Origin: Obrimoposthia wandeli | Lineage: Eukaryota | DNA: 64,000 nucleotides | Reading direction: 5' to 3' | Assembly (NCBI GenBank): GCA_977020255.1 | Contig: CDROCS010000907.1 | Coordinates: forward strand, 62,001-126,000 | Shown here: positions 1 to 64,000 of the stretch, piece after piece | Layout of the letters: each line of letters starts with the position of its first letter | How positions within the stretch are numbered: position 1 is the stretch's first letter | Notes under the pieces: model-generated | What the model was told of the DNA's origin: nothing | The model's input: the letters and a program-made list of their open reading frames with translations, nothing else | The model's database searches: none | Made by a program: the position numbers and the translations under genes

Positions 1-546
1 TTATTTCCTTTATGATTTTGTTCTCAACAAAAGGTGCTAGAGAGAAATTTAATTGGTGTTCATTCTCAGTAAGAATTATTTAACTTAGTTAATTTTAATG
101 ATATCTAAGCAAATAGTTTTTGTTCAATGTAAATTTATATGTACTCAAATTGCGATGCAATACGCATTAGCCAATATGGCGCATTAACGGTTGTTTTAAT
201 TACTCTGAGATATGAGAAAAAATTGAAATTTATGAACTGAATATTAATTTTTCTGAAGACCGTCAACAAAAATATATATTTGAACTAAATTTTTCAATTT
301 TGTAGGTTACCGAATCTGAAAAGAAAATACATTCCAAAACCATTTATAGTAGAAAGATGTTAATGTTAAAAAGAATCCACTACAAAAGTCCAAAACGAAA
401 ATAATAGTATATGAATATATAGGATTACATTTTTAATGTTTTGTGATTGTTATTTTTGTCAAATTACGTTAGAGAGAAAAATTAATTAGGATAATTTTTT
501 TTTAAATTATCTATATTGTTAAAACAAATATCTTATTTTTTCATAG

Positions 547-624
547 TCCCCATTCAGAAATCCTTATTTGGGTTATCGAGAGAGATTACGAGTCGTGATA
601 GTTCAGTGGTAGAATGTGTGATTA
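547..624 (+). CDS. mTOR: mTOR candidate exon (HEAT N-terminal region) with a GC-AG donor
   Basis: tttcatag| acceptor; open frame [25 protein letters not shown]; phase-1 end at a|GCAAGT matches the phase-1 start of exon 767. Confidence 0.45.
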
Positions 625-3600
625 GCAAGTAGCTTCAACTTCCGTCCACGGTGCCTAATTCTCTTCCAAACCCAACATTTTGTTAGGTTGCATATTTATC
701 ATAAAATAATAACTTTGATTCCCATTGGCCTATTTTGATCCAACTTGTGCTATATACGTGCTGCAGGTTGCATTGCGGACATGGACATTGTCTTTTCACA
801 TAACAATTTCTCGGAACTTACCAAGCAAATCGTGGAGATGTCCGTGTGTAATGACGTGCAGATAAACGCGCTTCGGGCTCGCTTCATAGCCCAGCTGAAT
901 CTGATTGCCACGGCCGACAAAGTTGGGAACCAGATCACAGAATCGTGTAGCATCGTGGTCGACGACAGCAAATCCGAGGCCCAGAAAATAGCGGCTGTAA
1001 GTGTTAATTAGGACTCGCAAACCTGCTATAGCAACAAAAACGGGAATTTATTGTATGTAAAATAGGAAATTAATTATAAAACAACTCTACTATAATTTTA
1101 TCTAAACTGATTACAGATTATAAGTAATTATAAACAAAGCAGTGAGAATTTGAACTACATTGCCAGTCGATAAATGCTCAAATAGAGCATAAAATTATTT
1201 TATTTATTCAACACGTTTGGTTTTAAAGTCACCTTCATATTTGTATAACTTCTAGAAATTGAATTAAGAAAGAATGTCGAAATAAAGAAGAAATGGGACC
1301 GTATTACCCAGGTGCAGGTGTACAAGCTTTAGAATATTTAGCCATTAGCAGTAAGAAAGTGTAATATTGAAGATTTTTTAAAAATATATGCTGTTTTTAT
1401 CTGTAAGTAAGCACACAATTAAACAATCAATTATGCAATTTATTGTCTGATGCTTAGTAAATTGAAGAAAGCACTTCTAACAAAAAGAAGACTATTAGCA
1501 ACGTCAGATTTCACTAACTTTCTCTTGAACTTTACTCCCCTTTATATTCCCTTCCGACTATTGCCTGTTCAGTCCACTAAAATCTTCTTAAATATTTATT
1601 TCTTTACTTCTATTTACGAAAAATTAACTAAGCATATCAAAAGGTTCGTTGATCTTCATTATTATGATAAAACAACATAGTGAAGTTGTAACTTTTGAAT
1701 GTTTTGAGTATGATGCGTTTAATTGGGTCATTTGATATTTCCATACCAGTCAAACCAGACATCTAAAAATCCTTTTCTCAATTAAACCTCTAAATCAAGA
1801 TCAGTATCCTGAGTTCAAATATTGGTTGTCACTTCATTCTGAGGCAATGAAAAGGCTCAACTTTCTAAAATGACATTTTAATACGCCATATTGGAAAAGG
1901 AGCGGCGGTGAGTCATTTTGAAGGTGTGATGCATACGGATTCTGCGAAAATTAATTGAGCAACACCATGAAACCCAGAGAAATAAGATAACGACTATAAC
2001 GCATTTGGTAACCCGCATGTCCACATAGGTATGGAAAGTCCAAACACAAATTGACGTTTCTTTGAAGTCTGTTTGAAGTGAGCCTACAAAATGCATAAAT
2101 AAGAACAACGTAAGCAGGAAGAAGCAAATAAAGCTGCAGAAGATGTACGAATAGGAGCAGAGAAAACGTCGCTTGTAAGAAGAACAAAAGAAGGAAAAAT
2201 AAGATATTTTTTCTGATGGAGAAAAGAAATTGTAACTGAAATCCGATTGACATTTCATTAGCATATTTTTAGCTTAAATAATTTTTTCTTATTTACTTTT
2301 CTGAGTCAGTAAATAAATATATTTAGTCTGGAATATCAGGTAAAAGTTAAGAAATTTGATATCAGGGATTGCGATACACCATGTAACAGTCACGTAAAAC
2401 ATCATTTTGTAACTCTTATAGCAACAAATTTGAATAATTTGGCTAATTCTGTTGAAGTAAAAATGTGGGGGTTGCATTTGTAATTGAATATGATATTGAT
2501 TATTCTCACACAGGCACTAACGTTCAAAGACAACTCCCTGTATGCCTCTACTCTCTTCTTTCAACACGCCTCGAAAGTCATCAATTCTCTGCTAATCGGG
2601 ATTCGCGATAAGCAGGTGAGATTTAAACCGCCAGCTGTTGCCGTTCAGAGACCAATTTTCTATATTCCAGCAAGGTAGCCCATACATTCTCGTTTCCGGA
2701 TCCACGAAAGAATATTTTAAAGGTTCTATGTCAATTTAAATACCAGCTGGATAAACGGTAAAAAGGAGAATACATCGAACTTTGTAAAACTTATTTATTA
2801 GCTAATGTAGCGTTTGTTTTTACTTAATTTATCATTATTAGCTTGTCTAGAAAATAAATTCTTATTTACAAGACGTTGATTCAAAGAGTACTGGAGAAAA
2901 GAACATATATTATGAAAAAAAGAGTCCATGGTAGTTGCATTTTACCAATTTAGAAGAGTGTTGGCTGCAAATATGCTTCGTTTTCTTGTCACCTTTGCGA
3001 GAGCACATTTGACACTGCAGTCAGCGATTTCTTTGTGAATGCGGTTGTACGGCTAGTTGCTGTGCGTAGCCGAGCAGGCGTAGGATGTGTTAATGCACAC
3101 TTTTTTATGAATAGTAAATGGATTTCCCATAAAAACTTTCTGAAGCCACGAACTTTGAACTTGGAGCAGCTTGAACTTTGAACTCTTGCACATTTATCAT
3201 TCGCGATTAATCAGGTTACGAGATATATGCAACTGTTTCTCCCGCAACCTGTAAATAGTGCATTGCAAATTATATGGTTGAGTACCTTTTTTCTCTTTTA
3301 CTGTTTTTTGTTGAATCTGGGTGAACCTTTTCCGCACGAAACTTGATCGAATGTACTTGCCAATTTAGGCGAGTGTGCGGGAGGCGTGCGTGATAGCGCT
3401 GAGCTGCTCATTTGGTGTGATTGCAATGCGCGAGGGTATTGGTCGGCGACGGCGCAAGGCGGTGGTGGACCCGGCCAGCATGGCAGTGGCGAGTCACCGT
3501 CTCCTCACAAGCATGACGATGCCTCCTCAGCAGCAGCGACACCAGGCCTCCTCTCTGGCAGCGTCCATCAGCTCTCAGCAGCACCAGTACCCGGCCAACC

Positions 3601-6600
3601 ACCCACTCAGAGTGACGGACCCTGACGCTGCCCCCTCTGCCGCCACACCCGCTACCAGGACCTTCCCAGACTACGCAGAGTGGGGAGAGAACTTGTACAG
3701 CGAGTGCATCAAGAACATGCTGCGTCCGCTCGACGATGCCAACTGCATCCCGCACGTGAGTCTGCACTGGTTTTTCTCCAATTCGGTTGAGTCTTATTAA
3801 ATTATAGATCAGTGGAAAAAGCGAGTCTATTAAGGTTCGTATCTGTAATACATTTTCAGATAATAAAACTTTAAAATAATTGAAACTAATAATAATACTG
3901 AATAATAGTAAAATTAACTTGGTTTGCTTTATTCGAAAACTTTCTATTTCCTTTTTTTACTCAAGATATTAATTACAATTTTTGATTCTATGAAAAAGTG
4001 AAATTTAGTGAAACTCGAAAAGTTAACAGACTTTCGATATTATAATTTGTGGTGTAAATAGACTCCACCATAACCGATTTTTGTGGGGAATTTCTTTGTT
4101 TGTCAAAGGTTTGTGAAAAACTGTAGAATTTTTTTTTTAATAATTACGGCGCTGCTGTGGAATTTTAATATATTCATATGCGTAATTTAAAGGGTTCCAT
4201 AGTCGCGTTCTGACCAAAGATCTGTTGCAACAACTGAAAAATTGTAAACTTCATAAAGAACTTCTACTGAAATTGGTCTTTTTACTTCTATTTGATTTCT
4301 AAATTTCGATTGTGTGGACAGTTTGTTAAGTTGGTCGTAAATGGAAACAGCAAATATATTTATTGGAATTTACTTTTATCAACTTTTCAACACGCTGTCA
4401 CTGACTATTTGCCGATAATATTTCAAATAGGTTGTCAAATAATCTTAAAATGTATTCTGTCTATGGAAAGTACAGAATTTTCAAAGCTGCAAATTTGTAT
4501 TATCTCCTCTGTTTTGTCTTTGTCTAAAACTACCCAGAAAGAAAATTTATTTCTCTATCAGGTATAAACTATTTATTTACATTTTTAAATTGCTTACGCA
4601 TTTTTTAAAATTGTTCTAAACAGGGTATAAAACGCATTTTATTGTTTTCTATAAATTTAATAAACCATTGTAACACTTTTGTCTCTGCAAATCGATTATT
4701 TTAGTCGGTTTTGTTTGTCGCTAACATACCCAGATTAGTCAGCTTTAACTGTATTCCTTGTAAATTGAGTTACTTATTCTACTACTTATAAGTATGAGTA
4801 TGATAAATGCAATTTTCCGATTCAGATTAGCAGTCGCAGACTCAATGCTGATGCATGGAATCATGGTACGCTGCTGTTGCTCATTGAACTGCTGAAGCTG
4901 TCTAATGACGAGATGGAGACGAATAGGTTGAAGCTGGAGGAGATGATTGGTCTGGTTAGTGTAGACTCACCACTTGCTTGAATTTTCTTGAATTCTTTCT
5001 TACTTTTAGGGTTCTCCTAAAATTTGAAGATTTTTTACTTGAAATTACGAATATGTATAGCATGATCGATTCATAATTAAACATTGACTTAAACGTAAAT
5101 AAGCAATAAACAGTGTTTGTTTCTTATTGAATATTGCGTATACACGTTTATGCCAGTTCAGTATCACACAGAATTACAATATCAGTTACATTCATCACAA
5201 ACAGGTCTTTGATTGGAAGGGTTTTTGCCACATAGCCAGACAATACAATTACAGTAGTGTGAAATAAACACAAAAAAGTCAACGATATACAGTTCCTGAG
5301 ATACTTATGTTGTCAAGATATGGCTACTTCTTTACAACCGAGTCCAAAAGGGTTAACAGAAAACGTTTACAATGATTAATGTGTCATTTGTATATTTATT
5401 ATTCTAATCAAGTTGAATTAAAAACTTCAAAATAACGAAATTAAATGGACTAAGCCAATAGTTTCGTATATCTGGGTTTTACTGTACGTACCAAAATAAA
5501 TTATCTTTTACCACTTCATTATTACAACCTTAAGTAAGTAAAAATTGCTTTGATCAGAAATAAACTACATCAAACAGTTTTATGGGACTTAAAGATACGG
5601 CCAATGGCATCAAATTCTACTAGCATATTCTTTTGACTTTTGTTTAGATAGTTTTTTAAGTTGATGGAATTTATGCTAATTAATTTAACTAATTAATTCA
5701 GAAAAGCATGGTAATTTAAAGCATGGGAAACAAGTTATTTAAAAAAGTTATTAATGTTGAAGGACAATTTAAATGATGATTTCTAAAATTAAAAACTCAC
5801 AACTATCGGTGACAGCTTCACTTCAAAACTTGATAATAGCAGCGATTTATATATTATTATTCGACAGATAATTAAATTATATACATTTTTGATTTTTCAC
5901 CCTTAAGAAATCAATTCATTTTGTTTAAATAAGTGTTTATTTAATATTTCTAATTACTTTAGAATCAAAAACTTAGATTTTTAACAAATTTATCACATTA
6001 TTTTTGAACGTTTATATTATAAAATAATTTAGTCTCAAATTACATTTATTTTATAAGATACACTGTAATTTAAAATTAAAGTTTGAATTCTGTAAATAAA
6101 TCACATGAAATTATATTTTAATTCTAAATTTAAGATTTGCGTTTGATTTAAATATTCTTTAATTTTAAACATTATCAATTGGCAGTATTCGACCGTTTTC
6201 CTCAGTGAATTTTAATTTTTTAAAATAAAAATAAAATGAAATAGGTCATTTATTTTATTATTTTAATATTTAATATTTTGAATTATAATTGTTTATTTTT
6301 AATGTAAGCATTAATTATAATGTCGTCATAGGCAGAACGCATAAAGATAGTATTGATATATATTATTGTATCATTGTAATCCGAAGCAGTTTAAAAACAA
6401 TATTTAATAAAACATATGACTATTTTAATGCATATGGATTATTATCATACAAAAATTTTCCAAAAATTTATAATCTTTTTATTAATGAATTTACAGAGAA
6501 AAAATAAATGGTAAAACATTCAAAAATAAAGTTTTAACTCGACTTAATTATTTTTATCAGTTTTTAGCCTCAATTGGCAGTATTCGACCGTTTTCCTCAG

Positions 6601-9600
6601 TGAATTTTAATTTTTTAGAATAGAAATAAAATGAAATAGGTCACTTATTTTATTATTTGAATATTTAATATTTTGAATTTTAATTGTTTATTTTTAATGT
6701 AAGCATTAATTATAATGTCGTCATAGGCAGAACGCATAAAGATAGTATTGATATATATTATTGTATCATTGTAATCCGAAGCAGTCCACGCCAAATTAAA
6801 AAACAATATTTAATAAAACATATGACTATTTTAATGCATATGGATTATTATCATACAAAATGTATTCCAAAAATTTATAATCTTTTATTAATGAATTTAC
6901 ACATAAAATTGAGATAAAAATAAATGGTAAAACATTCAAAAATAAAGTTTTAACTTCTTTGAATAAATTGTTTTAATAATACTTAATTATTTTTATCAGT
7001 GTTTAGCGCCAAATTTAAAAGTAAGGAAAACGGTCGAATACTGCCTATAAATTAAATGACTCGTTATTGAAGTATATCATTATCCTTTTCTGTTGCATGA
7101 TATTTTCTAACTGATTATATATATTTTTTAATGCGGATCTCAAATTTGAAATCAGTTTTCCTCTAATTTCCTCTAGTTTTCGTTTCTCTAATATTTATAA
7201 AACTTTTTCGTATTTTATGATGCACATGAACTTTTTATGTGAAAAAATTAAGAAACTTGTTGAAAATACATTTGTGTTGAGTATAATTTTAAGACTATAT
7301 GACTGTACATTTTCTATATAGACCATACCCCAATGCGAGTCGTCTAAATTTGCAAACAAAAATAGAGCTTACAGAGAAAATCTAATTGTATATTTTAATT
7401 CAGCATACCAAAATTAGTTAATAAAAAAATGCTGATATCATTTAAACAAAAACTTTATGTCCGGTGATTAATTTCTTATCGAATTTTATAACAATAATAT
7501 ATTTAATATAGCGCTAATATTTAATTGATCTATGATTTTTTATTCAAAAGCGTTTTCTGCAATTCGTAATAGTTCCTGAATGGTAAAGTCTAGCTGCTTA
7601 TTGAAATTTTAAACATGGACACAGTTTCTTATATTCATCAGAAAATTGTTGTAAAGATTTGGAGCAACGATCATTGTTGCTTCCAAAAATTTACAATCCA
7701 TGCACATATTTTCCAAACATTATAAATATTTTCTTCTTTAAAAATTGTGCCTTGCATAAAATTACTTTAATTTTTTTTAAAGTCATCATCTGATATTGAT
7801 TTTTAAAAAAATTAACTAATATAATAAATTTATATGATTATGGAAAATTTGAGTTCAAAGTACAATGACTTGATCATTTTGGTGAGTTCTAACCTAACTT
7901 AACTGAATATTAGTCACATTTTAAATAATGATTTTTTCAACACAGTTAAGTTTATTACAATTTTCATATACCTTATTTCAAAAAGTGACCAGAGAATCCA
8001 TCTTACACTAACATTATATACATTAAAAGATACGGATAACTCGTCATAAGAAAATCCCCTTCAGATAAACTATACAAATTGAGGGTTATATCCGCGCATA
8101 ACTTTTAATTTTGTTGTAAATTATAAATATTTTGAATACTTAAATTTTATTAAAAATTAATTTCTCGCTACTATATCAGTAAAAGAGAAATCAGAAATTA
8201 TTCTTGATTACGAGAAGAATAAACTTTATAAAAGTGATATTCAATTAAATATCATGTCATGAGTCAAAGTTTCAATTCATTGATTAAAAAGTGAGATGAT
8301 AAAGTAAAATGTTTGGAAGAATCAAGTTTGTCAAGTCAGCATAAAATATTTGATTGCAGAAAATTCACAACTGGATGAATTTCTCTTTAAATGGTTCATA
8401 CACATGAGGTCCAAAGCCATAAATGGTCTGTTACATATAGTTAAATCAAATGATTTTCCTACACACCTTCATGATAAGAACTTTGTATGTAGTGAAGGTT
8501 GAATACAACGCTTTAAAGTGATACATGAAATTGGTTGCCGTGTGGTAAGTGGTGAGGGTAAATCAGTTAATCCTGAAAATGTTAATCGATGGTTAACTTC
8601 TTGTGGAATATCTTTGAGGAATTTATACACTACGGACGAAACTGGACTATTTTAGCAACCATTTCCAAGTAACACTCTAGATGAGACAGGAGATGCATGT
8701 ATTGGGGGCAAATTAAGCAAACACAGAGTGACAATTACGGCCATGGCGAACGTGGATGGCTTGGATAAAGGAAATGTATGGTAATTGAACGTGTAGTATA
8801 TGTACTATATTATGTTTCTAGAATTATGAAATGTTTTTATATTATTAATGTTTTAAGATAAAAGTTAGTTATCTTGTTTATGATTTACAATCCATATTAT
8901 TCATGTATCTACTCCCATTTAATATCAAAATATTTATAATTTTTTAGATTTTGAATCTTCACTAAAATTGAATTTTCGCTTTACCACGGGTACGTCGTCC
9001 TTTTCTCTTCTTCCCTTGAGATAACGAGTTATCTGTCTTTACTGTAATGTAACAGGCGTTCTCTAAAAATCGGGACAGTTTGTAATTGTTATTTTAACAT
9101 TCTTTAAACAAATCTAATTTAAAGAAAAGTTACGGGTCCGTTATAACGTTGTACAATTATAATGCAGTATAAATCGGGACATCCTTTGGCAAGTAAAACA
9201 CAAATTGTCAAGTACATTCGCAGTGTAAGGTTCAAGGGTTAACGTACAACGGTATAAAATGTATTGGAAAAGTATGAAGAGAAAGTAGAGATTGAATAAA
9301 CAAGAGATTCGTTTAAGAAAACACTCAGTTTGAAGACATTTTCTCAACGAGTTCTTTATTGTGATCTGGGATCTGTTAGCACTTGATCGTGGATGGTATT
9401 GTAGGGAAGAATATCGGTAAATCAGTATTAGTATACAAGAATTCTCCAAAGTTTTCTAAATGATATGGGATGAAGTTTTTAAGGATCTAAATGGTTTATT
9501 AATTATTTGGTAATTTAATTTTCTGTCGAATGATATATTAATCGTTTCTATTCACAATTATAAACCATTTACGATTTTGAATATATTTTTACGGGATATT

Positions 9601-12600
9601 TAAGAGATAATTGTTAGCCCAACTTGCTGCAGCCACTGGACCAATTGTCGCAGCCGGCATCTCTGCCTGCCAGTGCTGCGGCCGTTCGTGCTGTCTGTCA
9701 GAATAGCCAATGGCCCTACAGCAACACGGAACAGCACATTCTGCAGCACCGACCTCGCATCTTCCACTCCCACTGGTGTCGCGGACTCATGCTCAAACAT
9801 GTCGACAAGGTATTCTCCGGATCAGAGCGATTTTGAGATGACGACTTACCTCCTCCATTCACCGTTGTATTACGTCTCTTAAATTATATGTGACTTTTCT
9901 ATCATGATCTTTGAGTCATGAATTAGACTAACAAGAGAATACTCACATCTGAGCACATATGACTATTAAAATAAATAATTTTAAATAAATCTAAATTATT
10001 ATTTACAATTTTTTATCATTCAAATCTGCTTTTATCTGTAAAACGGAGAATTTTGAACTGAATGATCAAATTAAGTTTGCTTAAATCTTCTTCAATAATC
10101 AAAATTTTAAATTAAACTGTATTGAATAATATTCTACAATTATGTATGTAAGTTTTAAATAAGTTATACTAATTTATCATATACAAAAACTAAAGCTTAT
10201 TGTTTTTAAATTATTAGAAGTTCAATTTTATTTTTGTATTATTTATTTATTTAAAAATTATGAAAACTTTTAAATAGTCAAACTCAAAATTATACTTAAC
10301 ATATTTAAATTCACATTTAAATTCACATTTAAATAACTTAAATATACTTAATTTAAACATTAATTTTAATAATTTATTATTACTGATTTTGATTACTGTG
10401 TAAAAGTGTCGTCAATATAATATTATTATCCTATAAAGTTAATATGGTTAGAGTTAAGGATGTACCTTAGGATCATTCCCATGTGCGTGTTGAATTAAAG
10501 GAAACTTGCTCGTGAAATTAGCTATTTTAGTAAACGTGTTGATGACTAATTGTTGATTAAGCAAATTTGAGATTTGTATTTGGGCCAATACGAGGCCAAT
10601 ATGGTTAATGATATGGTTAGAGGCTTTGTTGTGTGCTTATCTATATAATAGCAAGACATTTTGTGAAACAGTAAAAAAAATATTTTGTGAGACAATTGAT
10701 GTGGAAGTTTTATTTGTTTGACGAAGTGTAAAAGTTTGTTATTTAGTGTGATAGTACAGCGAAGAATATATTTTTTAATGACATGGTCTTTTAATGACTT
10801 TTAATAGACAATCGGATTCTAAATGGACATTTCAGAAAGCAATGGATGCGTATAGTGAAAGCTAACTTTGATAAATTTACTTATATATATAGTAAAAAAT
10901 TAATCTTAACTATATAATTTAGTAAATGTGGATTTGTTAGTTTTTTAATTAAATTCTGAGCAGACGATTGCTTAATCAATCTCGTGTAGAAATCAAATTG
11001 TTACGCACATGTCATATTCGCACTTATAAAATGCAAAATATATGAAAATGAATAGCTATCAATTCATTGTGTAACTATTGGTAGGAAACCATAATAATTG
11101 TCTGGGCTACTCGTGACTGTGCAGATATGGCCGATCGTGCTAGCGAGTCTGGAGAGCAAGCAGTCCCACCTCAGTCAGCTTGCCCTACTCGCTCTGCCGC
11201 GCCTCATTGCCCTGGACATAGGCAGTGGCGGAGGCAGCCCAAGCTTCATCCAGCAGCAGCGACTGTTTGCATTCGAGCAACTCCAGCGCTGCCTCAAGCG
11301 GGCTGACCACCGCGACCGCCCCCTCGTCTTCCTCACACTCGGCCTGATCGCCCATGTCGTTCCGGTTCATTTCGAGTCGACTGGTCACCTCGAGAAGACA
11401 ATGGCGATTGTGCGCGCCAATCTTCCCAACAAAGACGTTTCCGCTAAGTCAGTCAGATTTTAGATTATAACAACCTATTCGATTTCGATAAAGAGGGTTA
11501 TGACTGTTTTTAATTTGTCTAATATGGAGTTTCTAAAATAATTTATTTTAAAATTATTTTGTTTACACTTTCAATGCTGATTTTGCTTTAAAATGAATTC
11601 CGAATTAGTATTTAATTCAATTTAACTGCATTCGAATCTGAGACTTTTGCCTATTAATGAGCGTTTTGTATGTATTGTCAATAATACTGTTTTCCAATTG
11701 CCATTTTATTATCAAATCTCCTTAAACTTTATGACCATTATTTATTACAATCCGCATTTTCATTTTTCTCTGATATAACTACAGATAACTTTTATGCGAG
11801 ATTTAGGGTAATATTTAGTTATAAATTTTAACAATTAGTATATTTTAAAATAAATCTAATTTCTAATTTCTTTGTGGAATCTTTCTCCTTGATAACAAAT
11901 TAAGGTGAAAAATATCTAATTGAGAGTGTATATAATGTAATTTCGCTGGTATTCTAGCTCCGTTTTCTTCGTTACTTGCAATACATCTCTAGACTATCAC
12001 GATAATTTGGAGCTCCTTCACAACCCAAGACATTTTTAGTTATCTTATCAAAAGGTTTCAATTCTTTTTGTTGCTTCGGAAAAAATGAGTTTATAAATTT
12101 AAATAAATTTTCATTGATATAGGCGATGGTTTCGTTTAATTCTTTTGTAACATGTCTGAATAAAGGTTTTGTGTGGTGATTTTTTAAATGAATCATTATC
12201 CAGTTCATGTTCAAAAGCCTTTTGCTGTCGATTTGTTGTTTTGTGGTTTAAATGTTACTTAACTGTCGTGTCCATTTGGATAATTTAAGGTTCGACACTG
12301 AAATTCTGTGTCATTTCATAAATCCTCGGAACCTCAATTGATAGAAAGATTTCATGAAAGTATGTTAGTATTCTTTGGCAATTTCTGTTGAGTATCATTT
12401 AAACAACATTCATTCTGATCAATTTATTTATAATATTTTCTATAGTGATTACTCTATAACTTATCTTACATGACTGATGTTTTTGCGGTGGTTATAAATG
12501 AACCTATCAGAAGAACCTACAGATTCTATTTTGAAGACCATTTTAGCTGAATCCTTATTTACTTTCGTCGTTTTTCTTCTATTCAGCATTCAAGTAATTT

Positions 12601-15600
12601 TAAATGGGAATTTAATTTTCCGGGTAATAATTCTTAATATATAATATTTCTTAGGTATAATTTACTACTTTTATTTAGAAGTAATACGTCTTTATATAAC
12701 TTAAGTTTAAATTTTCAATATTTTGCATTAATTACAATGATTTTGGGAACAAAAATTGAAAATTACCAGGATGTACCAAGCCGGGTAAGGATGAAACAAT
12801 TAGAAGCGCTAATTAATTTACCAATAGAAGCGCTAAAATGGTTTCAATCCCAAACCAAATAACAGGAAACGCCACCCACTGGTGGAAATGTCGGTGTACA
12901 TGCTGATTGGTCTTATTGCGACTGGCTGTCGAGATCGAGTGCATGATCAAATCAAGGACATGATCCAGAGCATGGTGGATGCCGGACTGAGTTTCCCGCT
13001 CATCTACTCCCTCAAGATGGTCAGCTGCTTCATCCAGCAACTAACAGGCGACATTCATGTGAGTCTGACACTAGCCGAGTCTCAAATCTAAGAGTGAACT
13101 TAAGAGTGAATGATAACTGGAGACAATACCAAATGCATCGGTTATTCGAGCCCTGAGATCAGCAAGGGTATGGGCATGGGTCTTGTACGCAACCTCCTTG
13201 TTCATAAGCTGCTTATAATAATCTAACTATTTATTTTCAATTATCAGGTTTGAGAAAAAAAATTCACAATAAATAAGCGTTTGTCCACAGTTAAAATTTG
13301 CGATATTATGATGAAATGATCGATTATACAATCACTATTCATTTGAGAAAAAAAAAGAAAATAGCAGTTATGTATTGATACTTTGTGTATCTTCGTATTT
13401 AACGATTGTCCATGGGATTATCAGAACCTAAATTATAACATTAATATTTTTTTATATATAGCGGTAATATCTACTAAATCTATAATTTATTATTCAAAAA
13501 TGCTTTCTTGTTTCCATTATTATACATAATATTTTCTGAATAGTAAAGACTTCAGCTGCTTCTTGATTTTTTTCAACATTGTTACAGTTTCTATATTCAT
13601 TTGTAGATTATTCTCAAATATTCCATCACTCTGTTTGTTATTTGATAAAATATTGATAAAATATGAAATGATCGATTATACAATCACTATTCATTTGAGA
13701 AAAAAAAAGAAAATAGCAGTTATGTATTGATACTTTGTGTATCTTCGTATTTAACGATTGTCCATGGGATTATCAGAACCTAAATTATAACATTAATATT
13801 TTTTTATATATAGCGGTAATATCTACTAAATCTATAATTTATTATTCAAAAATGCTTTCTTGTTTCCATTATTATACATAATATTTTCTGAATAGTAAAG
13901 ACTTCAGCTGCTTCTTGATTTTTTTCAACATTGTTACAGTTTCTATATTCATTTGTAGATTATTCTCAAATATTCCATCACTCTGTTTGTTATTTGATAA
14001 AATATTGACCAATCTGCTATCATTATCGTTGCTCAATAAGCTCATATAAATGTTTGAGCATTTGTATTAGAACACATATTTCGATAATATTACGATTTTT
14101 GAATTCAATTCTGGTATTAATTAGTCGCTTGTACTGGCATTTCTCTTCAATTTGAATATATTTCTGACGGTTTTGTTTCCAATTTTTTTGTAAGCGATTT
14201 ACGCTGGAATTTTAAATAGCTAATCTAGATAATTAACTCTTAAGTAGTTAAATGTTTTCTTAGTCGATAACTCTTTTTGATATGACGGTTGCATATTCTT
14301 ATCATTATTAATTTGACAATTCAGTGTAATTAATATTTTTAAATAAAATATCAAACTTTACTCTGAAAGCATGAACAGTAGCTATGTTAAGTTTGGAAAA
14401 GTGTTTGGTTTTCTGAATAACGAGATGGAGTTTCAGTTAAATAAATGTGTAATGTTTAAACTTGGCAAATCTGATATTAACTTTCTAACAATTAGCAATA
14501 TAGGTATATTAAGAGTTTAGGTAGTTTTGTCATTGTCGATAAATCAATGAGTATATTGACAATGACCATAGTGCCCTGTGCCAGGAGCTTTGCAAGCGGC
14601 GGTGGTGACGTCGGCTATACGGAATACATATAAAATGGTAAAATGTCAGTTTGAAGCCGAGTCATTGAAACAAGTCATTCCACATCGCCAGTTCTACTTA
14701 CCAAAGATGACCCACTAGGCATTCATATACAACAAACATTGACAGGGAGTAAGTACAGCAGCCAGTTGAGTCAATTATATTGATAAGAATCTGTATTTTT
14801 TACAATATCTAAATTGCTAATGCAGGAATTTTTTATATTCACTTGAAATTTTTCCACGTCTTTTTTGTGGTAATGTCGGCTGTGGTGATTATAATAAGTG
14901 AATCTATATTTTTATAAGTCTTTAGTCTGTTAAAATTGTTTTTAAAATATTTTCTTTATTAAATATGAAATTATTTGAAATAACTAAATTATTTAATTTT
15001 CATTTCATTTCTTACCAATTTGTCAACTACAATTTATTGCCGATTATTTTCACTACACCACCGACTGGCGCATGGCTCTAATGATTCAACAGATAAATAA
15101 TAAGATATAGTCATAAACTCAATAATAAAATTCAGATTGGAATTTCAAGTTTCAATCAAATATGTAATTGAGTCTCCACCAAGTTATTCTAAATAAAATT
15201 TTTAGATTTGCATTGAAAATTAATGAAGACAATATAAGACCTTCTGATTATTAAGAATATTGTAAAATCAAAATCAAATTATATGAACTTGGAAAGTGAA
15301 AATTCACGAAAATAAGTAAAATTTTCAACTAAAAAGAAGAAAACGGAAAATTTGAAGTATTCAGTACAACTACTATATAAGAATCATTTTGAAGCGTTCT
15401 TGTGCCATCTAGGTCAATCTACAATAAATTTTAAAAAATTATATAAGCAATTTTGAATAATGCGTCATTATATTTTAGCACTTCTTATATAAACTTTAAC
15501 ACAGCGATATCCAAACTGGAAGGAATGCGTCCCTGGGGAGGCATGGACTAGTGCAAAGGGAAGCGCAAAAATTTTAACAGAAAACTCATTTTCATACAAC

Positions 15601-18600
15601 GTATATAAATAAAAAATATGTTCTTATATTGTTGTCATGGCAAAAAAGTTATGATTAGAATATCATAAGAATATTATATTCAACTTTATTAAATAAATAT
15701 ATTTTCTTTAATTAAACATTCTTGAATTTCGAATGTGTCTGTATTAAAGAGGGTTCCCTAAGATTAAATCTTTCTTAAAGGGAGGCGTAGTAACATAAAG
15801 TTAGGAACACTACATATGGGATTTCTTTAATGATTGGTATACCAAATAAAGCACCATGGAAGAACTGGGGAATATAAAGTTTCTGCTGAAGTAGTCAACA
15901 TAAAACCAAGATATATAAAGTGAAAGTAAAAGAAGAACCTGGTAACATGTCTCCTAGGGTGGGTGCATCAAATTAACATGTAAAAAAATTACTTTTCTTT
16001 TTTTGAGTTGTCTATGTTTCAGTTTTGTTCCATCATGGCCAAGAATCACACTGATAACATATTTTGAAAATTGAAGTTGATTTAGAGGTCCTCCCAAGCC
16101 CTTGTAAATTTCAATATGGTTGTCGGCCAGATTCAGCCCAACAAAGGCCATTAATGTGTTCATTTCTGCTCAGTTTACATAATAAATAAAGATAAAAAGT
16201 CAATAATTGTCTCCAAAAACATTTTTCATATTTTTATGTGAATTGTGACGATTGAAATTTGAGGATCACTCTGGCTTGATTTGTCAGACGACGTTGCTGA
16301 AGAGTCTGCGGCGGATCCTTATGAACAGCAGTCGCTCAGTGCTGGGCTCTGTAGACATGGCGTCGTCGAGCTCAGTTGGTAGCGGGTCCAGTTCCGTAGT
16401 CGGGGCTGGCGCTGGCTCAGATTCAGGCTCTCTCCAGCTGGCTTCTGCTGTCCTAGCTCCCATCGCCCCGGCAAACCTTTCTCCTGATCAACTGGAAGCC
16501 AGAAACAAGATCCTGGCTCTCCGTACTCTGGTGGAGTTTGACTTTGACAGTGAGTATCTCAAATGAGAATTTTTCAAAAGATAGTTTTTGTCTAGTATTT
16601 CTGAAAATCTGTAAGGCCTATATTTTAACCTAAAGTAAAAAACTCAAAAGTTTTCCTTTCGAGAACCAACGAACTTCGATGTGGTAAAGCAAGCCATTGT
16701 AGTCAGAATCCATAGCATCACAAAGTTAGGTTGCAGATCAAGCAGGATGGTAGAACAATACGTGGAACCAATGTAAAGACAACTTTGTATATATTTGAAG
16801 AAGGTAGAGCAGCATCAGTTTGTATTTCAAAGCAAACATTTACAATTTTTTGTCCTTTGTCAATCATTTTCTATCAATTCAGTATAATATTCAGAATTCG
16901 ATTTCACTTCTTTATCAGTAAAGTCAAACTTTAATATTGCTTGCCAATCCTAAGAAACTGAGTTCATCATTGATATTTTGTGGCTTGTACTGCGTTATAG
17001 TTTCCATGCAGACTTTTGTGATGTAAACTTACAATCACAGCTTTGTCAGCTTTGCCTCGGGGATTTAAAGAGATAATAATGTCTCGTCTGGAGTCACGAT
17101 GTTCGATAAACAATGTTTCTTTTCTGTTTGAATTTTTTCATTACTTCAGTTTAATTGTGTCTCTATAATTTCTGCCGTCAAAAAGGTTGGGACAAATCTT
17201 AAATAATGTTCGAACATTTTTATGCTTACGTTGAGTACTTATTGAATTACATTAAAAATTGAAGACTACATTAGCGAAAAATGTAAAACGCTTTCTTGAT
17301 ACTTTGACGATAATTTAAGTCCGGTAATTCAAAGATGTAAACCGAAGAGAGAAGACCGTGTTTTCCAGGTGCATACAAGCTTTACAGTAAGAAAGTGTAA
17401 TAATAATGAAAAATTCAAGACACCAAGACAATGCTATTTAGAAAATACAACAGTTATCTACTTAAAATTGATGATTTGTATAGAAGTATTTAATGACAAT
17501 TCTTACAAGTATTAAGGAATTTATGTTATTTTAGATCTTTGTTCTGGTCAAAGAATTATGAAAATGTCACGAAAGGATTTTTTATAATTTGATTTATAAA
17601 ATAATTCGTTTATAATTAAAAAAAAACGTTTGCTAAGTATGCTAAATGTTAAAAGAAGAAGTGAATTAATGTCAGCATGGATCTGTTTTTTTGCAGAGCA
17701 CAACTTGTCCCTGTTTGTACGCTTCATTTCCTCTAAACTTATCTCGTTCCTGCACTGTCCCTACAAGGAGCTACGAATCGAAGCCGTTCGAACATGCGCT
17801 CAACTTCTGACACCCCTGCTTGGAGTAAGCTTTGAAATTCCGATTTATTTAAAAAAATATATTTATTCAACATATACACTACTTATATTTATAAGTAACT
17901 GCCGATAACTATAATTAAAATAATAATCATTCAAAATCCTCATAGCAAACATTTAACCCATTAACCGCCGAGCCTAGAAATAATGACAGAAATAAAACGA
18001 CTTTTGTTGTAATTTATTTAGACCAAACTGGAAATATTTGCCAAATATGATAACTGAATATTTTCTCGTTTGGTTGATAATAGGTGTTGCGTTTTCGCAA
18101 CATTGGCGTAAAGTGTGAACAAATTTTACAAAAATAAGAAAATTACCAATTAAGTTCTCAAGTGGAAATAAATAGTTTTGAACATTGTATTAGCTGTATT
18201 TATGTAAAACAAAACATACAAGACTTAATGCATGAATATTTACATAGTTTATTTATATACAAGTAACTACCTAAAGGCATAAAATGTCAACAAGGAAACA
18301 CAAAGTGCAAACTTTATAGATAATTGAAATGTAATGGATATCAACATATGTATTTATGATAGAGTTATTGAGAAATGAAGTAGGTATATAATTAAATACA
18401 CGTCAATGTTTACAATACACGACTGTGGTATCTGTCAAAGCATTTTGTATGCAATCCAAATTTACACCCTTTGCATTTAAAAATTGTCTGAAAATGGCAT
18501 TGTCTACATCTAAGTCGCTTAATATTTTTAACAACAGAATGTTCAGTCATTGGTGAGCGGAGAATCTGTTTTTGTATAGCATAAGTAGGGCCTGGTTGAT

Positions 18601-21600
18601 GAGTTCGTCTTTCTGGAGTATTATCGACAAGTGGTTGAAATGTAAGCAAATCCAGACCTTCATTGTCAGAAACCAACCGACTCAAACGCCATGCATTGGC
18701 CAAGGAAGATTATATCAAATTCACAAATAGTGGCCACCTCCACTGCTTACCTTTTACTGAGATACGGTATCTTGAAACAAATGAATCATGTAAATCCACT
18801 TCGCCCATATACTTATTATAACTTTTGATCATTGTTGGTTGATCGACATTGATTAACTTCTTCTCGGATTGACTGAAGCGCTTGACGGAACAAAGTGGCA
18901 TAATGTGTTCAAAACTACTTGCCAAACACACATTCGCATTATCTTTCCATTCCACTGCAGTTATTTGAGCACTATTGTCATGGGCCCAATCAAATGTTCG
19001 TCGAGCTTTTTTGTTCCGAGTTTTACAGTCCATAAGGGGGCATTGTACAGGTCGGTTTTGGCGAACAGTTCCTGTAGCAAACATGCCATCATAACGTAAC
19101 TGTTCTAATAGTTTGTAGGACGTTGTATCTAATGCTATCACTTTCCACCAAAGTTTCGAAAACGCAACACCATCATTTAATAACTTTTAATCCATGGCTA
19201 AAAATTGACCATTTTTTAAAAATATACCATAGTATAATGCGTATGAATTTTATTCTAATTCTTCGAAAAATAATATTTATAATGTTTAATAAACATTACA
19301 TTATATAGAAGAATAAACATTTTGGACCAGTAAATCGGGTCTGTGGTTTGGGAAAGCAGTTAAATATTAAAAAATCAGTAAAATAAATAATCAATGTATT
19401 TGAATTTCTGATGTAGTTATAGACACGTACAGATTAAAAAATCAACAAATAAGCAGCAAACAGTTATTTATGTAGTGTTGCGAAAACACAACATTGGTGG
19501 TAAATGGGTTAATAGAATAAAAATCTTAATGTAATATGTCGATTTAGTATTTTATGTATATGGACAGTTGATTTTTTTTTCTATTAAAAAATTATTCACG
19601 AGTTATATTAACTATAATCACTAAAAAGTATCTAATTGTTCCATATTGAAATTCTTTTTTGTAATATTTTATTTTGGAAATAGCGTAACAAGTTTCGTCT
19701 ATTCCAAATAGTCCAATTTAATTCTATATCTGATTATATGAAAATAAACTCTAAAAATTCTGGTTAGGCCATGTTTTCAAAAACGTAAATCAAATTATAA
19801 AAAAATGCAACATTGTGAGAAAACGTAACCCCAAAATATCTTGCAATATATCTTTGAAAGATCATTTTAGTTAAGATGGCACTACACAATCCATTCTTCA
19901 TATCATAAAATATTCTTTGATATGATCAAATCTCTAGTAAACAGAAAATAAGAAAATAAGGTTGTGGATTAAAGCTATAATTGAAATAACCAAATTGACA
20001 TGTTAAGGTGGGGCAGAAGAGTGACAAATAAATTTCATGTTTCACTGACTTTTATAAAAATTTGGGATCACGTCTGAGTTACCCCCTATAAACAGTACAA
20101 GTCTGAGTTACCCCCAATAAAAATAACAAGGCTGAGTTACCCCCCAAAATTGTTAGTTTTGCTTTATTCAACAAAAAAATGTCATAAAAAAACTAAAATT
20201 CTAAAAATTTACTTTTATTCAATTAAAAAAAGATTAAAAAACTCTTCCACATTACCTCGGACGAAATAAACGTACCAGAGGAACTCATTAAGAAATTCAT
20301 TCCTTTTAATTCCCAAAACACCTTTTTTTCCTTAATAGTTAGTTTTAATTTATTGTTAAAACTCTCAACTCCCTGAGTATTAACTCCACTTTCCGGTTTC
20401 CCAAAATGGTATTTGTGACACACGGTTCGGTGTTCAAACCCAGTAATACTTCCCAGGGTTTTATAACTAGCAAATTCATCAGTATGGATGATACTTCCAT
20501 GTCTTACAACTTTGGAAATAATGGGAATGATTGTGGTTTTGGTTCTGTTCGGTAACAAACATCAAAAACATTTGGCTGGGGTCGTAGATGTATCAACAAT
20601 ACATAACACCCATGTTTGACTTCTTGGAGCTCTTCCTCGATGGGCTTTAACTGTATGGTTAACCATCACTTCATCAATCGGCACAATACAGCCTGGCCCA
20701 CCGAGCATGATTGGATTTTTCATGAAATGTGTATCAATTTATTTATTGAAACGTTTTTTTAATTTTCAGATTTGAATGTCTTGCCATTCCAACATAGTTT
20801 TCAATCTCAATCAATATATGTTTGTTACAAAGGTGTCCTAAAACTACTAAAATGTTCTTCAAAGGTTTTTGAACATTAAAAAAACCGAATTGGTTTTTAT
20901 ACTCTTGGTTGTTTGAAATTTAATACATCTAGGGTTAAGACACCTCCAATTGTATCCATCACAATTATCTTTGGCGGGTTTCAATATCATAATAACTTCA
21001 CAATACTTACAGGACATATCTACCTTTATTAATCCTAGTGTCATTGCAAACTGAACGATTTCCTCGTTTTGCGACCTTTCTACCTTGGATAAAAATCCAT
21101 GTAATAACATTTGGGTGGATTTAAAAAAAAATTTTAATCAATTAATTTATTAATCAATTACTAACTAACTCAAATCCTCCTGTATCCTTCGGATAGGACC
21201 TACGGTCCCTAACTAACTAACTAAATAGTCATATTTTTATAAATAAGTGTATTTTTTATGTTGTTTAGTTTTATTTTTTTTATTTGCAAAAAAATACAAG
21301 TCTGAGTTACCCCCCAAGTGGGGGGTAACTCAGACTTTGTCCAAAATTTGTTCATGTCAATCTTAGGATATGAAAGAATAGGTTCTAAAGACATGATTTG
21401 ATTATGTATGGAGCTGATGATTCACTGATTTCATCAAAGGCTTACAACGAAGCTTACTTTTAAAGAGGAGATTATAGCTCACATTGGGTCATTCTACCAT
21501 ATGTTCTTTCCATCCACCTCATCAAAATACTTGCCTGTTCTATCTTTTATAAAGTTGTTTAGCTATTTTATTGAACGCACCCCGACAGCTTTGGCATTTC

Positions 21601-24600
21601 ATACGAATCATACGTAATTTGCCTCTCTTGAATTTTCGTTATAATTCTCCAAAATGCCGTCATGTTTGGTCCCACTGCAGTCTGAAGACACCATGGCTGT
21701 ATCCGACAGAAATACCCTGAACGCGGTGGCAGATGTTCTCGAAAAGCTCTTGATTGTCAGTACTAGCGACCCAGGTAAGTCACGTTTGTGTAGGATTATA
21801 TTTTTTTACAATGAAGTCAGTTGATTAGTTTTTTAATGCAATATCCGCTTTATAATAATAACATTATTTTCCCATTAGTACTGTATCTTTGTCGAAACCA
21901 ATCTAACTTTCATTACCAGTGTCTTCGGAGTTGCAAGCTCGAATTCTTTTACAAACTGGGTTTACAAAAAAAACTGGTTTCAAAACTTCTTACAAAAACT
22001 GAATACACTTGTCTTACCAAAAACCTGGCTTCACAATCTGACTACAAAACTCGCTACAAACTTATAATTATCATAACATTAAAACCAAAATGGCCAAAGT
22101 GCAACATTCGAAGCTCAAACCGGACTAATTAGCCAATCCTCCAATTATACCGCCTGTCACAAAATGACTGCAAGAATGCTGAGTCACATTATGAAATGTA
22201 TTATGAATCATTTTTTTAACAGAATCACCACACAAAAAACTTTATTCAGATAATTTACAAAAGAAATAAACGAAATCATAATTTTAAAAGGTGTAACTTG
22301 ACAAGATTTAAAAAGCTAAACGTGTGTAAGCAGCTGCCTATCCTTCACTGGAAGCCAGGGAACTGAAATGGGTGATTGATATACCTCAACGAGGTAGTGT
22401 CAGCATAGTAGAGGTGCGATAGAAAACATCTCTCTTTTCTAGGACGATACAAAATATGGGTTTATTCAAAGCATTACGAGAACATTTTTAAAATTTTACA
22501 AAATTTTATCTATCCGTCGTTCCAGAATCAGATGAATAGATTAGCAATGCTTATCAAATGCCGCTTACGTTTGACAATCCTTATGTGAAGAAAGCCAAGT
22601 TTGTTTCAGTCGCAACAACGGGACTTAAAAAGTCAAGATTCACAATAAAGCTCAGCTGTACTAAACTGACAGTAAACTAAAACCACCAGTAATCTGTGAA
22701 CGGAAGAATTTACCCAAAGGAGTCATCTTTCCAGCTAAGATTCATGTTCTTGATATACCAAAGGAATGGAGATTTGAATATTGACTGGATAAGTACAGTG
22801 TGGATCAAGCGACCAATTTCTATTCTCAATAAGCACATGTTCTTGATACCTTCTATTGTCGTCGAATGGATTCTATGAAGAAGAAAGCTATCACTGAAAA
22901 GACGTACGTTACCTTAATTTCTTGTGGAATGTTGTCATTAGTAGCCATTAGATGTCATTGTAAATAAGCCAGTGAAGGATCACTAGCGACAGCTGGGGAA
23001 TACATTGCTACTGAATGTTAGCATACATCTTCATGCTGGAAATGCGACTCAATGAATTCTCAATCCTGTCATTATCGCGAAAGGTTTCCTAAAGTGCTCA
23101 ATATCAAATGCAATGGATAGAAAACAAAATTACGGACTCTGGTTTGATGATGCTGATGACGTATATGCTGCATATAACATTTATGATGATCTTGCATATT
23201 TGAATTGTAATATGGTACCAATATCAAAGACTTTCTCTCTTACGCACCTTCATTTTTGCATCATTTTTTAGGGAAAAAGTGTGTATTATACACGAAGTTT
23301 TACGGTATCTATATTATTGTTTTAGAATTTCTCAAATTAGGATTATTGACATAATAAATTAAAAAATTTCCAAATTACAAATTGGATAAAACGGGTTAAA
23401 ATACCTTCAGGAAACGATATTTTGCCATATTTCCAATGAAACATTGGAATCAACTAGATAAGTCATAAAGCTTTAATAACCTATTGGTTAGCATTATCTT
23501 TGTCAATATTTATACCCAGATAAAGACATGGTTGAGGAGAGAAGAGGTTCTGGAACAAAGTGTTGTTCTCATAGTGCTAAATTGAGAAATATATTGAACA
23601 GTTTTAATCGTTTTTATAGATAGTGAAATAGTTGAGTTAGGGTATTTATAATTTTAGCTGTTCATTAAAGTAATATTTACTGCCAATGTGAAAAAATCTT
23701 GTCCTAAATCTCCCCACAGAACCAGAAGTTCGTCTCTGTGTATTCCAATCATTTGACGAACGATTCGACGCCTACTTGGCTCAGGAATGTCACCTCAGTC
23801 CACTATTCATCGCTCTTCACGATGAATCTTTTGAGATTCGCAAACTCGTTATCCAGTGTCTCGGTAGACTATCTTCTATCAATCCCAGTTGCGTTAAGCC
23901 TAGCCTTCGTCAGATTCTGCTGCAGGTTTGTAATTAATTTAATTATTAATTTCTGATTATCTACTTATAGTTGTCAGAAACATATATTTTTCTACTCAGA
24001 TACTAAATGAGCTGAAGAATAGCGGCTCCACGCGCGGCAAAGAGCAAGCAGCGCATCTTCTTGCCAAGCTAATTGAGACGGCTCCTGGCTTCATCCAGCC
24101 ACACTCGGAACAGCTCTTGCTGGTTCTGCTACCCACGATCCAGAGTATCATCGATGCTGCGGTATTGACTTCTAGCGTCAGTGTGGTAGACAGCAGTGTG
24201 AGCAGTCAAAGCGGGTGTTCGATTGGGGCTAGGACCAACGATCAGGTCAACCAGATTCTGGTGACCAGGGGATCGTCTAGTAGTGTGGGTGAGTCTGCCA
24301 GCAGAAGTGATGAAGTGATCAAGAGTACCACTGATTGGTGCACAGGTAGCGGAAGGGCCAAGATCGAGCCGAGTGCCGTGCAGCTCGCGGTGATGGAGGC
24401 CATCAAGAACTTGGCGGTGGTGTGTGGAGCTCAGCTACGACAGCATCTCGACCAGCTGGTGCCGGCGCTCATCTACATGATGCAGGACAGCAGCACCACG
24501 TTGCACCGGCGCCAGGTCGCTGTCAGCACTTTGTGTGGCCTTGTCAGCCACACCGGCTACGTCGTGGAGCCATACCGCCGTCACCCGGAGCTGCTGCATA

Positions 24601-27600
24601 TTCTCCTGATGATGATGCGCACCGAGGAGGTCGACTCTATCCGTAGAGAGGTACGCAGATGTGCCTCGATATGACACAATCTTAATATGTCATAACCTTG
24701 ATATGATACTGTCTCGATATGACACAACCTCAGTATTACCTGACTTTGACATTACACAACCTTGGCATGACACAACCCGACATTACATAACCTCGATATG
24801 ATATAACCTCAATATAGCACAATCAATATGACCGAATCTAAAATTTCATCTTTGGAATGTTTTTGACGATATAAAATTGGCAATTTAAATCGGCCAATAC
24901 ATTAATTGTGTAGTATAGATTTGTTTACTGATTACATGATGCTTCTACCCTCTTCAGGTCATTAAATTGCTGGGGACTATTGGTGCTCTGGATCCTTTCA
25001 AGTTGAAGGTATTCGGCTCTGCGGTAGATTCTGCTGAAGATACAGGACTAGTAGTGAGTGTACACGAAATTGTGGATAAGAAAGAAGGTGAGTTTGCGAT
25101 GGGCTACATTGCTACATTGGTGGTGAAAATTGAGACATACTTTTGAAAAGCCTTTTAAAAAAGTAGACTTACAAAACTGTTAGTTAGCTATTTTTTGAAA
25201 ATCAAAATCTCAATTAAATATTGGTCATTATATTTGTAGGAGCTAACTAAATTTATATTTGTAATTTTGACGGATGTGAAAAATCTGTTAATGTCCATAC
25301 GTGACTCTGCGCAGTGGACATGACCCAGACGGAGTTGCTGGTCAATGTGACCTGGTCGAGTATGGACGACTTCTACATCGCCTGCACCCTGCAGTCTTTG
25401 ATTCAGCTGTTGCGTGATCCTGCCTATCGGGCCTACTTCGACAAGATCTGCTACTCGATCATGCTCATCTTCAAGTCGCTAGGAGCCAAGTCCGTACAAT
25501 ATCTGCGTCAGATCCTACCCGAGTACTTCCGCTGCATCACCAATGCGCTCGACAGTCGCGTAAGACCGATAAGTTTTGAATAATTTCAAATAATTTCAAA
25601 ATTAGAAATACACCATTTAAGAATTAAAAATATATTGTAAACATGTTTTGAGTAGAAATCCCATTATCAGTATTGGTGTAAAATTAGAATATCCATCATT
25701 AAATATGCTGACAGCAGCATTTCACAACATTCACACAATATTGAGATTATACAATCACGTTAAAATATTTTCAACAGTTTTAAGCAAGCGTTTTGTATGT
25801 TTAATGACGACAATTTTCTTTAATATACAAAGACTCAAACGCTGTTCTTTCAGAATAATTCCTAAAATACTGATGAATAGAAAAACTCTTTCTCCTATTT
25901 TCACAAATGTTCAAAGACAGCCAATTTGAACTGTCGACAACTTATGGAATGTGGATAGATCATACAATGTTTATGTAGGATTTCACAAGAAAATGTATTA
26001 TTTCCTAATGAATTAAACATATGTATAACGGAATGTATATGTTTTTCAATATATTCAATTTTCTTTGTATCCGTTCTTAAGCAATCGTTTTTTAGTTTAA
26101 TCAAGTTTGTTTCAGCATTTATAAATTTTGAGGAAAACAACCAAATTTATGGACATGGTATTTTATTAAACTCATTGTTATTATACGATTTGTCATTGAA
26201 GCTGTACGGAGTTAAATAGTAGGAAATTTTGAAAAGTATAGTGCATGCTAATCGTCGGTAAGCACCTAACAATGATGCTCTGATTCGTCATTACCAGTCC
26301 CCATAATACAAATTCCATTTATTAACTAAAAATATAGCCAAACTCAAACTTAAAAGCTTCTTAAAATTTAGATTAATAACACACATGTAGTTAATTTTAT
26401 ATTTTGTGTTCTGTTGGATATTGATGGTGGAATAGTGTTTCCCATTCAAGTCATTTTTAGTTTAACAAGACAACATAACATATTTATGCAGGACCCTACA
26501 TCGGATCCAACATTGTTTTACGCAATCTCCGAGACTGACACTTGATGACATGCAATTTATTGTAGCTTGGACTAGATGTCACAGGAATTTTTCATAATAC
26601 TTCGATAACATTCTTTTAACAATATTTTTAAAAATTGACACTTTAAACTTTAAATATTGTGTTTTAATAGTATTTCTTTGATGAATATTGTTGTTTATTT
26701 TTGACTGATGAAACTACGATTTACCACCAGCAACAAGAGGTCCTGCTGAGCCATCTGTGCCAGATAACCGATGTGGTTCGTCTCCACTTGAAGCAATTCA
26801 TGCCGGATCTGGTGAGCATTATGCGCGACCTGTGGCACCGCTCTTCAGCTCTGTCGAGCATTTGCATTTCCGTGTTGCGACATTTGAATGCGGCCCTCGG
26901 TGCCGAGATCAAGCCTTTCTTGTGTCCTCTCATCGCAGACTTCCAGTACACCCTCACAGAGGACGCTGAGCAAACCGTCATCAAGGTGGGTACACACTTG
27001 TGCATTTCCGAAGAAATAACTGTACAGGGTAACTAGAAAGTCACGAAAGAAACTAAATCACTATTTTACAAACACTAGACACAAAATTATGATATTCTGG
27101 AAGACAAATGGATATTTAGGTTTCCCTGCCTCGAGCCTTCTACATACACTTTGAGTGCCTTTCCTTAATTCTTCTATGTATGTTTGGGACATTTCCTTAC
27201 TATTACATTGTGACTTTTTTTAGGGGGAAGCGATGATATGGCAGTCAAAGATGGAGTACGTGAATCCCATAAAACACAATTACTTGCATAAACACAACCA
27301 TCCAGCAATAGGTGTGATTCGTCTTTCTTAGTAGGAAAGTGAAAATCAATATCTCTCAAGAAAACTGTAATTACTCAAAAGAACAAAGCTGGATTCAATA
27401 TTTCAGTCTTTTAAATCCATTCATGCGACAACTTACTTTTATATTAAATTCATATAAGTTAGTAAAAGCAAAACGAAGTCACACATTGACGGAAAAAGTA
27501 ATAATCCCATTTACGGATATATTGTATAAACTTTAATTGGCAAATTCCTATTCAGCTATTAGGTTTTTTGTAACTATAATGCTTAAAAATGTACAACCCT

Positions 27601-30600
27601 AAAAGAAGAACTTTTATTCTGTGAACATGTGAAGAACAAACGAAAACATATTCATTATTTCTACCTGGGAACGAGTAGAAATATTTCTTCTGTAACAACA
27701 AATGGAGATTTAACACTGTTAGGATCAAATTCAAATGTCCAGGCCTACGCGAAAGGACATAATGAAGATCGTATTTCCATCTAATGCCCGATGCACATAA
27801 TTGCAATTGCTGTTCACACACTTCCTGGGGAGCTAAAAGCGGTGTCAGATGTTGTCATTTACATGGGGATATGATCGAAAGAACGGCTTTGAATACGAGA
27901 TTGAAATAGGAAAACTTAGATTCTACCTTAACAAGGTTAGCAAGAAATCTTCAGGTAAGGAAATAGCTATTACAATTTTTACTACAGTCAAGGAAGATGA
28001 CAGCAGTATAGAAGGTAATTTGTCGAATGAAAGTTAGATAGTGGGAAGAGACATTATTGAATAGATTGCTACAAAATAAAAATTCGTCAATCGTTGAACA
28101 CTATGTCAGGTTATCTGTAATCTCGATAAGATCGGATTTATGGGAAAAGAGTCAATCTAGGTGTGTTTGGTATGTTTGAGATCTTAAGTTTAATGGCAGA
28201 TAATGAAGATCAACATGAATTCTTAAAATTTTTTCAATCTCATTTAGAAAGATAAAGCCCACATTGGATTTGTAATATCAAGAACTGGACAAACTGAACG
28301 TTAAATTTACAATGCTCAAAAATCCATTGTTTTTTTTTAATCTGGTGATAAAATAGTTTAGGAACTTGTGCTTTAAACAATACTAATGAACAAATGAACC
28401 TGTCTTACCAGATGTTGGAGCTGATACCGGAGTTTGGCTACTCGATCGAGGAGAACTGCCACATCCTACTGCCGGCAGTGGTGCGCCTCATCTCGCGTGA
28501 GGATGGTGGAGCTCATCTGAAGGTGCGGCGAGCGGCTCTGGACTGTCTGACCCGACTTGCCGACAAGCTGGACCTGAGCGGGATGGCTGGTCGCATTGTC
28601 CAAGCCGTCTGTCGTCTGCTGCAGCGACACGACTGCTCCGGCAACAGCGGCGCGGCTCAGGCTGCTGTGGCAGCTGGCACTGGCTTGTCCAGTCCGCTGT
28701 TTGGTGGGAGCGTGGTGCACTTGCTTACCATCGACCAGCTAGGTGAGCTGGTAGTGCCTGCATTTGATCTGCTCACAACGCTGCTCGTGCGCATGCGCCA
28801 GCGCTTCATGGTGCTCACCCAGCTCACCCAGCGAACCATGGACTCCGTGCGTGTGCACTTCCCGCCAGGTTCTGTGCAAGCGCAGACTATCGTGCGCTTT
28901 ATTACCGTCACCAACAAGGTAACTGCACAATCAATGTTTGCCCTAAATACCGTATGTGCTATATTAGAACCTCATTCTCCCATACCAGTTTATGTCTCTG
29001 ATTCAATCGACATTCAGGTACTGAAGGCGCACTTCGTGTCGTTCCACGAGGATGACTTGTTGCGCGACTACGAGAGCATGGCAAGTCAGAGCCGTCGTAA
29101 GCGGGAGAACTCCTCCAACAGCGGCCCCGAAATGACGACAGCCCTAACAGCTGTATCAACAGCATCAGCAGTGGGATCAGCTGTGTCACCAGGCAGCATC
29201 CATTTGTCTCAGTTCTGGGGTGATAACTGCGCGAGTCGGCTCATCAGTAGCGAGGACTGGCAGCAATGGCTGCGTAATCTCTGCCACGCCCTGGTGCGAC
29301 AGTCACCGTGTGGGCCCCTGCGGCTGGCCTGCACCAACATCGGTGGCGCTTGCTCAGCCAGCCTCAGTCACCAGCTCTTCAATGTTGCCTTCGTGTCGTG
29401 TTGGCCGCAGCTCTCCGAACATCAGCAGGATAACCTTGTGCTAATCCTCGAGACCGTCATCGGCGACTCCTCTCCCAGTACCGAGGTCAGCCAGGCTGTT
29501 CTCAACCTCGAGGAGTTTATGTCACGCTGCGACAGAGTGAGTTTCTGTGAATTGAGTTACAGTATCAAAATAATGAATTTATTAATTCTGATCGTTTATG
29601 ATATCAAGTCAATAATAATTTTAAGATAGTTGTTAATGAGGATTGTCCTTATGACCTCTACGCAGATGAAATTACCAATATCCACGGCGGCGCTGGCGGC
29701 ACGAGCTCTCAAGAACCGAGTGTACGCCAAGGCCCTCTATTACAAGGAGCAGGAGTTCCTTGAGGAGACGGCCAAAAAGGGTGTGGCTCCACAGAATCTG
29801 CTGTTTGAGTTGCTCACCATCAACCAGAAGCTTCAGCTGGAGGAGGCAGCTAGTGGCACGGTCCTGTTCGCCACTCGTGTTCACAAAGACAAGCTGGTGA
29901 GTCGTTGATGATATACGTACCCACAATAATTCGAAATTCATTCATAAAACAATTTGTATTGATTGATAGCTGCTAGGAGTATTAAAATGAACTGTAATTT
30001 AGGTAATGGACAGCAATGAATGAAAGGCTTCATAACTGTGCAGGCATATGAGGAGCGTTGGCACGAGCGCATGCATGACTGGATGCGCGCACTGAATCTA
30101 TACGAGCGCAAGCTGGAGGATTTGGAAAACCGACGGCAGCCCAATACGGACTTGGTGCTGGGCCGCATGCGTTGTCTGCAGGCTCTTGGAGACTGGAGCA
30201 CCCTAAAGTCCATTGGGAGTGAGCCCCAACACCAGATGCAGCACGTCACTGAGCTGGAGCGCATGAAAATGGCACCCATCCTTGTAAATTCTGCCTGGGC
30301 GTTGGGTGATTTTGCGGGCATGTCGCGTCTCGTGGAGACCATCCCCGCCACTGGCTCTTTCGATGGAGCCTTCCTGCGGGCTGTCGTTGCGGTACACTAC
30401 GAGAACTTCCACGAGGCCACTGAGTGCATCCAGAGGGCCCGAGCAGAGCTCGACTCGTGTCTGACCGCCATGGCCGGTGAGAGCTACATCCGGGCCTACA
30501 ATGTGAGTTCAGGCAATGACAGATCACTGGAACTCATTCTCATAGACACTTTCATTTTTACTCTCATTTTAAGTTAATCTCTCTCTATCACACATTACTT

Positions 30601-33600
30601 ACTTTCTCACTCACTTTATTTGTTACTCACACCATCAATGTCGCTAACTTTTACTCACTCACCCCCACTCATTTCTTTATCAGATACACTCATTTTCTTA
30701 CTCACTCACTCACTATCTTACTCTCAGTCACCGTCACTATCGTTCACGTTTATTCACACTCACTAACAGTAAATCACTCAGTCACTAACTTACTTACTTA
30801 CTCACAAACATGCTCACTCAATGTGTGCTATGTCCGCCATGTAGGACCTGGTGGAGGCCCAGAAGCTTGCGGAGCTGGAGGAAGTGATGCAGTACAAGCT
30901 GGTCCGCGAAAGTCAAGACACTATCAGACGGGCATGGATAGACCGACTTGCGGGCTGTCAAGAGAACATAGACGACTGGCGCCAGCTGCTTCAGATCCGC
31001 AGTCTTGTGCTCAGTCCTCAACAGCTGGCTGGCAGTTGGCTCAAATTTGCGGGTCTCGCGCGACGTAGCGGCCGCACTGAGTTGTCCCGAGTTGTCATAG
31101 AGACACTCTGGAGCCTGACCAACTCCCCTACAGCGGCTGTGTCATCTACGAGGGATGAGGCAATGAGGGTGAGATTCATATTTATTGTGTAGACTTGCTT
31201 TTTTAATAACCTTTGAAAAAGTACTTATTATAAATTGACTAATGGCCACTATATTGTAACTTGCCAAATGAATAGTATTGTGTAATATTTCTAGATATTT
31301 ATTGTTTACTTACTATTGTCAGTAGATGTCCAGTATTACTATTTTTCTTAGAACATTTTATCTAAAAATCTTTGTTGTTTTCTTCAAATATGACATAAAT
31401 AAAATGAATCTTATTTGCAATTGTGCCTCCCCTCATTAGGTACAGTTTGCGCTGGCCAAGTATTCGTGGGCGGTGAACAAGACAGACAAAGCGCAAGATA
31501 TGCTGGAGAAGCTTGTGAACGAGGTGGCCAGTGTTCGACACCGCTACCACGACAATGGCGGTGTCGGCGGTGTGGCTGTTGTTGAGGACCTCAGCCAGGA
31601 CAAGCAAACCCGTTTGCTCTTTGCTAAGTAAGCGGATACTGTGAGGCAATAGTAGTTTGCAGACCACTATTTTCAACGAATACTCAATTATGATTTGTGG
31701 GTTGTGTGACCAGGTGTACACTGAAGCTGGGCCAGTGGTACAGCGAGATGCAGATTCGTGATCTCGACAGTGGCAAGTACAGACACAGCAGCAACCGCTA
31801 CAATGAATCACAGAAGCGCATCATCGCTACCTACCGGATAGCGACCGAGGAAGCTCCGTGGCTTCCACGCGCATGGCAGGCATGGGCGATGGCCAACTAT
31901 GTCAGCATCTGCCAGGCCAAAGCTCGTCTAATGGAGGTGAACAAGGAGATGGGCGCTGTAGCGCGGCAATGGCGCCATTTGCAGACCAGGTCACTCCCCC
32001 AGCAGCCCCAGCAGCTGCAAGCCCGGCAACTGCATAAGCAGCCACAACCGCCAATTGCCGGGACCGCCAACTCCGCCACCAACCAGCTGCCCCCAGACGT
32101 GTTGCGTATGGCTCAGCCCCAACTACGCTTCTCACTGCTACAGGCCCACCAGAAGAGGGGTTACCAGACCGTCTATTTTCCTTCACAGGCACCCCAGATC
32201 CCAGACTCCCTCTCAACATTTGGGCCCGCTGCGGCTGTGATGCACTCCCAACAGCAGGTTTGTCTGCAGTGCGCTCCGCCTCATAGACACATCCGCTGGG
32301 CTTCTTTTGTAGTTGGGATGGGAGCCTCTAAGCCATGAAATTTTCAGAAATTTTCACCCATGAGTACACGGCTTTATTATACAAAATCATGATTCGTGGT
32401 AGTCACGGACGTCGGAGGAACAGAAAATGGTTAGGAGAACAGAGAAAAGTCGGTGAATAATAAGCAGTATCTGAGAATCACGGATAATGATGACAAATTA
32501 ATAAAATACATCAAATTCTATTAAAATGTTCTTTAGTTTATTTCACTGTTATGATAATATAATACAATAAATATGTCATTTGTAATTTTTTTAGTTTTCG
32601 CTGTTATGAAGCAACAGCATCAAAGAAGCTCACTTATCTTGCTGCTTCTCAAAAAAGTTCAATAAATTATTGTATGCTCTGGCTACCTCTGTCATAAGAG
32701 GCAAAGGAGCTCAAAAAGTTCTGAAAATACTTTGGTTCTTGCGACATTTTATGTGAACTGCCAACCATTTATAGTACACAAAGTTTATGGAACGTCATCG
32801 TCTGATGTATCGTTTAAGAGGATCAATAAGTTCTATGCTTTTTTCCCATATCTTGAATTCGCCTGAAAAGAGAGAAGGGGCAGAAAAAGTCACATAGAAG
32901 AACTACAGAAGCCAAAGGAAGATATAACCTTACTGAAATAAATATAAATTACAATCGACACTTGGTCGACTTTTCATTAGCATATTAAAAATATTCCGCT
33001 ATAAATTGTTTTTTTACTGAGTTATGTTACTTTTTTGGGTCTGTGACAAAAAATTTAGTCAGTAAAAGGTCAGGGAAAAATCTGGAATGTCAGCGATTGT
33101 TGCGTGACTCGTGTAAATGTGCATACTTGTTAAGATAGCCGTTCTGACGCGAGGTCGGATGTTTTGGCACCGGGCCGGAGTTTCTTTCATTCGCATTGAA
33201 TAATCATGGCATTAATCCGTAAAAACGACGGCTCAAACATTTACAATTATCATAGAAACTTGGTCTTCTAGGCACAAAATTGGCGCGGGTCAGATAGGAC
33301 GAATAAAGGCGGTAACGATCACCTGGTTGAATTTGTCCTTCATAAAATGCGTTAAAACGTCTTGCAAATAAAAATAAAATAATATCGTTGAGCATCGTTG
33401 CCAGCTGCATTGTGTTCTGTTTTTGAAGTCTTGACTTCATTTTATTATTAAAGAATACTTTTAAATTTTACTACCTGCCTTAAAATATAGTTTTAATACG
33501 TGGATTGCATAAAAATCAGAGCATTGAAATCGATTTTTCTAATTAGTGAATTAAAAAATGCACTTTTAATGCTGATCACGTTTCTCCACTTATTCTCAAA

Positions 33601-36600
33601 TAATGGCATAATGGTTCAGCTGCAGTCGGTGTCACCGGGATCATCCTCGACGATGTCGACGCCCGTGTTACTGGAGGGCTCGGCAGCCGTGCATCATCAC
33701 CATCCAGCTCAGTTCAGTGTGGAGTCGTGCGTGCTGGACCCTGCGGCAGCACAGCAGCAGCTTGTGCGCCACTTTCTGCAGCTGGAGAAGCAGCGCCAAC
33801 ACCTGGCCACCCAGCGTGACTGCCATAGTTTGCCAGCTGTACGCGGCTTCGTCAACGCCATCTCGCTCTGCTCTGCAGCTACCGCCGACAGCACTCCGGC
33901 CTCCAACCTGCAGGACAGTCTGCGCCTCGTCATCCTCCTCTTCCAGTTTGGGCACCTGGCCCCCATCCGAGAGGTCAGTCACTGTTGCATCCACTCCTCC
34001 AGTAATAACACTGGATCTGCAGGTGATCAGAGACGGCCTTACCAAGATCCGGTTAGAGAACTGGCTCCTCGTGATCCAGCAGCTGTTGGCCCGAATTGAC
34101 ACTCAGAAAGAGCATGTCGCTGGCATAATCGTAGGCCTCCTCATTTCCGTAGCCGAGCGCCATCCTCAGGTTTGTCCTTTTAATAAACATTGGCCGATAT
34201 TGATTTTTAAAATATAGTTCAGTGATTTAATTTACATTGATTGATTAATCATTAATCACTGACTAGTATAATTTCTCTCTACAGCCGAGTAGACACAGTA
34301 GGAAAGGCAAATGTACATCGCGTATATAAACGGACTGATTCTTAATTTCAATTAAATAAAGCTTCGATCGTGAGTTTATAATATTGTAAAATTAAATTTT
34401 TTATTCTATAACAATTTGTTTTGCACATTTTTTTGTTCCCATATTCATTATATTAAAACATTTTTATATGATTGTGTAATTTTTTTTGTTTCTTTAAGTT
34501 AAAATTGTAAGAAAATGTAACTCCATTATTTTTAAATGAAGTTATTTATTACTTTCAATCATCTAATAAGTATTTCTTGATAATTATATCAACCTCAGAA
34601 ATTTATAGTGATTACCATCTTTTCACTTGATTAAGTAGATTTATTTTATATATGAAACCCTTGGTAACCCTTATGCATTTAAACAACTTTATTATGTAAA
34701 AATTTAATAATTTCATTGATTTATTTAACTGATAATGTCTTCGAAGAGCTAATATTTTTAGTATTGTTTGTAAATATTAAAATGATTTTTTTGTTTTCAC
34801 ATCAATAACTTTCCTTGTTAGATATTTTACGTATTATCAAGGAAAATGTACATCCATTAATTTTAAGACAATACAGACAAATTTGAATTTTTACTCCAGA
34901 CACACCAATATACGGTTTTGTAAGTGGGCGATGATGATTAGACCGCACACACCAATCTACAGCTTGGCATTTCTACACCTGATTTCAATTTATTTAGATC
35001 GAAGTACGCCAATCATTAAGGTGTCAAAACCTCGATCGATGACTGGGTTGATTCCAAATAACCTAATTTCTTCTATCTTGAAATCCATTTATTACCTGAA
35101 AAATGGGAAAATGTTTTAGTTAGCTATAGAAAACTTTTTGAAGTACCCAATCACTCACAAATTGCCCAAATATATTTTTTCGATCGTTTCCTTTATTGTT
35201 CCTAACTTCACTTCGGATAATAATATACTTTGGACAATAAAGTGCAATAAATATTCATATGTGGTTTGTTGCTGCAGGCCATGATCAGTCCTCTAGTGCT
35301 GGCCTTCAAGTCGGGTGGCTCTGATCGCAGACGATACAACGCCAATAAGATTCTGCACAGCATGGAGACTCACAGTGCCAAACTGGTCGCGGAGGGATTC
35401 ATGGTTTGCGGTCTTCTTTCTCTCTTCTTATCAAATTAGCAGATTTTATGGTTATGAGAAAGTGATCAATCCGATCTGTGATGTGCCATTGCTGCTTTAT
35501 ATTTCACAATTTTAACCCCTGTAATACTTTTCAATCATTTGGATTTTGTATTCGTTAGATAATATAGCTTTGTCTCTCTTGTGAAAGCTATTTTAAGATC
35601 AACTTTTAATATTTGTTTTATCAAGTAAATTATAAAAAAATAACTTTCAATTTATTTTCAAAATTTTAGCCGATTTAAAATTAAATTTTGTTTTTCGATA
35701 CTTTGTATAATGTAAAGTAAATATGTTTCTATTAATGAGTTTGTAGTCATTCATTTTTTAAGGGGATTTTTATGAAAGGACGGGGTGTGATCTTTTGTAT
35801 AGAAGAAAACAGTCTTTCCTTGAGCATACAGGATGATATTTTCATTTGAATGTATAATGTCACTATTGTTTGGAGGTTACTGTAATGCTACTGTCAGCAT
35901 ATTTAATGCAAGACATTCGGTTTTTACGCCAGTACGCCAGATGGGTTTTCCTTTAATTGGTTAACTTGAATTAATGACTAGTCTATTGATTTGCATATTT
36001 AATTATAAAACTTTATTTTAGCTAAACGAGGAGCTGATCCGATTGGCCATCAGCTGGATGGAGATGTGGACAGAGTGTCTGGAGGACGCCAGTAGGCTCT
36101 ACTATGAGGACAAGAATGTGGTAGCCATGTTCAAGCTACTGCATCCTTTGCACCTGCTGATGGACTGCAGCCACAAGACCCTACAGGAGGCGGCCTTTTA
36201 CACTGACTACTGTCAGGACCTCAACTCCGCCAGAACACTCTGCATACGCTACGAGTCCAGCAACTACAAGACCGACCTCACGCAGGCCTGGGAGATATAT
36301 AGCAACCTTTATCGCAAGGTCAGACTATTTCACCACACTCAGTCTGTGTCATTCACGTACTTTTGTTTACAGTCATTGCAAAAGTTATTTTTAACTAGTA
36401 AACCAAAACAGCTTTCGGAATGAATAATTTAGTATCCTTGCACTATAGCTGATCATTAAGTTCTTAATTTATGATTCCCGCTTTTTTCTCTGACTCTCGT
36501 CCTTTGTGCAAATCATACTGAGCTTATATCAACTGATTCTAGTTTACTATCATCAGCAGCGCTGTATTATCATAAAGACTGACTAGACTGGAGCCTCGGG

Positions 36601-39600
36601 ATCATCAAGATCAGGGTCCATGAAACTTCTTTTCTTTCTGTGTTAAATATTAATAATATGGGGATGGAACTGTAATTAACATCGGCTTTTTGAATTATGA
36701 ATGTAAATATATCATATGTTGCTCATTCCATGAGTCTTAAATGCAGGCCTATGTATGTCTAACTGTACAATACAGTACCAGTATTTTTTTATTTCTTTGT
36801 TTCAAGCTGATTAAAGGTTTTCTGCTAAATTTTTTATTTTATTTTATTACTCTATTAATTACTTCTTTTTAATATCATTGCAATCAAATGTACGAAAGAA
36901 GGAAAGCTGAGAGATGTCAAGGAGTCCCGTAGATACATACAGAAGACATATGAATTAATATTCAACATTACTATTCCTATTAAATTGAAATGTTTTGAAG
37001 CAATTGTCTCCTTTTTATATTGAAACTACGCTATAATAAATATACAATATATTTCTTACTTAAATCAGCACTGATCCTTTCTTTGAGAGTGTCAAAAGGC
37101 TGCATGACGCTGAACCCAAGATTTTCAAGACCGCATTCTAACCGAGCAATACAGTCGCATTACATATATTGTTGGAACGTCTTCATCATCGTCTGAAACT
37201 CTTTCTTCACTTGTTCGGTTTTCTCTTTATACTGCAGAATGTCATGAATGAGGTCGTTTAGTTCATTTTCATATCTCCGGAGCTACAATAACCTTGGCAC
37301 CATCACGCGTGGCACCATCACCCACGAACAACCGTTCTCAAATTCATATTCAGCAGGCGATCGTTGGCATTGATGACACATTAGATCCTTATTCAATTTC
37401 GAGTTCTTCTTCGACAATAAAGCTGACTTAGGCCAAACAGTGTTTGATCGTCTGACCGGAGACCTTCTTCCAACCCCTGCGGATGATGTGCCCAGCTTCC
37501 AACATTTTGATCTGCTTTGCAATCACTTAAGCAACAACATTCACTACAGTGTCATCTTTGACATGGGAGATCTTCTGCCGCACCTGGTGTCTGAAATAAC
37601 CTTTCAACATTTTGATGATGTCACAGTGCAGCACTACTGACATCATATCGATGGGAAGAAATTGTACAATGACGTTCTTGTAGGTCACTGTAAAACGACA
37701 ATACCAAGATCAAAGCTACCGTTACACAGAACTCATTTCAAGAAAAGTAGGATTTAGTAAGTGAAGGGAGATATTTTACATTTACAAATTCTGTCTCAAC
37801 CCATTATGGATCCATTAAGTGGGTGGATTTATAAAGCCGTGTCCACTACATAGCCTATTTATATCAAAGTTTCTATGTTGAGAATAACCTTAAAATATAA
37901 TTTCATCAATCTTGTATATAAATTATTGAATTTTATTTGAAATGTATGGGTAAAAGGCTATAATAACTGAGAACTAACTTCAATTACCTTTGATTTGTCT
38001 GAAACCGGTGCAGTGGAGCAAGCAGATCTCGAATGTGAGTATGATCGAGCTGAACGTGGCCTCGCCGCGGCTGCATGAATACCGGGACTGGAGCCTCGCA
38101 ATCCCGGGCAGCTACCAACCGCATCAGGCGGCTGCCCATCCGTCGTCGTCGAGTGGGGTGGTGACCATCGAAACGGTTCGAAACTGCCTCAGCATGATGA
38201 CCAGCAAGCAGCACCCGCGTAAACTCACCCTGCTCGGCAGTGACGGCCACAACTACCTCTTTCTTCTCAAGGGTCACGAGGACATCCGCCAAGACGAGCG
38301 GGCCATGCAGTTCTTTGGGCTCATCAACACCCACCTCGTGGCAGATCCCCTTACGCATCGGCGCAATCTGTCGTGAGTCTATGCTATATCAATCCTATTA
38401 TTAGAAATAAAATACAAAGTTAATTAAATTACACTAACTAGGTTTTCAAATTGATTTAGACTCCGTTTTGTCTGCTAAATTCAGAAATCCAATAAAATTT
38501 TCTCAATCGGGTTAGGTATTTTAGATATTTAAAATCTAAAAAATACATATGTAGTAGAGGAATTTTTTTCAGAGAAAGAAAATGGGCATTAACATATTTT
38601 ATATGACTATATTTGATTTTAGAAAATATTTTTTAACAATTTAATATTGTGTCATTTGTCTATATTTTATGATTTATATATATGTATATATTAGAAATCA
38701 CATTGTTGAGCGGTAAGTTTCAATTGCATATAATTTAAGTAGATTTTGAACTGTTTGTACTGCATAAACGTAAACTGTATGTTTGTATCATGTCCGCTAT
38801 TGATTGATACATACAATACAATGAATCGAAGAACAGGAACCACCCTGACAGATTCTGCTATTATTGTGGAACTGTGCTACTTACAATACTCTTTCAAACC
38901 GTCAGACAAGAATTACAGACTTTGTGCAGGAGTTGTATTGTGCTTACTTTGGTGTCAAACTAGCTGACCAAGATAAGTCCTTCGTCCCTCATATGTGTTG
39001 AAAAACATGCGTCCAAAATTTTCGGGATTCGAGGATTCAACAAAGAAAGTGTTCCGCTGGTGTTGGGGAAAGTAAAAACAACACAACGTATTGTTATTTA
39101 TGTAGGGCACCAATCGTAAGAACAAACCTTGTGTTCAGCATCCTGATGTTCCCTCGGTCATAAAACCAATCCTTGGTCCGGATAAGTCACAGATTTAACA
39201 ATAAAAATGGAAAATAATACTCGATTTCAAAATATTGGTCTGATCAGGAATAGTGGATGCGATTCTCAAAATCAGTATGTAAAACTGAACTATGAATAAT
39301 AAATATACTATTGAGCTTTTACATTACGCCTGCCAATGTTTTCAATTTGACTTTGATAACGAGGGAATTCAACGATCAAAAAGCGAAACTCACAGCCGAA
39401 AAGTAGAAAAGGAATTACCGACGAAAACTAATAAAAGAAAAAATGGATAATCGAACTAACAACCAGGAAGATCTATTTGTGCTTAAGTTGGCCAACTTGT
39501 GAACGGTAAGGATCGGTGAGCGATGCCGAATGGGAATTCGGGAGTTACAATCGTATGCAGGCCACCAATGTGTCTAGGGCTGATGGAAGTCAGTTTGCAA

Positions 39601-42600
39601 CTGCCTAGTGGATCTATTGCTTGAGTTCCTTTGCTTTTGAAATTTCTTTTTTGTTTCTTCTTTTAAATGCTGGCTGATTTTTTACTAATTGATCAAAATA
39701 ATCATTTTAAAAAGTATTTGAAACTTAATAAAAGTCTACAATCGAATTATTAAAACAAAGATATTTTCTCTCAATTATTGTCTGAGCAACACGACCATGT
39801 GCAGGATCCAGCGTATGTCCGTTATCCCGCTGTCAACGAACACTGGCCTGATCGGCTGGGTGCCCAACAGCGACACTCTGAATGCGCTGATCCGCGACTA
39901 CCGTGAGAAGACCGGGGTCCTGCTCAACCGCGAGCACAAGGAGATGCTCAAGATCGCTCCCGACTTCGAGAAACTCAACATCATCCAGAAAACCGAGGTG
40001 TTCGAGGCCGGGATGCATGAAAGTGATGGCAAGGATCTAGCGCACATTCTCTGGCTCAAGAGCCACAACTCTGAGGTGAGAATCATGTTCTCTATATTTA
40101 CTACTCATTTTTATCATTAATATATCGATACTTTTTGTGACACTTTAAATATTGTTGTAACTTAAAATTAATTCTTAAACGCTTTAACAAAATTAAAGCA
40201 TAAAAAGAATTATTTTCAACTGCAAATTTTCAGTCAATTTTGTTGTTGCACAGTTTGTGTTTAAATTTCCATGTTTTGCTATTCAAGTCTTGTTTTTAGA
40301 CGTGGTTCGAGAGACGGTCCAACTTTATTCGATCTTTAGCTGTCATGTCCATGGTGGGCTATGTTCTGGGTCTTGGAGATCGGTGAGTTTCTTAACACTG
40401 TAGGGGGAAAATAGGAATTTTTTTGCAATGAATTCTTTTAAGTATTCTTTCTGGGTTTAAATTTTGTTGTTGTGGTTTAAAAATCCAATTTATCGCGTTC
40501 AAAAATGAAATAAACTGCTTGTTTAAGTTAATATTATATTGGCTACTGATCAATGAATTATAATCCCACTCTCACAATATCCCAAAATATTTATTTGATC
40601 TTCTTTTTAAAGGGGAAATGTAATATTTTGTTGTGTTTTCTAAAAATTTGACTTAGAGAATAAGAAATACTGTCAGGAAAAATGTTAGAATAATAGTTTC
40701 CTCAAAACATTTAAATTATTATTTTTAATAGTATTTTTCATTAAGCCGTTAATTCGTTACGATTATAACTTGAATAAACAAATAAATAAGAATATAAATA
40801 TATTTTAAAACATTGAATATGAGGAGCATAAAAATGTATGTAACAAGTTGTTTTGGCATAAATGAGTTTACATTTTTTAATATTTAAAATCTGTTATTTC
40901 TACCTTTAGTAACTTTCCTTGTTAAATAATAAAACTTTTATCACGTTAGGTACGGACATTTTCATAGCCATATCCCTTCCTCACAGTCACCCCTCCAACA
41001 TCATGTTATGTCGCCAGTCTGGCAAAGTGATTCACATCGATTTCGGTGACTGCTTCGAGGTGGCCACTATGCGGGAGAAATACCCGGAGAAAGTGCCCTT
41101 CCGTCTGACGCGGATGCTGATTGGCGCGATGGAGGTAACCGGTATGGATGGTGTGTTCCGGCAGACATGTGTGCAGCTTGTGCGACTGATGCGGCGCAAC
41201 CGTGAGAGTCTTCTGGCAGTTCTTGAGGCCTTCATCCACGACCCGCTGCTGCAGTGGGTGCTTCACGACAACAACAACGCTGGAGCGGCTACCGCCAGGA
41301 GACATCAGCAGCCCCAGCAGCGGGCCACGGACAGTGGGGCCAATGACCTTACCGACAGCAGTCTCCCTGAGCCACCCGGCACCGCCTCTAATGGCACCCT
41401 TGGCTTCGAGAATACCAACTCTGTGAGTAGTCACAAACGAAGCTGACGGAACATTTTCATGATATGCCAAAAGGCAGTGTACATTGCAACTAGTTATTTG
41501 TAAAATAATTGGTGTGGCTAGTTACATTCGGTATTCCAAGTAATAACGGGTAAGTACACAATATCGGTAGAAACTTACAACTTACAAAAACCTAGAAACA
41601 AAGGCGGTATTGAGGCACTTTCCTTAGGAAAACTTTGATGAAAAATAAATAATTTTTCCTTAATGCATTTCACAAACTTTCCTTCAATTAATCATTACTT
41701 GAGGTATATATTCTTTAGGGTATATTTCAACATTTATATCCACAAACTGTCCTTGTCTATGGAAGTTATTTTAAATTATTTTTTTTAGTGAAAAAATACG
41801 GAAACAATGAAGCTTCTTTATGTAATTTATATATTTAAATTAATAAACATTTGGGAGATTGTGATTCATAGTTTGATGATATTTTTAATCCAAAAATTAT
41901 ATCAGTTTCATTAATTAAAAAATTCATTTTTGAAATAGTATTTTAAAACATTCTTTGACAAATATAATCAAAATCCACAATATCGTAGTAACAAATCACA
42001 ACGCGAATACACAAATTACATTAACAAAATTATTTGAATTTGAATTTTGTCAACTTAATCTATTTTTCGATCAGAATTCTTTTAAACAGCAATTCAACTT
42101 GGTTCGACATTACATCTCTTTCGAAGATATTATCATTTTTTAAAATTATTTTCTTTGTAATCTGGTTTTGTAAATCCTAAATCTAGCTGGTGTTGTAAAA
42201 TGTTATTTTTATATAATTTTGACACTATTATATTATCGGTAGAAAATATTTTCATACTTTTTAACTGACGATGGACAGAATATTGCAGATGAGGTATATA
42301 ATAATATTCCACTCCCTAATCAGGAATGTGGTAATATAATTTTATTGTATTGAATATCAATTGAGAACATAGAAGAAGTCTAATTCTTAGCACTGAAACG
42401 GAACTAATGTCAATAAACATATTTAAATTTTCAGAACAATGTTTGTACATTTGTTTATGTAGATAACATTCAATTATCTTTGTTGCAGGATCTGGATTGT
42501 CTTGTGCATTCACGTTGGTTCCCAAACGAAAATGCAAATTGAGGCTTTTATTTCGTTGGACATTGTATTGGGCGTTTCTTCCGCAGGAGCAATGACTTCA

Positions 42601-45600
42601 AACATTTTTGGAAAACAGTTGCAAATGTATTGATTACATAATTGATTATACTATTCTAATATTTATTTATTACTATTCTAACTAATAGGCTAGAAAGTTG
42701 AATACAAACATTGGAGAATTTATGATATTTTTATTTTTCCGAGCTTTGGGCTTTAAGATTGAACGAACTCTTAAGCTTATAATAAGTAGTTAGTTATTGA
42801 AATTCAAATGGTATACGCTGATGACGATGCGGTGTTTACCCAGGACGCAACTGCTTCTGCCGTGTACGAGCTGCGCAAGGCCCTCAAACTGCTCCCGCCG
42901 AACCATCATCAGCAACAGCAGCAGCAACACCATGCGAGTCGTCCAAACCTTGTGCGTCAGTCGTCCCAGACTGCAGCGACAGCAGATTCGTCCACTTTGC
43001 TGACTTCTGCAGTCCAGTCTGGAGCCTCGTCTGCCCTCAAGATATTCACTGATACCAACTACCCGGACAGTGGGACCTTGCGCAACCCCTTCTCCGTCAA
43101 CCAATGGCGACACCATCTCTGTAATGGGCCCTGGCTCGGCTGCTACAACACCGGTATGCCAAACTGGAAATATGAACTTCAATTTAGATATCTTCACTGG
43201 ACCATTTATTTACAATAGCTTTTTTTATCAATTTATGTACTGTATTTGTTGGTCTATTAGGCTCACAAAACCAAAGCTTAATATCTGAATGCCTCTGGAA
43301 ATATCTAGCTGAGATATAACGCTCTCGTTTACAGGTTTGATGACTAGTCCAGTTATGCAAATACACATCAGGTTGGATTAAAAATAAACGAGTCATAGTC
43401 AGTTGGTGTTTTATTTTTAATGTGTGGCTACATATATAAGACACATGTTCTTCTTCAGAATGAAATAAGATCAACATGTTCCTATAAAATTATAGCATCT
43501 GCTTTACACAGCGACATAATTTTACCTCTGACTTCTAGAAAAATCCCTACACTTTTTATAACGCATCAATCTTGGTATCATTGGTCACTTAAAATAACTC
43601 GTCTTGTGCTTACTACAGTAAACATAGACACATGAAAGGGACTGGACTCGTCTTTCAGCATCCTCGGCGATCCAGTTGCTGTAACTGATCAAATGTTAAC
43701 TTCGGTAACTTCGGTTAAATACCGGTTGAAACTGACAGAATCTTTACAAAAATATCTTTATTCTGAACAAAATATTTGTCATTATAATTATTATCTATTT
43801 TTCCTCATTATATGAATGATGTGCTACATAACGATGGCAAAATTAACCCCACAAAAGTCCATCTTAGATCTGCAATAGATATCAGTATCTGTTGGCTACC
43901 CCACCCTCCAAAACGCCTCCTATTGTTGTTTTTTTACAAAAATCTAGATGATATATCAAAAAATTAAAATAGTTTCGAAACAGCCTTTAAAATGCTTGTA
44001 GAAAATTATAACGATATTTTGTAAATTAAAATAACGTTTAGTAGTGTTGCCAATTATTTTATTCTTGGACGAAATAAGCTATTTTATGTAAAACACAAAA
44101 ATTGCCCCTTTTCTGTAGCGATGTTTTCTAAGACGAGTGAGCGAAACGTCTTTGAAATTGATTATACCACTTTTGGAGAACATATTTCTGGATTTCAACA
44201 AAAACTGCTTGGTCTTCAGGGAAATAAAACCCAGGCCCAACGTCTTCATTCCTCGTATTAGGGCAGTTTGGGGAGAAGTTGCGAGACAAACCGATGCTCA
44301 TTTGAGAGGGAGATAAATCTATCGTTTCTTCCACAACGACATACACATGTGGACAAAGCTTTTCCACGATCGGGTCAATAAAAATCGGATTGGGAACCTA
44401 TTCTTTAACTGATTCTGACTATTTTTGAAAATTCGGTTCTTAGAATTTATAATTTTTTCAACAAAAATCCATATCACGCTCAAATGCACATCATTAAACT
44501 CAATGAAAACATCTCAAATAAATTCCAGAATTAGAGCACGATTTGATTATTTTCCTTCGTTTTTTTTTCAATTAAATTTTACATAAGTTTCTTTTAATGA
44601 AAATTAAATTAAAACATTAACATACTTTTATAGAAAAAGTCATTAAATTTCAATTTTTACTTTTATAAGCTAAGGACTTGAAATTCTAAAATTCCACATC
44701 TAAATTCTGATGTTATATTATAAAATATTAAATTTTTTGTTGCGATGTTTCTTGAGCTTGATCCAAATTTCAATCTTTCGTTAATTTAAGAATTTTAAGT
44801 ATATTTTTTATCTGCTATCTATTTTCAATGTTACACACCTTTTCAATGTTGTAGTTTTTCATGAAATGTTTCTGTTTCCATTGATTTCAAGATTTGTAAG
44901 TATTTATATGTCAACTGCGTTTGGAATACGTCATTTTACAATATTTGTGTTCAACATTTCATTAGATCCAGAACTGTACAACATTAAAATAATAATCTCT
45001 CAAGAACTGTTAATCTAACAAGGAAACGTTTCGCACGGTCATAAAATTAACTCAGTGAAATTTTAGTATATGATAAACATAATATATTGCAATATTAAAA
45101 ATGTAGTTTTACCTGCTATTTATTTATAATAAAAAATTTATATGTATTAAATTTTTATAAAATAAATTTTATAATTTGGTTTAATTGAAATAATTTAAAT
45201 CCAAAAATATAAGTGCACTAGTTGAAATAGTGTTGCGAATTTAAAATCCAATAGGAATTTGGTAAGGTTTTATTTTAAACCAATAACAATTTAATATTTT
45301 AGGTAATTAATTTTTATTTGGTATTTATTCATATAATCACGTTAGTTATATAATTTAATATATTTAAACACATTTATAAGTTTATCACATAAATTTTTCT
45401 TTCGATAACTTTTTATATACTGAAAACTAGCAGATAATGAAATTACTTTTATATGTAGAATTCATTTCATAATTTTTATACAAATTGCGAACTCCTAATT
45501 TTTATGACACCTAAAGTACGTTTCCTTGTAAGACATATGTTAATAATAATTAGACAGGTTCTTTTGAGAAGAAGTATTGTGGTTGGGCATTCTTTTTGAG

Positions 45601-47075
45601 TCTCAATAAAGTCCCAGTTGAATTTACCAGGATTTTACATCTTGGTATTCGTGTACGTAACAAAATAAAATAAAGAGAAAAAATGTGATTTACTATTACG
45701 ACTCCCTGAAAAGGCAGCACAAATGTAATAGATTCCAAAATAGAATTCATATTTCTAAAGATTGTTTGAATGTTTATAGTGTTTGGATGTTTTTTCAGAA
45801 CAAAATTGGTGACTCAAATATTAATCTTGATATAGTGCCACTCGTGAATTTTTTTTTCAGAAAGTAGTGATTGCGAGATTGTGAGTTATTTTCTACCCTT
45901 ACAGCACTGGGAATGCGAAAACGCGCGCCAGACGGCTCCATTGTTGTGGATCGCAAGGGCCTCGAGGGTCTGATTTTCTCGGCTAGGCCAGGACCTGTTG
46001 ACGACTCGAACAGCGATGACTTCGAGGGTGAGTAGTTGCGTGGCTCTCTGTTGATGGCGATAAGTCAGCGAATGGCCATTTGTTATATTTCATAAATTTG
46101 ATATTTTTAGAGTTGGGAAAATTAGGTGGAACATGATAAAATTAACCTCTAAACACATTTCATAAAAAATTATGCCTCTAACATTTAGCTAGCAAAGCTT
46201 ATAGTCATTGTAAGATCAATTGTACGACAGTTTTCTTCTCATAGATTTGAATATCATTCTGATAATGGTAAGAGTCATTAGGGAATGTTTAAAATCTCGT
46301 TGATTTTATTCGGAGATTAGGCAACGTGAATGAGAAAATTTTATTGGATACATTATTGTTCAATCAATTCTGAGTGTCGAGATCGGAGTTGCAACCAAAA
46401 ATATTTATCCTCCTATTCCATTGAAGATTAGACATAGGTATAAAGTGCCTGAATCGAATGATGTGCTAAGTAAGTGGTGTAAAAGTCAGTTTGATTATCT
46501 TTATAGCATGTGAATTCCATCTGTTTATAAACATGTTTAACAAACCGCGAATAATGATAAAAGTTAAATATTGTTGATTTTTCATTAAAATTATTATTTT
46601 GCATTCTAAAACAAATAATTAATTATCCATTATTTATAAATCTTCTATCGCTACAACAATTTAACATAAGTTATATACTTATATACTATAATATTTATTT
46701 TGAAAATGTTCTATGGGTTGTTTGGTTGGAATAGCAACGATTGTAGTTTAATATGAGCTTATTGTTTAGTATTTTCCTCTTGTTTATAAAACGTTGTAAA
46801 AATTGAACTAATGCACAGTGATTCAAAATAATTGTCACAACTTCGATTCCCGACAATAGTAGTAATAAGCCAATGAAACTCTTGCGACAGAAGACGAACG
46901 GGCTGGAGCCAATGTGCGGGCTATGGACGTGATGACCCACATCCAGAACAAGCTGGAGGGCAAGGAGGCAGGCAGCATTCTCAGCGCCGAGGATCATGTG
47001 GATATGCTCATCAAACAGGCTACATCCAACTACAATCTTTGTCAAATGTACTTCGGTTGGTGTGCCTTCTGGTGA
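547..47075 (+). CDS. mTOR: Serine/threonine kinase TOR (mTOR), multi-exon gene, 5' end outside window
   Basis: Spliced translation matches TOR throughout: HEAT repeats, FAT, FRB ([17 protein letters not shown]...DLTQAW), kinase ([35 protein letters not shown]) and FATC ending [15 protein letters not shown]. Splice phases are consistent from exon to exon; summed exons are about 9.1 kb. Confidence 0.98.
767..996 (+). CDS. mTOR: mTOR exon
   Basis: ctgcag|..|gtaagt; [10 protein letters not shown]...EAQKIAA aligns with TOR N-terminal HEATs (EGRRHAA equivalent). Confidence 0.85.
2514..2615 (+). CDS. mTOR: mTOR exon
   Basis: cacag|..|gtgaga; [18 protein letters not shown]...IRDKQ resembles VLVLRELAISVPTFFFQQ...WDPKQ. 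Confidence 0.88.
3369..3755 (+). CDS. mTOR: mTOR exon (with Q/A/S-rich insertion)
   Basis: tttag|[11 protein letters not shown]...ANCIPH|gtgagt; phase 0-0. Confidence 0.88.
4826..4954 (+). CDS. mTOR: mTOR exon (absent from ORF track)
   Basis: ttcag|[43 protein letters not shown]|gttagt, resembles RIHGALLILNELVRIS. Confidence 0.9.
6181..6570. repeat. Truncated tandem copy of the MITE (left TIR plus about 390 bp)
   Basis: Near-identical to 6576-6990; explains the duplicated ORFs 6289 and 6684. Confidence 0.9.
6576..7045. mobile_element. MITE with 22-bp perfect TIRs
   Basis: GGCAGTATTCGACCGTTTTCCT at 6576 and its exact reverse complement at 7024-7045; AT-rich non-coding interior. Confidence 0.8.
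8021..9044 (+). mobile_element. Internally deleted Tigger/pogo (Tc1-mariner) DNA transposon
   Basis: TA|CATTAAAAGATACGGATAACTCG ... CGAGTTATCTGTCTTTACTG|TA imperfect TIRs with TA TSD; decayed CENP-B HTH/DDE motifs ([32 protein letters not shown]). Confidence 0.8.
9618..9809 (+). CDS. mTOR: mTOR exon
   Basis: gttag|PNLLQP...[12 protein letters not shown]|gtattc, resembles CCRDLMEEKFDQ. Confidence 0.85.
11125..11447 (+). CDS. mTOR: mTOR exon
   Basis: gcag|[12 protein letters not shown]...LPNKDVSA(K)|gtcagt; phase 2 end. Confidence 0.92.
12866..13058 (+). CDS. mTOR: mTOR exon
   Basis: aacag|[11 protein letters not shown]...QQLTGDIH|gtgagt, resembles QLKKDIQ. Confidence 0.92.
13311..14008. repeat. 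Near-perfect direct tandem duplication, period 352 bp
   Basis: 13311-13656 is repeated at 13663-14008. Confidence 0.92.
14400..14560 (+). mobile_element. Fragment of non-LTR (CR1/L2-like) reverse transcriptase C-terminus
   Basis: [16 protein letters not shown] resembles the LINE motif M.FN..KC.VMH.G. Confidence 0.4.
16288..16549 (+). CDS. mTOR: mTOR exon
   Basis: gtcag|[11 protein letters not shown]...[12 protein letters not shown]|gtgagt, resembles LALRTLGSFEF. Confidence 0.93.
17697..17824 (+). CDS. mTOR: mTOR exon
   Basis: ttgcag|HNLSLFVRF...[20 protein letters not shown]|gtaagc. Confidence 0.93.
17957..19508 (-). mobile_element. Internally deleted piggyBac transposon
   Basis: TTAA|CCCATTAACCGCC ... 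GGTGGTAAATGGG|TTAA; minus-strand ORFs 18710-19141 ([30 protein letters not shown]) and 18410-18703 (C-terminal Cys-rich domain CRQC..CKGC...H.KCF). Confidence 0.92.
20065..21342 (-). mobile_element. Merlin (IS1016/ISXO2-like) transposon, decayed transposase
   Basis: 8-bp TSD AAAATTTG (20057-20064 and 21343-21350); GG-initiated TIRs with GTCTGAGTTACCCC; N-terminal Cys finger (20859-21110), [33 protein letters not shown]. Confidence 0.92.
21681..21774 (+). CDS. mTOR: mTOR exon
   Basis: ctgcag|[31 protein letters not shown]|gtaagt. Confidence 0.93.
22330..23305 (+). mobile_element. Truncated pogo-like (POGK-type DDE) transposon
   Basis: Decayed motifs PLTFD, V.TTG.K.RFT..LSC, KLKPPVI, W.KRP; right terminus GTGTATTATACACGAAGTTTTACGG|TA. 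Confidence 0.65.
23720..23925 (+). CDS. mTOR: mTOR exon
   Basis: cacag|[21 protein letters not shown]...RQILLQ|gtttgt. Confidence 0.95.
24000..24650 (+). CDS. mTOR: mTOR exon (with S/V-rich insertion)
   Basis: ctcag|[21 protein letters not shown]...[14 protein letters not shown]...IRRE|gtacgc. Confidence 0.95.
24664..24830. repeat. Degenerate ~16-bp minisatellite (CCTCGATATGACACAA-like)
   Basis: About ten diverged units starting just after the donor of exon 24000-24650. Confidence 0.75.
24958..25087 (+). CDS. mTOR: mTOR exon
   Basis: ttcag|[17 protein letters not shown]...DKKE|gtgagt. Confidence 0.95.
25315..25559 (+). CDS. mTOR: mTOR exon
   Basis: cgcag|[11 protein letters not shown]...[13 protein letters not shown]...DSR|gtaaga. 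Confidence 0.95.
26731..26985 (+). CDS. mTOR: mTOR exon
   Basis: accag|[11 protein letters not shown]...QTVIK|gtgggt. Confidence 0.92.
28412..28918 (+). CDS. mTOR: mTOR exon
   Basis: accag|[26 protein letters not shown]...ITVTNK|gtaact. Confidence 0.9.
29018..29536 (+). CDS. mTOR: mTOR exon (HEAT to FAT transition)
   Basis: ttcag|VLKAHF...[10 protein letters not shown]...[10 protein letters not shown]...[12 protein letters not shown]|gtgagt. Confidence 0.92.
29666..29896 (+). CDS. mTOR: mTOR exon (FAT)
   Basis: cgcag|MKLPIS...[12 protein letters not shown]...[13 protein letters not shown]...DKL|gtgagt. Confidence 0.95.
30044..30502 (+). CDS. mTOR: mTOR exon (FAT)
   Basis: gtgcag|[13 protein letters not shown]...[13 protein letters not shown]...[10 protein letters not shown]|gtgagt. 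Confidence 0.95.
30540..30820. repeat. Low-complexity (CACT/ACTC)n-rich repeat filling most of an intron
   Basis: Many actc/cact/tact units. Confidence 0.8.
30845..31168 (+). CDS. mTOR: mTOR exon (FAT)
   Basis: tgtag|[19 protein letters not shown]...[13 protein letters not shown]...EAMR|gtgaga. Confidence 0.95.
31440..31627 (+). CDS. mTOR: mTOR exon (FAT)
   Basis: attag|[14 protein letters not shown]...RLLFA(K)|gtaagc. Confidence 0.92.
31714..32257 (+). CDS. mTOR: mTOR exon (FAT, with Q/P-rich insertion)
   Basis: accag|CTLKLGQW...[11 protein letters not shown]...HSQQQ|gtttgt. Confidence 0.92.
33620..33973 (+). CDS. mTOR: mTOR exon (FAT)
   Basis: ttcag|LQSVSPG...[12 protein letters not shown]...[16 protein letters not shown]...IRE|gtcagt (alternative acceptor possible at 33626). 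Confidence 0.9.
34023..34169 (+). CDS. mTOR: mTOR exon (FAT)
   Basis: ctgcag|[26 protein letters not shown]...ERHPQ|gtttgt, after a 49-nt intron. Confidence 0.96.
35278..35403 (+). CDS. mTOR: mTOR exon (FAT end)
   Basis: ctgcag|[42 protein letters not shown]|gtttgc. Confidence 0.95.
36022..36318 (+). CDS. mTOR: mTOR exon (FRB rapamycin-binding domain)
   Basis: tttag|[28 protein letters not shown]...[15 protein letters not shown]|gtcaga. Confidence 0.97.
37280..37720 (-). mobile_element. Tigger-like DDE transposase remnant
   Basis: Minus-strand IVQFLP...[13 protein letters not shown]...[12 protein letters not shown] resembles the DDE_1 C-terminus. Confidence 0.55.
38014..38372 (+). CDS. mTOR: mTOR exon (kinase N-lobe)
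   Basis: gtgcag|WSKQISNV...SKQHPRKL...[22 protein letters not shown]...RNL(S)|gtgagt. Confidence 0.97.
38825..39180 (+). mobile_element. Chapaev3-like (CMC) transposase N-terminal remnant; family assignment tentative
   Basis: NHPD.FCYYCG...[33 protein letters not shown], a Cys-rich N-terminal domain with frameshifts. Confidence 0.5.
39805..40075 (+). CDS. mTOR: mTOR exon (kinase hinge and LST8-binding element)
   Basis: gtgcag|[25 protein letters not shown]...LWLKSHNSE|gtgaga. Confidence 0.97.
40300..40382 (+). CDS. mTOR: mTOR exon (catalytic loop start)
   Basis: tttag|[27 protein letters not shown](R)|gtgagt. Confidence 0.97.
40987..41422 (+). CDS. mTOR: mTOR exon (catalytic and activation loops)
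   Basis: cacag|[25 protein letters not shown]...VPFRLTRML...[12 protein letters not shown]...NTNS|gtgagt. Confidence 0.97.
42279..42293 (+). CDS. mTOR: Possible 15-nt mTOR micro-exon (NIADE)
   Basis: ttaactgac branch-like motif, then gacag|aatattgcagatgag|gtatat; phase 0-0 fits its neighbours. Confidence 0.3.
42790..43153 (+). CDS. mTOR: mTOR exon (expanded regulatory insert; acceptor position uncertain)
   Basis: GC-rich open frame [10 protein letters not shown]...GCYNT; phase-1 donor g|gtatgc matches exon 45905. The only nearby phase-0 acceptor is a weak aagtag at 42789. Confidence 0.7.
45905..46027 (+). CDS. mTOR: mTOR exon (regulatory insert)
   Basis: ttacag|[40 protein letters not shown]|gtgagt; phase 1-1. 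Confidence 0.85.
46891..47075 (+). CDS. mTOR: mTOR terminal exon (FATC)
   Basis: gacag|...[20 protein letters not shown]...[25 protein letters not shown]. Confidence 0.97.
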
Positions 47076-47705
47076 CCTTCAGTGCGTTTCTGTTACCTTG
47101 GTATGCGAGATCACCTTGACTAGAATATTTTGGTTGACCTTTGCTTGAATTTTTTTGTTCTTTACTTTGCTTTGGTCCTCATGCTGTTGATTGGTACTCC
47201 AGTCTACATTTGTGGGCGTTTTTGATTGTGAAAACAGATTTTTCGTAACATTAAGGTTGATGTGAGAATTGGCTTCTGTGGACAAAATTGTGAAGTAACA
47301 TGAAGGGGAGTCCAATATTTTGATTTCTATTTGGAAACTCCCCTACAAGGTCCGATGTGAGGGCTCTTCTAACGTCAACTTTGCTGGGTCCCTCTTGGCT
47401 TAATTGTATATTAGTAATTTGGTTCTATACGAACGATCTTCAAGTTTCAGCCCTGAATGCTGTAATCCAAAATACACAACAATGTTTGTACATTTCCCCT
47501 TGTCTGTTTGTGAGTGAGAGAAAATTCGATTTTGATTCGTGTATTTGTATCGCTGTATTAGGATAATTTCTGTGATTCTTGATTTTGTGTACTGTAAGAA
47601 CGCTATGTAGCAAAAAGAGTAGCACGCTATTTCTATAATATAATTTTGATACTCTGGTTCAATTTCTATCCCAAACCCATATTCGTAGATGTCAGATTAG
47701 TTCAT

Positions 47706-47711
47706 AATAAA
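47706..47711 (+). terminator. Candidate mTOR polyadenylation signal AATAAA
   Basis: First clear AATAAA, about 630 nt after the stop codon, followed by an AT/GT-rich stretch. Confidence 0.35.
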
Positions 47712-49110
47712 TACATGTAATAGTTATATTGTACAGTCATGAATTGTATTCATTACACATAAATTAAAATGTTAAAAATCTATGTATCTTTAAAAATACT
47801 GCGTTTGACTAAAATCCATAATAATTATAACTTTTAGGAAGGTTCATTTTCGACACTGCCTATTAATTTTATTATCACCTTATTTTATACTTTTTCTGAA
47901 TAAACTTATATATTATTAAAACTAGAAATGGTCATACTTATGTACAACTTATATTTGGTATCCATTTTCTTAGATTGTGTCAAATTTTTGTAGTGGAGCA
48001 TATTCCTGATACAAGAGTGTGTTTCGCAAGACGAGAATTTTAAAATAATATTATTTGACACGTCTTTTTGAGTTGTTCAATGTTAAATTAATGTAAACAA
48101 ATTCTCTATGATTTCTCATTAATTATTTCAATTTACCGCTTTTGTCGTGCTGTATTAACATAACGAATCGCCGTCTTCAGTTATTTGAAGCGTTTTTGAC
48201 TCATGCAATCACAGAAATAAAGCACGAAAAAAGGTAAAATTTAAATATATACTCAAAAAATATATAACAAACGACGGTGTTGAACGGCAAAAGGGATAGC
48301 ATCAGTTTTTCAATGCGAAATTGATATCGGAATAAGAAACAAAATGCACAAACACAGGCATTAATTCATTCTAGAGGAGTAATCAAAGGATCACCAGGAA
48401 TGTAGAAGATTATCGCTAAAGTTATATTTTTTGAAAGAGTTGTCTTGCTTAATCGACCAAATGGGGAGAACTATTTTATGCACAGACCCATTTCTTAGCT
48501 ACTAGTCGAAAAACATGGCACGATGCATATATTTTAACGAATTATTTGGAGATTGAAAAAGGAACAACAATTCAATAAAACACCACCAACGTGAAGCACT
48601 TCCGAGACCGTTCATATTAAGATTAAACATTTCAAACACCAGAATTACAAAATAGTAACACATTAGATTTTGACTATAGTGACGATATTCCAGAATAAGA
48701 AATTGCCAGAATAAAAGATATCGCTGTAGTTAGAGGATATATTTGAAGTAATGCAAGAAATAAAAGAATGTGACGAACAATATTGGAAACTGACTATTAA
48801 ACATACAAAACTTATAATATTAGCTAAAAGAGAACTTTTTGTTATAAAACAATGATAATATGTCATAAATGACACAATTGTAAAAAGAAACGGCAAATTA
48901 ATCACACATACTTGAGTTACTTGGACAATTCTGGAATGATTCCGCATCATAATCATTAAGCTGCAAAAAAGTTTGAAAATGGAATTAACAAACAAATTCT
49001 TATCGCGTAATTTAGTATTCAACTATACATTTTGGAGTAAACATGATACGCCGAGAAGGGAATATAATTGAAGCACAACAAACAGCAGATATTATTGGAG
49101 TAAATAATTT

Positions 49111-52100
49111 TTGTCGATTTGTCGAAGAATAATAGATCGACAAGTGAGAAACATTAGATTTCACTATCCAAACAAAGGAAGTGGACCGACAGAGTGTAAT
49201 AATTCGATAAATACAATATACCATATGGGAAATATAAATGGAGCGCAGCGACCAGCAGCTATCATTAGAGTAAATAATTTAAGAGTAAAAGCCTTAATTG
49301 ATACAGGTGCTGTAGCTTCGATAGTAAGTGAAGACTGTTTGACAGAGGAACAGAAACGAACAATGGCAGAACCAGATGAATTCTTGGTATCGGTCAATGG
49401 AGACCCTGTTAAAGTGACGGGAATATTACCATGTACATTTATAATTGGGCGTAACACGATCACTATACCAGTTAGAATCATGAAAGAATGTCCTGAACCT
49501 ACAATTTTAGGAATGGATGTACTATCACAACTTAAAGGGATAAGTATTGATTTACAAGATCCAAGATTGAAGGATAGCACATCAAACAGACAAATAAACC
49601 AAATTGATGTAATTATAGAGAATCCTATAAAAATCGGTAAAAGATCACAATTTCTCATTCAAGGTCACACATTATCAGAAGATAAAGGACCAGTTGTGTT
49701 CGAACCATCACGAGATTTCATAGAGAAATACGAATTACCAGTTGTGAGTACAGTATGTCTGATCGAAAACCACAAAATACCAGTTAGACTGATGAATACA
49801 ACCAACAATGACATTCTATTATACAGAGGAATGAGGTTGGGAAAGATAGCACAGATGGAGAATCCCACCGTGTGTGCTATGAAACTCGATAAAGATACGA
49901 ATGATTATGAAGAAATAGTAATCCAATCAGAAAGACTGACAACTAGAGAAAAGAAACAATTACTTGATCTATTACATAAATTTCCGAAAGTAATTGCAAA
50001 AAATCCATATGACATAGGAGAAACACCTGTCATAAAACATACAATACCACTGACAGAAGACAAAGTAGTCAGAAGAAGACCATATCGAGTACCATTACAA
50101 TTACAAGATGAAGTAAAAAGTCAGATCGAAGATATGTCTAAAACAGGAGTAATTAGACCGAGTTTTTCGCCATTCTCAGCACCTGTGGTGTTGGTAAAAA
50201 AGAAGGATGGGAAAATGAGATTCTGTATAGATTTCAGAGAACTGAACAAGATCACAAGAAAAGATGTGTATCCATTACCTAGAATCGAAGAGATGCTCGA
50301 TAAATTGGGTAATTCAGATTATTTTACGACATTGGATTTGCAGAGTGGATACTGGCAAATCGAGATAGAGGAAGAGGATAAACACAAAACAGCCTTTTCC
50401 TGCGGAGATGGATTATACGAATGCGAAAAGATGCCATTCGGACTGACAGGAGCTCCAGCAACATTTCAGCGTTGCATGAATTTTGTGCTAACATCGTGTG
50501 CAAACACGATGGTTTATATTGATGATATCATAATATTTTCTAAGACGTTCGAGGAACACCTAAAAGACCTTGAAGTTGTATTTAAAAGACTGGAAAATGC
50601 TAAATTAAAAGTTAAACCTACAAAATGCGAACAGGCTAAGGAGCGAGTAAAATTTTTAGGACATATAGTATCGAAAGAAGGTATCCGACCTGATCCAGCA
50701 AAGATCGAGAAAGTAAAAGCGCATCCAGCGCCAAAGACTGTTAAGGAAATACAGAGTTTTTGGGTCTTGCGAACTATTATAGACGATTTGTTGAACAATT
50801 TTCAGATATAGCAACACCATTGAGAAAGTTGACGAGGAAAGATGAGAAGTTCATATGGGAAAAAGAAGCACAACAAGCGTTCGAGCGGATTAAGGAAAGA
50901 CTGATAAAAGCACCAATATTAGCGTTTCCAGATATAAACCGACAATTCATACTAATGACAGATGCAAGTAACTATGCTGTAGGAGCAGTATTGGGACAAG
51001 AGGATGACAAAGGAAGAGAACACGTCATCGCATATGGAGTAGAGGGTTAAACAGAGCAGAAAGAGGATACTCTGTTATTGAGAAGGAATGTCTAGCCATA
51101 GTATATTCATGTAGACAGTACAGACACTACTTGCTAGGACAAAACGTATTCCTGTATACAGATCACAAACCACTACAGTTCTTGTATAAACATAGAGACG
51201 AGATGAGTAGATTAAACAGATGGTTTCTGAAATTGGCCGAATTTGATCTAGAAATCCGTTATAGAACCGGAAAGTCGAAGGGCAACGCAGATTGTTTGTC
51301 GAGATTGATAAATGTAGACGAGAAAGGAAACATAATTCCAGAAGAAAGTCAAGATGAAGTCAGTGACCAAAAAGGAGAAGCAAATCTACTAACGATTTTG
51401 CTGAAGACGGGTAAAATAGAAAAAGAGATCACCAAGGAACAGAAAGAAGATGAAGAACTGAGTCTAATCAAAGAACTGTTAGTGAAAGGAGATCTAAATG
51501 ATGAAATGACGAAAAATACTCGATGAAAAAAGGAATCTTGTATATTGTCAACAATGTCGGAAAGATAGTAGTAGTAATTCCGAAGTCATTGAAAACAGCA
51601 GTGAAGATCCAGTATCACGATGGAACACTGGGAGGACATCTGTCAGGACGAAAGACAATAGCCAGAATCAAAGAGAAGTACCATTGGGATGGTATGGAAG
51701 ATGACATAAAACTATGGTGAAAACAATGTAAAGTATGTTTAACCAGAAAAGACACTGGAACTCGTACTAAAGTTCCACTGAAACCGATGCCAGTTCCTTT
51801 GGCACAAATGGAATTCACAGCGATGGATATATTGGGATCATTGAGAGAATCGAGTAAAGGAAACAAGTACGTCATAGTATTTACGGACTACATGACGAGA
51901 TGGGTAGAAGCATACCCCATGCAAAACCAGAAGGCTGAAACAATAGCGCAGATCTTAGTGGAAGAGATAATATTTCGATACGGAGTGCCTAGAAAGTTAA
52001 TAACGGATCAAGGCAAGAATTTCACTGGAGAAGTAATAAAAGCAGTATCAAAGATATTTGGAATCATCTTCATTCTTCACCATATCACCCACAAACCGAT

Positions 52101-52745
52101 GGTCTAGTAGAAAGGTTTAATAAAACTTTATGTATCATGGTACAATCTTATTGCTCCGATAAGCAAGAGGATTGGGATAAGTATTTACCTTCATGTTTAT
52201 ATGCTTACAGGAATTCAGTTCGAGAGGCGACGGGTCACACACCATTCTATCTGATGTATCTCAGACAGAACAATATGCCAATGGATCTGGAGTGAACCGA
52301 ACCAACATATCAGTACCTAGAAACTGAACAATACATTGTCGTCATGAAGGAAAGACTACAAGATGCTTAAACTAAAGCAAAATTGAAATTGAAATTCAAT
52401 CAAGAAGGTTACAAGGAACAATATGACAAAAAGGCAAAACCACATGAATTTAGAATCGGAGATCAAGTGATGATATTTTACCCAGTCATCGAACCAGGTC
52501 TATCGTTTAAACTTCACAGACCATACAAAGTACCATACAAGGTGATACAGACAATTTCAACGAACTTGAAAGTAATCAACGAGGAGAACCGGAACAAGGA
52601 AACAATGATTGTACATGCGAATCGATGTAAACTGGTACCGAATAAAGATAATGCGTCACGATATGAGCTAAGATCACAGAAATTGAAGCTGAATACCAAT
52701 ACTATTAAACTTACACGAATGATCGAAGTGATCGAAACTACATAA
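49111..52745 (+). pseudogene. pol: Ty3/gypsy pol (protease-RT-RNase H-integrase), disrupted
   Basis: LIDTGA protease; RT (PFSAPVVLVKKKDGKMRFCIDFRELN, LDLQSGYWQ, MPFGL, YIDD); RNase H (LMTDASNYAVGAVLGQ); integrase HHCC (GGHLS...C..C), core (FTDYMTRW, LITDQGKNF) and GPY/F-like tail. Gypsy domain order; frameshifts near 50760, 51050, 51520 and 52100. Confidence 0.95.
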
Positions 52746-52750
52746 ATACG

Positions 52751-55700
52751 ATGACAAGTGGTAGCGATGAAAAACCAGCGAGAATTGGCATGCTCAGAAT
52801 GAAGCACCAAGAGGAACGAGAAGAAATCCGACACATCGCATCACAAGAGATATTAGAAGAAGACGAAGAGATCATAGTCGTTTTCGAAAGAACACAACTA
52901 ACAGATGTGGCGAAAGAAGTCAGTGTAAAAGATGCACTAACAAACGAATTTATGTGCGAACTTAGAGTGTCATATTTCAATGGAAATACACTAGTCGCAG
53001 AACTGCATCAAAACTCCAATGTGTTTACGACTGAGAAAGTGATAATAGAAATCACATTGACATCAAACATAGTTGCATGGCAGAACTATGACAGTACCGA
53101 AGCATGACTAGCCAGTCAGGAAGAAAAAGAACCGGCCGGTGGTAATATACTTCATGGTACACCAAAAAGACTCAAACAGGAATACCATGATGTGATAATG
53201 GTATTACGCAATTCACATGGGAAAAAAGATATAGTGAGAGTTCATTTAATCGACGCCGACACAAAAAAGATAATATGTCAGATGGTCACCAAATACTTTG
53301 ATGGAAAGACCATTGTATGTAATATACCGGTATCTCACCAATTGAAAACAGATCAAACGGAAGTATTTGTAAGGTTGAGCGTAATAGAAGGATTCCATTC
53401 GCCAACCCAACCGGAAGTAACAAACAATAACATCGTTGAAGCAACGGCAGAGTTACGCATTAACAGCGGATACCGAAAGTGGGAAGCTAAAAATAAACCA
53501 CAAAGAATCAATATGATCAGAGAACAAGCGACAAACTCAATCCAGCCAATATATCATGCTGAAATAGTATCATCTGCGCCAAGTGTGATTACATCGATAA
53601 ACGACGAAATTATAATTTTACTAAAAAATCGATGGCCATCATCAACCGAGATACGAGTCAACTTAGTGAATTATGCAAAAACACCGATATCTAAGCTAAA
53701 TGTCACCTATTTCGATGGATTGTCCATCATGGGTAAATTGGAAACAATTGTCATGTGCTATGGAGCACAGTTCCAAGTTGAGATAATTAAGGATAGTGTA
53801 ATACCTTATTAGATTCATAGAGACTCAGGACCAGTCAATCCAATTATTCTAACCCCTTCATTAATTTCAGTTCAAACAGACATACCAGAACACCCTTCGA
53901 GCGAGTCTAGTCAAGACAGCGAACCTGAAAGCAGCGATCCAGAGTCAACAGAATCCGAAGACAACATAATAGAGCGATTTGGAAGAACCATGGAGGTTGA
54001 ATTCGCCAAAGAAAACAGAAAAAGATGAAACATAGAATTCATGGAAAAGAATATACAAGAAAGACGAATTAAATCCGCAGAAGAGACCGAGTCAGAAGAG
54101 GAACTAACGAAGGAACAGACATCAGAGACAAAGATGAATATCTCTCCAGCAATACGAATGCTGAGAGGAAAGAAACTGGCGAAATTATTCATCATAGATG
54201 AACAAATAGAAAAGCGATTAGAAAGACTGAGACTTGAGGAATCAGAATTGATGCCACCAATGAGTGAGATAATTCCAGACATGTTATACCTCGGAAATGT
54301 GGAAGACGCAACAGACGAAAAGAAACTGTTGGAAAAAGGAATAACATATGTGATCAATGTTACAATGAATCACTAATCACGATACAAGACAATCAGAGCT
54401 ATGACATTAAGAGTGAAAGACTAAATGGAGGCTAATCTTCTCGAATGGTTCGGAGAAACAAACGAGATAATTTACAAAGAACTCCAAAACCAAGGAAAAG
54501 TATTGGTACATTGTCAGAAATAAATCTCTAGATCAGCAACCTTGGTATTAGCATATCTAATAAAGAGTAGGCGAATGCAGGTACTAGAAGCGCTGAAATA
54601 TCTACAAGAGAGACGAAGTATCGCGAACCCAAACCTTAATTTTTTGGGACAATTGTCAAATTACCAACTCTTGTTGCAAGAACGGAGACGGATGGATGAC
54701 ATTCCCGAAGATCCAAAGGAAAAGAATTTCCTCCAATCACTATCGTTGACCGGATTATTCTTAGTAGGAGTCGTTAAAATCACCCAGATAATGCCGCAAG
54801 TATTTCTATGTCAACCAATAGATATAGATACTACTGGATTGAAGTTCCACAGTATCAACAGAGTGATTAACATTGTTGAATTCGAAAACGAGATAATCAG
54901 TATATGTCAAAATACTGAAGATGATAATACACGTTATATACATGCTTCAAATCGGGAGGTAACCCACGCACAACTACACCTGAGGAAGTTGACTCAAACT
55001 ATCCAAGCCAAAGTCACAGAAAGAAACGGCGTTCTGATATATCAGAAAAAAGGTACAATGTTAGCACCTACCATAGGTGTATCCTTGTTGGTAGAGTACA
55101 TCAGAGGAAACGATGGTCTACATCAAACAGAATAGACCAGATACGGAATTCAAACCGTTACTCGTTCGAGAAATATAGAAATACTCCGAAAGAAGGTAGC
55201 AACAACGAGAAATGAATGAGTTTTCAACAACAGTGCCCAGCTATCAGTACCGAAGATTGCTAGCACTAGCTTGTTAAGTTGTCTAATGCCAACAACGGGA
55301 GCACAAGAGATAGGCTCCAACCACGGAAATAATTCCTGGATCAAAGAAATCAACAACTACATCATGCAGTACAATACACCGACACTGATGATGCTATTAG
55401 TGTTGATAGGACTGATCGATGTTTGGCTTATCAGAAAATGTATCCGATCCATAAGAACCGACATAGAAAGATTCCAGTTTGTAAAAATGAAGAGATCAAA
55501 CGGACCAACAACCCAAGCACTTGTTTATCTAGACGAAAGGATCGAGGAGAACATAGTGAATGAAGCAATATATTATCCACAAAACAGACGACTGAATCAA
55601 TTCCGAATGGACTATGAAGCTGACCGACAGCGCACACTCGATAGAATATCAGCAACGTTTGCAGGATGCGGGCTTGTAAAATGAATTGTAAAGGAAATAC

Positions 55701-57580
55701 AAAAAGATGCAGATACAAAAGGTACGACGTATATATTCGACGGCGATGTCATCAAAACACGTGAGTATGGAAGTAAGAGAGTGATAATCGAAACGAAGGA
55801 AGGACATAAAACATGCTTGTCCGCCAAAAATGGATTCGGAAAGCTGGTGATACAAGGTAAACAGGTACAGTTGATTATCGGGAAAGCCGGAGTCGAAGAA
55901 ATGTCAAAACAACGCCAGACAACCAAGACAAAACGACATGACCAGAAACGGGTGTATCTGAAACGAATAATAATCAAAACCGTTTTGAAAAGGACGACCA
56001 AGGCCCTGTACACTGTCGCACAAGGATTGATCTACGGAGTAGTAATTGGATTGGTACTACAAGCCATTCCAACGAGTAAAGCTGAATTGATGACGCTACC
56101 TGAATATAATCTACATTTGAGAAATCTAGATAACACCCTAGAAATAATCAAGACGTCTCACAGTAAAGCCGTGATGATCACGTGTGTGAAAGGATATCCA
56201 GAACGAGTATATATAATACCAGCGACAGAAATGAAAAAACTAAATGGATATTATGGAGTTAATGTTGTCACATGTGAAGGATACACATTTGTACAAACTA
56301 AAATAGTACATATCAGTGACATGTCCAAACAAAGTACACATAAATTTAAAATATTAACCATCAAAAGTAAAGGGATACAAGCAATACGTTATGGTATTCT
56401 AGAATTGGTTAATCCAATACTGGCATTGATTATCGGAATCATAATATTAATACTACTCCTCTTGTTTTGTTGTACAAAGATCGAGCTGAAATCAAAAAAG
56501 AAACGTCATGATCTCGCAAGACGAACAGGTAAAATTAATTTACAAAAATTCGACACAACTATACCAAGACCAGCATTAATAAATGAACCAGCACCGGAGT
56601 ATCAGCCAACGATATATGAACATATCGAGGAAAGACCGTACTTCATGAGTAACTTGAGTTATCCCAGAGAAGTTCCTGAGATTCGGATTCGAACGATAAT
56701 AGGAATCATGTTGATCATACAAATCACCACGACCGAGGCTGGTTACGAGATCATGATCAGTAAATGGAGACAAGATACGATACGTGCGTTATACATAGAA
56801 ATACCTATACTAAAAACGAATCACATAGTAGACATTCAACTACAAACATCCGCAACCGAAAATGTCGATCAGAAATTGTATGTCATCCGCCAGATTGAAA
56901 TAAAGATTGACAAACATACACTTTACTACCGACTGATACTATTCTATTATGAAAAGATATTATACCTACGAATAACAATATCAAAAAAGAAACGGATTAT
57001 CCAAATAATCCGAACAAAGTCAGTAATATTGCCTAACGACGAGCGCATCTGGAAAGTTATTGACAGGATTATGGTCACAGGTAAACGACGTAAAACTGTA
57101 TGGAATTCTGTTAATTTATTCTTCAGATTGTTAGAAACTGACCAGGTAACAGTGGCGTGTCCCAATCCAGATGACGGAATCAAATTCGCAATACAACGCC
57201 AAATGTTAGTACCACATTATGATGCAGAATGTCTATGTAACCGAATTTCCAGTGATGCTAAAGAGACCTCTACCGTAATCATAGTAATAACAGGTGAAAT
57301 ATTCTATATAACTCTAAGATACCAGACACGTTGATTTCGTGGACTAGGTATGAGCATCAGACCCAAGAAATTCAATTCCGGGAAACCAAACACAGTCATA
57401 AAGAAGGCAAAGGTGAAAGGAAGACAGCTCCATTCCGAGAAGCCAAAAGCAGTCATAAAAAAAGGCAGAGGTGAAAGGAAAATAGCTCGATTCCAGAAAC
57501 CAAAGCACAATTATCGAGAGGTCAAGAGTGATGGAAACGATTCCACTGGATCTCAAATCTCGAATAATAATACCCTTTAG
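52751..57580 (+). pseudogene. Single ~1,610-codon post-pol frame (TIG-like x3, DUSP, multi-TM env-like polyprotein) with ten internal nonsense codons
   Basis: ORFs 52751, 53192, 54041, 54542, 55271, 55781 and 57350 share one frame; the gaps between them contain only isolated stops (53105, 53810, 54026, 54374, 54422, 54521, 55133, 55217, 55682, 57332). Confidence 0.85.
54260..54680 (+). pseudogene. Dual-specificity protein phosphatase (DUSP/VH1-like) domain within the element polyprotein
   Basis: MSEIIPDMLYLGN...GITYVINVT...RVKD...GKVLVHCQK*ISRSATLVLAYLIK...EALKYLQERRSIANPNLNFLGQL: the full DSP fold motif set, with HCx5R interrupted by a stop. Confidence 0.92.
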
Positions 57581-57699
57581 ACAAAAAACAAAATATCCGA
57601 TACTGCGATTTATTAGAAAATCAGACATAATACACGGAAACCGAACAGCACCAATGGTAACGCCATCTAAACCAACAAACATCAAAATAAAATCAATCC

Positions 57700-57906
57700 T
57701 CAGACAGCGGGATAACTACAGTCAATGCTTTAATTGTAATGGCCGTAGTGTCAACTGCAGTAGTTCTTTTGACAGTCGTGTGCGTGAAAGGCAGTCAGGT
57801 ATGCCCAAGAATACGACGAAGATGCAAAGAGCTACGATGCTGTAATACAACCATGATGGAGGAAGTGGAATTGCGACCCTTACCTCCGCCTCCCATCAAG
57901 ACATGA
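57700..57906 (+). pseudogene. Frameshifted C-terminal transmembrane anchor and Cys/Pro-rich tail of the polyprotein
   Basis: SSDSGITTVNALIVMAVVSTAVVLLTVVCVKGSQVCPRIRRRCKELRCCNTTMMEEVELRPLPPPPIKT*. Confidence 0.6.
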
Positions 57907-58033
57907 CAAGTCAGAGGAGGTTGTAGATAAATTAGTGTGTAAAAATATGTAGAGATATATAGAAGCGAATGTACAAACAAGTGTAGAATCATGTAAAATT
58001 CATGTAGAAATTAATTGTCATCATGTATTTAGA

Positions 58034-58723
58034 ATGTCTGAGGAATGCCCAATATGTTTGGAAGATATAACCGAACGAAGAACAAGACCCAATACATGCA
58101 ACCACCTACACCACGAGGAATGTTTATCAAAATGGATCCCAACTTATGGAGAGTTTCCCCATCCAACATACCCTCGTTGCCCTGTATGCAGAAGACAATT
58201 CACAAAGTTCATCATAATAGAAACCAACCAAGAGGATGTAGATGTACAGGTGGAATTTTGTTGGAAAAATTTGAGAGAAAGTTGGTGTGTATATTCTGTA
58301 CAGCAGAACGACAAGATCCGACCACTTTTGTGTAAACATCACACAACAACCAACCCTAAATCGAGCCCAAATTCAACATCACCCTCTCACAGCAATGTCT
58401 GGAGAATGTTCCATCTGCTACGAGAACATCGTGGACCTCTACACCAAACCCAACAACTGCGAACACAAATTCCATGTCCAATGCCTCGAGACATGGATCC
58501 CAGTTGTCAACAGCAACAAGCCCCTCGACTACTCAACCTGCCCGATGTGCAGGGCATCCTTCTCGGTACACTTCGTATACAACCGAGACTGTCTTCAAGT
58601 AGTGGTACCCATCGTACACTGCTGGAAGGACATCTGCGACTGCTGGTGCATGTTCTGCGCGGAGGAGCGACGCACAGGCCAGTCCGACAGCCAAAAATAA
58701 TCGAAGGTAACTTTTTGAAATAA
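58034..58723 (+). CDS. RING-H2 finger protein 1 (putative E3 ligase)
   Basis: MSEECPIC...TCNHLHHEEC...W...CPVC, a C3H2C3 pattern; the 3' part overlaps RING 2 in another frame. Confidence 0.85.
   Translation: MSEECPICLEDITERRTRPNTCNHLHHEECLSKWIPTYGEFPHPTYPRCPVCRRQFTKFIIIETNQEDVDVQVEFCWKNLRESWCVYSVQQNDKIRPLLCKHHTTTNPKSSPNSTSPSHSNVWRMFHLLREHRGPLHQTQQLRTQIPCPMPRDMDPSCQQQQAPRLLNLPDVQGILLGTLRIQPRLSSSSGTHRTLLEGHLRLLVHVLRGGATHRPVRQPKIIEGNFLK
58395..58700 (+). CDS. RING-H2 finger protein 2 (putative E3 ligase)
   Basis: MSGECSIC...NCEHKFHVQC..TW...CPMC plus a Cys-rich tail HCWKDICDCWCMFC; frame intact. Confidence 0.88.
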   Translation: MSGECSICYENIVDLYTKPNNCEHKFHVQCLETWIPVVNSNKPLDYSTCPMCRASFSVHFVYNRDCLQVVVPIVHCWKDICDCWCMFCAEERRTGQSDSQK

Positions 58724-59017
58724 ACGTGACATCATGAACTAACCCTGTGTATCGCATACCGCGGTAAAATAGCTACCATAATTGTAATCATATTTGTATA
58801 ATCTTGTGAAACTGTAAAATGACCTTTACCAATTTTATGTATGATGTTTATTTGAAATTGTAATTATTATACTGGGAAACCCTAAAGACAATTTTATACT
58901 TAGAATGCGAAAAACATACCCAAAGAAAAGACAAAAATCGGTAGGTTAAAATATTAAGGTTTAAAATCATATAAACTTCAAATAAAAAAGTGATTTAACC
59001 GATACACCATTGTGCAA

Positions 59018-59547
59018 ATGATATGCTCGGTGTGCCTAAACAAAGTTCGGGACTCCTCGGCAATCCCTGCCGGGTGCCGACACCGATTCCACGAAACGTG
59101 CCTCTATATGTGGGCCAAAGCTCGACCCGCCGGCAACATCACATGCCCGATGTGCGAGCACCTTTCACCGAGTGGACGATCCAATGCTGTGGACGTTCAA
59201 AGGGCACCCGCTCACCTACCAGCTGTATTGGTGGCGAGTGGTGTCGATGCCCCATCTGTCCTGTGCGCCGTCGTGACGCGCAGCGCAATGTACGAGAGGT
59301 GTGGTGGTCTAGCCGTGATCACCACTCGTGGCAGTACGCTCGGCGAGTGTGGCTCAGCAACCATGAGCAGCACAGTTCCGGCACCCCTCTAATCCGTTAA
59401 AGCCCGCATCTGAATATTTTCCAGCAGCTAGGGCTTTACCAGGGTGACACTCCAGTGTTCCCAACGTTGCCCCTGGAGCGGGTGATGCTGTTCCTGGAGG
59501 AGCGGAATAGGCCAGTGGCCACCATCAACTTAACAATGGATGACTGA
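59018..59547 (+). pseudogene. RING-H2 finger protein 3, 1-nt frameshift near 59155 and stop at 59398
   Basis: MICSVC...GCRHRFHETC..W...CPMC; the shifted frame continues RAPFT (compare RASFS and RRQFT in the paralogues) with a Cys-rich tail. Confidence 0.8.
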
Positions 59548-60336
59548 TGGAACACTGACACTTTACCCTTTCCTTCACCTTTTCCTTCTCTTAACCTTCT
59601 CATTCTTAAAACAGTCATTTTTGTAAAAATACATGTCAATGGAATATTTGTTGACCATTTCCGAATTATTCGAATAAGACCGAAAAATACCAATTCTTGT
59701 CAACTAGTGGGTATGTTGAAGAGTAATTGAATGTTTGAAATTAAGTGGGGATGTTTTTTCTAAAATCTGGGATTAGTAAATTAAAATCGATACGTTCCGA
59801 GGACGTAACTTTTTTGGAACCCTCGAGATATGTTAGGATTAGGTTTTGATTAATTTAAAATAATTAATCATTTTTATACTAAAATAAAAATCCTTGAAAG
59901 CAAGGTTACAATTAAGATAAAATTAATTATAAAATTAAAATTATAAAAATAAAACCATTGGAAAATATTAGGACCACGAAGGCCATGTGTAAGCATGTGC
60001 AGTATATATAGATATTTAAACTAAACCAAAGGCCCCAAGAAAAACAGAAGAACTTCATTAAAAAGACAGAAACACAATCAAAGAAACATCGAAAAGGAAT
60101 CAAGGTAAGAAATATTAGCATTTAGCTAAATTAATTTCTTCCATATAGAGTGCTCGACAAGGAAACGAACACCGGACTCCATTAGTCATCAGTGGGAGCC
60201 AGCAGATGATAGTCTGCCGAAGAAACCGATTCAATTAGACCGATTCCATTAGGACTGTCACAGGAGGTGAATTTCAATATAAAAGAGAAATTACTTTATT
60301 TTTAAGAAAATATAATCCAGGAGTGAAATTTGGGAA

Positions 60337-60483
60337 CAGAAAGTCAATTTGAGAACTCGTCGATCTAATCCGAGTAGGAGAATAACAGAAAGTCAATTTG
60401 AGAACTCGTCCATCTAATACGAGTAGGAGAATACCAGAAAGGCAATTTGAAAGCTCGTTTATAGAATCCGAGTAGGAGAAAAC
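60337..60483. repeat. Three 49-bp tandem repeats
   Basis: CAGAAAGTCAATTTGAGAACTCGTC...GAGTAGGAGAATA at 60337, 60386 and 60435. Confidence 0.9.
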
Positions 60484-60692
60484 CAAAATAATTAGAGAAG
60501 CAGAAAAGGTGGGTCTGCAACGCAGAAAGCGAATTAACTTTCCTTTTTAGAAATGTAGAAAGGAGACAAAAGGAGGTCTTGTTACACAGACATCTGGGAC
60601 CAGGGAACTCGCACCGGACGCAGCTATCTCGGATTGAGGAAGACGCACTGCGAACTTGCACCAGACGTGCAGGCCTATCCGGAGGAAGGTAA

Positions 60693-60960
60693 GAAGTGCG
60701 AATTGATTTTATTCTAAAATAAGTGTTGTATTGAAGTAAATTTAAACGAAGAAGTGCGAATTGATTTTATTCTAAAACAGTGTTATATTAAAGTGAATTT
60801 TGAACGAAGAAGTGCGAATTGATTATTTATTCTAAAATAGTTTTTTTTTATTGTTGAATTTTGATAAAGAAGTTAAAGTAAAACTTGAAATTGCCCTATA
60901 TTTTACCGTTGAATTTTGATAAAGAAGTTAAAGTAAAAACCCTAAACTGCCCATATATTT
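60693..60960. repeat. Three 58-bp repeats followed by two 55-bp repeats
   Basis: GAAGTGCGAATTGATTTTATTCTAAAA at 60693, 60751 and 60809; GTTGAATTTTGATAAAGAAGTTAAAGTAAAA at 60853 and 60908. Confidence 0.88.
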
Positions 60961-62399
60961 AGAGTAAAGACTCTAGTTAACAAACGACCCTCAATTAAAA
61001 TCGATACGTGGACCATCACCAGTTGTGTAGAGACTTGTGAATGTCTTAGGAATAGTATTGTCAATTTTAGAACGTAATTAGAACGTGTTTAGCTTAGTGT
61101 GTCTAGTAATAAAAGATTTCCTACAACTAAACAGCGTTGTTATAGACCCTTCAAATTTAGAAATAACAAACCTTCAAATAAACTTAGAGACAGGCAAGCA
61201 TAACATTAAGTAGGCCACAAACATCTACAAGCCCTGCTTCTATAGAACTCACGTTGGGGCCTTCCATTCAGAGGATCTATATTAAAAAACAGTTTCATAT
61301 AGAAACCCCAACAAAAAGATAGATTAAAAAAAATCTTCTAACAATTAAAGTCTAGGAGAGATTTAGATGGACTTGATATTAATTACTTAACAAGATACAC
61401 AAGTTATAAAAAATCAAATTTTACTACTAAGAACAATTCTCATCATAAAAGGTCATAACCATAGAGTATATGCTCTACTGGACTAAGTCATAACAACTAG
61501 TATTATTAGTGACTAAGTTGTTGACTATCTAAATGTGAAGGGCTATATGGAGTCAATACCTATTTGAAAGATTGAAAGAAGAAAAAAGTAAAAGAGTTGT
61601 TAAGTGGTAAGCTGCAAAATTGAAAGTTATAATATACAAATAAGAAAATTTAATAGTGTTTTGGCGATTAAACAAACATCAGCCAAATTAAATGTTATAT
61701 ATATTGGGAAGATGCAACAAGACATTGAAATCATCTAAAATGAATAACGTTTCTTTCGATAGGAAAAGCAAGACATCAATAAGCTCCTTGGTTCGGACAA
61801 AATTGAATTACAGCGGTCTATTATCTTGTCGTTAGAAATAGAGGTGATCACGTAGACAGATTAACTTCACTGAAGTAAACATGCATATGAAGAGTAAAAG
61901 TAAATAAAGCTGTACAAAATCAAACAAATTTCATTCACACGTTGTCAATAAATACTGAGATTGACGTTCAATTAAAAAAATTAAGAAGTGGATAATATTA
62001 AAAATATATATGAGACGTCTTAAACCATTAAAGACTTATATATCAATCAACAACTAATTCATTACCTGAATGGATGGTCAGTACTCAATAAAAATCCAAG
62101 GGAACAAAATAAAAGTAAATTATTTTTTAATAATAATTAAAAAAAAAATTGTGCTAAATAATGATGCCTTGTTGAAAAGGGAATATGAAAATTTTGTTAT
62201 TATTTACCAGTTTTTATGACCTTAATAAAGTAATATATTAAAATTTTGATTATTTTTTAATTAAGCCTTACATTTACAAGATTCAATTATTTACTGAGTT
62301 TCAACCTGGATACTGTTGTATTTGTTATGGCTTTGAAAATATTAATGTTTATATATCAGATATAATTTTTATCATATAATAGGACAATTTTTTGGAAGC

Positions 62400-63030
62400 T
62401 GTGAATGAGTTAGAAATACTAGATATTGGTGGATTCAAGGTACAAAAAGAAATGGAAGTCAACAGAAAAAGAAAAAAATTTAGTCCTCACAAAACACCAC
62501 ATTTTGGAATTATTTTCGAAGCTATGGTAACGTGGGTGAATCAAGCCATGCATAGAACTTAAATAATGTCAATGTGTTCGATGTCGAATTAATCACAGTT
62601 TCGATAGATGTAGAACAGTTGGTAAATTCAAAACCAAATAGTTATGAAGAAAAAAAGGGAAGGTGATTCTGATACGCTGACTTCAAACCATTTCATTAAT
62701 GGAGAAGGCTTCACCAATAGCTCATTTAAAAATAAAAATGGACTCAGGTGCCGTTACAGGTAAATTCAAAAGTTTAACGAACATTAAAGGAATCGATACA
62801 TATAATAGGTTGTTTCTCAATGGATTGTGCGATAGAAGTGGTTCAAGAAAAAGAATCCCTTGGAAATAAATTATGTTGTTTTAATTTTAGACACTCAAAA
62901 TGAAAAAGAAGCCTAAACAGTAAGGAAGGGTCATCGAATTGATTCTAGGTAGTGATGGTAAGGTTGGGGTTGCTAAAATAAGAAGTCAAGGTAAAGAGAT
63001 AGTCAGAGCATTTTGAAAATTATTTTTGAT
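62400..63030 (+). mobile_element. BEL/Pao retrotransposon integrase C-terminal remnant (DUF5641-like)
   Basis: TPHFGIIFEAMV, EQLVNSKP, TLTSNHFINGE, GRVIELILGSDGKVGVAKIR. Confidence 0.8.
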
Positions 63031-63840
63031 AATTGTTGTATAGGTTTTGTATGTAGAATTTCAGTAACTCGTTTTAAGTAGTCAGTGGTAGGGTAGAGTT
63101 GAGATTGATTTGAGGTGAGCTGTTTGAGTATGTTGAGTATGTTGAATGTTTTTAATACTTCCATGATTTGTTTGTTGGATGATATGATTAGATTATGGAG
63201 GACGTATGTTCGAATTAATGATCGCTGATTCACTTGTGTTTGTGGGATTCATAAATTGAGTCCAAATATTTTATGCACCTCTACATGATTGTGTTTAGGT
63301 GAACTTGTTTATGTCTGGCTATATAATATATAACATTGTCGATGTTTTGAAATATAAATTGAATTTTGATTTGGTTTCTTAGTAATGCTGAAAGGTATCG
63401 AAAATGTTTTGTTGCAGGAAAGGACTGATACCTCTCAAAGTATTCCTCAAACTATGTCGCAAATATCTGCAGTATATTCAATTGCAGAGGCTGTTCTTAC
63501 AACTTTGGAACAAGAGGAATGAACAAGCTCATTATTGACGAAAAATCAAATGCAGATATGGATAAAAAGAATCATAAACACTCCCACTGTGCATAAAAAT
63601 TTAGCTTTCTGATTAGAAGTATAACCATATTATTTTTGATATTAGAAAAATTTATAAAATTACATTATTGAGCAGTGTAATATTATCATAATTAATAATA
63701 GTAAATTATTCTAATAATCATATTTTGATATGTTTAAATAATAATGTTATCTTTCCGGAATTTTAAAATTTATAAAAAGTGAAAAAGATTCACAAAAAAT
63801 AATTTTTTAACATGTATAATTCCAATATTTCAAGAAGTAG

Positions 63841-63982
63841 CTTCGAAACTCCTCGAATGGCGGAGTCTATCGGGTCATCTCAGAATTCAGATGATGACTT
63901 CGACTCAACTAATATGATGAGACGTGACCGTCGCAGAGAATTACATACTCAAGCTGAGCAAAGGCGAAGAGATGCTATTAAG
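63841..63982 (+). CDS. MLX: Exon of a Max-like protein X (Mlx) bHLH-zip gene; continues beyond window
   Basis: MAESIGSSQNSDDDFDSTNMMRRDRRRELHTQAEQRRRDAIK|gtattt matches the Mlx basic region HTQAEQKRRDAIK; acceptor at 63834 or 63840. Confidence 0.85.
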
Positions 63983-64000
63983 GTATTTTAAATTAGATTT

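Follow-up and report, generated by a model that had tools for sequence, protein, structure and literature searches.

A phosphatase-bearing polyprotein tail in an LTR retroelement, probably the decayed end of one Burro-like giant reading frame

The nearly open frame at positions 52751 to 57580 of the window (the entire 64,000-nucleotide stretch of Obrimoposthia wandeli DNA analysed here) is best read, at a probability of roughly 0.8, as the decayed C-terminal third, a tail of ~1,725 residues, of one ~5,400-residue polyprotein from a Burro-like giant Ty3/Gypsy element. The window was compared with 29 sister copies of the element. As the initial annotation had stated, the seven ORF starts in this interval are all congruent mod 3 (each is 2 mod 3), and their common frame is nearly open, with ten internal stops of mixed type and a TAG at 57578. 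The other two plus-strand frames hold 163 and 93 stops over the same interval versus 11 in this one, and in shuffled sequence the best of the three frames held at least 79 (mean 102.9; 500 shuffles).

The surroundings of the frame are those of a 5′-truncated LTR element:
48140..48850, plus strand: diverged relic from a related element, corresponding to its second-protease/BIR part (tblastn, 25–56% amino acid identity to a sister frame; 67–75% DNA matches)
49115..52750, plus strand: pol of a 5′-truncated Ty3/Gypsy copy, comprising the IAP RING end, protease, RT, RNase H and integrase (Pfam)
59831..61313, plus strand: 3′ LTR with TGTT...AACA termini and an interior of variable tandem repeats
Sister homology begins at 49115, and the window pol, in which the Ty3/Gypsy domain order PR-RT-RH-IN was found, carries several frameshifts. 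Both the 5′ and the 3′ LTR were located in sister copies, with TGTT...AACA ends, and the element measured 22–24 kb in copies without nested inserts. A 4-nt target-site duplication was present in one of two copies with both ends read. A TGG-type site, presumably a tRNA primer-binding match, lies 8 nt past the 5′ LTR in four of seven fetched 5′ junctions, and a TTGA-type variant in three; no purine run that could be a polypurine tract directly preceded the 3′ LTR. The host is a flatworm as judged from the sequence of a TOR exon, which was 73–78% identical to trematode and cestode TOR and at most 65% identical to that of other named taxa.

In the sisters, the natural frame begins with Gag (CCHC), followed by a ubiquitin-like domain, a Bcl-2-like domain and a mononegavirus-type fusion glycoprotein, and then by a second protease, BIR, RING, protease, RT, RNase H, integrase and the tail. 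The glycoprotein (PF24664, E 1.7e-94) shares its natural frame with CCHC, BIR and RING; BIR (PF00653, E 1.1e-10), RING (E 1.1e-10), two proteases and one CCHC knuckle were also matched in Pfam. The ubiquitin (E 0.007–0.045) and Bcl-2 (E 0.018) matches stand at the expected places, yet are weaker than the Pfam cut-offs. No dUTPase-like, MATH or ankyrin match to Pfam or PDB was obtained in the element; this includes the segment that separates PR from RT, which had looked dUTPase-like on inspection.

The tail is almost certainly fused to pol in one ORF. At the junction the window has two extra nucleotides near 52724 that are absent from 29/29 sisters, and this private insertion causes the pol stop at 52743. 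The frame is kept across the junction in 26 of the 29 sisters and open in 23, and in a public sequencing run of one sample, possibly the source sample, about 97% of the contig depth at the junction was without the two nucleotides. RT, integrase and DSPc share one natural frame, and a single open frame of 4,633 codons takes in the tail. Among copies selected for long frames, 12/12 cross the junction and 6/12 are open through to the end stop at 57904–57906, which is common to 30/30 copies. The element ORF comprises about 5,360–5,480 codons in sisters (3,751 to the tail Met plus ~1,725), its first Met lying at codon 118–128.

These data revise the initial annotation, which had described a separate ORF3 of ~1,600 codons, starting at 52751 and decayed by point mutation with no frameshift in 4.8 kb. 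That the seven ORFs are fragments of one decayed ancestral frame holds; the separate ORF3 does not, because in sisters the frame continues from the integrase to the stop at 57904. Being fused to the integrase and ending 326 nt further 3′, the ancestral ORF had a true size of ~5,400 codons. Both boundaries proposed for the stretch are thus peculiar to the window, the upstream one set by the window-only insertion and the apparent end at 57580 (TAG 57578) by further private indels.

Besides its 5′ truncation, the window copy shows private lesions, eight stops and five indels, among them:
53105 and 53810, plus strand: private stops in the IPT-like repeat region
54374, 54422 and 54521, plus strand: private stops in the phosphatase region
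55682 and 57332, plus strand: private stops in the membrane half
55096..55268, plus strand: off-frame stretch between two compensating private deletions, holding the stops 55133 and 55217
The window copy is a dead, truncated insertion, and part of the single-base indels may be assembly errors. Near 55096 it lacks 11 nt present in 28/29 sisters and near 55268 it lacks 1 nt present in 29/29; the two deletions cancel, so that ~57 codons are read off-frame. An extra base follows near 57457, where 21 of the 24 covering sisters are 1–2 nt shorter, and a further private indel lies near 57691. The frame is therefore not free of frameshifts, and decay was not by point mutation alone.

An independent ORF3 of ~1,600 codons that starts at 52751 is very improbable on this evidence. 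The ATG at 52751 is found in 29/29 sisters, eight of the stops are private, and on a spliced RNA translation could begin internally at Met 52751. Against this, the preceding stop was created by the window-only insertion, natural frames run from the integrase into the tail, the family end lies at 57904, and four private indels fall inside the stretch or at its end.

Eight of the ten internal stops proved private, as predicted (a stop in 0 or 1 of 29 sisters); 55133 and 55217 did not. Read in the register of the window, 55133 is a stop triplet in 29/29 sisters and 55217 in 26/29, a recurrence that by the initial annotation would mean separate genes (here a phosphatase gene and a membrane-protein gene) or programmed readthrough. 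This test was misleading at the two positions: the stops look conserved because they are off-frame triplets exposed by the two compensating deletions. The sisters' own frame is kept across 55096–55268 in 24/29 and stop-free in 16/29, pN/pS across the stretch is 0.12 in that frame versus 0.53 in the window's, and a pseudophosphatase fold is completed in the sisters' frame, not in the window's. We consider the probability of separate genes or readthrough negligible. Compensating frameshifts are a methodological trap in that they lend off-frame stops an apparent conservation across copies.

While the family was spreading, purifying selection acted on the tail. For codon states common to at least three copies, pN/pS (computed pairwise, uncorrected and without a tree) was 0.15 for aa 1–780 and 0.20 for aa 842–1565, with segment values of 0.04–0.42; private changes gave 0.59 and 84 new stops. 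It is hardly credible, then, that the tail is a captured host or foreign sequence hitch-hiking without function, although each copy examined in full has some lesions: the low ratios on shared states extend tail-wide, the catalytic residues described below are kept, and 10/10 more distant copies (83–92% DNA identity) have a tail identical in kind. On this result the idea that some copies carry different 3′ halves was also rejected.

The tail domains ahead of the membrane half are as follows:
52865..53815, plus strand: three repeats of ~80–95 aa (tail aa ~39–118, 145–240 and 283–355)
54251..54685, plus strand: dual-specificity protein phosphatase (DSP) domain, tail aa ~501–645 (PF00782, E 2.7e-32, stops read as X)
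54773..55220, plus strand: second DSP-fold domain without catalytic Cys and Arg, a pseudophosphatase (PF00782, E 2.3e-6, below the cut-off, in a sister copy)
The repeats, 27–32% identical to one another, are probably IPT/TIG-type β-sandwich domains. They scored 0.93 to TIG clusters in Atlas, and a low-confidence structural model (pLDDT 55) gave VIA Z scores of 5.3–6.9 to IPT-type domains of plexin, Met, NF-κB, NFAT, BCAP and EBF (for the best match Z was 6.9, with an rmsd of 3.1 across 83 residues), with unrelated sandwiches also among the matches. The repeats had no Pfam match, a homolog search of the region including metagenomes returned none, a profile built from all three had no match among PDB sequences, and Foldseek against PDB and BFVD gave none at E 0.001 or better.

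The CX5R loop of the phosphatase is broken by a private stop in the window. In sisters, the catalytic Cys is present in 28/29, Arg in 26/29, Asp in 28/29 and the whole CX5R loop in 25/29. The best PDB match of the sister-copy domain was the catalytic domain of DUSP10/MKP5 (E 2.9e-25), ahead of other DUSPs by a few bits only. Like DUSP10/MKP5 and its kin, the domain has a DSPc fold with Asp and CX5R; unlike DUSP10/MKP5, the tail has no Pfam match to a rhodanese/kinase-docking domain, and unlike known DUSPs, active and dead copies stand in tandem inside a retroelement polyprotein. The second domain resembles STYX-type pseudophosphatases in the loss of Cys and Arg and matched DUSP28 in PDB (E 0.002); the window reads its end off-frame.

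The remainder of the tail and the ORFs beyond its stop are as follows:
55230..57906, plus strand: membrane half, ~890 aa (hydropathy)
58034..58335, plus strand: RING-H2 ORF 1, separate (99 codons in 15/28 sisters)
58395..58700, plus strand: RING-H2 ORF 2, separate, 101 aa, a paralog of ORF 1 (35% identical)
59018..59392, plus strand: RING ORF 3, separate, its end differing among sisters (176 codons in 5/20)
Hydrophobic segments of the membrane half lie at tail aa ~832–850, 880–898, 1087–1113, 1225–1243, 1312–1330 and 1669–1687, four above the hydropathy threshold and two (832–850 and 1312–1330) recognized by eye. Further features are a stretch with a tyrosine motif, a region of basic residues and an end rich in Cys and Pro; a direct motif count gave 24 of 28, and a putative cleavage pentapeptide is the same as in the window in 9/28 sisters. 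Homologs of the membrane half were found in 0 of 1.84 billion representatives and in none of viral contigs, PDB and Pfam; a length-limited search with the whole tail and a search of PHROGs likewise returned none. A single-sequence model of tail aa 1114–1230 was unusable (pLDDT 38). In the window RING-H2 ORF 1 runs on past a private insertion of 2 nt near 58285; a fused gene of ORFs 1 and 2 was rejected, the window's 229-aa frame being due to a private indel. ORF 2 has a pN/pS of 0.31.

We infer that the tail is accessory cargo of the element. One or more element proteases would cut a cytosolic module (three IPT-like repeats, active DSP, pseudo-DSP) off the integrase, and host signal peptidase, cutting the remainder at signal-like segments inside it, would yield about three small membrane proteins, cleavage sites and topology being predicted from hydropathy alone. 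The phosphatase would most likely damp stress or apoptotic kinase signalling of the JNK/p38 type in cells expressing the element, acting beside the Bcl-2-like and IAP domains and the three RING E3-ligase ORFs. A MAPK-damping role is a tentative prediction, somewhat short of even odds.

A different assignment would see in the membrane half a glycoprotein polyprotein of viral origin that serves as another envelope or entry module, with the phosphatase targeting the element's particle proteins instead of host MAPKs. Poxvirus VH1 and baculovirus PTP are phosphatases that act on proteins of their own particles, and a Gag-Pol frame could place the tail in particles. The pattern of signal-like and transmembrane segments fits, and the Atlas entries for aa ~1090–1527 include glycoprotein polyproteins of phlebo-, flavi- and alphaviruses (0.81–0.86); scores below 0.9, however, are leads only. 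Cysteines are few (three in aa 1331–1660 of a sister copy), the database searches gave the membrane half no match, and a full fusion glycoprotein is already encoded upstream. We regard this assignment as unlikely, if worth keeping in mind.

Our preferred account, host-directed cargo, extends to a joint proposal that we advance with more reserve than the MAPK-damping role: the family may be an LTR element with a captured phosphatase and a large-DNA-virus-style toolkit (Bcl-2-like, IAP, DSP and pseudo-DSP, NF-κB/BCAP-like IPT decoy repeats, TxYxxI receptor-like membrane proteins and three RING ligases) that silences signalling by stress and innate-immune pathways in the stem cells of flatworms, a cargo undescribed so far in a polyprotein longer than the 5,140-aa maximum of PMC6431247. 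The presence of a selected phosphatase, catalytically intact in sister copies, beside IPT-like repeats, RING ligases and membrane proteins suggests a broader manipulation of host signalling by such giant elements. The tail domains are individually testable units, by knockdown or enzyme assay. The word phosphatase has 0 occurrences in the main text of the Burro review (PMC6431247), and no phosphatase-carrying LTR element was found in a literature search covering mostly titles and abstract openings.

Domain order, set against the published description of Burro (PMC6431247), makes the family very probably akin to Burro; on this comparison by description only it is classed as Burro-like, not as a Burro member. 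Burro/GYPSM1 are giant Gypsy-like LTR retrotransposons of planarians, more than 30 kb long with ORF1 of 4,873 and 5,140 aa, which encodes Gag, ubiquitin-like, BCL2-like, in-frame mononegavirus-like Env, BIR and PR-RT-RH-IN; the domains were assigned with HHpred, and ORF1 of the D. tigrina element is without MATH (PMC6431247). Common to both are a single huge ORF (~5,400 aa here), Env between Gag and Pol, a flatworm host, many copies, and Gag and BIR ahead of PR-RT-RH-IN; the ubiquitin-like and BCL2-like domains may be common to both as well, their matches here being weaker than Pfam cut-offs. Unlike Burro, the present element is 22–24 kb long, has one CCHC knuckle and a second protease before BIR, and leaves MATH, ankyrin and dUTPase unmatched; also unlike Burro, it has the ~1,725-aa post-integrase tail (IPT-like repeats, DSP, pseudo-DSP, membrane segments) and three RING-H2 ORFs. 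Its BIR and RING within the polyprotein recall Burro1 B-IAP (Lee et al. 2026, Dev Cell), which, according to passages citing that work (PMC13465017), protects planarian stem cells from caspase-mediated apoptosis and also aids regeneration; those passages name only the IAP. Errantiviruses and Anakin are, in excerpts of PMC12440569, Env-carrying invertebrate LTR elements, the Anakin glycoprotein deriving from chuviruses, and share with the present family a captured viral fusion glycoprotein. Gypsy-like elements otherwise encode env as an ORF of its own (PMC6431247); unlike in errantiviruses and Anakin, the post-pol region here is not env, which instead lies in frame ahead of pol.

Frame analysis of the stretch at 52751-57580 (plus strand) agreed with the initial annotation that seven ORF starts share one frame, and a count confirmed ten internal stops in this frame, plus a TAG at 57578. 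The other two plus-strand frames contain 163 and 93 stops over the same stretch, and in a shuffle control (n = 500) the best of three frames always had at least 79. The near-open-frame signal is thus real. For comparison, 29 sisters (other genomic copies of the same element family), taken from 42 matches, were aligned. Eight of the ten positions are a stop in none or only one of the 29 sisters, as expected for a decayed coding frame, whereas 55133 and 55217 are stops in 29/29 and 26/29, respectively. These two superficially fit the shared stops named as a sign of separate genes or programmed readthrough, but the sisters' own frame differs there. In the window, 11 nt near 55096 (kept in 28/29 sisters) and 1 nt near 55268 (kept in 29/29) are missing. 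In the sisters' own frame, region 55001-55399 is kept in frame in 24/29 and is stop-free in 16/29. Selection acts on this frame (pN/pS 0.12, versus 0.53 in the window's frame). Thus, two compensating frameshifts are hidden in the stretch that had been described as free of them.

Both ends of the stretch are also artefacts of the window copy. On the 5' side, 2 nt near 52724 are absent in 29/29 sisters, and approximately 97% of the public-contig depth at this position (one sample, perhaps the source) lacks them. The junction from integrase to the ATG at 52751 is kept in frame in 26/29 sisters and is open in 23/29. On the 3' side, the window carries one surplus base near 57457 and is missing 8 nt near 57691 that are kept in 30/30 copies, as is the stop at 57904; this stop is reached from 57335 without an earlier one in 12 of the 29 covering copies. 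Of the 150 scored protein matches, 14 lie in open frames that exceed the tail in length, including one of 4,633 codons. Reverse transcriptase (RT), integrase and DSPc occur together in one natural frame. The junction is crossed by every one of 12 copies selected for frame length (a biased set), six of which run to the end stop. From the junction and the natural long frames, the stretch is the tail (approximately 1,725 residues) of a single ORF that measures about 5,476 codons between stops, or about 5,360 when counted from its first Met. The separate ORF3 proposed initially does not hold, since the frame is fused to integrase. The initial observation is confirmed in part, and its interpretation likewise holds in part.

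Selection on the tail was evaluated from the window and 28 sisters (one near-duplicate dropped; pairwise, uncorrected). Codon states common to at least three copies gave pN/pS values of 0.15 for the first half and 0.20 for the second; private changes gave 0.59 and comprised 84 new stops. The tail belongs to one fused, selected ORF that is now decayed in the window copy.

Upstream of the tail, protease, RT, RNase H and integrase follow in Ty3/Gypsy order. The remaining features are as follows:
20223-20561, minus strand: transposase-like ORF fragment, presumably of Merlin/IS1595 type by motif
~23943-47075, plus strand: host TOR exons (HEAT, FAT, kinase, FATC), the adjoining host gene
59831-61313: 3' LTR (TGTT...AACA), downstream of the tail and three RING ORFs
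63803-63991, plus strand: start of a bHLH-like exon, without Pfam match; by motif we take it to resemble Mlx

One TOR exon is 73-78% identical to trematode/cestode TOR and at most 65% to other named taxa, indicating a flatworm host; the genome size is 1.35 Gb. The element starts approximately 1-2 kb past the TOR stop codon. A 16-nt minisatellite (9.6 copies, 24664-24815) lies directly past a TOR exon. Elsewhere are a perfect 352-nt tandem duplication at 13311-14008, possibly an assembly artefact, an approximately 400-nt duplication at 6175-7012, and a MITE-like pair of 33-nt inverted repeats 1 kb apart (18083-19171).

The family is abundant, with at least 32 candidates that are 91-96% identical in DNA across long stretches and at least 150 scored protein matches (window included), each at least 91%. 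Complete copies span 22-24 kb. In one of them, the two LTRs share 99.1% identity across 1,265 bp and the target site is duplicated over 4 nt; other LTR pairs are 83-96% alike. The family has moved recently. The window copy, which begins at 49115 within the IAP RING and is approximately 94% identical to its older sisters, is dead. Each of the three RING ORFs is a gene of its own and likewise under selection (pN/pS 0.12-0.34); no selection on alternative frames was seen in this region in the closer copies. In 8/10 more distant copies (L102-L110), an open frame of about 200-235 codons overlaps RING ORFs 1 and 2 and extends across both. No polypurine tract lies directly before the 3' LTR (59805-59831), and the sisters have the same pyrimidine-rich junction; a purine run occurs about 80 nt upstream. 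LTR interiors differ strongly between copies, and tandem repeats of 49, 58 and 55 nt (60335-60480, 60691-60938) lie within the LTR.

The polyprotein front comprises a CCHC knuckle, segments resembling ubiquitin (E 0.007-0.045) and Bcl-2 (E 0.018), a Monjiviricetes fusion glycoprotein (E 1.7e-94) and a second aspartic protease, together with BIR and RING domains. Sister polyproteins thus carry two proteases, the second between env and BIR, before the IAP. An in-frame ATG microsatellite in the env signal segment has 18, 38 and 184 repeats in 3/12 copies (L037:3080, L039:1957, L041) and 2-5 in the other nine.

The tail opens with three repeats (27-32% identical to each other) that score 0.93 to TIG clusters (Atlas). 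A weak model (pLDDT 55) gave a beta-sandwich matching plexin, Met, NF-kB, NFAT, BCAP and EBF domains (Z 5.3-6.9), amid unrelated sandwiches; the repeats are likely, though not proven, IPT/TIG. A DSP domain follows (E 2.7e-32, profile match), with DUSP10/MKP5 as best PDB match by a small margin and the CX5R loop intact in 25/29 sisters; a second DSP-fold domain lacks the Cys and Arg. The last approximately 890 residues show four hydropathy peaks and two further signal-like segments judged by eye. They also contain a TxYxxI motif, which 24/28 sisters keep, as well as a basic region and an end rich in Cys and Pro. The basic part contains 58-nt tandem repeats (57375-57504). No homolog of these residues was found among 1.84 billion representatives; Atlas matches to viral glycoprotein polyproteins (<0.9) are a lead only. 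A role of the phosphatase in the particle of the element itself, where the membrane half would act as a second module for entry, appears rather unlikely. The role we favor for the phosphatase, at a probability of roughly 40%, is to dampen stress and death signals of the JNK/p38 type, in keeping with the cargo of Bcl-2-like and IAP domains. In planarians, JNK is the driver of apoptosis after wounding, and DSPs are known from poxviruses and baculoviruses. Cleavage by protease would set free a cytosolic IPT-DSP-pseudo-DSP module; about three small membrane proteins would be released by signal peptidase.

The full-text literature searched yielded no phosphatase-carrying LTR element and no description of the tail's accessory cargo; the phosphatase domain may already be shown in Repbase, in Grohme 2018 or Lee 2026, or in figures and supplements. 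The term "phosphatase" is absent from the text of PMC6431247 and, by term search, from PMC13524379, PMC6338049 and PMC12440569. In section 7 of PMC6431247, ORF1 of Burro, the giant Gypsy-like LTR retrotransposons of planarians, has 4,873-5,140 aa and contains Gag, Ubi/SUMO-like, BCL2, an in-frame mononegavirus-like Env, BIR, PR, dUTPase-like, RT, RH, IN, MATH and ankyrin segments. The Burro1 IAP is reported to protect stem cells (PMC13465017). The polyprotein front described here matches the Burro front well, whereas size, knuckle number, MATH, ankyrin and dUTPase are mismatched or undetected. Given this partial mismatch, the element is best labeled, on its domain content, as probably Burro-like rather than as a member of Burro.

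What the first reader, a model, noticed from the sequence alone, without database searches (positions are those of the whole stretch)
54260..54680. Captured dual-specificity phosphatase fused into a retroelement polyprotein
Seen: a complete DSP motif set, including LYLG, ITYVINV, a general-acid Asp (VKD), VLVHC..x.SRSATLVLAYL and NPNLNFLGQL. The catalytic Cys and Arg are intact; three stops include the P-loop Gly position (54521). Known: DUSPs dephosphorylate MAPKs/STAT, and poxvirus VH1 blocks immune signalling. Inference: an intronless, retro-captured host DUSP was retained as a cytosolic domain ahead of the first signal sequence.
Basis: partly seen in the sequence, partly recalled or inferred. 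Interest (0 to 1): 0.8.

Follow-up and report, generated by a model that had tools for sequence, protein, structure and literature searches.

The report
Giant retrotransposon carrying a captured phosphatase
A giant virus-like jumping gene, present in thousands of copies in this animal genome, carries a working-looking signalling phosphatase plus an inactive twin, probably taken from a host gene and possibly used to damp the stress signal that makes cells kill themselves.

Summary
The DSP domain is real (Pfam DSPc 115.5 bits; stops at 54374, 54422, 54521). The window holds a decayed, 5'-truncated copy of a ~22-kb Ty3/gypsy element with LTRs and a Gag-Env-Pol layout. Its uninterrupted P-loop occurs 5,793 times in the assembly (control 0). 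In other copies RT, RNase H, integrase and DSP share one stop-free frame, so the fusion is real. Both DSP domains show purifying selection (ratio 0.17 and 0.18). The host has intron-containing MAP-kinase phosphatases; one is the best BLAST match (48%), and the element keeps the MKP docking motif LNF but lacks introns and the rhodanese domain. Two trees did not join them (AU p=0.085), so the donor is likely, not shown. Best mechanism: a JNK-selective phosphatase working with the IAP-like module against stress-induced apoptosis; activity, target and expression are untested. Closest known: planarian Burro elements, for which no phosphatase is described in what I could read. New variant of a known kind.

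The parts
54260..54670 (+). DSP1: catalytic-type dual-specificity phosphatase domain (general-acid Asp, HC..SRS P-loop, LNFL docking motif); three stops in this copy
54780..55200 (+). DSP2: pseudophosphatase domain, P-loop position YQKKGTMLA without Cys or Arg; frameshifted near its end in this copy
   Evidence: second DSPc stretch in two natural copies; BLAST E 6e-8 to cellular DSPs; same strand-helix order in the AF2 model, pLDDT mostly 75-93; 0 of 59 scored copies have Cys in the loop. Bounds approximate
49114..52745 (+). pol: second aspartic protease, RT, RNase H, integrase (frameshifts and stops in this copy); homology to the main family starts at about 49114
   Evidence: Pfam gag-asp_proteas, RVT_1, RT_RNaseH, rve, Integrase_p58_C; blastn to four other copies
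52746..54259 (+). segment between integrase and DSP1: a roughly 110-aa unit repeated three times (each with a YF(N/D)G core), then an acidic Ser/Glu-rich linker; frame to integrase is broken in this copy, continuous in others
   Evidence: sequence; no Pfam match; continuity in other copies; purifying selection ratio 0.21 and 0.28
55220..57910 (+). C-terminal part of the polyprotein with several signal-like and transmembrane segments, no Pfam family over cut-off
   Evidence: hydropathy peaks at 55382-55432 and 56417-56467 here, four in another copy
58034..59392 (+). three short separate ORFs, each with a RING finger
   Evidence: Pfam zf-RING_2 34.8, 33.7 and 34.3 bits, cut-off 27.3; present in other copies
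59831..61313 (+). 3' LTR (TG...CA) with internal tandem repeats
   Evidence: matches both LTRs of three other copies; ends; tandem repeats D7, D8, D10
48404..48920 (+). decayed BIR-region remnant of a more diverged relative, abutting the truncated main-family copy
   Evidence: tblastn 33-56% to the BIR region of P0003; blastn 68-76%

Best explanation
The DSP is an accessory domain of a giant, enveloped Ty3/gypsy element related in layout to planarian Burro. SHOWN: one long polyprotein, Gag(CCHC) - class III fusion glycoprotein - protease - BIR - RING - protease - RT - RNase H - integrase - 3x repeat - DSP1 - DSP2 - membrane segments, then three RING ORFs; both DSP domains kept under purifying selection while the family spread. 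INFERRED (about 0.7): DSP1 was captured from a spliced mRNA of a host MAP-kinase phosphatase of the DUSP10/MKP5 type, without the rhodanese docking domain; DSP2 is an older or duplicated copy that lost catalysis. INFERRED (about 0.45): DSP1-DSP2 lies on the cytosolic side of the polyprotein, is cut out by the element's protease and signal peptidase, and dephosphorylates host JNK. For human MKP5 the catalytic domain alone, docking through its L-x-F motif, suffices for JNK1, while p38 needs the domain that the element lacks. With the IAP-like BIR-RING module this would keep the producing cell from stress-induced apoptosis while the element replicates. DSP2 would act as a binding or scaffold module.
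For: Single frame: PR2-RT-RH-IN-DSP1-DSP2 stop-free in 5 of 8 loci, RT to DSP2 in 6 of 8, integrase to DSP2 in 8 of 8 (loci chosen for long frames). Constant feature: 5,793 exact P-loop matches, 0 in the reversed control; of 16 loci picked from that list 15 have integrase, 14 RT and 16 DSP2. Selection, 72 copies: variants shared by 3 or more copies N/S 25/60 in DSP1 against 121/49 for private variants (stops included), ratio 0.17, p 3e-10; DSP2 0.18, p 1e-9; RT 0.02. Asp, Cys and Arg all kept in 68 of 72. Host MKP on contig C934 ranks 1 of 154 by BLAST (126 bits, 48%); it has two GT-AG introns in the domain, the element none. The [FL][NS]F motif is in 29 of 37 MKP-clade rows, 0 of 26 others, and reads LNFL in 71 of 84 element loci, 7 not scored. 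Among host P-loop exons found, two MKPs match the C-terminal half best (34 and 33 of 56; next 28). PMC4802042 (passages): MKP5 catalytic domain alone dephosphorylates JNK1; the FXF motif is needed to block UV-induced apoptosis. PMC4055413 (abstract): JNK triggers apoptosis and restrains stem-cell mitosis in planarians. BIR and RING over Pfam cut-off.
Against: Both ML trees put the element DSP outside the MKP clade (72 rows, LG+G4; 28 rows, C20 mixture, MKP clade 98/96 without it); forcing it with C934 costs 17.6 log-likelihood units, AU p=0.085, neither rejected nor shown. A count of rare shared residues did not single out C934 (7, against up to 10 for unrelated rows). The other two host MKPs rank only 24 and 124 of 154. 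The middle of DSP1 differs from MKPs and the P-loop has Lys where MKPs have Ala, so specificity may have changed. No activity, substrate, processing or expression data. The family is young (pairwise DNA distance median 6.5%, maximum 13%), so kept catalytic residues are weak evidence on their own. The host is only probably a flatworm, so the planarian JNK biology may not apply.
Confidence: 0.45

Rival explanations
1. DSP1 is a particle-associated phosphatase acting on the element's own proteins (Gag, integrase, membrane proteins) during assembly, maturation or entry, as vaccinia VH1 does for viral substrates.
For: It is translated in the same polyprotein as Gag and Pol, so it is made 1:1 with them and could be packaged. 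The MAPK-docking rhodanese domain is absent. VH1 acts on viral and host proteins and is needed for replication (bioRxiv 10.1101/2020.05.26.100743, start of abstract in listing only).
Against: It keeps the MKP-type kinase-docking motif LNF and travels with BIR, RING and three more RING ORFs that point at host death and ubiquitin pathways. Ordinary gypsy elements replicate without a phosphatase: none of the 120 long RT-containing proteins listed carries PF00782.
Confidence: 0.22
2. Neither domain needs to be catalytic: DSP1-DSP2 is a phospho-MAPK binding decoy or scaffold, and selection maintains the fold.
For: DSP2 has no Cys or Arg yet is as constrained as DSP1 (0.18 against 0.17), so a non-catalytic role exists in this module. 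STYX-type pseudophosphatases are among the closer matches (2r0b; STYXL1).
Against: Asp, Cys and Arg are all kept in 68 of 72 copies although DSP1 has drifted to 48% or less from any cellular DSP; a pure decoy would be expected to have lost them, as DSP2 did.
Confidence: 0.15
3. The donor was not a host MKP but an atypical DUSP, another organism or a DNA virus; likeness to the host MKP is partly convergent or due to slow sites.
For: Both trees group the element with atypical DUSPs on long branches; rare-residue test is negative; host DSP sampling by two patterns is incomplete.
Against: Highest identity is with the host's own MKP and its unnamed close relative P0011 (48% and 47%); viral DSPs reach 16-32% in the top 50; the LNF motif occurs in 0 of 26 non-MKP rows; the mixture tree itself warns that long branches meet.
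Confidence: 0.25
4. The domain is an RNA 5'-triphosphatase of the baculovirus PTP / DUSP11 kind that hides element RNA from sensors.
For: That activity exists within the DSP fold (recalled, no call); an RNA element could use it.
Against: Baculovirus PTP ranks 38 among viral structure matches at 21% identity; the top PDB matches are MKPs; DUSP11 is not among the 60 listed PDB matches.
Confidence: 0.04
5. An ordinary host gene or a neutral passenger that happens to lie inside a repeat.
For: The window copy is dead (three stops).
Against: In frame with Pol, thousands of copies, purifying selection with no shared stops in DSP1 or DSP2, no introns.
Confidence: 0.02

Closest known systems
Burro / GYPSM1 giant gypsy elements of Schmidtea mediterranea and Dugesia tigrina (PMC6431247, section 7 read in full)
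   Same: One polyprotein of about 5,000 aa starting with Gag and CCHC knuckle; Env-like fusion protein in frame between Gag and Pol; BIR and RING; accessory ORFs; thousands of copies; cargo tied to apoptosis and ubiquitin.
   Different: About 22 kb, not over 30 kb; two aspartic proteases flanking BIR-RING; tandem DSP and pseudo-DSP after integrase ('phosphatase' occurs 0 times in that paper); no MATH, ankyrin or Smc hit in the frames scanned; long membrane-protein tail and three RING ORFs.
GAG-ENV-POL 'errantiviruses' with gB-type Env of flatworms, nematodes and bryozoans (PMC13524379; passages, first part of section 5, supplement rows)
   Same: Gene order and class III fusogen (Pfam Monjiviricetes_fusion 310.8 bits). 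By eye the Env ectodomain follows the six S. mediterranea sequences of the supplement in cysteine spacing and motifs (not computed).
   Different: No phosphatase or BIR is mentioned in the main text, and no phosphatase in the 7 supplementary files searched.
MAP kinase phosphatases DUSP10/MKP5, DUSP16/MKP7, Drosophila Puckered
   Same: Catalytic fold (rmsd 1.1 A to MKP5 over 144 residues), catalytic triad, L-N-F docking motif as in MKP5.
   Different: No rhodanese/kinase-binding domain, no introns, Lys in the P-loop, fused to Pol and to a pseudo-DSP; not placed inside the MKP clade by the trees.
Poxvirus VH1 and baculovirus PTP
   Same: Viral use of a Cys-based dual-specificity phosphatase.
   Different: Only 21-24% identity; free-standing genes of large DNA viruses; independent capture.
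Retroelements with captured enzymes (orchid gypsy AlkB, PMC9289625, passages; rotifer extra ORFs, PMC5408684, term search only; insect helicases, PMC6338049, first quarter read)
   Same: Fixation of an extra enzyme domain in an LTR element.
   Different: Those enzymes act on nucleic acids or lipids as far as I read; this one is a protein-signalling enzyme.

Membership tests
Dual-specificity phosphatases (DSPc, PF00782) | Profile match over the whole domain above cut-off | tested here: met
   115.5 bits, positions 1-131 of 133; 139.6 and 127.2 bits in two natural copies
Dual-specificity phosphatases (DSPc, PF00782) | HCxxGxSRS P-loop and general-acid Asp | tested here: met
   Interrupted by a stop in the window copy; uninterrupted in 21 of 26 scored loci of 30; Asp, Cys, Arg kept in 68 of 72
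Dual-specificity phosphatases (DSPc, PF00782) | DSP fold | tested here: met
Dual-specificity phosphatases (DSPc, PF00782) | Phosphatase activity | not testable with these tools
   needs an assay
MAP kinase phosphatases (MKP) | N-terminal rhodanese/kinase-binding domain | tested here: not met
   No Rhodanese hit in the 500-600 aa before DSP1; the host MKP relative P0011 has one. So not an MKP as a gene; it may work like an isolated MKP catalytic domain
MAP kinase phosphatases (MKP) | FXF-type docking motif after the last helix | tested here: met
   LNFL, as LNF in MKP5; 29 of 37 MKP-clade rows against 0 of 26 others
MAP kinase phosphatases (MKP) | Placement inside the MKP clade | tested here: inconclusive
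   Outside in both trees; AU p=0.085 for grouping with host C934 and P0011; first by BLAST
Ty3/gypsy LTR retroelements | PR-RT-RH-IN order | tested here: met
Ty3/gypsy LTR retroelements | Paired TG...CA LTRs, target-site duplication, primer-binding site | tested here: met
   LTR pairs 94-99% identical in 3 of 4 copies examined; 4-bp duplication in 2 of 2 copies with both ends readable; TGG-starting PBS 8 bases after the 5' LTR in 3 of 3. Its likeness to tRNA-Met is recalled, not tested
Burro | Single Gag-Env-Pol polyprotein of about 5,000 aa | tested here: met
   Env, both proteases, BIR and RING in one 1,548-aa frame; PR2 to the C-terminus in one 3,118-aa frame; longest stop-free frame holding the DSP 4,633 aa; total about 5,450 aa is inferred from spacing
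Burro | Total length over 30 kb | tested here: not met
   22.1-22.6 kb in 3 copies
Burro | BIR domain | tested here: met
   43.4 and 47.8 bits, cut-off 22.9
Burro | Ubiquitin/SUMO-like, BCL2-like and dUTPase-like domains | tested here: inconclusive
   ubiquitin E 0.022, under cut-off; a BH2-like ENGGW motif just before Env by eye, no Pfam or PDB support; no dUTPase hit
Burro | MATH, ankyrin and Smc motifs | tested here: inconclusive
   not detected in the 15 frames scanned, which do not cover every residue
Burro | RT groups with Burro RT | not testable with these tools
   no Burro RT was available; the RT search listed only distant elements at 34-50%. Filed as Burro-like, not as Burro
Poxvirus VH1 / baculovirus PTP | Closest kinship to these viral DSPs | tested here: not met
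   21-24% identity against 48% to the host MKP

The most novel reading that the evidence does not exclude
An infectious, retrovirus-like element of an invertebrate has assembled a complete anti-death cassette: an IAP-like BIR-RING, possibly a Bcl-2-like domain, several RING ligases, and a JNK-selective phosphatase made by keeping only the half of a host MKP that suffices for JNK, with a pseudophosphatase as new targeting module. With thousands of copies, its expression would measurably lower JNK signalling in host stem or germ cells, so that a transposon tunes apoptosis and tissue turnover of the whole animal.
Probability: 0.2. Interest if true: 0.85.

Novelty: new variant of a known kind. Interest (0 to 1): 0.64.

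Why it matters
Captured phosphatases are known from large DNA viruses; I found no report of one in an LTR retroelement (paper searches; open-access library only; Repbase and the original Burro paper were not available). It gives a concrete enzyme with which to test the open idea, voiced for Burro, that these giant elements interfere with host apoptosis and ubiquitin systems. The active-plus-dead tandem, both under selection, is a natural experiment in how a pseudophosphatase arises. At about 22 kb a copy, 5,793 copies would be roughly 9% of the assembly if all were full length (rough upper figure), so the family matters for the genome itself.

Tried and rejected
No relative in another genome was found: none of the 150 best representatives has similarity to the element outside the DSP, best single-domain identity 47%; no PF00782, PF00653 or PF24664 among the 120 listed of 1,675 long RT proteins, a list dominated by mis-annotated multi-RT models; nothing in viral or metagenome contigs (close relatives only); one search returned 0 of 732 candidates, even for a common domain, so it is uninformative. 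These blanks do not show absence in other flatworms. Sequencing runs: no RNA holder listed; four runs of one sample hold the stretch; no evidence on expression either way. Single-sequence AF2 failed (pLDDT 39). Rare-residue test did not pick the donor. DSP2's origin is unresolved: best matches are weak (about 19 bits) and neither DSP1 nor a host MKP is among the top 15. Bcl-2-like domain not confirmed (the fragment tested was truncated). The 3x repeat stays unidentified (no Pfam match). No clearly diverged DSP-bearing sister family was found among 16 more loci or 31 pattern hits. A rhodanese family search was swamped by bacterial-looking contigs. The original Burro paper was not held, so its extended data could mention a phosphatase; bioRxiv supplements were closed. 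No earlier findings of this scan matched. Rejected: separate env-like ORF starting at ATG 52751 (an effect of a frameshift in this copy); ordinary host gene; descent from VH1.

Full report
Observation. Pfam DSPc matches 131 of 133 positions at 115.5 bits and human DUSP10/MKP5 is the best of 74 PDB sequence matches. The copy in the window is a pseudogene.

Setting. Most of the window (to about 47075) is an intron-rich TOR gene (FRB exon matches mTOR). Its FRB exon matched two flatworm proteins at 53%, the only 2 hits of 78 candidates in a search that excluded full-length TORs, so the host is probably, not certainly, a flatworm. The assembly is 1.35 Gb and appears to hold bacterial contigs. From 49114 to 61313 lies a 5'-truncated LTR element: protease, RT, RNase H, integrase, a 1,500-codon extension holding the DSP, three RING ORFs and a 3' LTR. 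A decayed BIR stretch of a more diverged relative lies just upstream, at 48404-48920.

The family. A search of the own genome gave 16,097 first-look candidates; all 150 scored were 90% or more identical, about 112 of them without a stop in the domain (counted by hand). An exact pattern for the uninterrupted P-loop has 5,793 matches against 0 for the reversed control. Three of four copies examined have paired LTRs 94-99% identical and span 22.1-22.6 kb; LTRs read TG...CA, with 4-bp target duplications and a primer-binding site. Of 16 further loci picked from the pattern list, 15 have integrase, 14 have RT and all 16 have the second DSP domain. The DSP is therefore a fixed part of a young, abundant family.

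Fusion. In the window a frameshift near 52740 makes the extension look like a separate ORF. In other copies it is not: of 8 loci chosen for long frames, 8 have integrase and DSP in one stop-free frame, 6 also RT, 5 also the protease. Upstream, natural frames hold Gag with a CCHC knuckle, a class III fusion glycoprotein (Pfam Monjiviricetes_fusion, 310.8 bits), a first protease, BIR, RING and a second protease. The longest stop-free frame holding the DSP is 4,633 codons; from spacing I infer one polyprotein of about 5,450 aa. Hydropathy puts the Env anchor before Pol and four hydrophobic segments after the DSPs, so Pol and both DSPs are inferred to be cytosolic.

A second domain. Directly after DSP1 comes a second DSP-like domain: Pfam finds two stretches in natural copies, BLAST gives E 6e-8 and an AF2 model shows the same order of strands and helices (pLDDT 85.5 overall, pTM 0.60, so the arrangement of the two domains is uncertain; the alignment of cellular DSPs leans the model to this fold). 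Structure searches tested only the first domain. The loop of DSP2 has no Cys in 59 of 59 scored copies and no Arg in 57 of 59: a pseudophosphatase.

Selection. On 72 copies I compared variants private to one copy (decay after insertion) with variants shared by three or more (passed through replicating lineages). DSP1: private N+stop/S 121/49, shared 25/60, ratio 0.17, p 3e-10. DSP2: 119/50 and 24/57, ratio 0.18, p 1e-9. RT 0.02 and integrase 0.00 (14-15 copies), linker 0.28, C-terminal part 0.59. No shared stop occurs in either DSP. Caveats: the loci were the best scorers of two searches or chosen for long frames, which favours well-kept copies; recurrent mutation blurs the classes; the family is young (median distance 6.5%).

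Origin. The host has at least four rhodanese-plus-DSP genes. In those on C934 and C2055 two GT-AG introns split the DSP domain (C2967 has the same exon pattern); the element reads through both positions. Against 154 sequences the C934 MKP ranks first (126 bits, 48%) and its unnamed close relative P0011 second; the next is 117 bits, and the other two host MKPs tested rank 24 and 124. Among host P-loop exons found by two patterns, two MKPs match the C-terminal half best. The [FL][NS]F motif is in 29 of 37 MKP-clade rows and 0 of 26 others, and the element has LNFL. Against this, two ML trees place the element outside the MKP clade among long branches, the AU test is undecided (p=0.085) and a rare-residue count is negative. 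Viral DSPs are distant (16-32%; poxvirus 21-24%, baculovirus 21%). I put capture from a host MKP mRNA at about 0.7.

Mechanism. PMC4802042 (passages read) shows that MKPs bind JNK1 through an FXF motif, L-x-F in MKP5; that the MKP5 catalytic domain alone dephosphorylates JNK1 while p38 needs the N-terminal domain; and that the motif is needed to block UV-induced apoptosis. The element has kept that motif and lost the N-terminal domain, which predicts JNK selectivity. JNK drives apoptosis upstream of IAP loss in Drosophila (PMC6451367, passages) and triggers apoptosis in planarians (PMC4055413, abstract). The element also carries an IAP-like BIR-RING and three more RING ORFs. The most economical reading is a module that keeps the producing cell alive. 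The anatomy, fusion and selection are shown; processing, activity, target and expression are inferred (0.45). Rivals: action on the element's own proteins (0.22), non-catalytic decoy (0.15), RNA triphosphatase (0.04). The rival on the donor (0.25) is a separate question from the function.

Comparison. Planarian Burro elements share the single Gag-Env-Pol polyprotein, BIR and apoptosis-related cargo (PMC6431247, section 7), but exceed 30 kb and no phosphatase is mentioned. A 2026 survey lists flatworm GAG-ENV-POL elements with gB-type Env; 'phosphatase' occurs 0 times in its text and in 7 supplementary files (PMC13524379); their Env resembles this one by eye. RT kinship with Burro could not be tested, so I call the element Burro-like. 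Six paper searches (listings, with term searches in PMC9289625 and PMC5408684) showed no LTR element with a DSP; the original Burro paper and Repbase were not available. No DSP-bearing relative was found in protein or contig collections, which hold little unannotated invertebrate repeat sequence.

Verdict. A real, selected, polyprotein-fused phosphatase and pseudophosphatase pair in a giant Burro-like element: a new variant of a known kind, interest 0.64.

Noticed in passing
window:3369-47075 (+): Host TOR kinase gene in many exons, with GC-rich exons carrying poly-Gln/Ala/Ser insertions in AT-rich introns; the element remnant starts about 1.3 kb after its stop codon.
   Followed up: partly
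window:52820-53810: A roughly 110-aa unit repeated three times (YFNG/YFDG core) between integrase and the DSP; no Pfam match, under purifying selection (ratio 0.21); unidentified.
   Followed up: partly
L034:2684-7327 (-), P0003: Two aspartic proteases flank a BIR-...-RING block, an IAP-like unit, inside the polyprotein; one clear BIR and perhaps degenerate further ones.
   Followed up: partly
L034:7130-7327 (-) and L037:2641-2967 (+): Helical segment ending in an ENGGW motif just before the Env signal peptide, reminiscent of a Bcl-2 BH2 motif (recalled); not confirmed by Pfam or PDB.
   Followed up: partly
window:58034-59392: Three small RING-finger ORFs between the polyprotein and the 3' LTR, GC-richer than the rest of the element; how they are expressed is unknown.
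   Followed up: partly
window:48404-49113: Remnant of a diverged relative joined to the main-family copy; a 53-nt stretch like the protease start is repeated at 49058 and 49228 (81%), suggesting recombination or nested insertion.
   Followed up: partly
window:60335-60481 and 60680-60873: Tandem repeats (49 and 58 nt units) inside the LTR; their number varies between copies and between the two LTRs of a copy.
   Followed up: no
window:18710-19186 (-) and 20223-20561 (-): Transposase-like remnants in TOR introns (piggyBac-like and IS1595-like by eye, not tested).
   Followed up: no
window:13311-13962 and 6175-6785: A perfect 300-nt direct duplication (spacing 352) and a 98% 216-nt duplication (spacing 395) in introns; recent duplication or assembly artefact.
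   Followed up: no
G000 contigs such as C253, C372, C400, C506, C665: Many uninterrupted rhodanese genes clustered on a few contigs suggest bacterial DNA in the assembly.
   Followed up: no
L105-L106 (C934), L111 (C2967), L107-L108 (C2055), L112/L121 (C1544): Four host MKP-type genes; two have the unusual P-loop HCWAG.
   Followed up: partly

Follow-up and report, generated by a model that had tools for sequence, protein, structure and literature searches.

The stretch of DNA analysed here, 64,000 nucleotides from Obrimoposthia wandeli (hereafter the window), contains a Ty3/gypsy retrotransposon downstream of a TOR kinase gene. An accessory frame directly behind the pol region, ORF X, opens with three beta-rich repeats, R1 to R3. 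The features are as follows.

about 24100-47075, + strand: intron-rich TOR kinase gene, with mTOR_dom, HEAT, FAT, FRB, kinase and FATC exon ORFs
49204..50802, + strand: pol, aspartic protease and reverse transcriptase (Pfam gag-asp_proteas 5e-08, RVT_1 2.6e-39; tblastn of relatives)
50754..52745, + strand: rest of pol, fragmented, with RNase H and integrase (Pfam RT_RNaseH_2, RT_RNaseH, rve, Integrase_p58_C)
52751..57334, + strand: accessory frame ORF X, 1527 codons with 9 internal stops and no net frameshift
52826..53104, + strand: repeat R1, a beta-rich unit, probably IPT/TIG-like, with TGA at 53105 next
53147..53470, + strand: repeat R2, the unit used for modelling, nearly all beta
53564..53809, + strand: repeat R3, the most diverged of the three, with TAG at 53810 next
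53870..54130 (approximate), + strand: Ser/Glu/Asp-rich linker, read from the sequence, with one stop at 54026
54284..54667, + strand: dual-specificity phosphatase, MKP5/DUSP10-like (Pfam DSPc 2.5e-32), with three stops
55376..56473, + strand: membrane-protein tail with three strong hydrophobic segments at ORF X residues 876, 1085 and 1223 (Kyte-Doolittle)
57913..57924, + strand: polypurine-tract-like motif followed by TGT; the pattern used found no second tract of this type within 57301-62000
58034..59392, + strand: three RING-finger ORFs starting at 58034, 58395 and 59018 (Pfam zf-RING_2 about 2e-08 each)

The earlier note on this DNA had placed the heads of the three repeats at 52826, 53147 and 53564 and had seen a YF(N/D)G motif after each of them. 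Both observations are borne out: the heads share a single + frame and the motifs are found at 52973, 53294 and 53708 in the three repeats. The heads are not equally spaced as had been claimed (successive heads are 321 and 417 nt apart, or 107 and 139 codons), the units are about 82-108 aa long rather than ~80 aa, and the proline of the P-x-x-I head is missing from R1. Internal self-similarity, proposed as a check, is evident for two of the three pairs, with Smith-Waterman scores of 71 for R1-R2 and 57 for R2-R3 that were each reached in 0/2000 shuffles, but it is weak for R1-R3 (score 38, reached in 42/2000). The frame that carries the repeats has a single stop in 328 codons, as compared with 35 and 18 stops in the other two + frames; the repeats do not lie within one open ORF, as the TGA at 53105 stands between R1 and R2 and the TAG at 53810 ends R3. 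A profile search of the 64-kb window found no fourth unit. No homologue of the repeats was found among 3034 candidates of 537-1710 aa from a 5.8-billion protein set, nor at E<=0.001 among 1.84 billion representative proteins; in the ESM Atlas there were three unnamed clusters at 0.82-0.83, under the lead level, and no usable named match, and a plasmid tblastn gave only three matches at E 1-8. That the repeats arose by chance in A-rich sequence, a reading to which the weak R1-R3 similarity and the want of a homologue in these protein collections lend something, is extremely improbable and already largely refuted by the two pairs that no shuffle matched, by the openness of the frame over the repeats and by an independent homologous unit in a related protein, P0011 (below).

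ORF X begins with an ATG 6 nt past the pol stop, and its nine stops compare with 52-157 in the remaining five frames. Read with X at the breaks, it runs through the three repeats, the acidic linker, the phosphatase and the tail with its hydrophobic segments. Neither the retrotransposon setting of the repeats nor the phosphatase of this frame figures in the earlier note. The phosphatase scores 111.9 bits against the Pfam DSPc cut-off of 33.5, and its best PDB match is DUSP10/MKP5 (6.8e-25; 57 PDB sequences). Its catalytic loop is interrupted by one stop, with the Cys and the Arg retained, and Pfam lists no rhodanese-like MAPK-binding domain N-terminal of it. The tail has no match among PDB sequences. 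A search with phosphatase and tail gave 0/7999 scored candidates at E<=1e-5, a number that reflects the limited word filter of that search, since Pfam and PDB detect the phosphatase domain easily. ORF X residues 1-354 hold no hydrophobic segment (Kyte-Doolittle maximum 1.3) and a cytosolic enzyme comes after them, so the repeats are probably located in the cytosol, compatible with the cytosolic modules that the earlier note had suggested. No Rel DNA-binding domain was found in ORF X, where only 25 residues precede R1, or in P0011, and no CG-1 or TIR domain was detected ahead of the repeats. The window copy is a pseudogene and no longer functional. Its decay is uneven, with four frame changes over 3.5 kb of pol and nine stops without a net frameshift over 4.6 kb of ORF X, and three of these nine stops sit within the 128-codon phosphatase.

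The pol domains come in the order protease-RT-RNase H-integrase, that of Ty3/gypsy elements. The four frame changes, located by tblastn frames, are near 50780, 51040, 51500 and 52070, and there are stops in addition. The 5' part of the element, about 48200-49200, is decayed. ORF X gave no match to an F- or gB-type env, the region upstream of pol being decayed, and no tRNA gene was found. A 53-nt duplication (81%) has one copy just ahead of the protease start (49058-49110) and the other at it (49228-49280). Perhaps this is what is left of a tandem protease arrangement such as that of the relative P0005, which has a tandem pair of aspartic-protease-like copies. At the other end, the polypurine-tract-like motif at 57913 may begin the 3' LTR, the second LTR not being found in the window. 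The RING ORFs stand just past this tract and may belong to a 3' LTR or to the host. RING1 is a paralogue of RING2, the codon bias of RING1 is element-like, and that of RING2 and RING3 is host-like. Tandem arrays occur by the 3' end of the element at 57375-57504 (58 nt), 60335-60480 (49 nt) and 60691-60873 (58 nt).

We consider it very probable that the repeats belong to the Ty3/gypsy element. AT skew is positive throughout about 48250 to 58700 (0.13 to 0.43). The fraction of A at fourfold sites is 0.51 in the repeats, 0.62 in the phosphatase and 0.54 in pol, against 0.08-0.21 in four host TOR exon ORFs, and GC3 is 0.35, 0.39 and 0.29, respectively, against 0.65-0.70 in the same TOR ORFs. The cargo therefore shares the strand and codon bias of the element, which suggests that both have replicated together for a time sufficient for the cargo to acquire this bias. 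Could ORF X instead be a host gene or a processed pseudogene that came to lie beside a gypsy remnant by accident? Neither an LTR pair nor, upstream of pol, a recognisable gag match was found in the window, so that the element boundaries are not fixed, and the four frame changes of pol have no counterpart across the 4.6 kb of ORF X. These points speak for such an accident; nevertheless, we regard it as very unlikely, since ORF X resembles pol and not the host TOR gene in codon and strand bias, directly adjoins the pol stop, and has a relative in the same clade, P0011, with a homologous unit in frame after the integrase.

The relatives were collected with a protease-RT query, which gave 120 long proteins that served as the set for the RT comparison and for the repeat-profile search. 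Eight of them are 58-64% identical to the window RT, and the rest are at most about 53% identical. In a tree of 34 hand-chosen rows, with 86 rows dropped (long branches included) and no named reference clades, the window RT and the eight relatives form one group with 100/99 support; in a 120-row tree, which is incomplete, the window row is unresolved. The accessory region of the relatives is continuous in frame with pol, and seven of the eight extend beyond the integrase, with a membrane anchor at the end of the extension. A Monjiviricetes-type fusion protein precedes pol in two of them, P0016 and P0021.

A profile of the three repeats matched one of the 120 proteins, P0011, at residues 1328-1392, C-terminal of its integrase (E 0.00056; the next best was 0.64). 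The score of 10.5 bits was reached by 0/100 locally shuffled sets (maximum 9.6). Pairwise, against the P0011 unit as chosen by the profile, R1 scores 75 (0/2000 shuffles), R2 58 (1/2000) and R3 35 (114/2000), and hhalign of the repeats against P0011 gives a probability of only 11.8% (E 0.0025). Behind the unit, P0011 has a linker and then ankyrin repeats (Pfam Ank_2 4.5e-12). The best PDB match of these ankyrins is Bcl-3 (2.5e-06), with MIB1 (4.9e-06), Notch and IkB-alpha close to it; judged on these matches, the likeness to Bcl-3 is not specific. Protease-like copies, three of them after the integrase, flank the unit-plus-ankyrin block, and they could release it. The homologous unit occurs in just this one of the eight clade relatives, and the phosphatase in none of them, each being represented by a single protein without its flanks.

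The earlier note had likened the repeats to IPT/TIG domains. This resemblance draws on weak structure matches and on the unit-plus-ankyrin order of P0011, but it has no IPT match at the level of sequences or profiles: Pfam, NCBIfam and PDB sequences gave no IPT/TIG, RHD_dimer or DBB match, neither for any of the four units nor for two profiles compared with PDB sequences. Known TIG domains share only 9-15% identity with that of BCAP (PMC7128310, Table I), so these failed profile searches weigh little. The AlphaFold2 model of R2, built from a three-row alignment, has a mean pLDDT of 58.5 with core blocks at 72-79, and it is nearly all beta, with six strands of >=3 residues and two short N-terminal strand pieces. 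The TIG fold is described as a seven-stranded Ig fold with a broken A strand (PMC7128310), and dimerisation via the ABED sheet is characteristic of IPT/TIG domains. Past the core the pLDDT of R2 falls below 50, and BCAP (6sws) was aligned over the core only; the DBB of BCAP, BANK1 and Dof is a TIG core with helices C-terminal of it. In the AlphaFold and Foldseek check that the earlier note had proposed, done here on R2, the model is beta-rich and Foldseek returned nothing at E<=0.001 from PDB and BFVD.

Against 48,161 chains, the top match of the R2 model was a pyocin fibre with Z 5.4 and an rmsd of 3.4, level with plexin A2 562-643, which has Z 5.2 and an rmsd of 2.6. Plexin, NFAT5, NFAT1 or BCAP domains account for six of the 50 best chains (Z 3.9-5.2); we take the matched ranges of plexin A2 and A4 to be IPT domains. 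Four of the nine top-50 rows at rmsd <=3.0 belong to plexin, NFAT or BCAP domains. When 996 Foldseek chains were re-aligned, the BCAP DBB shared first place, with Z 4.6 and an rmsd of 2.6 over 67 aligned positions; NFAT1 and NF-kB p52 both reached Z 3.9. Overall, the IPT matches (PDB 6sws, 1imh, 8r07, 1a3q) span Z 3.9-5.2 and rmsd 2.6-3.5, and according to the tool a Z below 5.3 is in the range where matches may reflect merely a common arrangement. A two-copy complex prediction of R2, made without an alignment and with the partner fold uncertain, scored 0.00 and is evidence neither way. A likely beta-sandwich is what the modelling suggests for the repeat unit.

We favour the reading in which the unit goes back to the capture of an IPT/TIG domain like the intracellular ones (NF-kB/Relish, NFAT, BCAP/Dof, CAMTA), and consider it reasonably probable, as the weak structure matches are joined by an independent architectural argument. 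The order of an IPT domain and then ankyrins is found in Relish (PMC11682715), BCAP (PMC7128310) and CAMTA (PMC8428840); p105 and Dof share it. Likewise, ankyrins come after the unit in P0011; in the window a phosphatase takes their place. The units could instead be a beta-sandwich of a different type that works at the surface or as a structural part, either jelly-roll/CBM-like or derived by divergence from the cysteine-paired ectodomain unit of the clade. In four relatives (P0004, P0007, P0010 and P0011; weakly also P0005 and P0016), beta-type units of ~75 aa, in which two cysteines are conserved, recur before the membrane anchor in the post-integrase region, and in P0004 also ahead of the protease. 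No Pfam family covers these units, which are possibly an undescribed surface protein. Such ectodomain units in the relatives, the missing IPT sequence match and a single-sequence model of all three repeats make room for this alternative; that model reaches jelly-roll/CBM folds up to Z 8.2 with 0 IPT domains in the top 50, but its pLDDT of 33.6 makes it too poor to be trusted. The better model, that of R2, has its lowest-rmsd matches among IPT and other Ig-like domains. Moreover, a profile of eight ectodomain units from relatives does not match the repeats and scores at best -1.7 bits on ORF X, below the shuffle maximum of 4.1, and the repeats are preceded by no signal segment and followed by a cytosolic enzyme. 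A different beta-sandwich is, in our opinion, rather improbable.

The three repeats are diverged copies of one module of a Ty3/gypsy lineage, and they open a post-integrase accessory polyprotein. On the IPT/TIG reading, the following role may be proposed. Units without the DNA-binding half would pair in the cytosol with host Rel, NFAT or Dof/BCAP IPT proteins, and the paired units would act as dominant-negative decoys. Alternatively, the units would dock the phosphatase, itself without a detected MAPK-binding domain, onto JNK/p38-type complexes. The outcome would be that innate-immune or stress responses are damped in cells with an active element. MKP5-type enzymes turn off JNK and p38, and IkB-type ankyrins retain NF-kB. 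With a DUSP10-like phosphatase in the window and ankyrins in P0011, two elements of the clade appear to couple a homologous unit to two plausible signalling dampers. We regard a decoy or docking mechanism through host IPT-containing signalling proteins as quite possible, somewhat short of an even chance.

Alternatively, the units may be IPT/TIG-like and yet do no more than self-associate or act as spacers for the effector fused to them, the target being not NF-kB-type immunity but cell survival, stress signalling in the germline or the assembly of the element's own particles. Three tandem copies would fit this role, and the effector behind the unit differs between the window (phosphatase) and P0011 (ankyrins). 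TIG has been described as a promiscuous dimerisation module (PMC7128310), and the cargo of Burro, a giant gypsy-like element of planarians, has been linked to apoptosis and ubiquitination (PMC6431247). Both effectors are, however, of immune- or stress-damping kinds, one DUSP10-like and the other with Bcl-3/IkB among its best ankyrin matches, and we consider such a purely scaffolding role unlikely, though less so than a different fold. The decoy or docking proposal can be extended to a broader one, which we put forward as a tentative and on balance doubtful idea: an undescribed animal Ty3/gypsy lineage would carry swappable post-integrase signalling antagonists, in the manner of a large DNA virus, and blunt NF-kB and JNK/p38. 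The toolkit, proposed with equal reserve, would comprise IPT decoys separated from their DNA-binding halves, an MKP-like phosphatase and ankyrins of the IkB/Bcl-3 kind, to which RING ligases inside the 3' LTR might be added. If this were true, inducible innate-immune signalling, besides small RNAs, would restrict invertebrate retroelements.

Judged by its cargo, the Burro family (GYPSM1) is the closest known system to the window element. Burro is likewise a gypsy element with host-derived regulatory domains, i.e., MATH/TRAF, BIR, BCL2, ankyrin and a RING-type motif in a long polyprotein, and its cargo is proposed to meddle with host pathways (PMC6431247). In Burro the cargo is part of ORF1 and precedes the protease; that of the window comes after the integrase. 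The Burro review mentions no phosphatase and, in the part available, names no IPT/TIG domain (PMC6431247). Bdelloid LTR elements have diverse non-env ORF3s directly after pol, as in the window, which encode a GDSL esterase, a DEDDy exonuclease or TM proteins; phosphatases, ankyrins and immunoglobulins are not mentioned in the accessible sections of that paper (PMC5408684). The env-carrying errantiviruses, including GAG-ENV-POL types, are comparable in the fusion protein of P0016 and P0021 and in the membrane tail of the window, but the window shows no detected F/gB env, and the errantivirus main text mentions neither phosphatase nor immunoglobulin (PMC13524379). In a survey of accessory retrotransposon domains, the text at hand names no IPT/TIG or MKP-like cargo (PMC6338049).

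The intracellular IPT/TIG proteins themselves (BCAP/BANK1/Dof DBB, p105/p100/Relish, NFAT, CAMTA, EBF1) have like units, about 85-105 aa in size and beta-rich; the window units differ from them in having no detectable sequence similarity, in standing three in tandem, and in being phosphatase-fused and retrotransposon-borne. Polydnavirus phosphatases are known as classical PTPs and not as MKP-like DSPs. The comparison with polydnaviruses, whose vankyrins and protein tyrosine phosphatases (IkB-like ankyrins and phosphatases) are thought to subvert the host, is a functional analogy (PMC3210807, PMC3573978, in the parts available). Polydnaviruses are integrated dsDNA viruses of wasps that act on a second host, and no homology to the window element is implied (PMC3210807, PMC3573978).

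The capture of host domains by retrotransposons is already known from Burro and the bdelloid ORF3s. In the open-access literature, outside Repbase, Dfam and GyDB, we found no report of IPT/TIG-like modules or of an MKP-like phosphatase as gypsy cargo. If the IPT reading is true, a retroelement lineage has joined a dimerisation module of the NF-kB/BCAP type to two different signalling dampers, and the policing of invertebrate retroelements by NF-kB and MAPK signalling would become testable. P0011 offers an unbroken natural unit-plus-ankyrin region; the window copy is a fossil.

Genome contigs were scanned with the clade RT alignment, which gave 44 gypsy loci, none of them clearly in the clade: identity is 41-55% for near-full matches, with one at 37%, and 59% in one 474-base fragment. 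The repeat, the phosphatase, the tail and the RINGs occur at 0/44 of these loci. The 44 gypsy RT loci lie inside bacterial genome bins, and the clade member P0016 is labelled Flavobacteriaceae; both are most likely eukaryotic contamination. Elsewhere in the window, the TOR gene ends about 1.1 kb before element-type composition begins, and its exons, with GC3 of about 0.65-0.70, stand amid AT-rich surroundings; the FRB exon matches mammalian mTOR at 1e-23 versus fungal TOR2 at 3e-16. An exact 352-nt tandem duplication at 13311-14008 is possibly an assembly artefact; a second tandem pair of ~370 nt, 92% identical, is at 6175-6955, and a piggyBac-type transposase fragment lies at 18710-19141 on the - strand (Pfam DDE_Tnp_1_7, 3.5e-19).

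Follow-up and report, generated by a model that had tools for sequence, protein, structure and literature searches.

The window analysed here (64 kb of Obrimoposthia wandeli genomic DNA) carries a 5'-truncated copy of a large LTR retroelement, and between the stop of its polyprotein and its 3' LTR lie three small RING-H2 genes, designated R1, R2 and R3. The features concerned are:

49108..52745, + strand: Ty3/gypsy protease-RT-RNase H-integrase, interrupted by stop codons and frameshifts (5'-truncated copy)
52709..57906, + strand: accessory continuation of the polyprotein (dual-specificity phosphatase, hydrophobic segments, unknown domains), ending 127 nt before R1
about 54280-54670, + strand: dual-specificity phosphatase, in the polyprotein after the integrase
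58030..58032, + strand: splice-acceptor-like YAG, 1 nt before the R1 ATG (87/87 distinct copies)
58034..58335 (end approximate), + strand: RING-H2 gene R1, 99 aa in most sister copies
58390..58392, + strand: splice-acceptor-like YAG, 2 nt before the R2 ATG (90/93 distinct copies)
58395..58700, + strand: RING-H2 gene R2, 101 aa, built like R1 and with an open frame in the window
59015..59017, + strand: acceptor-like YAG position, 0 nt before the R3 ATG (87/90 loci), absent in the window copy
59018..59547, + strand: RING-H2 gene R3, 176 aa in most full-length sister copies
59521..59544, + strand: SIM-like motif T-[IV]-D-L-T-hydrophobic-acidic at the C-terminus of R3, one residue differing in the window copy
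59831..61313, + strand: 3' LTR (TGTT...AACA, 1,483 bp), starting 283 nt past the R3 stop

A tandem triplet of C3H2C3 RINGs at the 3' end of the element had been proposed in a first-pass annotation, and three RINGs were indeed found there, each scoring 34.5-35 bits against the Pfam zf-RING_2 cut-off of 27.3 and each with all eight ligands (C-x2-C...C-x-H-x2-H-x2-C...C-P-x-C, with His at ligands 4 and 5), i.e., all are of the RING-H2 (C3H2C3) type. When all six frames of the 64 kb were scanned with a loose RING pattern, only three matches emerged, at 58046, 58407 and 59024, the ATGs being at 58034, 58395 and 59018 and the stop of the R3 frame at 59547. The gaps from polyprotein stop to R1, R1 to R2 and R2 to R3 are 127, 60 and 317 nt. 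Given that the 3' LTR, whose limits were set where sister flanks diverge, lies beyond them, the RINGs are inside the element. R1 consists of a RING, a beta-hairpin and a C-x6-C-x-C-x2-C-x3-R tail, and R3 of a RING, a hairpin, a C-x5-C-x-C-x2-C tail, a helical extension and the SIM-like end. The shared start of two of the genes described earlier is that of R1 and R2 (ATG TCT GAG/GGA GAA TGy), and the continuation CPxC-R-x-x-F-(S/T) ascribed to all three needs no correction in R1 and R2 and shows in R3 only across a frameshift. Likewise, the Cys/Trp-rich tail holds for R1 and R2; that of R3 has cysteines only and is followed by ~90 more residues. Third-position GC is 0.34 in R1, near that of pol (0.27), versus 0.72 in R2 and 0.63 in R3 (0.63 also in one host exon), a difference that might stem from unlike origins or histories.

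The window copy itself is defective, being 5'-truncated with R1 and R3 broken: family homology starts at 49115 and the 5' half is missing. As had been noted before, R2 is intact (58395-58700 open) and R3 has lost a nucleotide: near 59154 three sister copies have 1 nt more than the window, whose R3 frame is shifted as a result. Overlooked until now were a frameshift in R1 near 58293, inside the Cys/Trp tail (again versus three sister copies), owing to which its ORF extends to 58723, a premature stop in R3 at 59398-59400, and the absence before the R3 ATG of the acceptor-like AG present in about 98% of copies. A decayed piece at 48520-48920, about 68% identical to sister BIR-region DNA, abuts the 93-95% identical part at 49115, and we interpret it as an older subfamily fragment joined to a younger copy.

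Sister copies fill in what the window lacks. Their 5' LTRs are followed by a primer-binding-like site, which presumably matches a tRNA, and the protease-RT-RNase H-integrase order, TG...CA LTRs and primer-binding site identify a Ty3/gypsy element (5' LTR and primer-binding site in the sisters only). Scanning of 15 sister ORFs recovered Gag with a CCHC knuckle, a fusion glycoprotein (Monjiviricetes_fusion, E 1.1e-70), a second protease-like domain, a BIR (E 3.2e-11), a C3HC4 RING of IAP type that shares its frame with Pol (protease and RT), and a weak ubiquitin-like segment (E 0.014). The accessory region continues from the integrase as long open frames ending shortly before R1, and the phosphatase motif HCxxGxSRS is present in nine sister loci. 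A second, degenerate phosphatase-like stretch apparently follows the first (L153:5413-8580), and the second aspartyl-protease-like domain lies between Env and BIR (L057:2600-4429, L053:2300-3559), giving two protease-like domains per polyprotein. Additional ORFs adjoin element copies in L053 and L054, which we take, from motifs, to be Maverick/Polinton-like.

By domain content the element is a Burro-like, Env-bearing giant Ty3/gypsy (Gag-Env-BIR-RING-Pol-phosphatase). The planarian Burro/GYPSM1 elements, as described in PMC6431247, likewise have thousands of copies, a Gag with CCHC knuckle, a ubiquitin-like segment, accessory ORFs and a common theme of ubiquitin and apoptosis. The polyprotein layout of Burro, with BIR and RING domains and an Env that sits in frame after Gag and before Pol, is found here as well (PMC6431247). 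However, Burro exceeds 30 kb and our element is estimated at about 21 kb, from contig C6318, the only copy with both LTRs placed and one with a deletion in the RING region. No Pfam match to the Burro domains MATH, BCL2, ankyrin or dUTPase was obtained in the 15 sister ORFs, which come from fragmentary copies, and the passages on Burro in PMC6431247 mention neither a post-integrase phosphatase nor three free 3' RING-H2 genes.

Exact patterns counted genome-wide gave 9,549 R1/R2 tails and 4,538 R3 starts (0 for reversed-pattern controls) and therefore roughly 4,500-4,800 elements, a number that assembly duplicates may inflate and from which decayed copies are missing. Similarity searches returned at least 150 copies for each of R1, R2 and R3, and almost every locus with room for all three shows the same order and spacing. 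Thus, the suggested survey of sister elements shows the triplet to be fixed in the family. Some insertions are recent, as the two LTRs of one pair (L060/L062) share 98.9% identity across 964 nt. The cassette is still rearranging: in copies L194, L200, L205, L036 and L192 deletions have fused R1 with R2 or R1/R2 with the end of R3, or R3 is partly duplicated.

All three frames are under purifying selection. Pairwise dN/dS is 0.39 for R1 (codon bootstrap 0.26-0.58, n=59), 0.24 for R2 (0.16-0.36, n=51) and 0.30 for R3 (0.24-0.36, 26/27), versus 0.72-1.52 in shifted frames, in sets of natural full-length copies that were filtered for open frame and tail motif and partly ranked by similarity, the pairs not being independent. 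A genome-order subset picked by tail pattern gave 0.50, 0.22 and 0.25 (n=10, 13 and 10), and the signal persists after CpG codons are dropped. dN/dS decreases as dS increases, as expected if selection acts while the element replicates and is then overlaid by neutral decay once copies have inserted. The RING-H2 signature, including the I/V, W and P positions, which we assume to contact the E2, and the R/K that we take as linchpin, is complete in 47/59 copies of R1, 42/51 of R2 and 21/26 of R3, and from these intact residues we infer that R1-R3 have E3 ligase activity. That the genes belong to the element, as was originally assumed, is borne out by their position inside the LTRs, within the replicating unit, and by this selection.

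In-element duplication of a single RING gene had also been claimed. The proteins are 35/99 (R1-R2), 27/91 (R1-R3) and 30/94 (R2-R3) identical and there is no meaningful similarity at the DNA level, thus any split is old. RING cores alone are of little help, as scores among the three equal those against the best outside RINGs. The tails of R1 and R2, on the other hand, match by themselves (hhalign E 1.5e-11; 0/5,000 shuffles reach the score), and on this ground R1 and R2 are clear paralogues, duplicated within the element. For R3 the claim stands only as likely: its tail similarity to R1/R2 is not significant (hhalign probability 3-8%, with shuffles reaching the score in 109-2,092 of 5,000), and its dS (0.66) is far above theirs (0.15-0.21). 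In the phylogeny that had been proposed as a check (54 RING segments, 70 columns, 40 of 245 outgroup rows selected), which proved uninformative, R3 does not fall with R1/R2 and the three genes are not grouped, though a single clade is not rejected (p-AU 0.42). It could thus be argued that only R1/R2 are a duplicated pair and that R3 was captured separately or recombined from another element, its cysteine spacing being convergent. We consider this unlikely, given that the same 23-residue spacer separates the last RING Cys from C-x5/6-C-x-C-x2-C-x3-R in 55/59 copies of R1, 53/57 of R2 and 30/32 of R3 (sets pre-filtered for the tail motif but not for the spacer), that this motif is absent from the best 150 library matches listed and from 95 distinct viral and metagenome RINGs, and that P-x-x-C-x-H and CPxCR-x-x-F are common to all three genes. 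With the same tail cysteines at the same spacing, R3 probably derives from the same gene as R1 and R2. Neither the 30 top zf-RING_2 loci nor the 30 retrieved with a PHRF1/Topors-like query, lists that element copies dominate, included a host donor.

A YAG triplet immediately before each ATG suggests how the genes might be expressed. It stands at its fixed offset in the copy counts listed above for all three genes, versus 20/200 ATG triplets of the upstream element, and at R3 starts it is present in 4,440/4,538 cases genome-wide. The CAG before R3 is 0.96-1.00 identical compared with about 0.4-0.7 at positions upstream. That this CAG merely encodes Gln was rejected, as its third base is held at 0.96 and in-frame stops lie upstream. 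The R2 YAG is preceded by a pyrimidine-rich, AG-free stretch, with no other AG in the prior 25 nt in 91/93 copies. The signal is weaker for R1, because there the entire upstream stretch is conserved. Since three different offsets (1, 2 and 0 nt) cannot share one coding exon, the leader upstream would be non-coding, pointing to separate spliced or trans-spliced mRNAs for R1, R2 and R3. Each gene would then be translated from its own subgenomic mRNA, the leader coming either in cis from the LTR or by spliced-leader trans-splicing. No conserved perfect donor was detected in the LTR: AG|GTAAG occurs in 7/51 LTR starts, and the sites at 60105 and 60689 were dropped as leader donors for this lack of conservation. 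Reads of the four sequencing runs examined cover introns and look like DNA. LTR elements typically express their extra 3' ORFs by splicing (PMC5408684), and flatworm spliced-leader trans-splicing resolves operons with gaps near 100 nt (PMC8629364). Orf a and orf b of the walleye epsilonretrovirus and the ORF3s of rotifer LTR elements are comparable in being accessory genes whose subgenomic transcripts are spliced (PMC3185748, PMC5408684), and the title of a reference in PMC3185748 speaks of a duplication; however, these genes encode cyclin-like or other proteins, and RING has 0 occurrences in PMC5408684.

AlphaFold models show a RING and beta-hairpin in R1 (pLDDT 70.7, tail under 50) and a RING, beta-hairpin and helical extension in R3 (pLDDT 75.6). 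Fold searches of both against solved structures returned generic RINGs, those for R3 being the weaker matches. Among viral folds (Foldseek), the 99-residue R1 model, of low confidence in its tail, was closest, at modest E-values, to ICP0 proteins (E 3.7e-5, the best, and TM 0.59) and baculovirus IE2/PE38, and the R3 model had no match reaching E 0.001. ICP0, IE2, PE38 and CG30 have a RING followed by a beta-hairpin, as here. Nevertheless, the ICP0 RING is C3HC4 in a protein of several hundred residues, whereas R1-R3 have His as fifth ligand (C3H2C3) and only 99-176 aa and fall outside the ICP0 family; identity to ICP0/IE2/PE38/CG30 is 18-26% and the Cys tail was found nowhere else, hence a resemblance and not membership. 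The nearest language-model neighbours of the cassette RINGs (0.90-0.94) are small RING-H2 proteins of Nucleocytoviricota and Preplasmiviricota, and on some viral contigs two small RING-H2 genes lie only a few kb apart, yet the Cys tail occurs in 0/95 of the viral and metagenome RINGs and there is no sign of a specific donor. A word-index protein search with R2 gave no candidate, a profile search of 1.84 billion representatives gave only generic RINGs among the matches listed (best single-domain score 56.8 bits), scans of IMG/VR and metagenomes gave 39 and 63 loci matching in the RING core only, an atlas search with R3 residues 48-176 was uninformative (best 0.77), and the R1/R2 tail has no Pfam match. 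The Cys tail is a candidate new zinc-binding module.

R3 further differs in its C-terminus, where a SIM-like [IV]DLT end is found in 33/39 long ORFs; one R3 lineage stops before it. The motif Leu uses five codons and the residues just upstream are variable, and because the codons vary and the residue is fixed, constraint acts at the protein level. A RING and a SIM-like sequence in one chain, as in SUMO-targeted ubiquitin ligases (STUbLs), occur in R3 only, its SUMO binding being a prediction; a complex prediction of R3 residues 128-176 with a flatworm SUMO scored 0.26, short of the 0.34 mark, and speaks neither for nor against it. A SUMO exon had Macrostomum (78%) and Trichobilharzia (77%) as its named matches, among only five candidates, and a flatworm host is probable on this basis. 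The [IV]DLT core with acidic residues after it recalls RNF4-type STUbLs (VDLT in SIM2/SIM3 of RNF4, VIDLT in PIAS1; PMC3901395). However, RNF4 has several N-terminal SIMs and R3 a single C-terminal motif with T first, R1 and R2 having none. ICP0, for its part, is described as pairing its RING with a SIM to counter intrinsic silencing in the manner of a STUbL (PMC3174244).

Taken together, we consider that the three genes encode separate small RING-H2 proteins, outside the polyprotein, that are likely virus-like accessory E3 ligases, and we put the whole explanation (cassette, duplication, splicing and host-directed ligases together) at about 0.68. A captured RING gene with a cysteine tail would have duplicated inside the element, the copies diverging long ago. 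Their RINGs would recruit a host E2, and the hairpin and Cys tail, in R3 also the extension and SIM-like end, would select substrates; the divergent tails and the SIM-like end of R3 hint that each gene has different host substrates, as was initially supposed. By analogy with ICP0 and IE2/PE38, their likely purpose would be the removal of host restriction or silencing proteins, alongside the IAP module and the phosphatase, and three ligase-type genes under selection, each with its own likely splice site, suggest that the element tampers with host proteins as large DNA viruses do. We tentatively extend this, at well below even odds, to an ICP0-like counter-defence operon, in which one transcript would give three E3 ligases as separate, possibly trans-spliced mRNAs and one of them, a SUMO-targeted ligase, would destroy SUMOylated piRNA or heterochromatin silencing factors and so aid the thousands of copies. 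Planarian Burro is silenced by a nuclear PIWI with H3K9me3, according to PMC8532177, and piRNA silencing in Drosophila is described as needing SUMO.

The ligases might instead act on the element's own products (Gag/Env maturation, budding, or turnover of the IAP or ubiquitin-like domains) and not on host defence, since the same polyprotein contains the ubiquitin-like segment (E 0.014), BIR, IAP-type RING and fusion glycoprotein. We find this rather improbable, as the viral RING look-alikes act on host proteins (PMC3174244) and a related Env-in-frame element (L154) has no RING match in the ~3.5 kb past its integrase, thus the core cycle may not need RINGs. That the RINGs are zinc-binding adaptors, dominant-negative E2 decoys without ligase activity or dispensable passengers would suit the mere 100 aa or so of R1/R2, with no recognised substrate-binding domain and a tail lacking a Pfam match, but is very doubtful in view of the purifying selection in all three, the retained E2-contact and linchpin positions, and YAG sites conserved across subfamilies, which is not expected of pure passengers.

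To our knowledge, dedicated counter-defence proteins are rarely known from animal retrotransposons. What is new here is the conserved YAG before each ATG in a selected RING-H2 accessory cassette of a giant retroelement. A full-text literature search, in which most papers were judged by the start of their abstracts, yielded no description of an LTR element with free RING-H2 genes at its 3' end, nor did the relevant text of PMC11410931, though Grohme 2018 (Burro), outside its coverage, may show such ORFs. The account of Burro polyproteins notes RING, BIR and ubiquitin themes, openly suggests tampering with host ubiquitination and calls for tests (PMC6431247); a selected, separately expressed ligase cassette would make that suggestion testable with proteins of 100-176 aa. 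Should R3 prove to bind SUMO, a protein made by a transposon would be tied to the piRNA silencing that depends on SUMO.

Several other elements and genes were encountered. A different Env-in-frame gypsy family (L051:4141-9790, L154:416-4799), with RT DNA about 65% identical and no BIR or RING matches, carries a 3' RNase T-type exonuclease ORF. Loci L126-L151 represent a large family of single-ORF RING-H2 genes of about 320 aa, in tandem arrays on many contigs, with tails unrelated to those of R1-R3. L231 and L233, presumably BEL/Pao-like from their motifs, have a ubiquitin domain inside the polyprotein but were discarded as relatives, being another LTR type with no RINGs in the part examined. 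Within the window, a multi-exon PIKK gene at about 11100-47075 (+), which we take from motifs to be TOR-like, has GC-rich exons, AT-rich introns and a FATC in its last exon; the RING element follows it on the same strand after about 2 kb. Just beyond the element is an exon (63812-63991) that presumably resembles the start of an Mlx-type bHLH gene.
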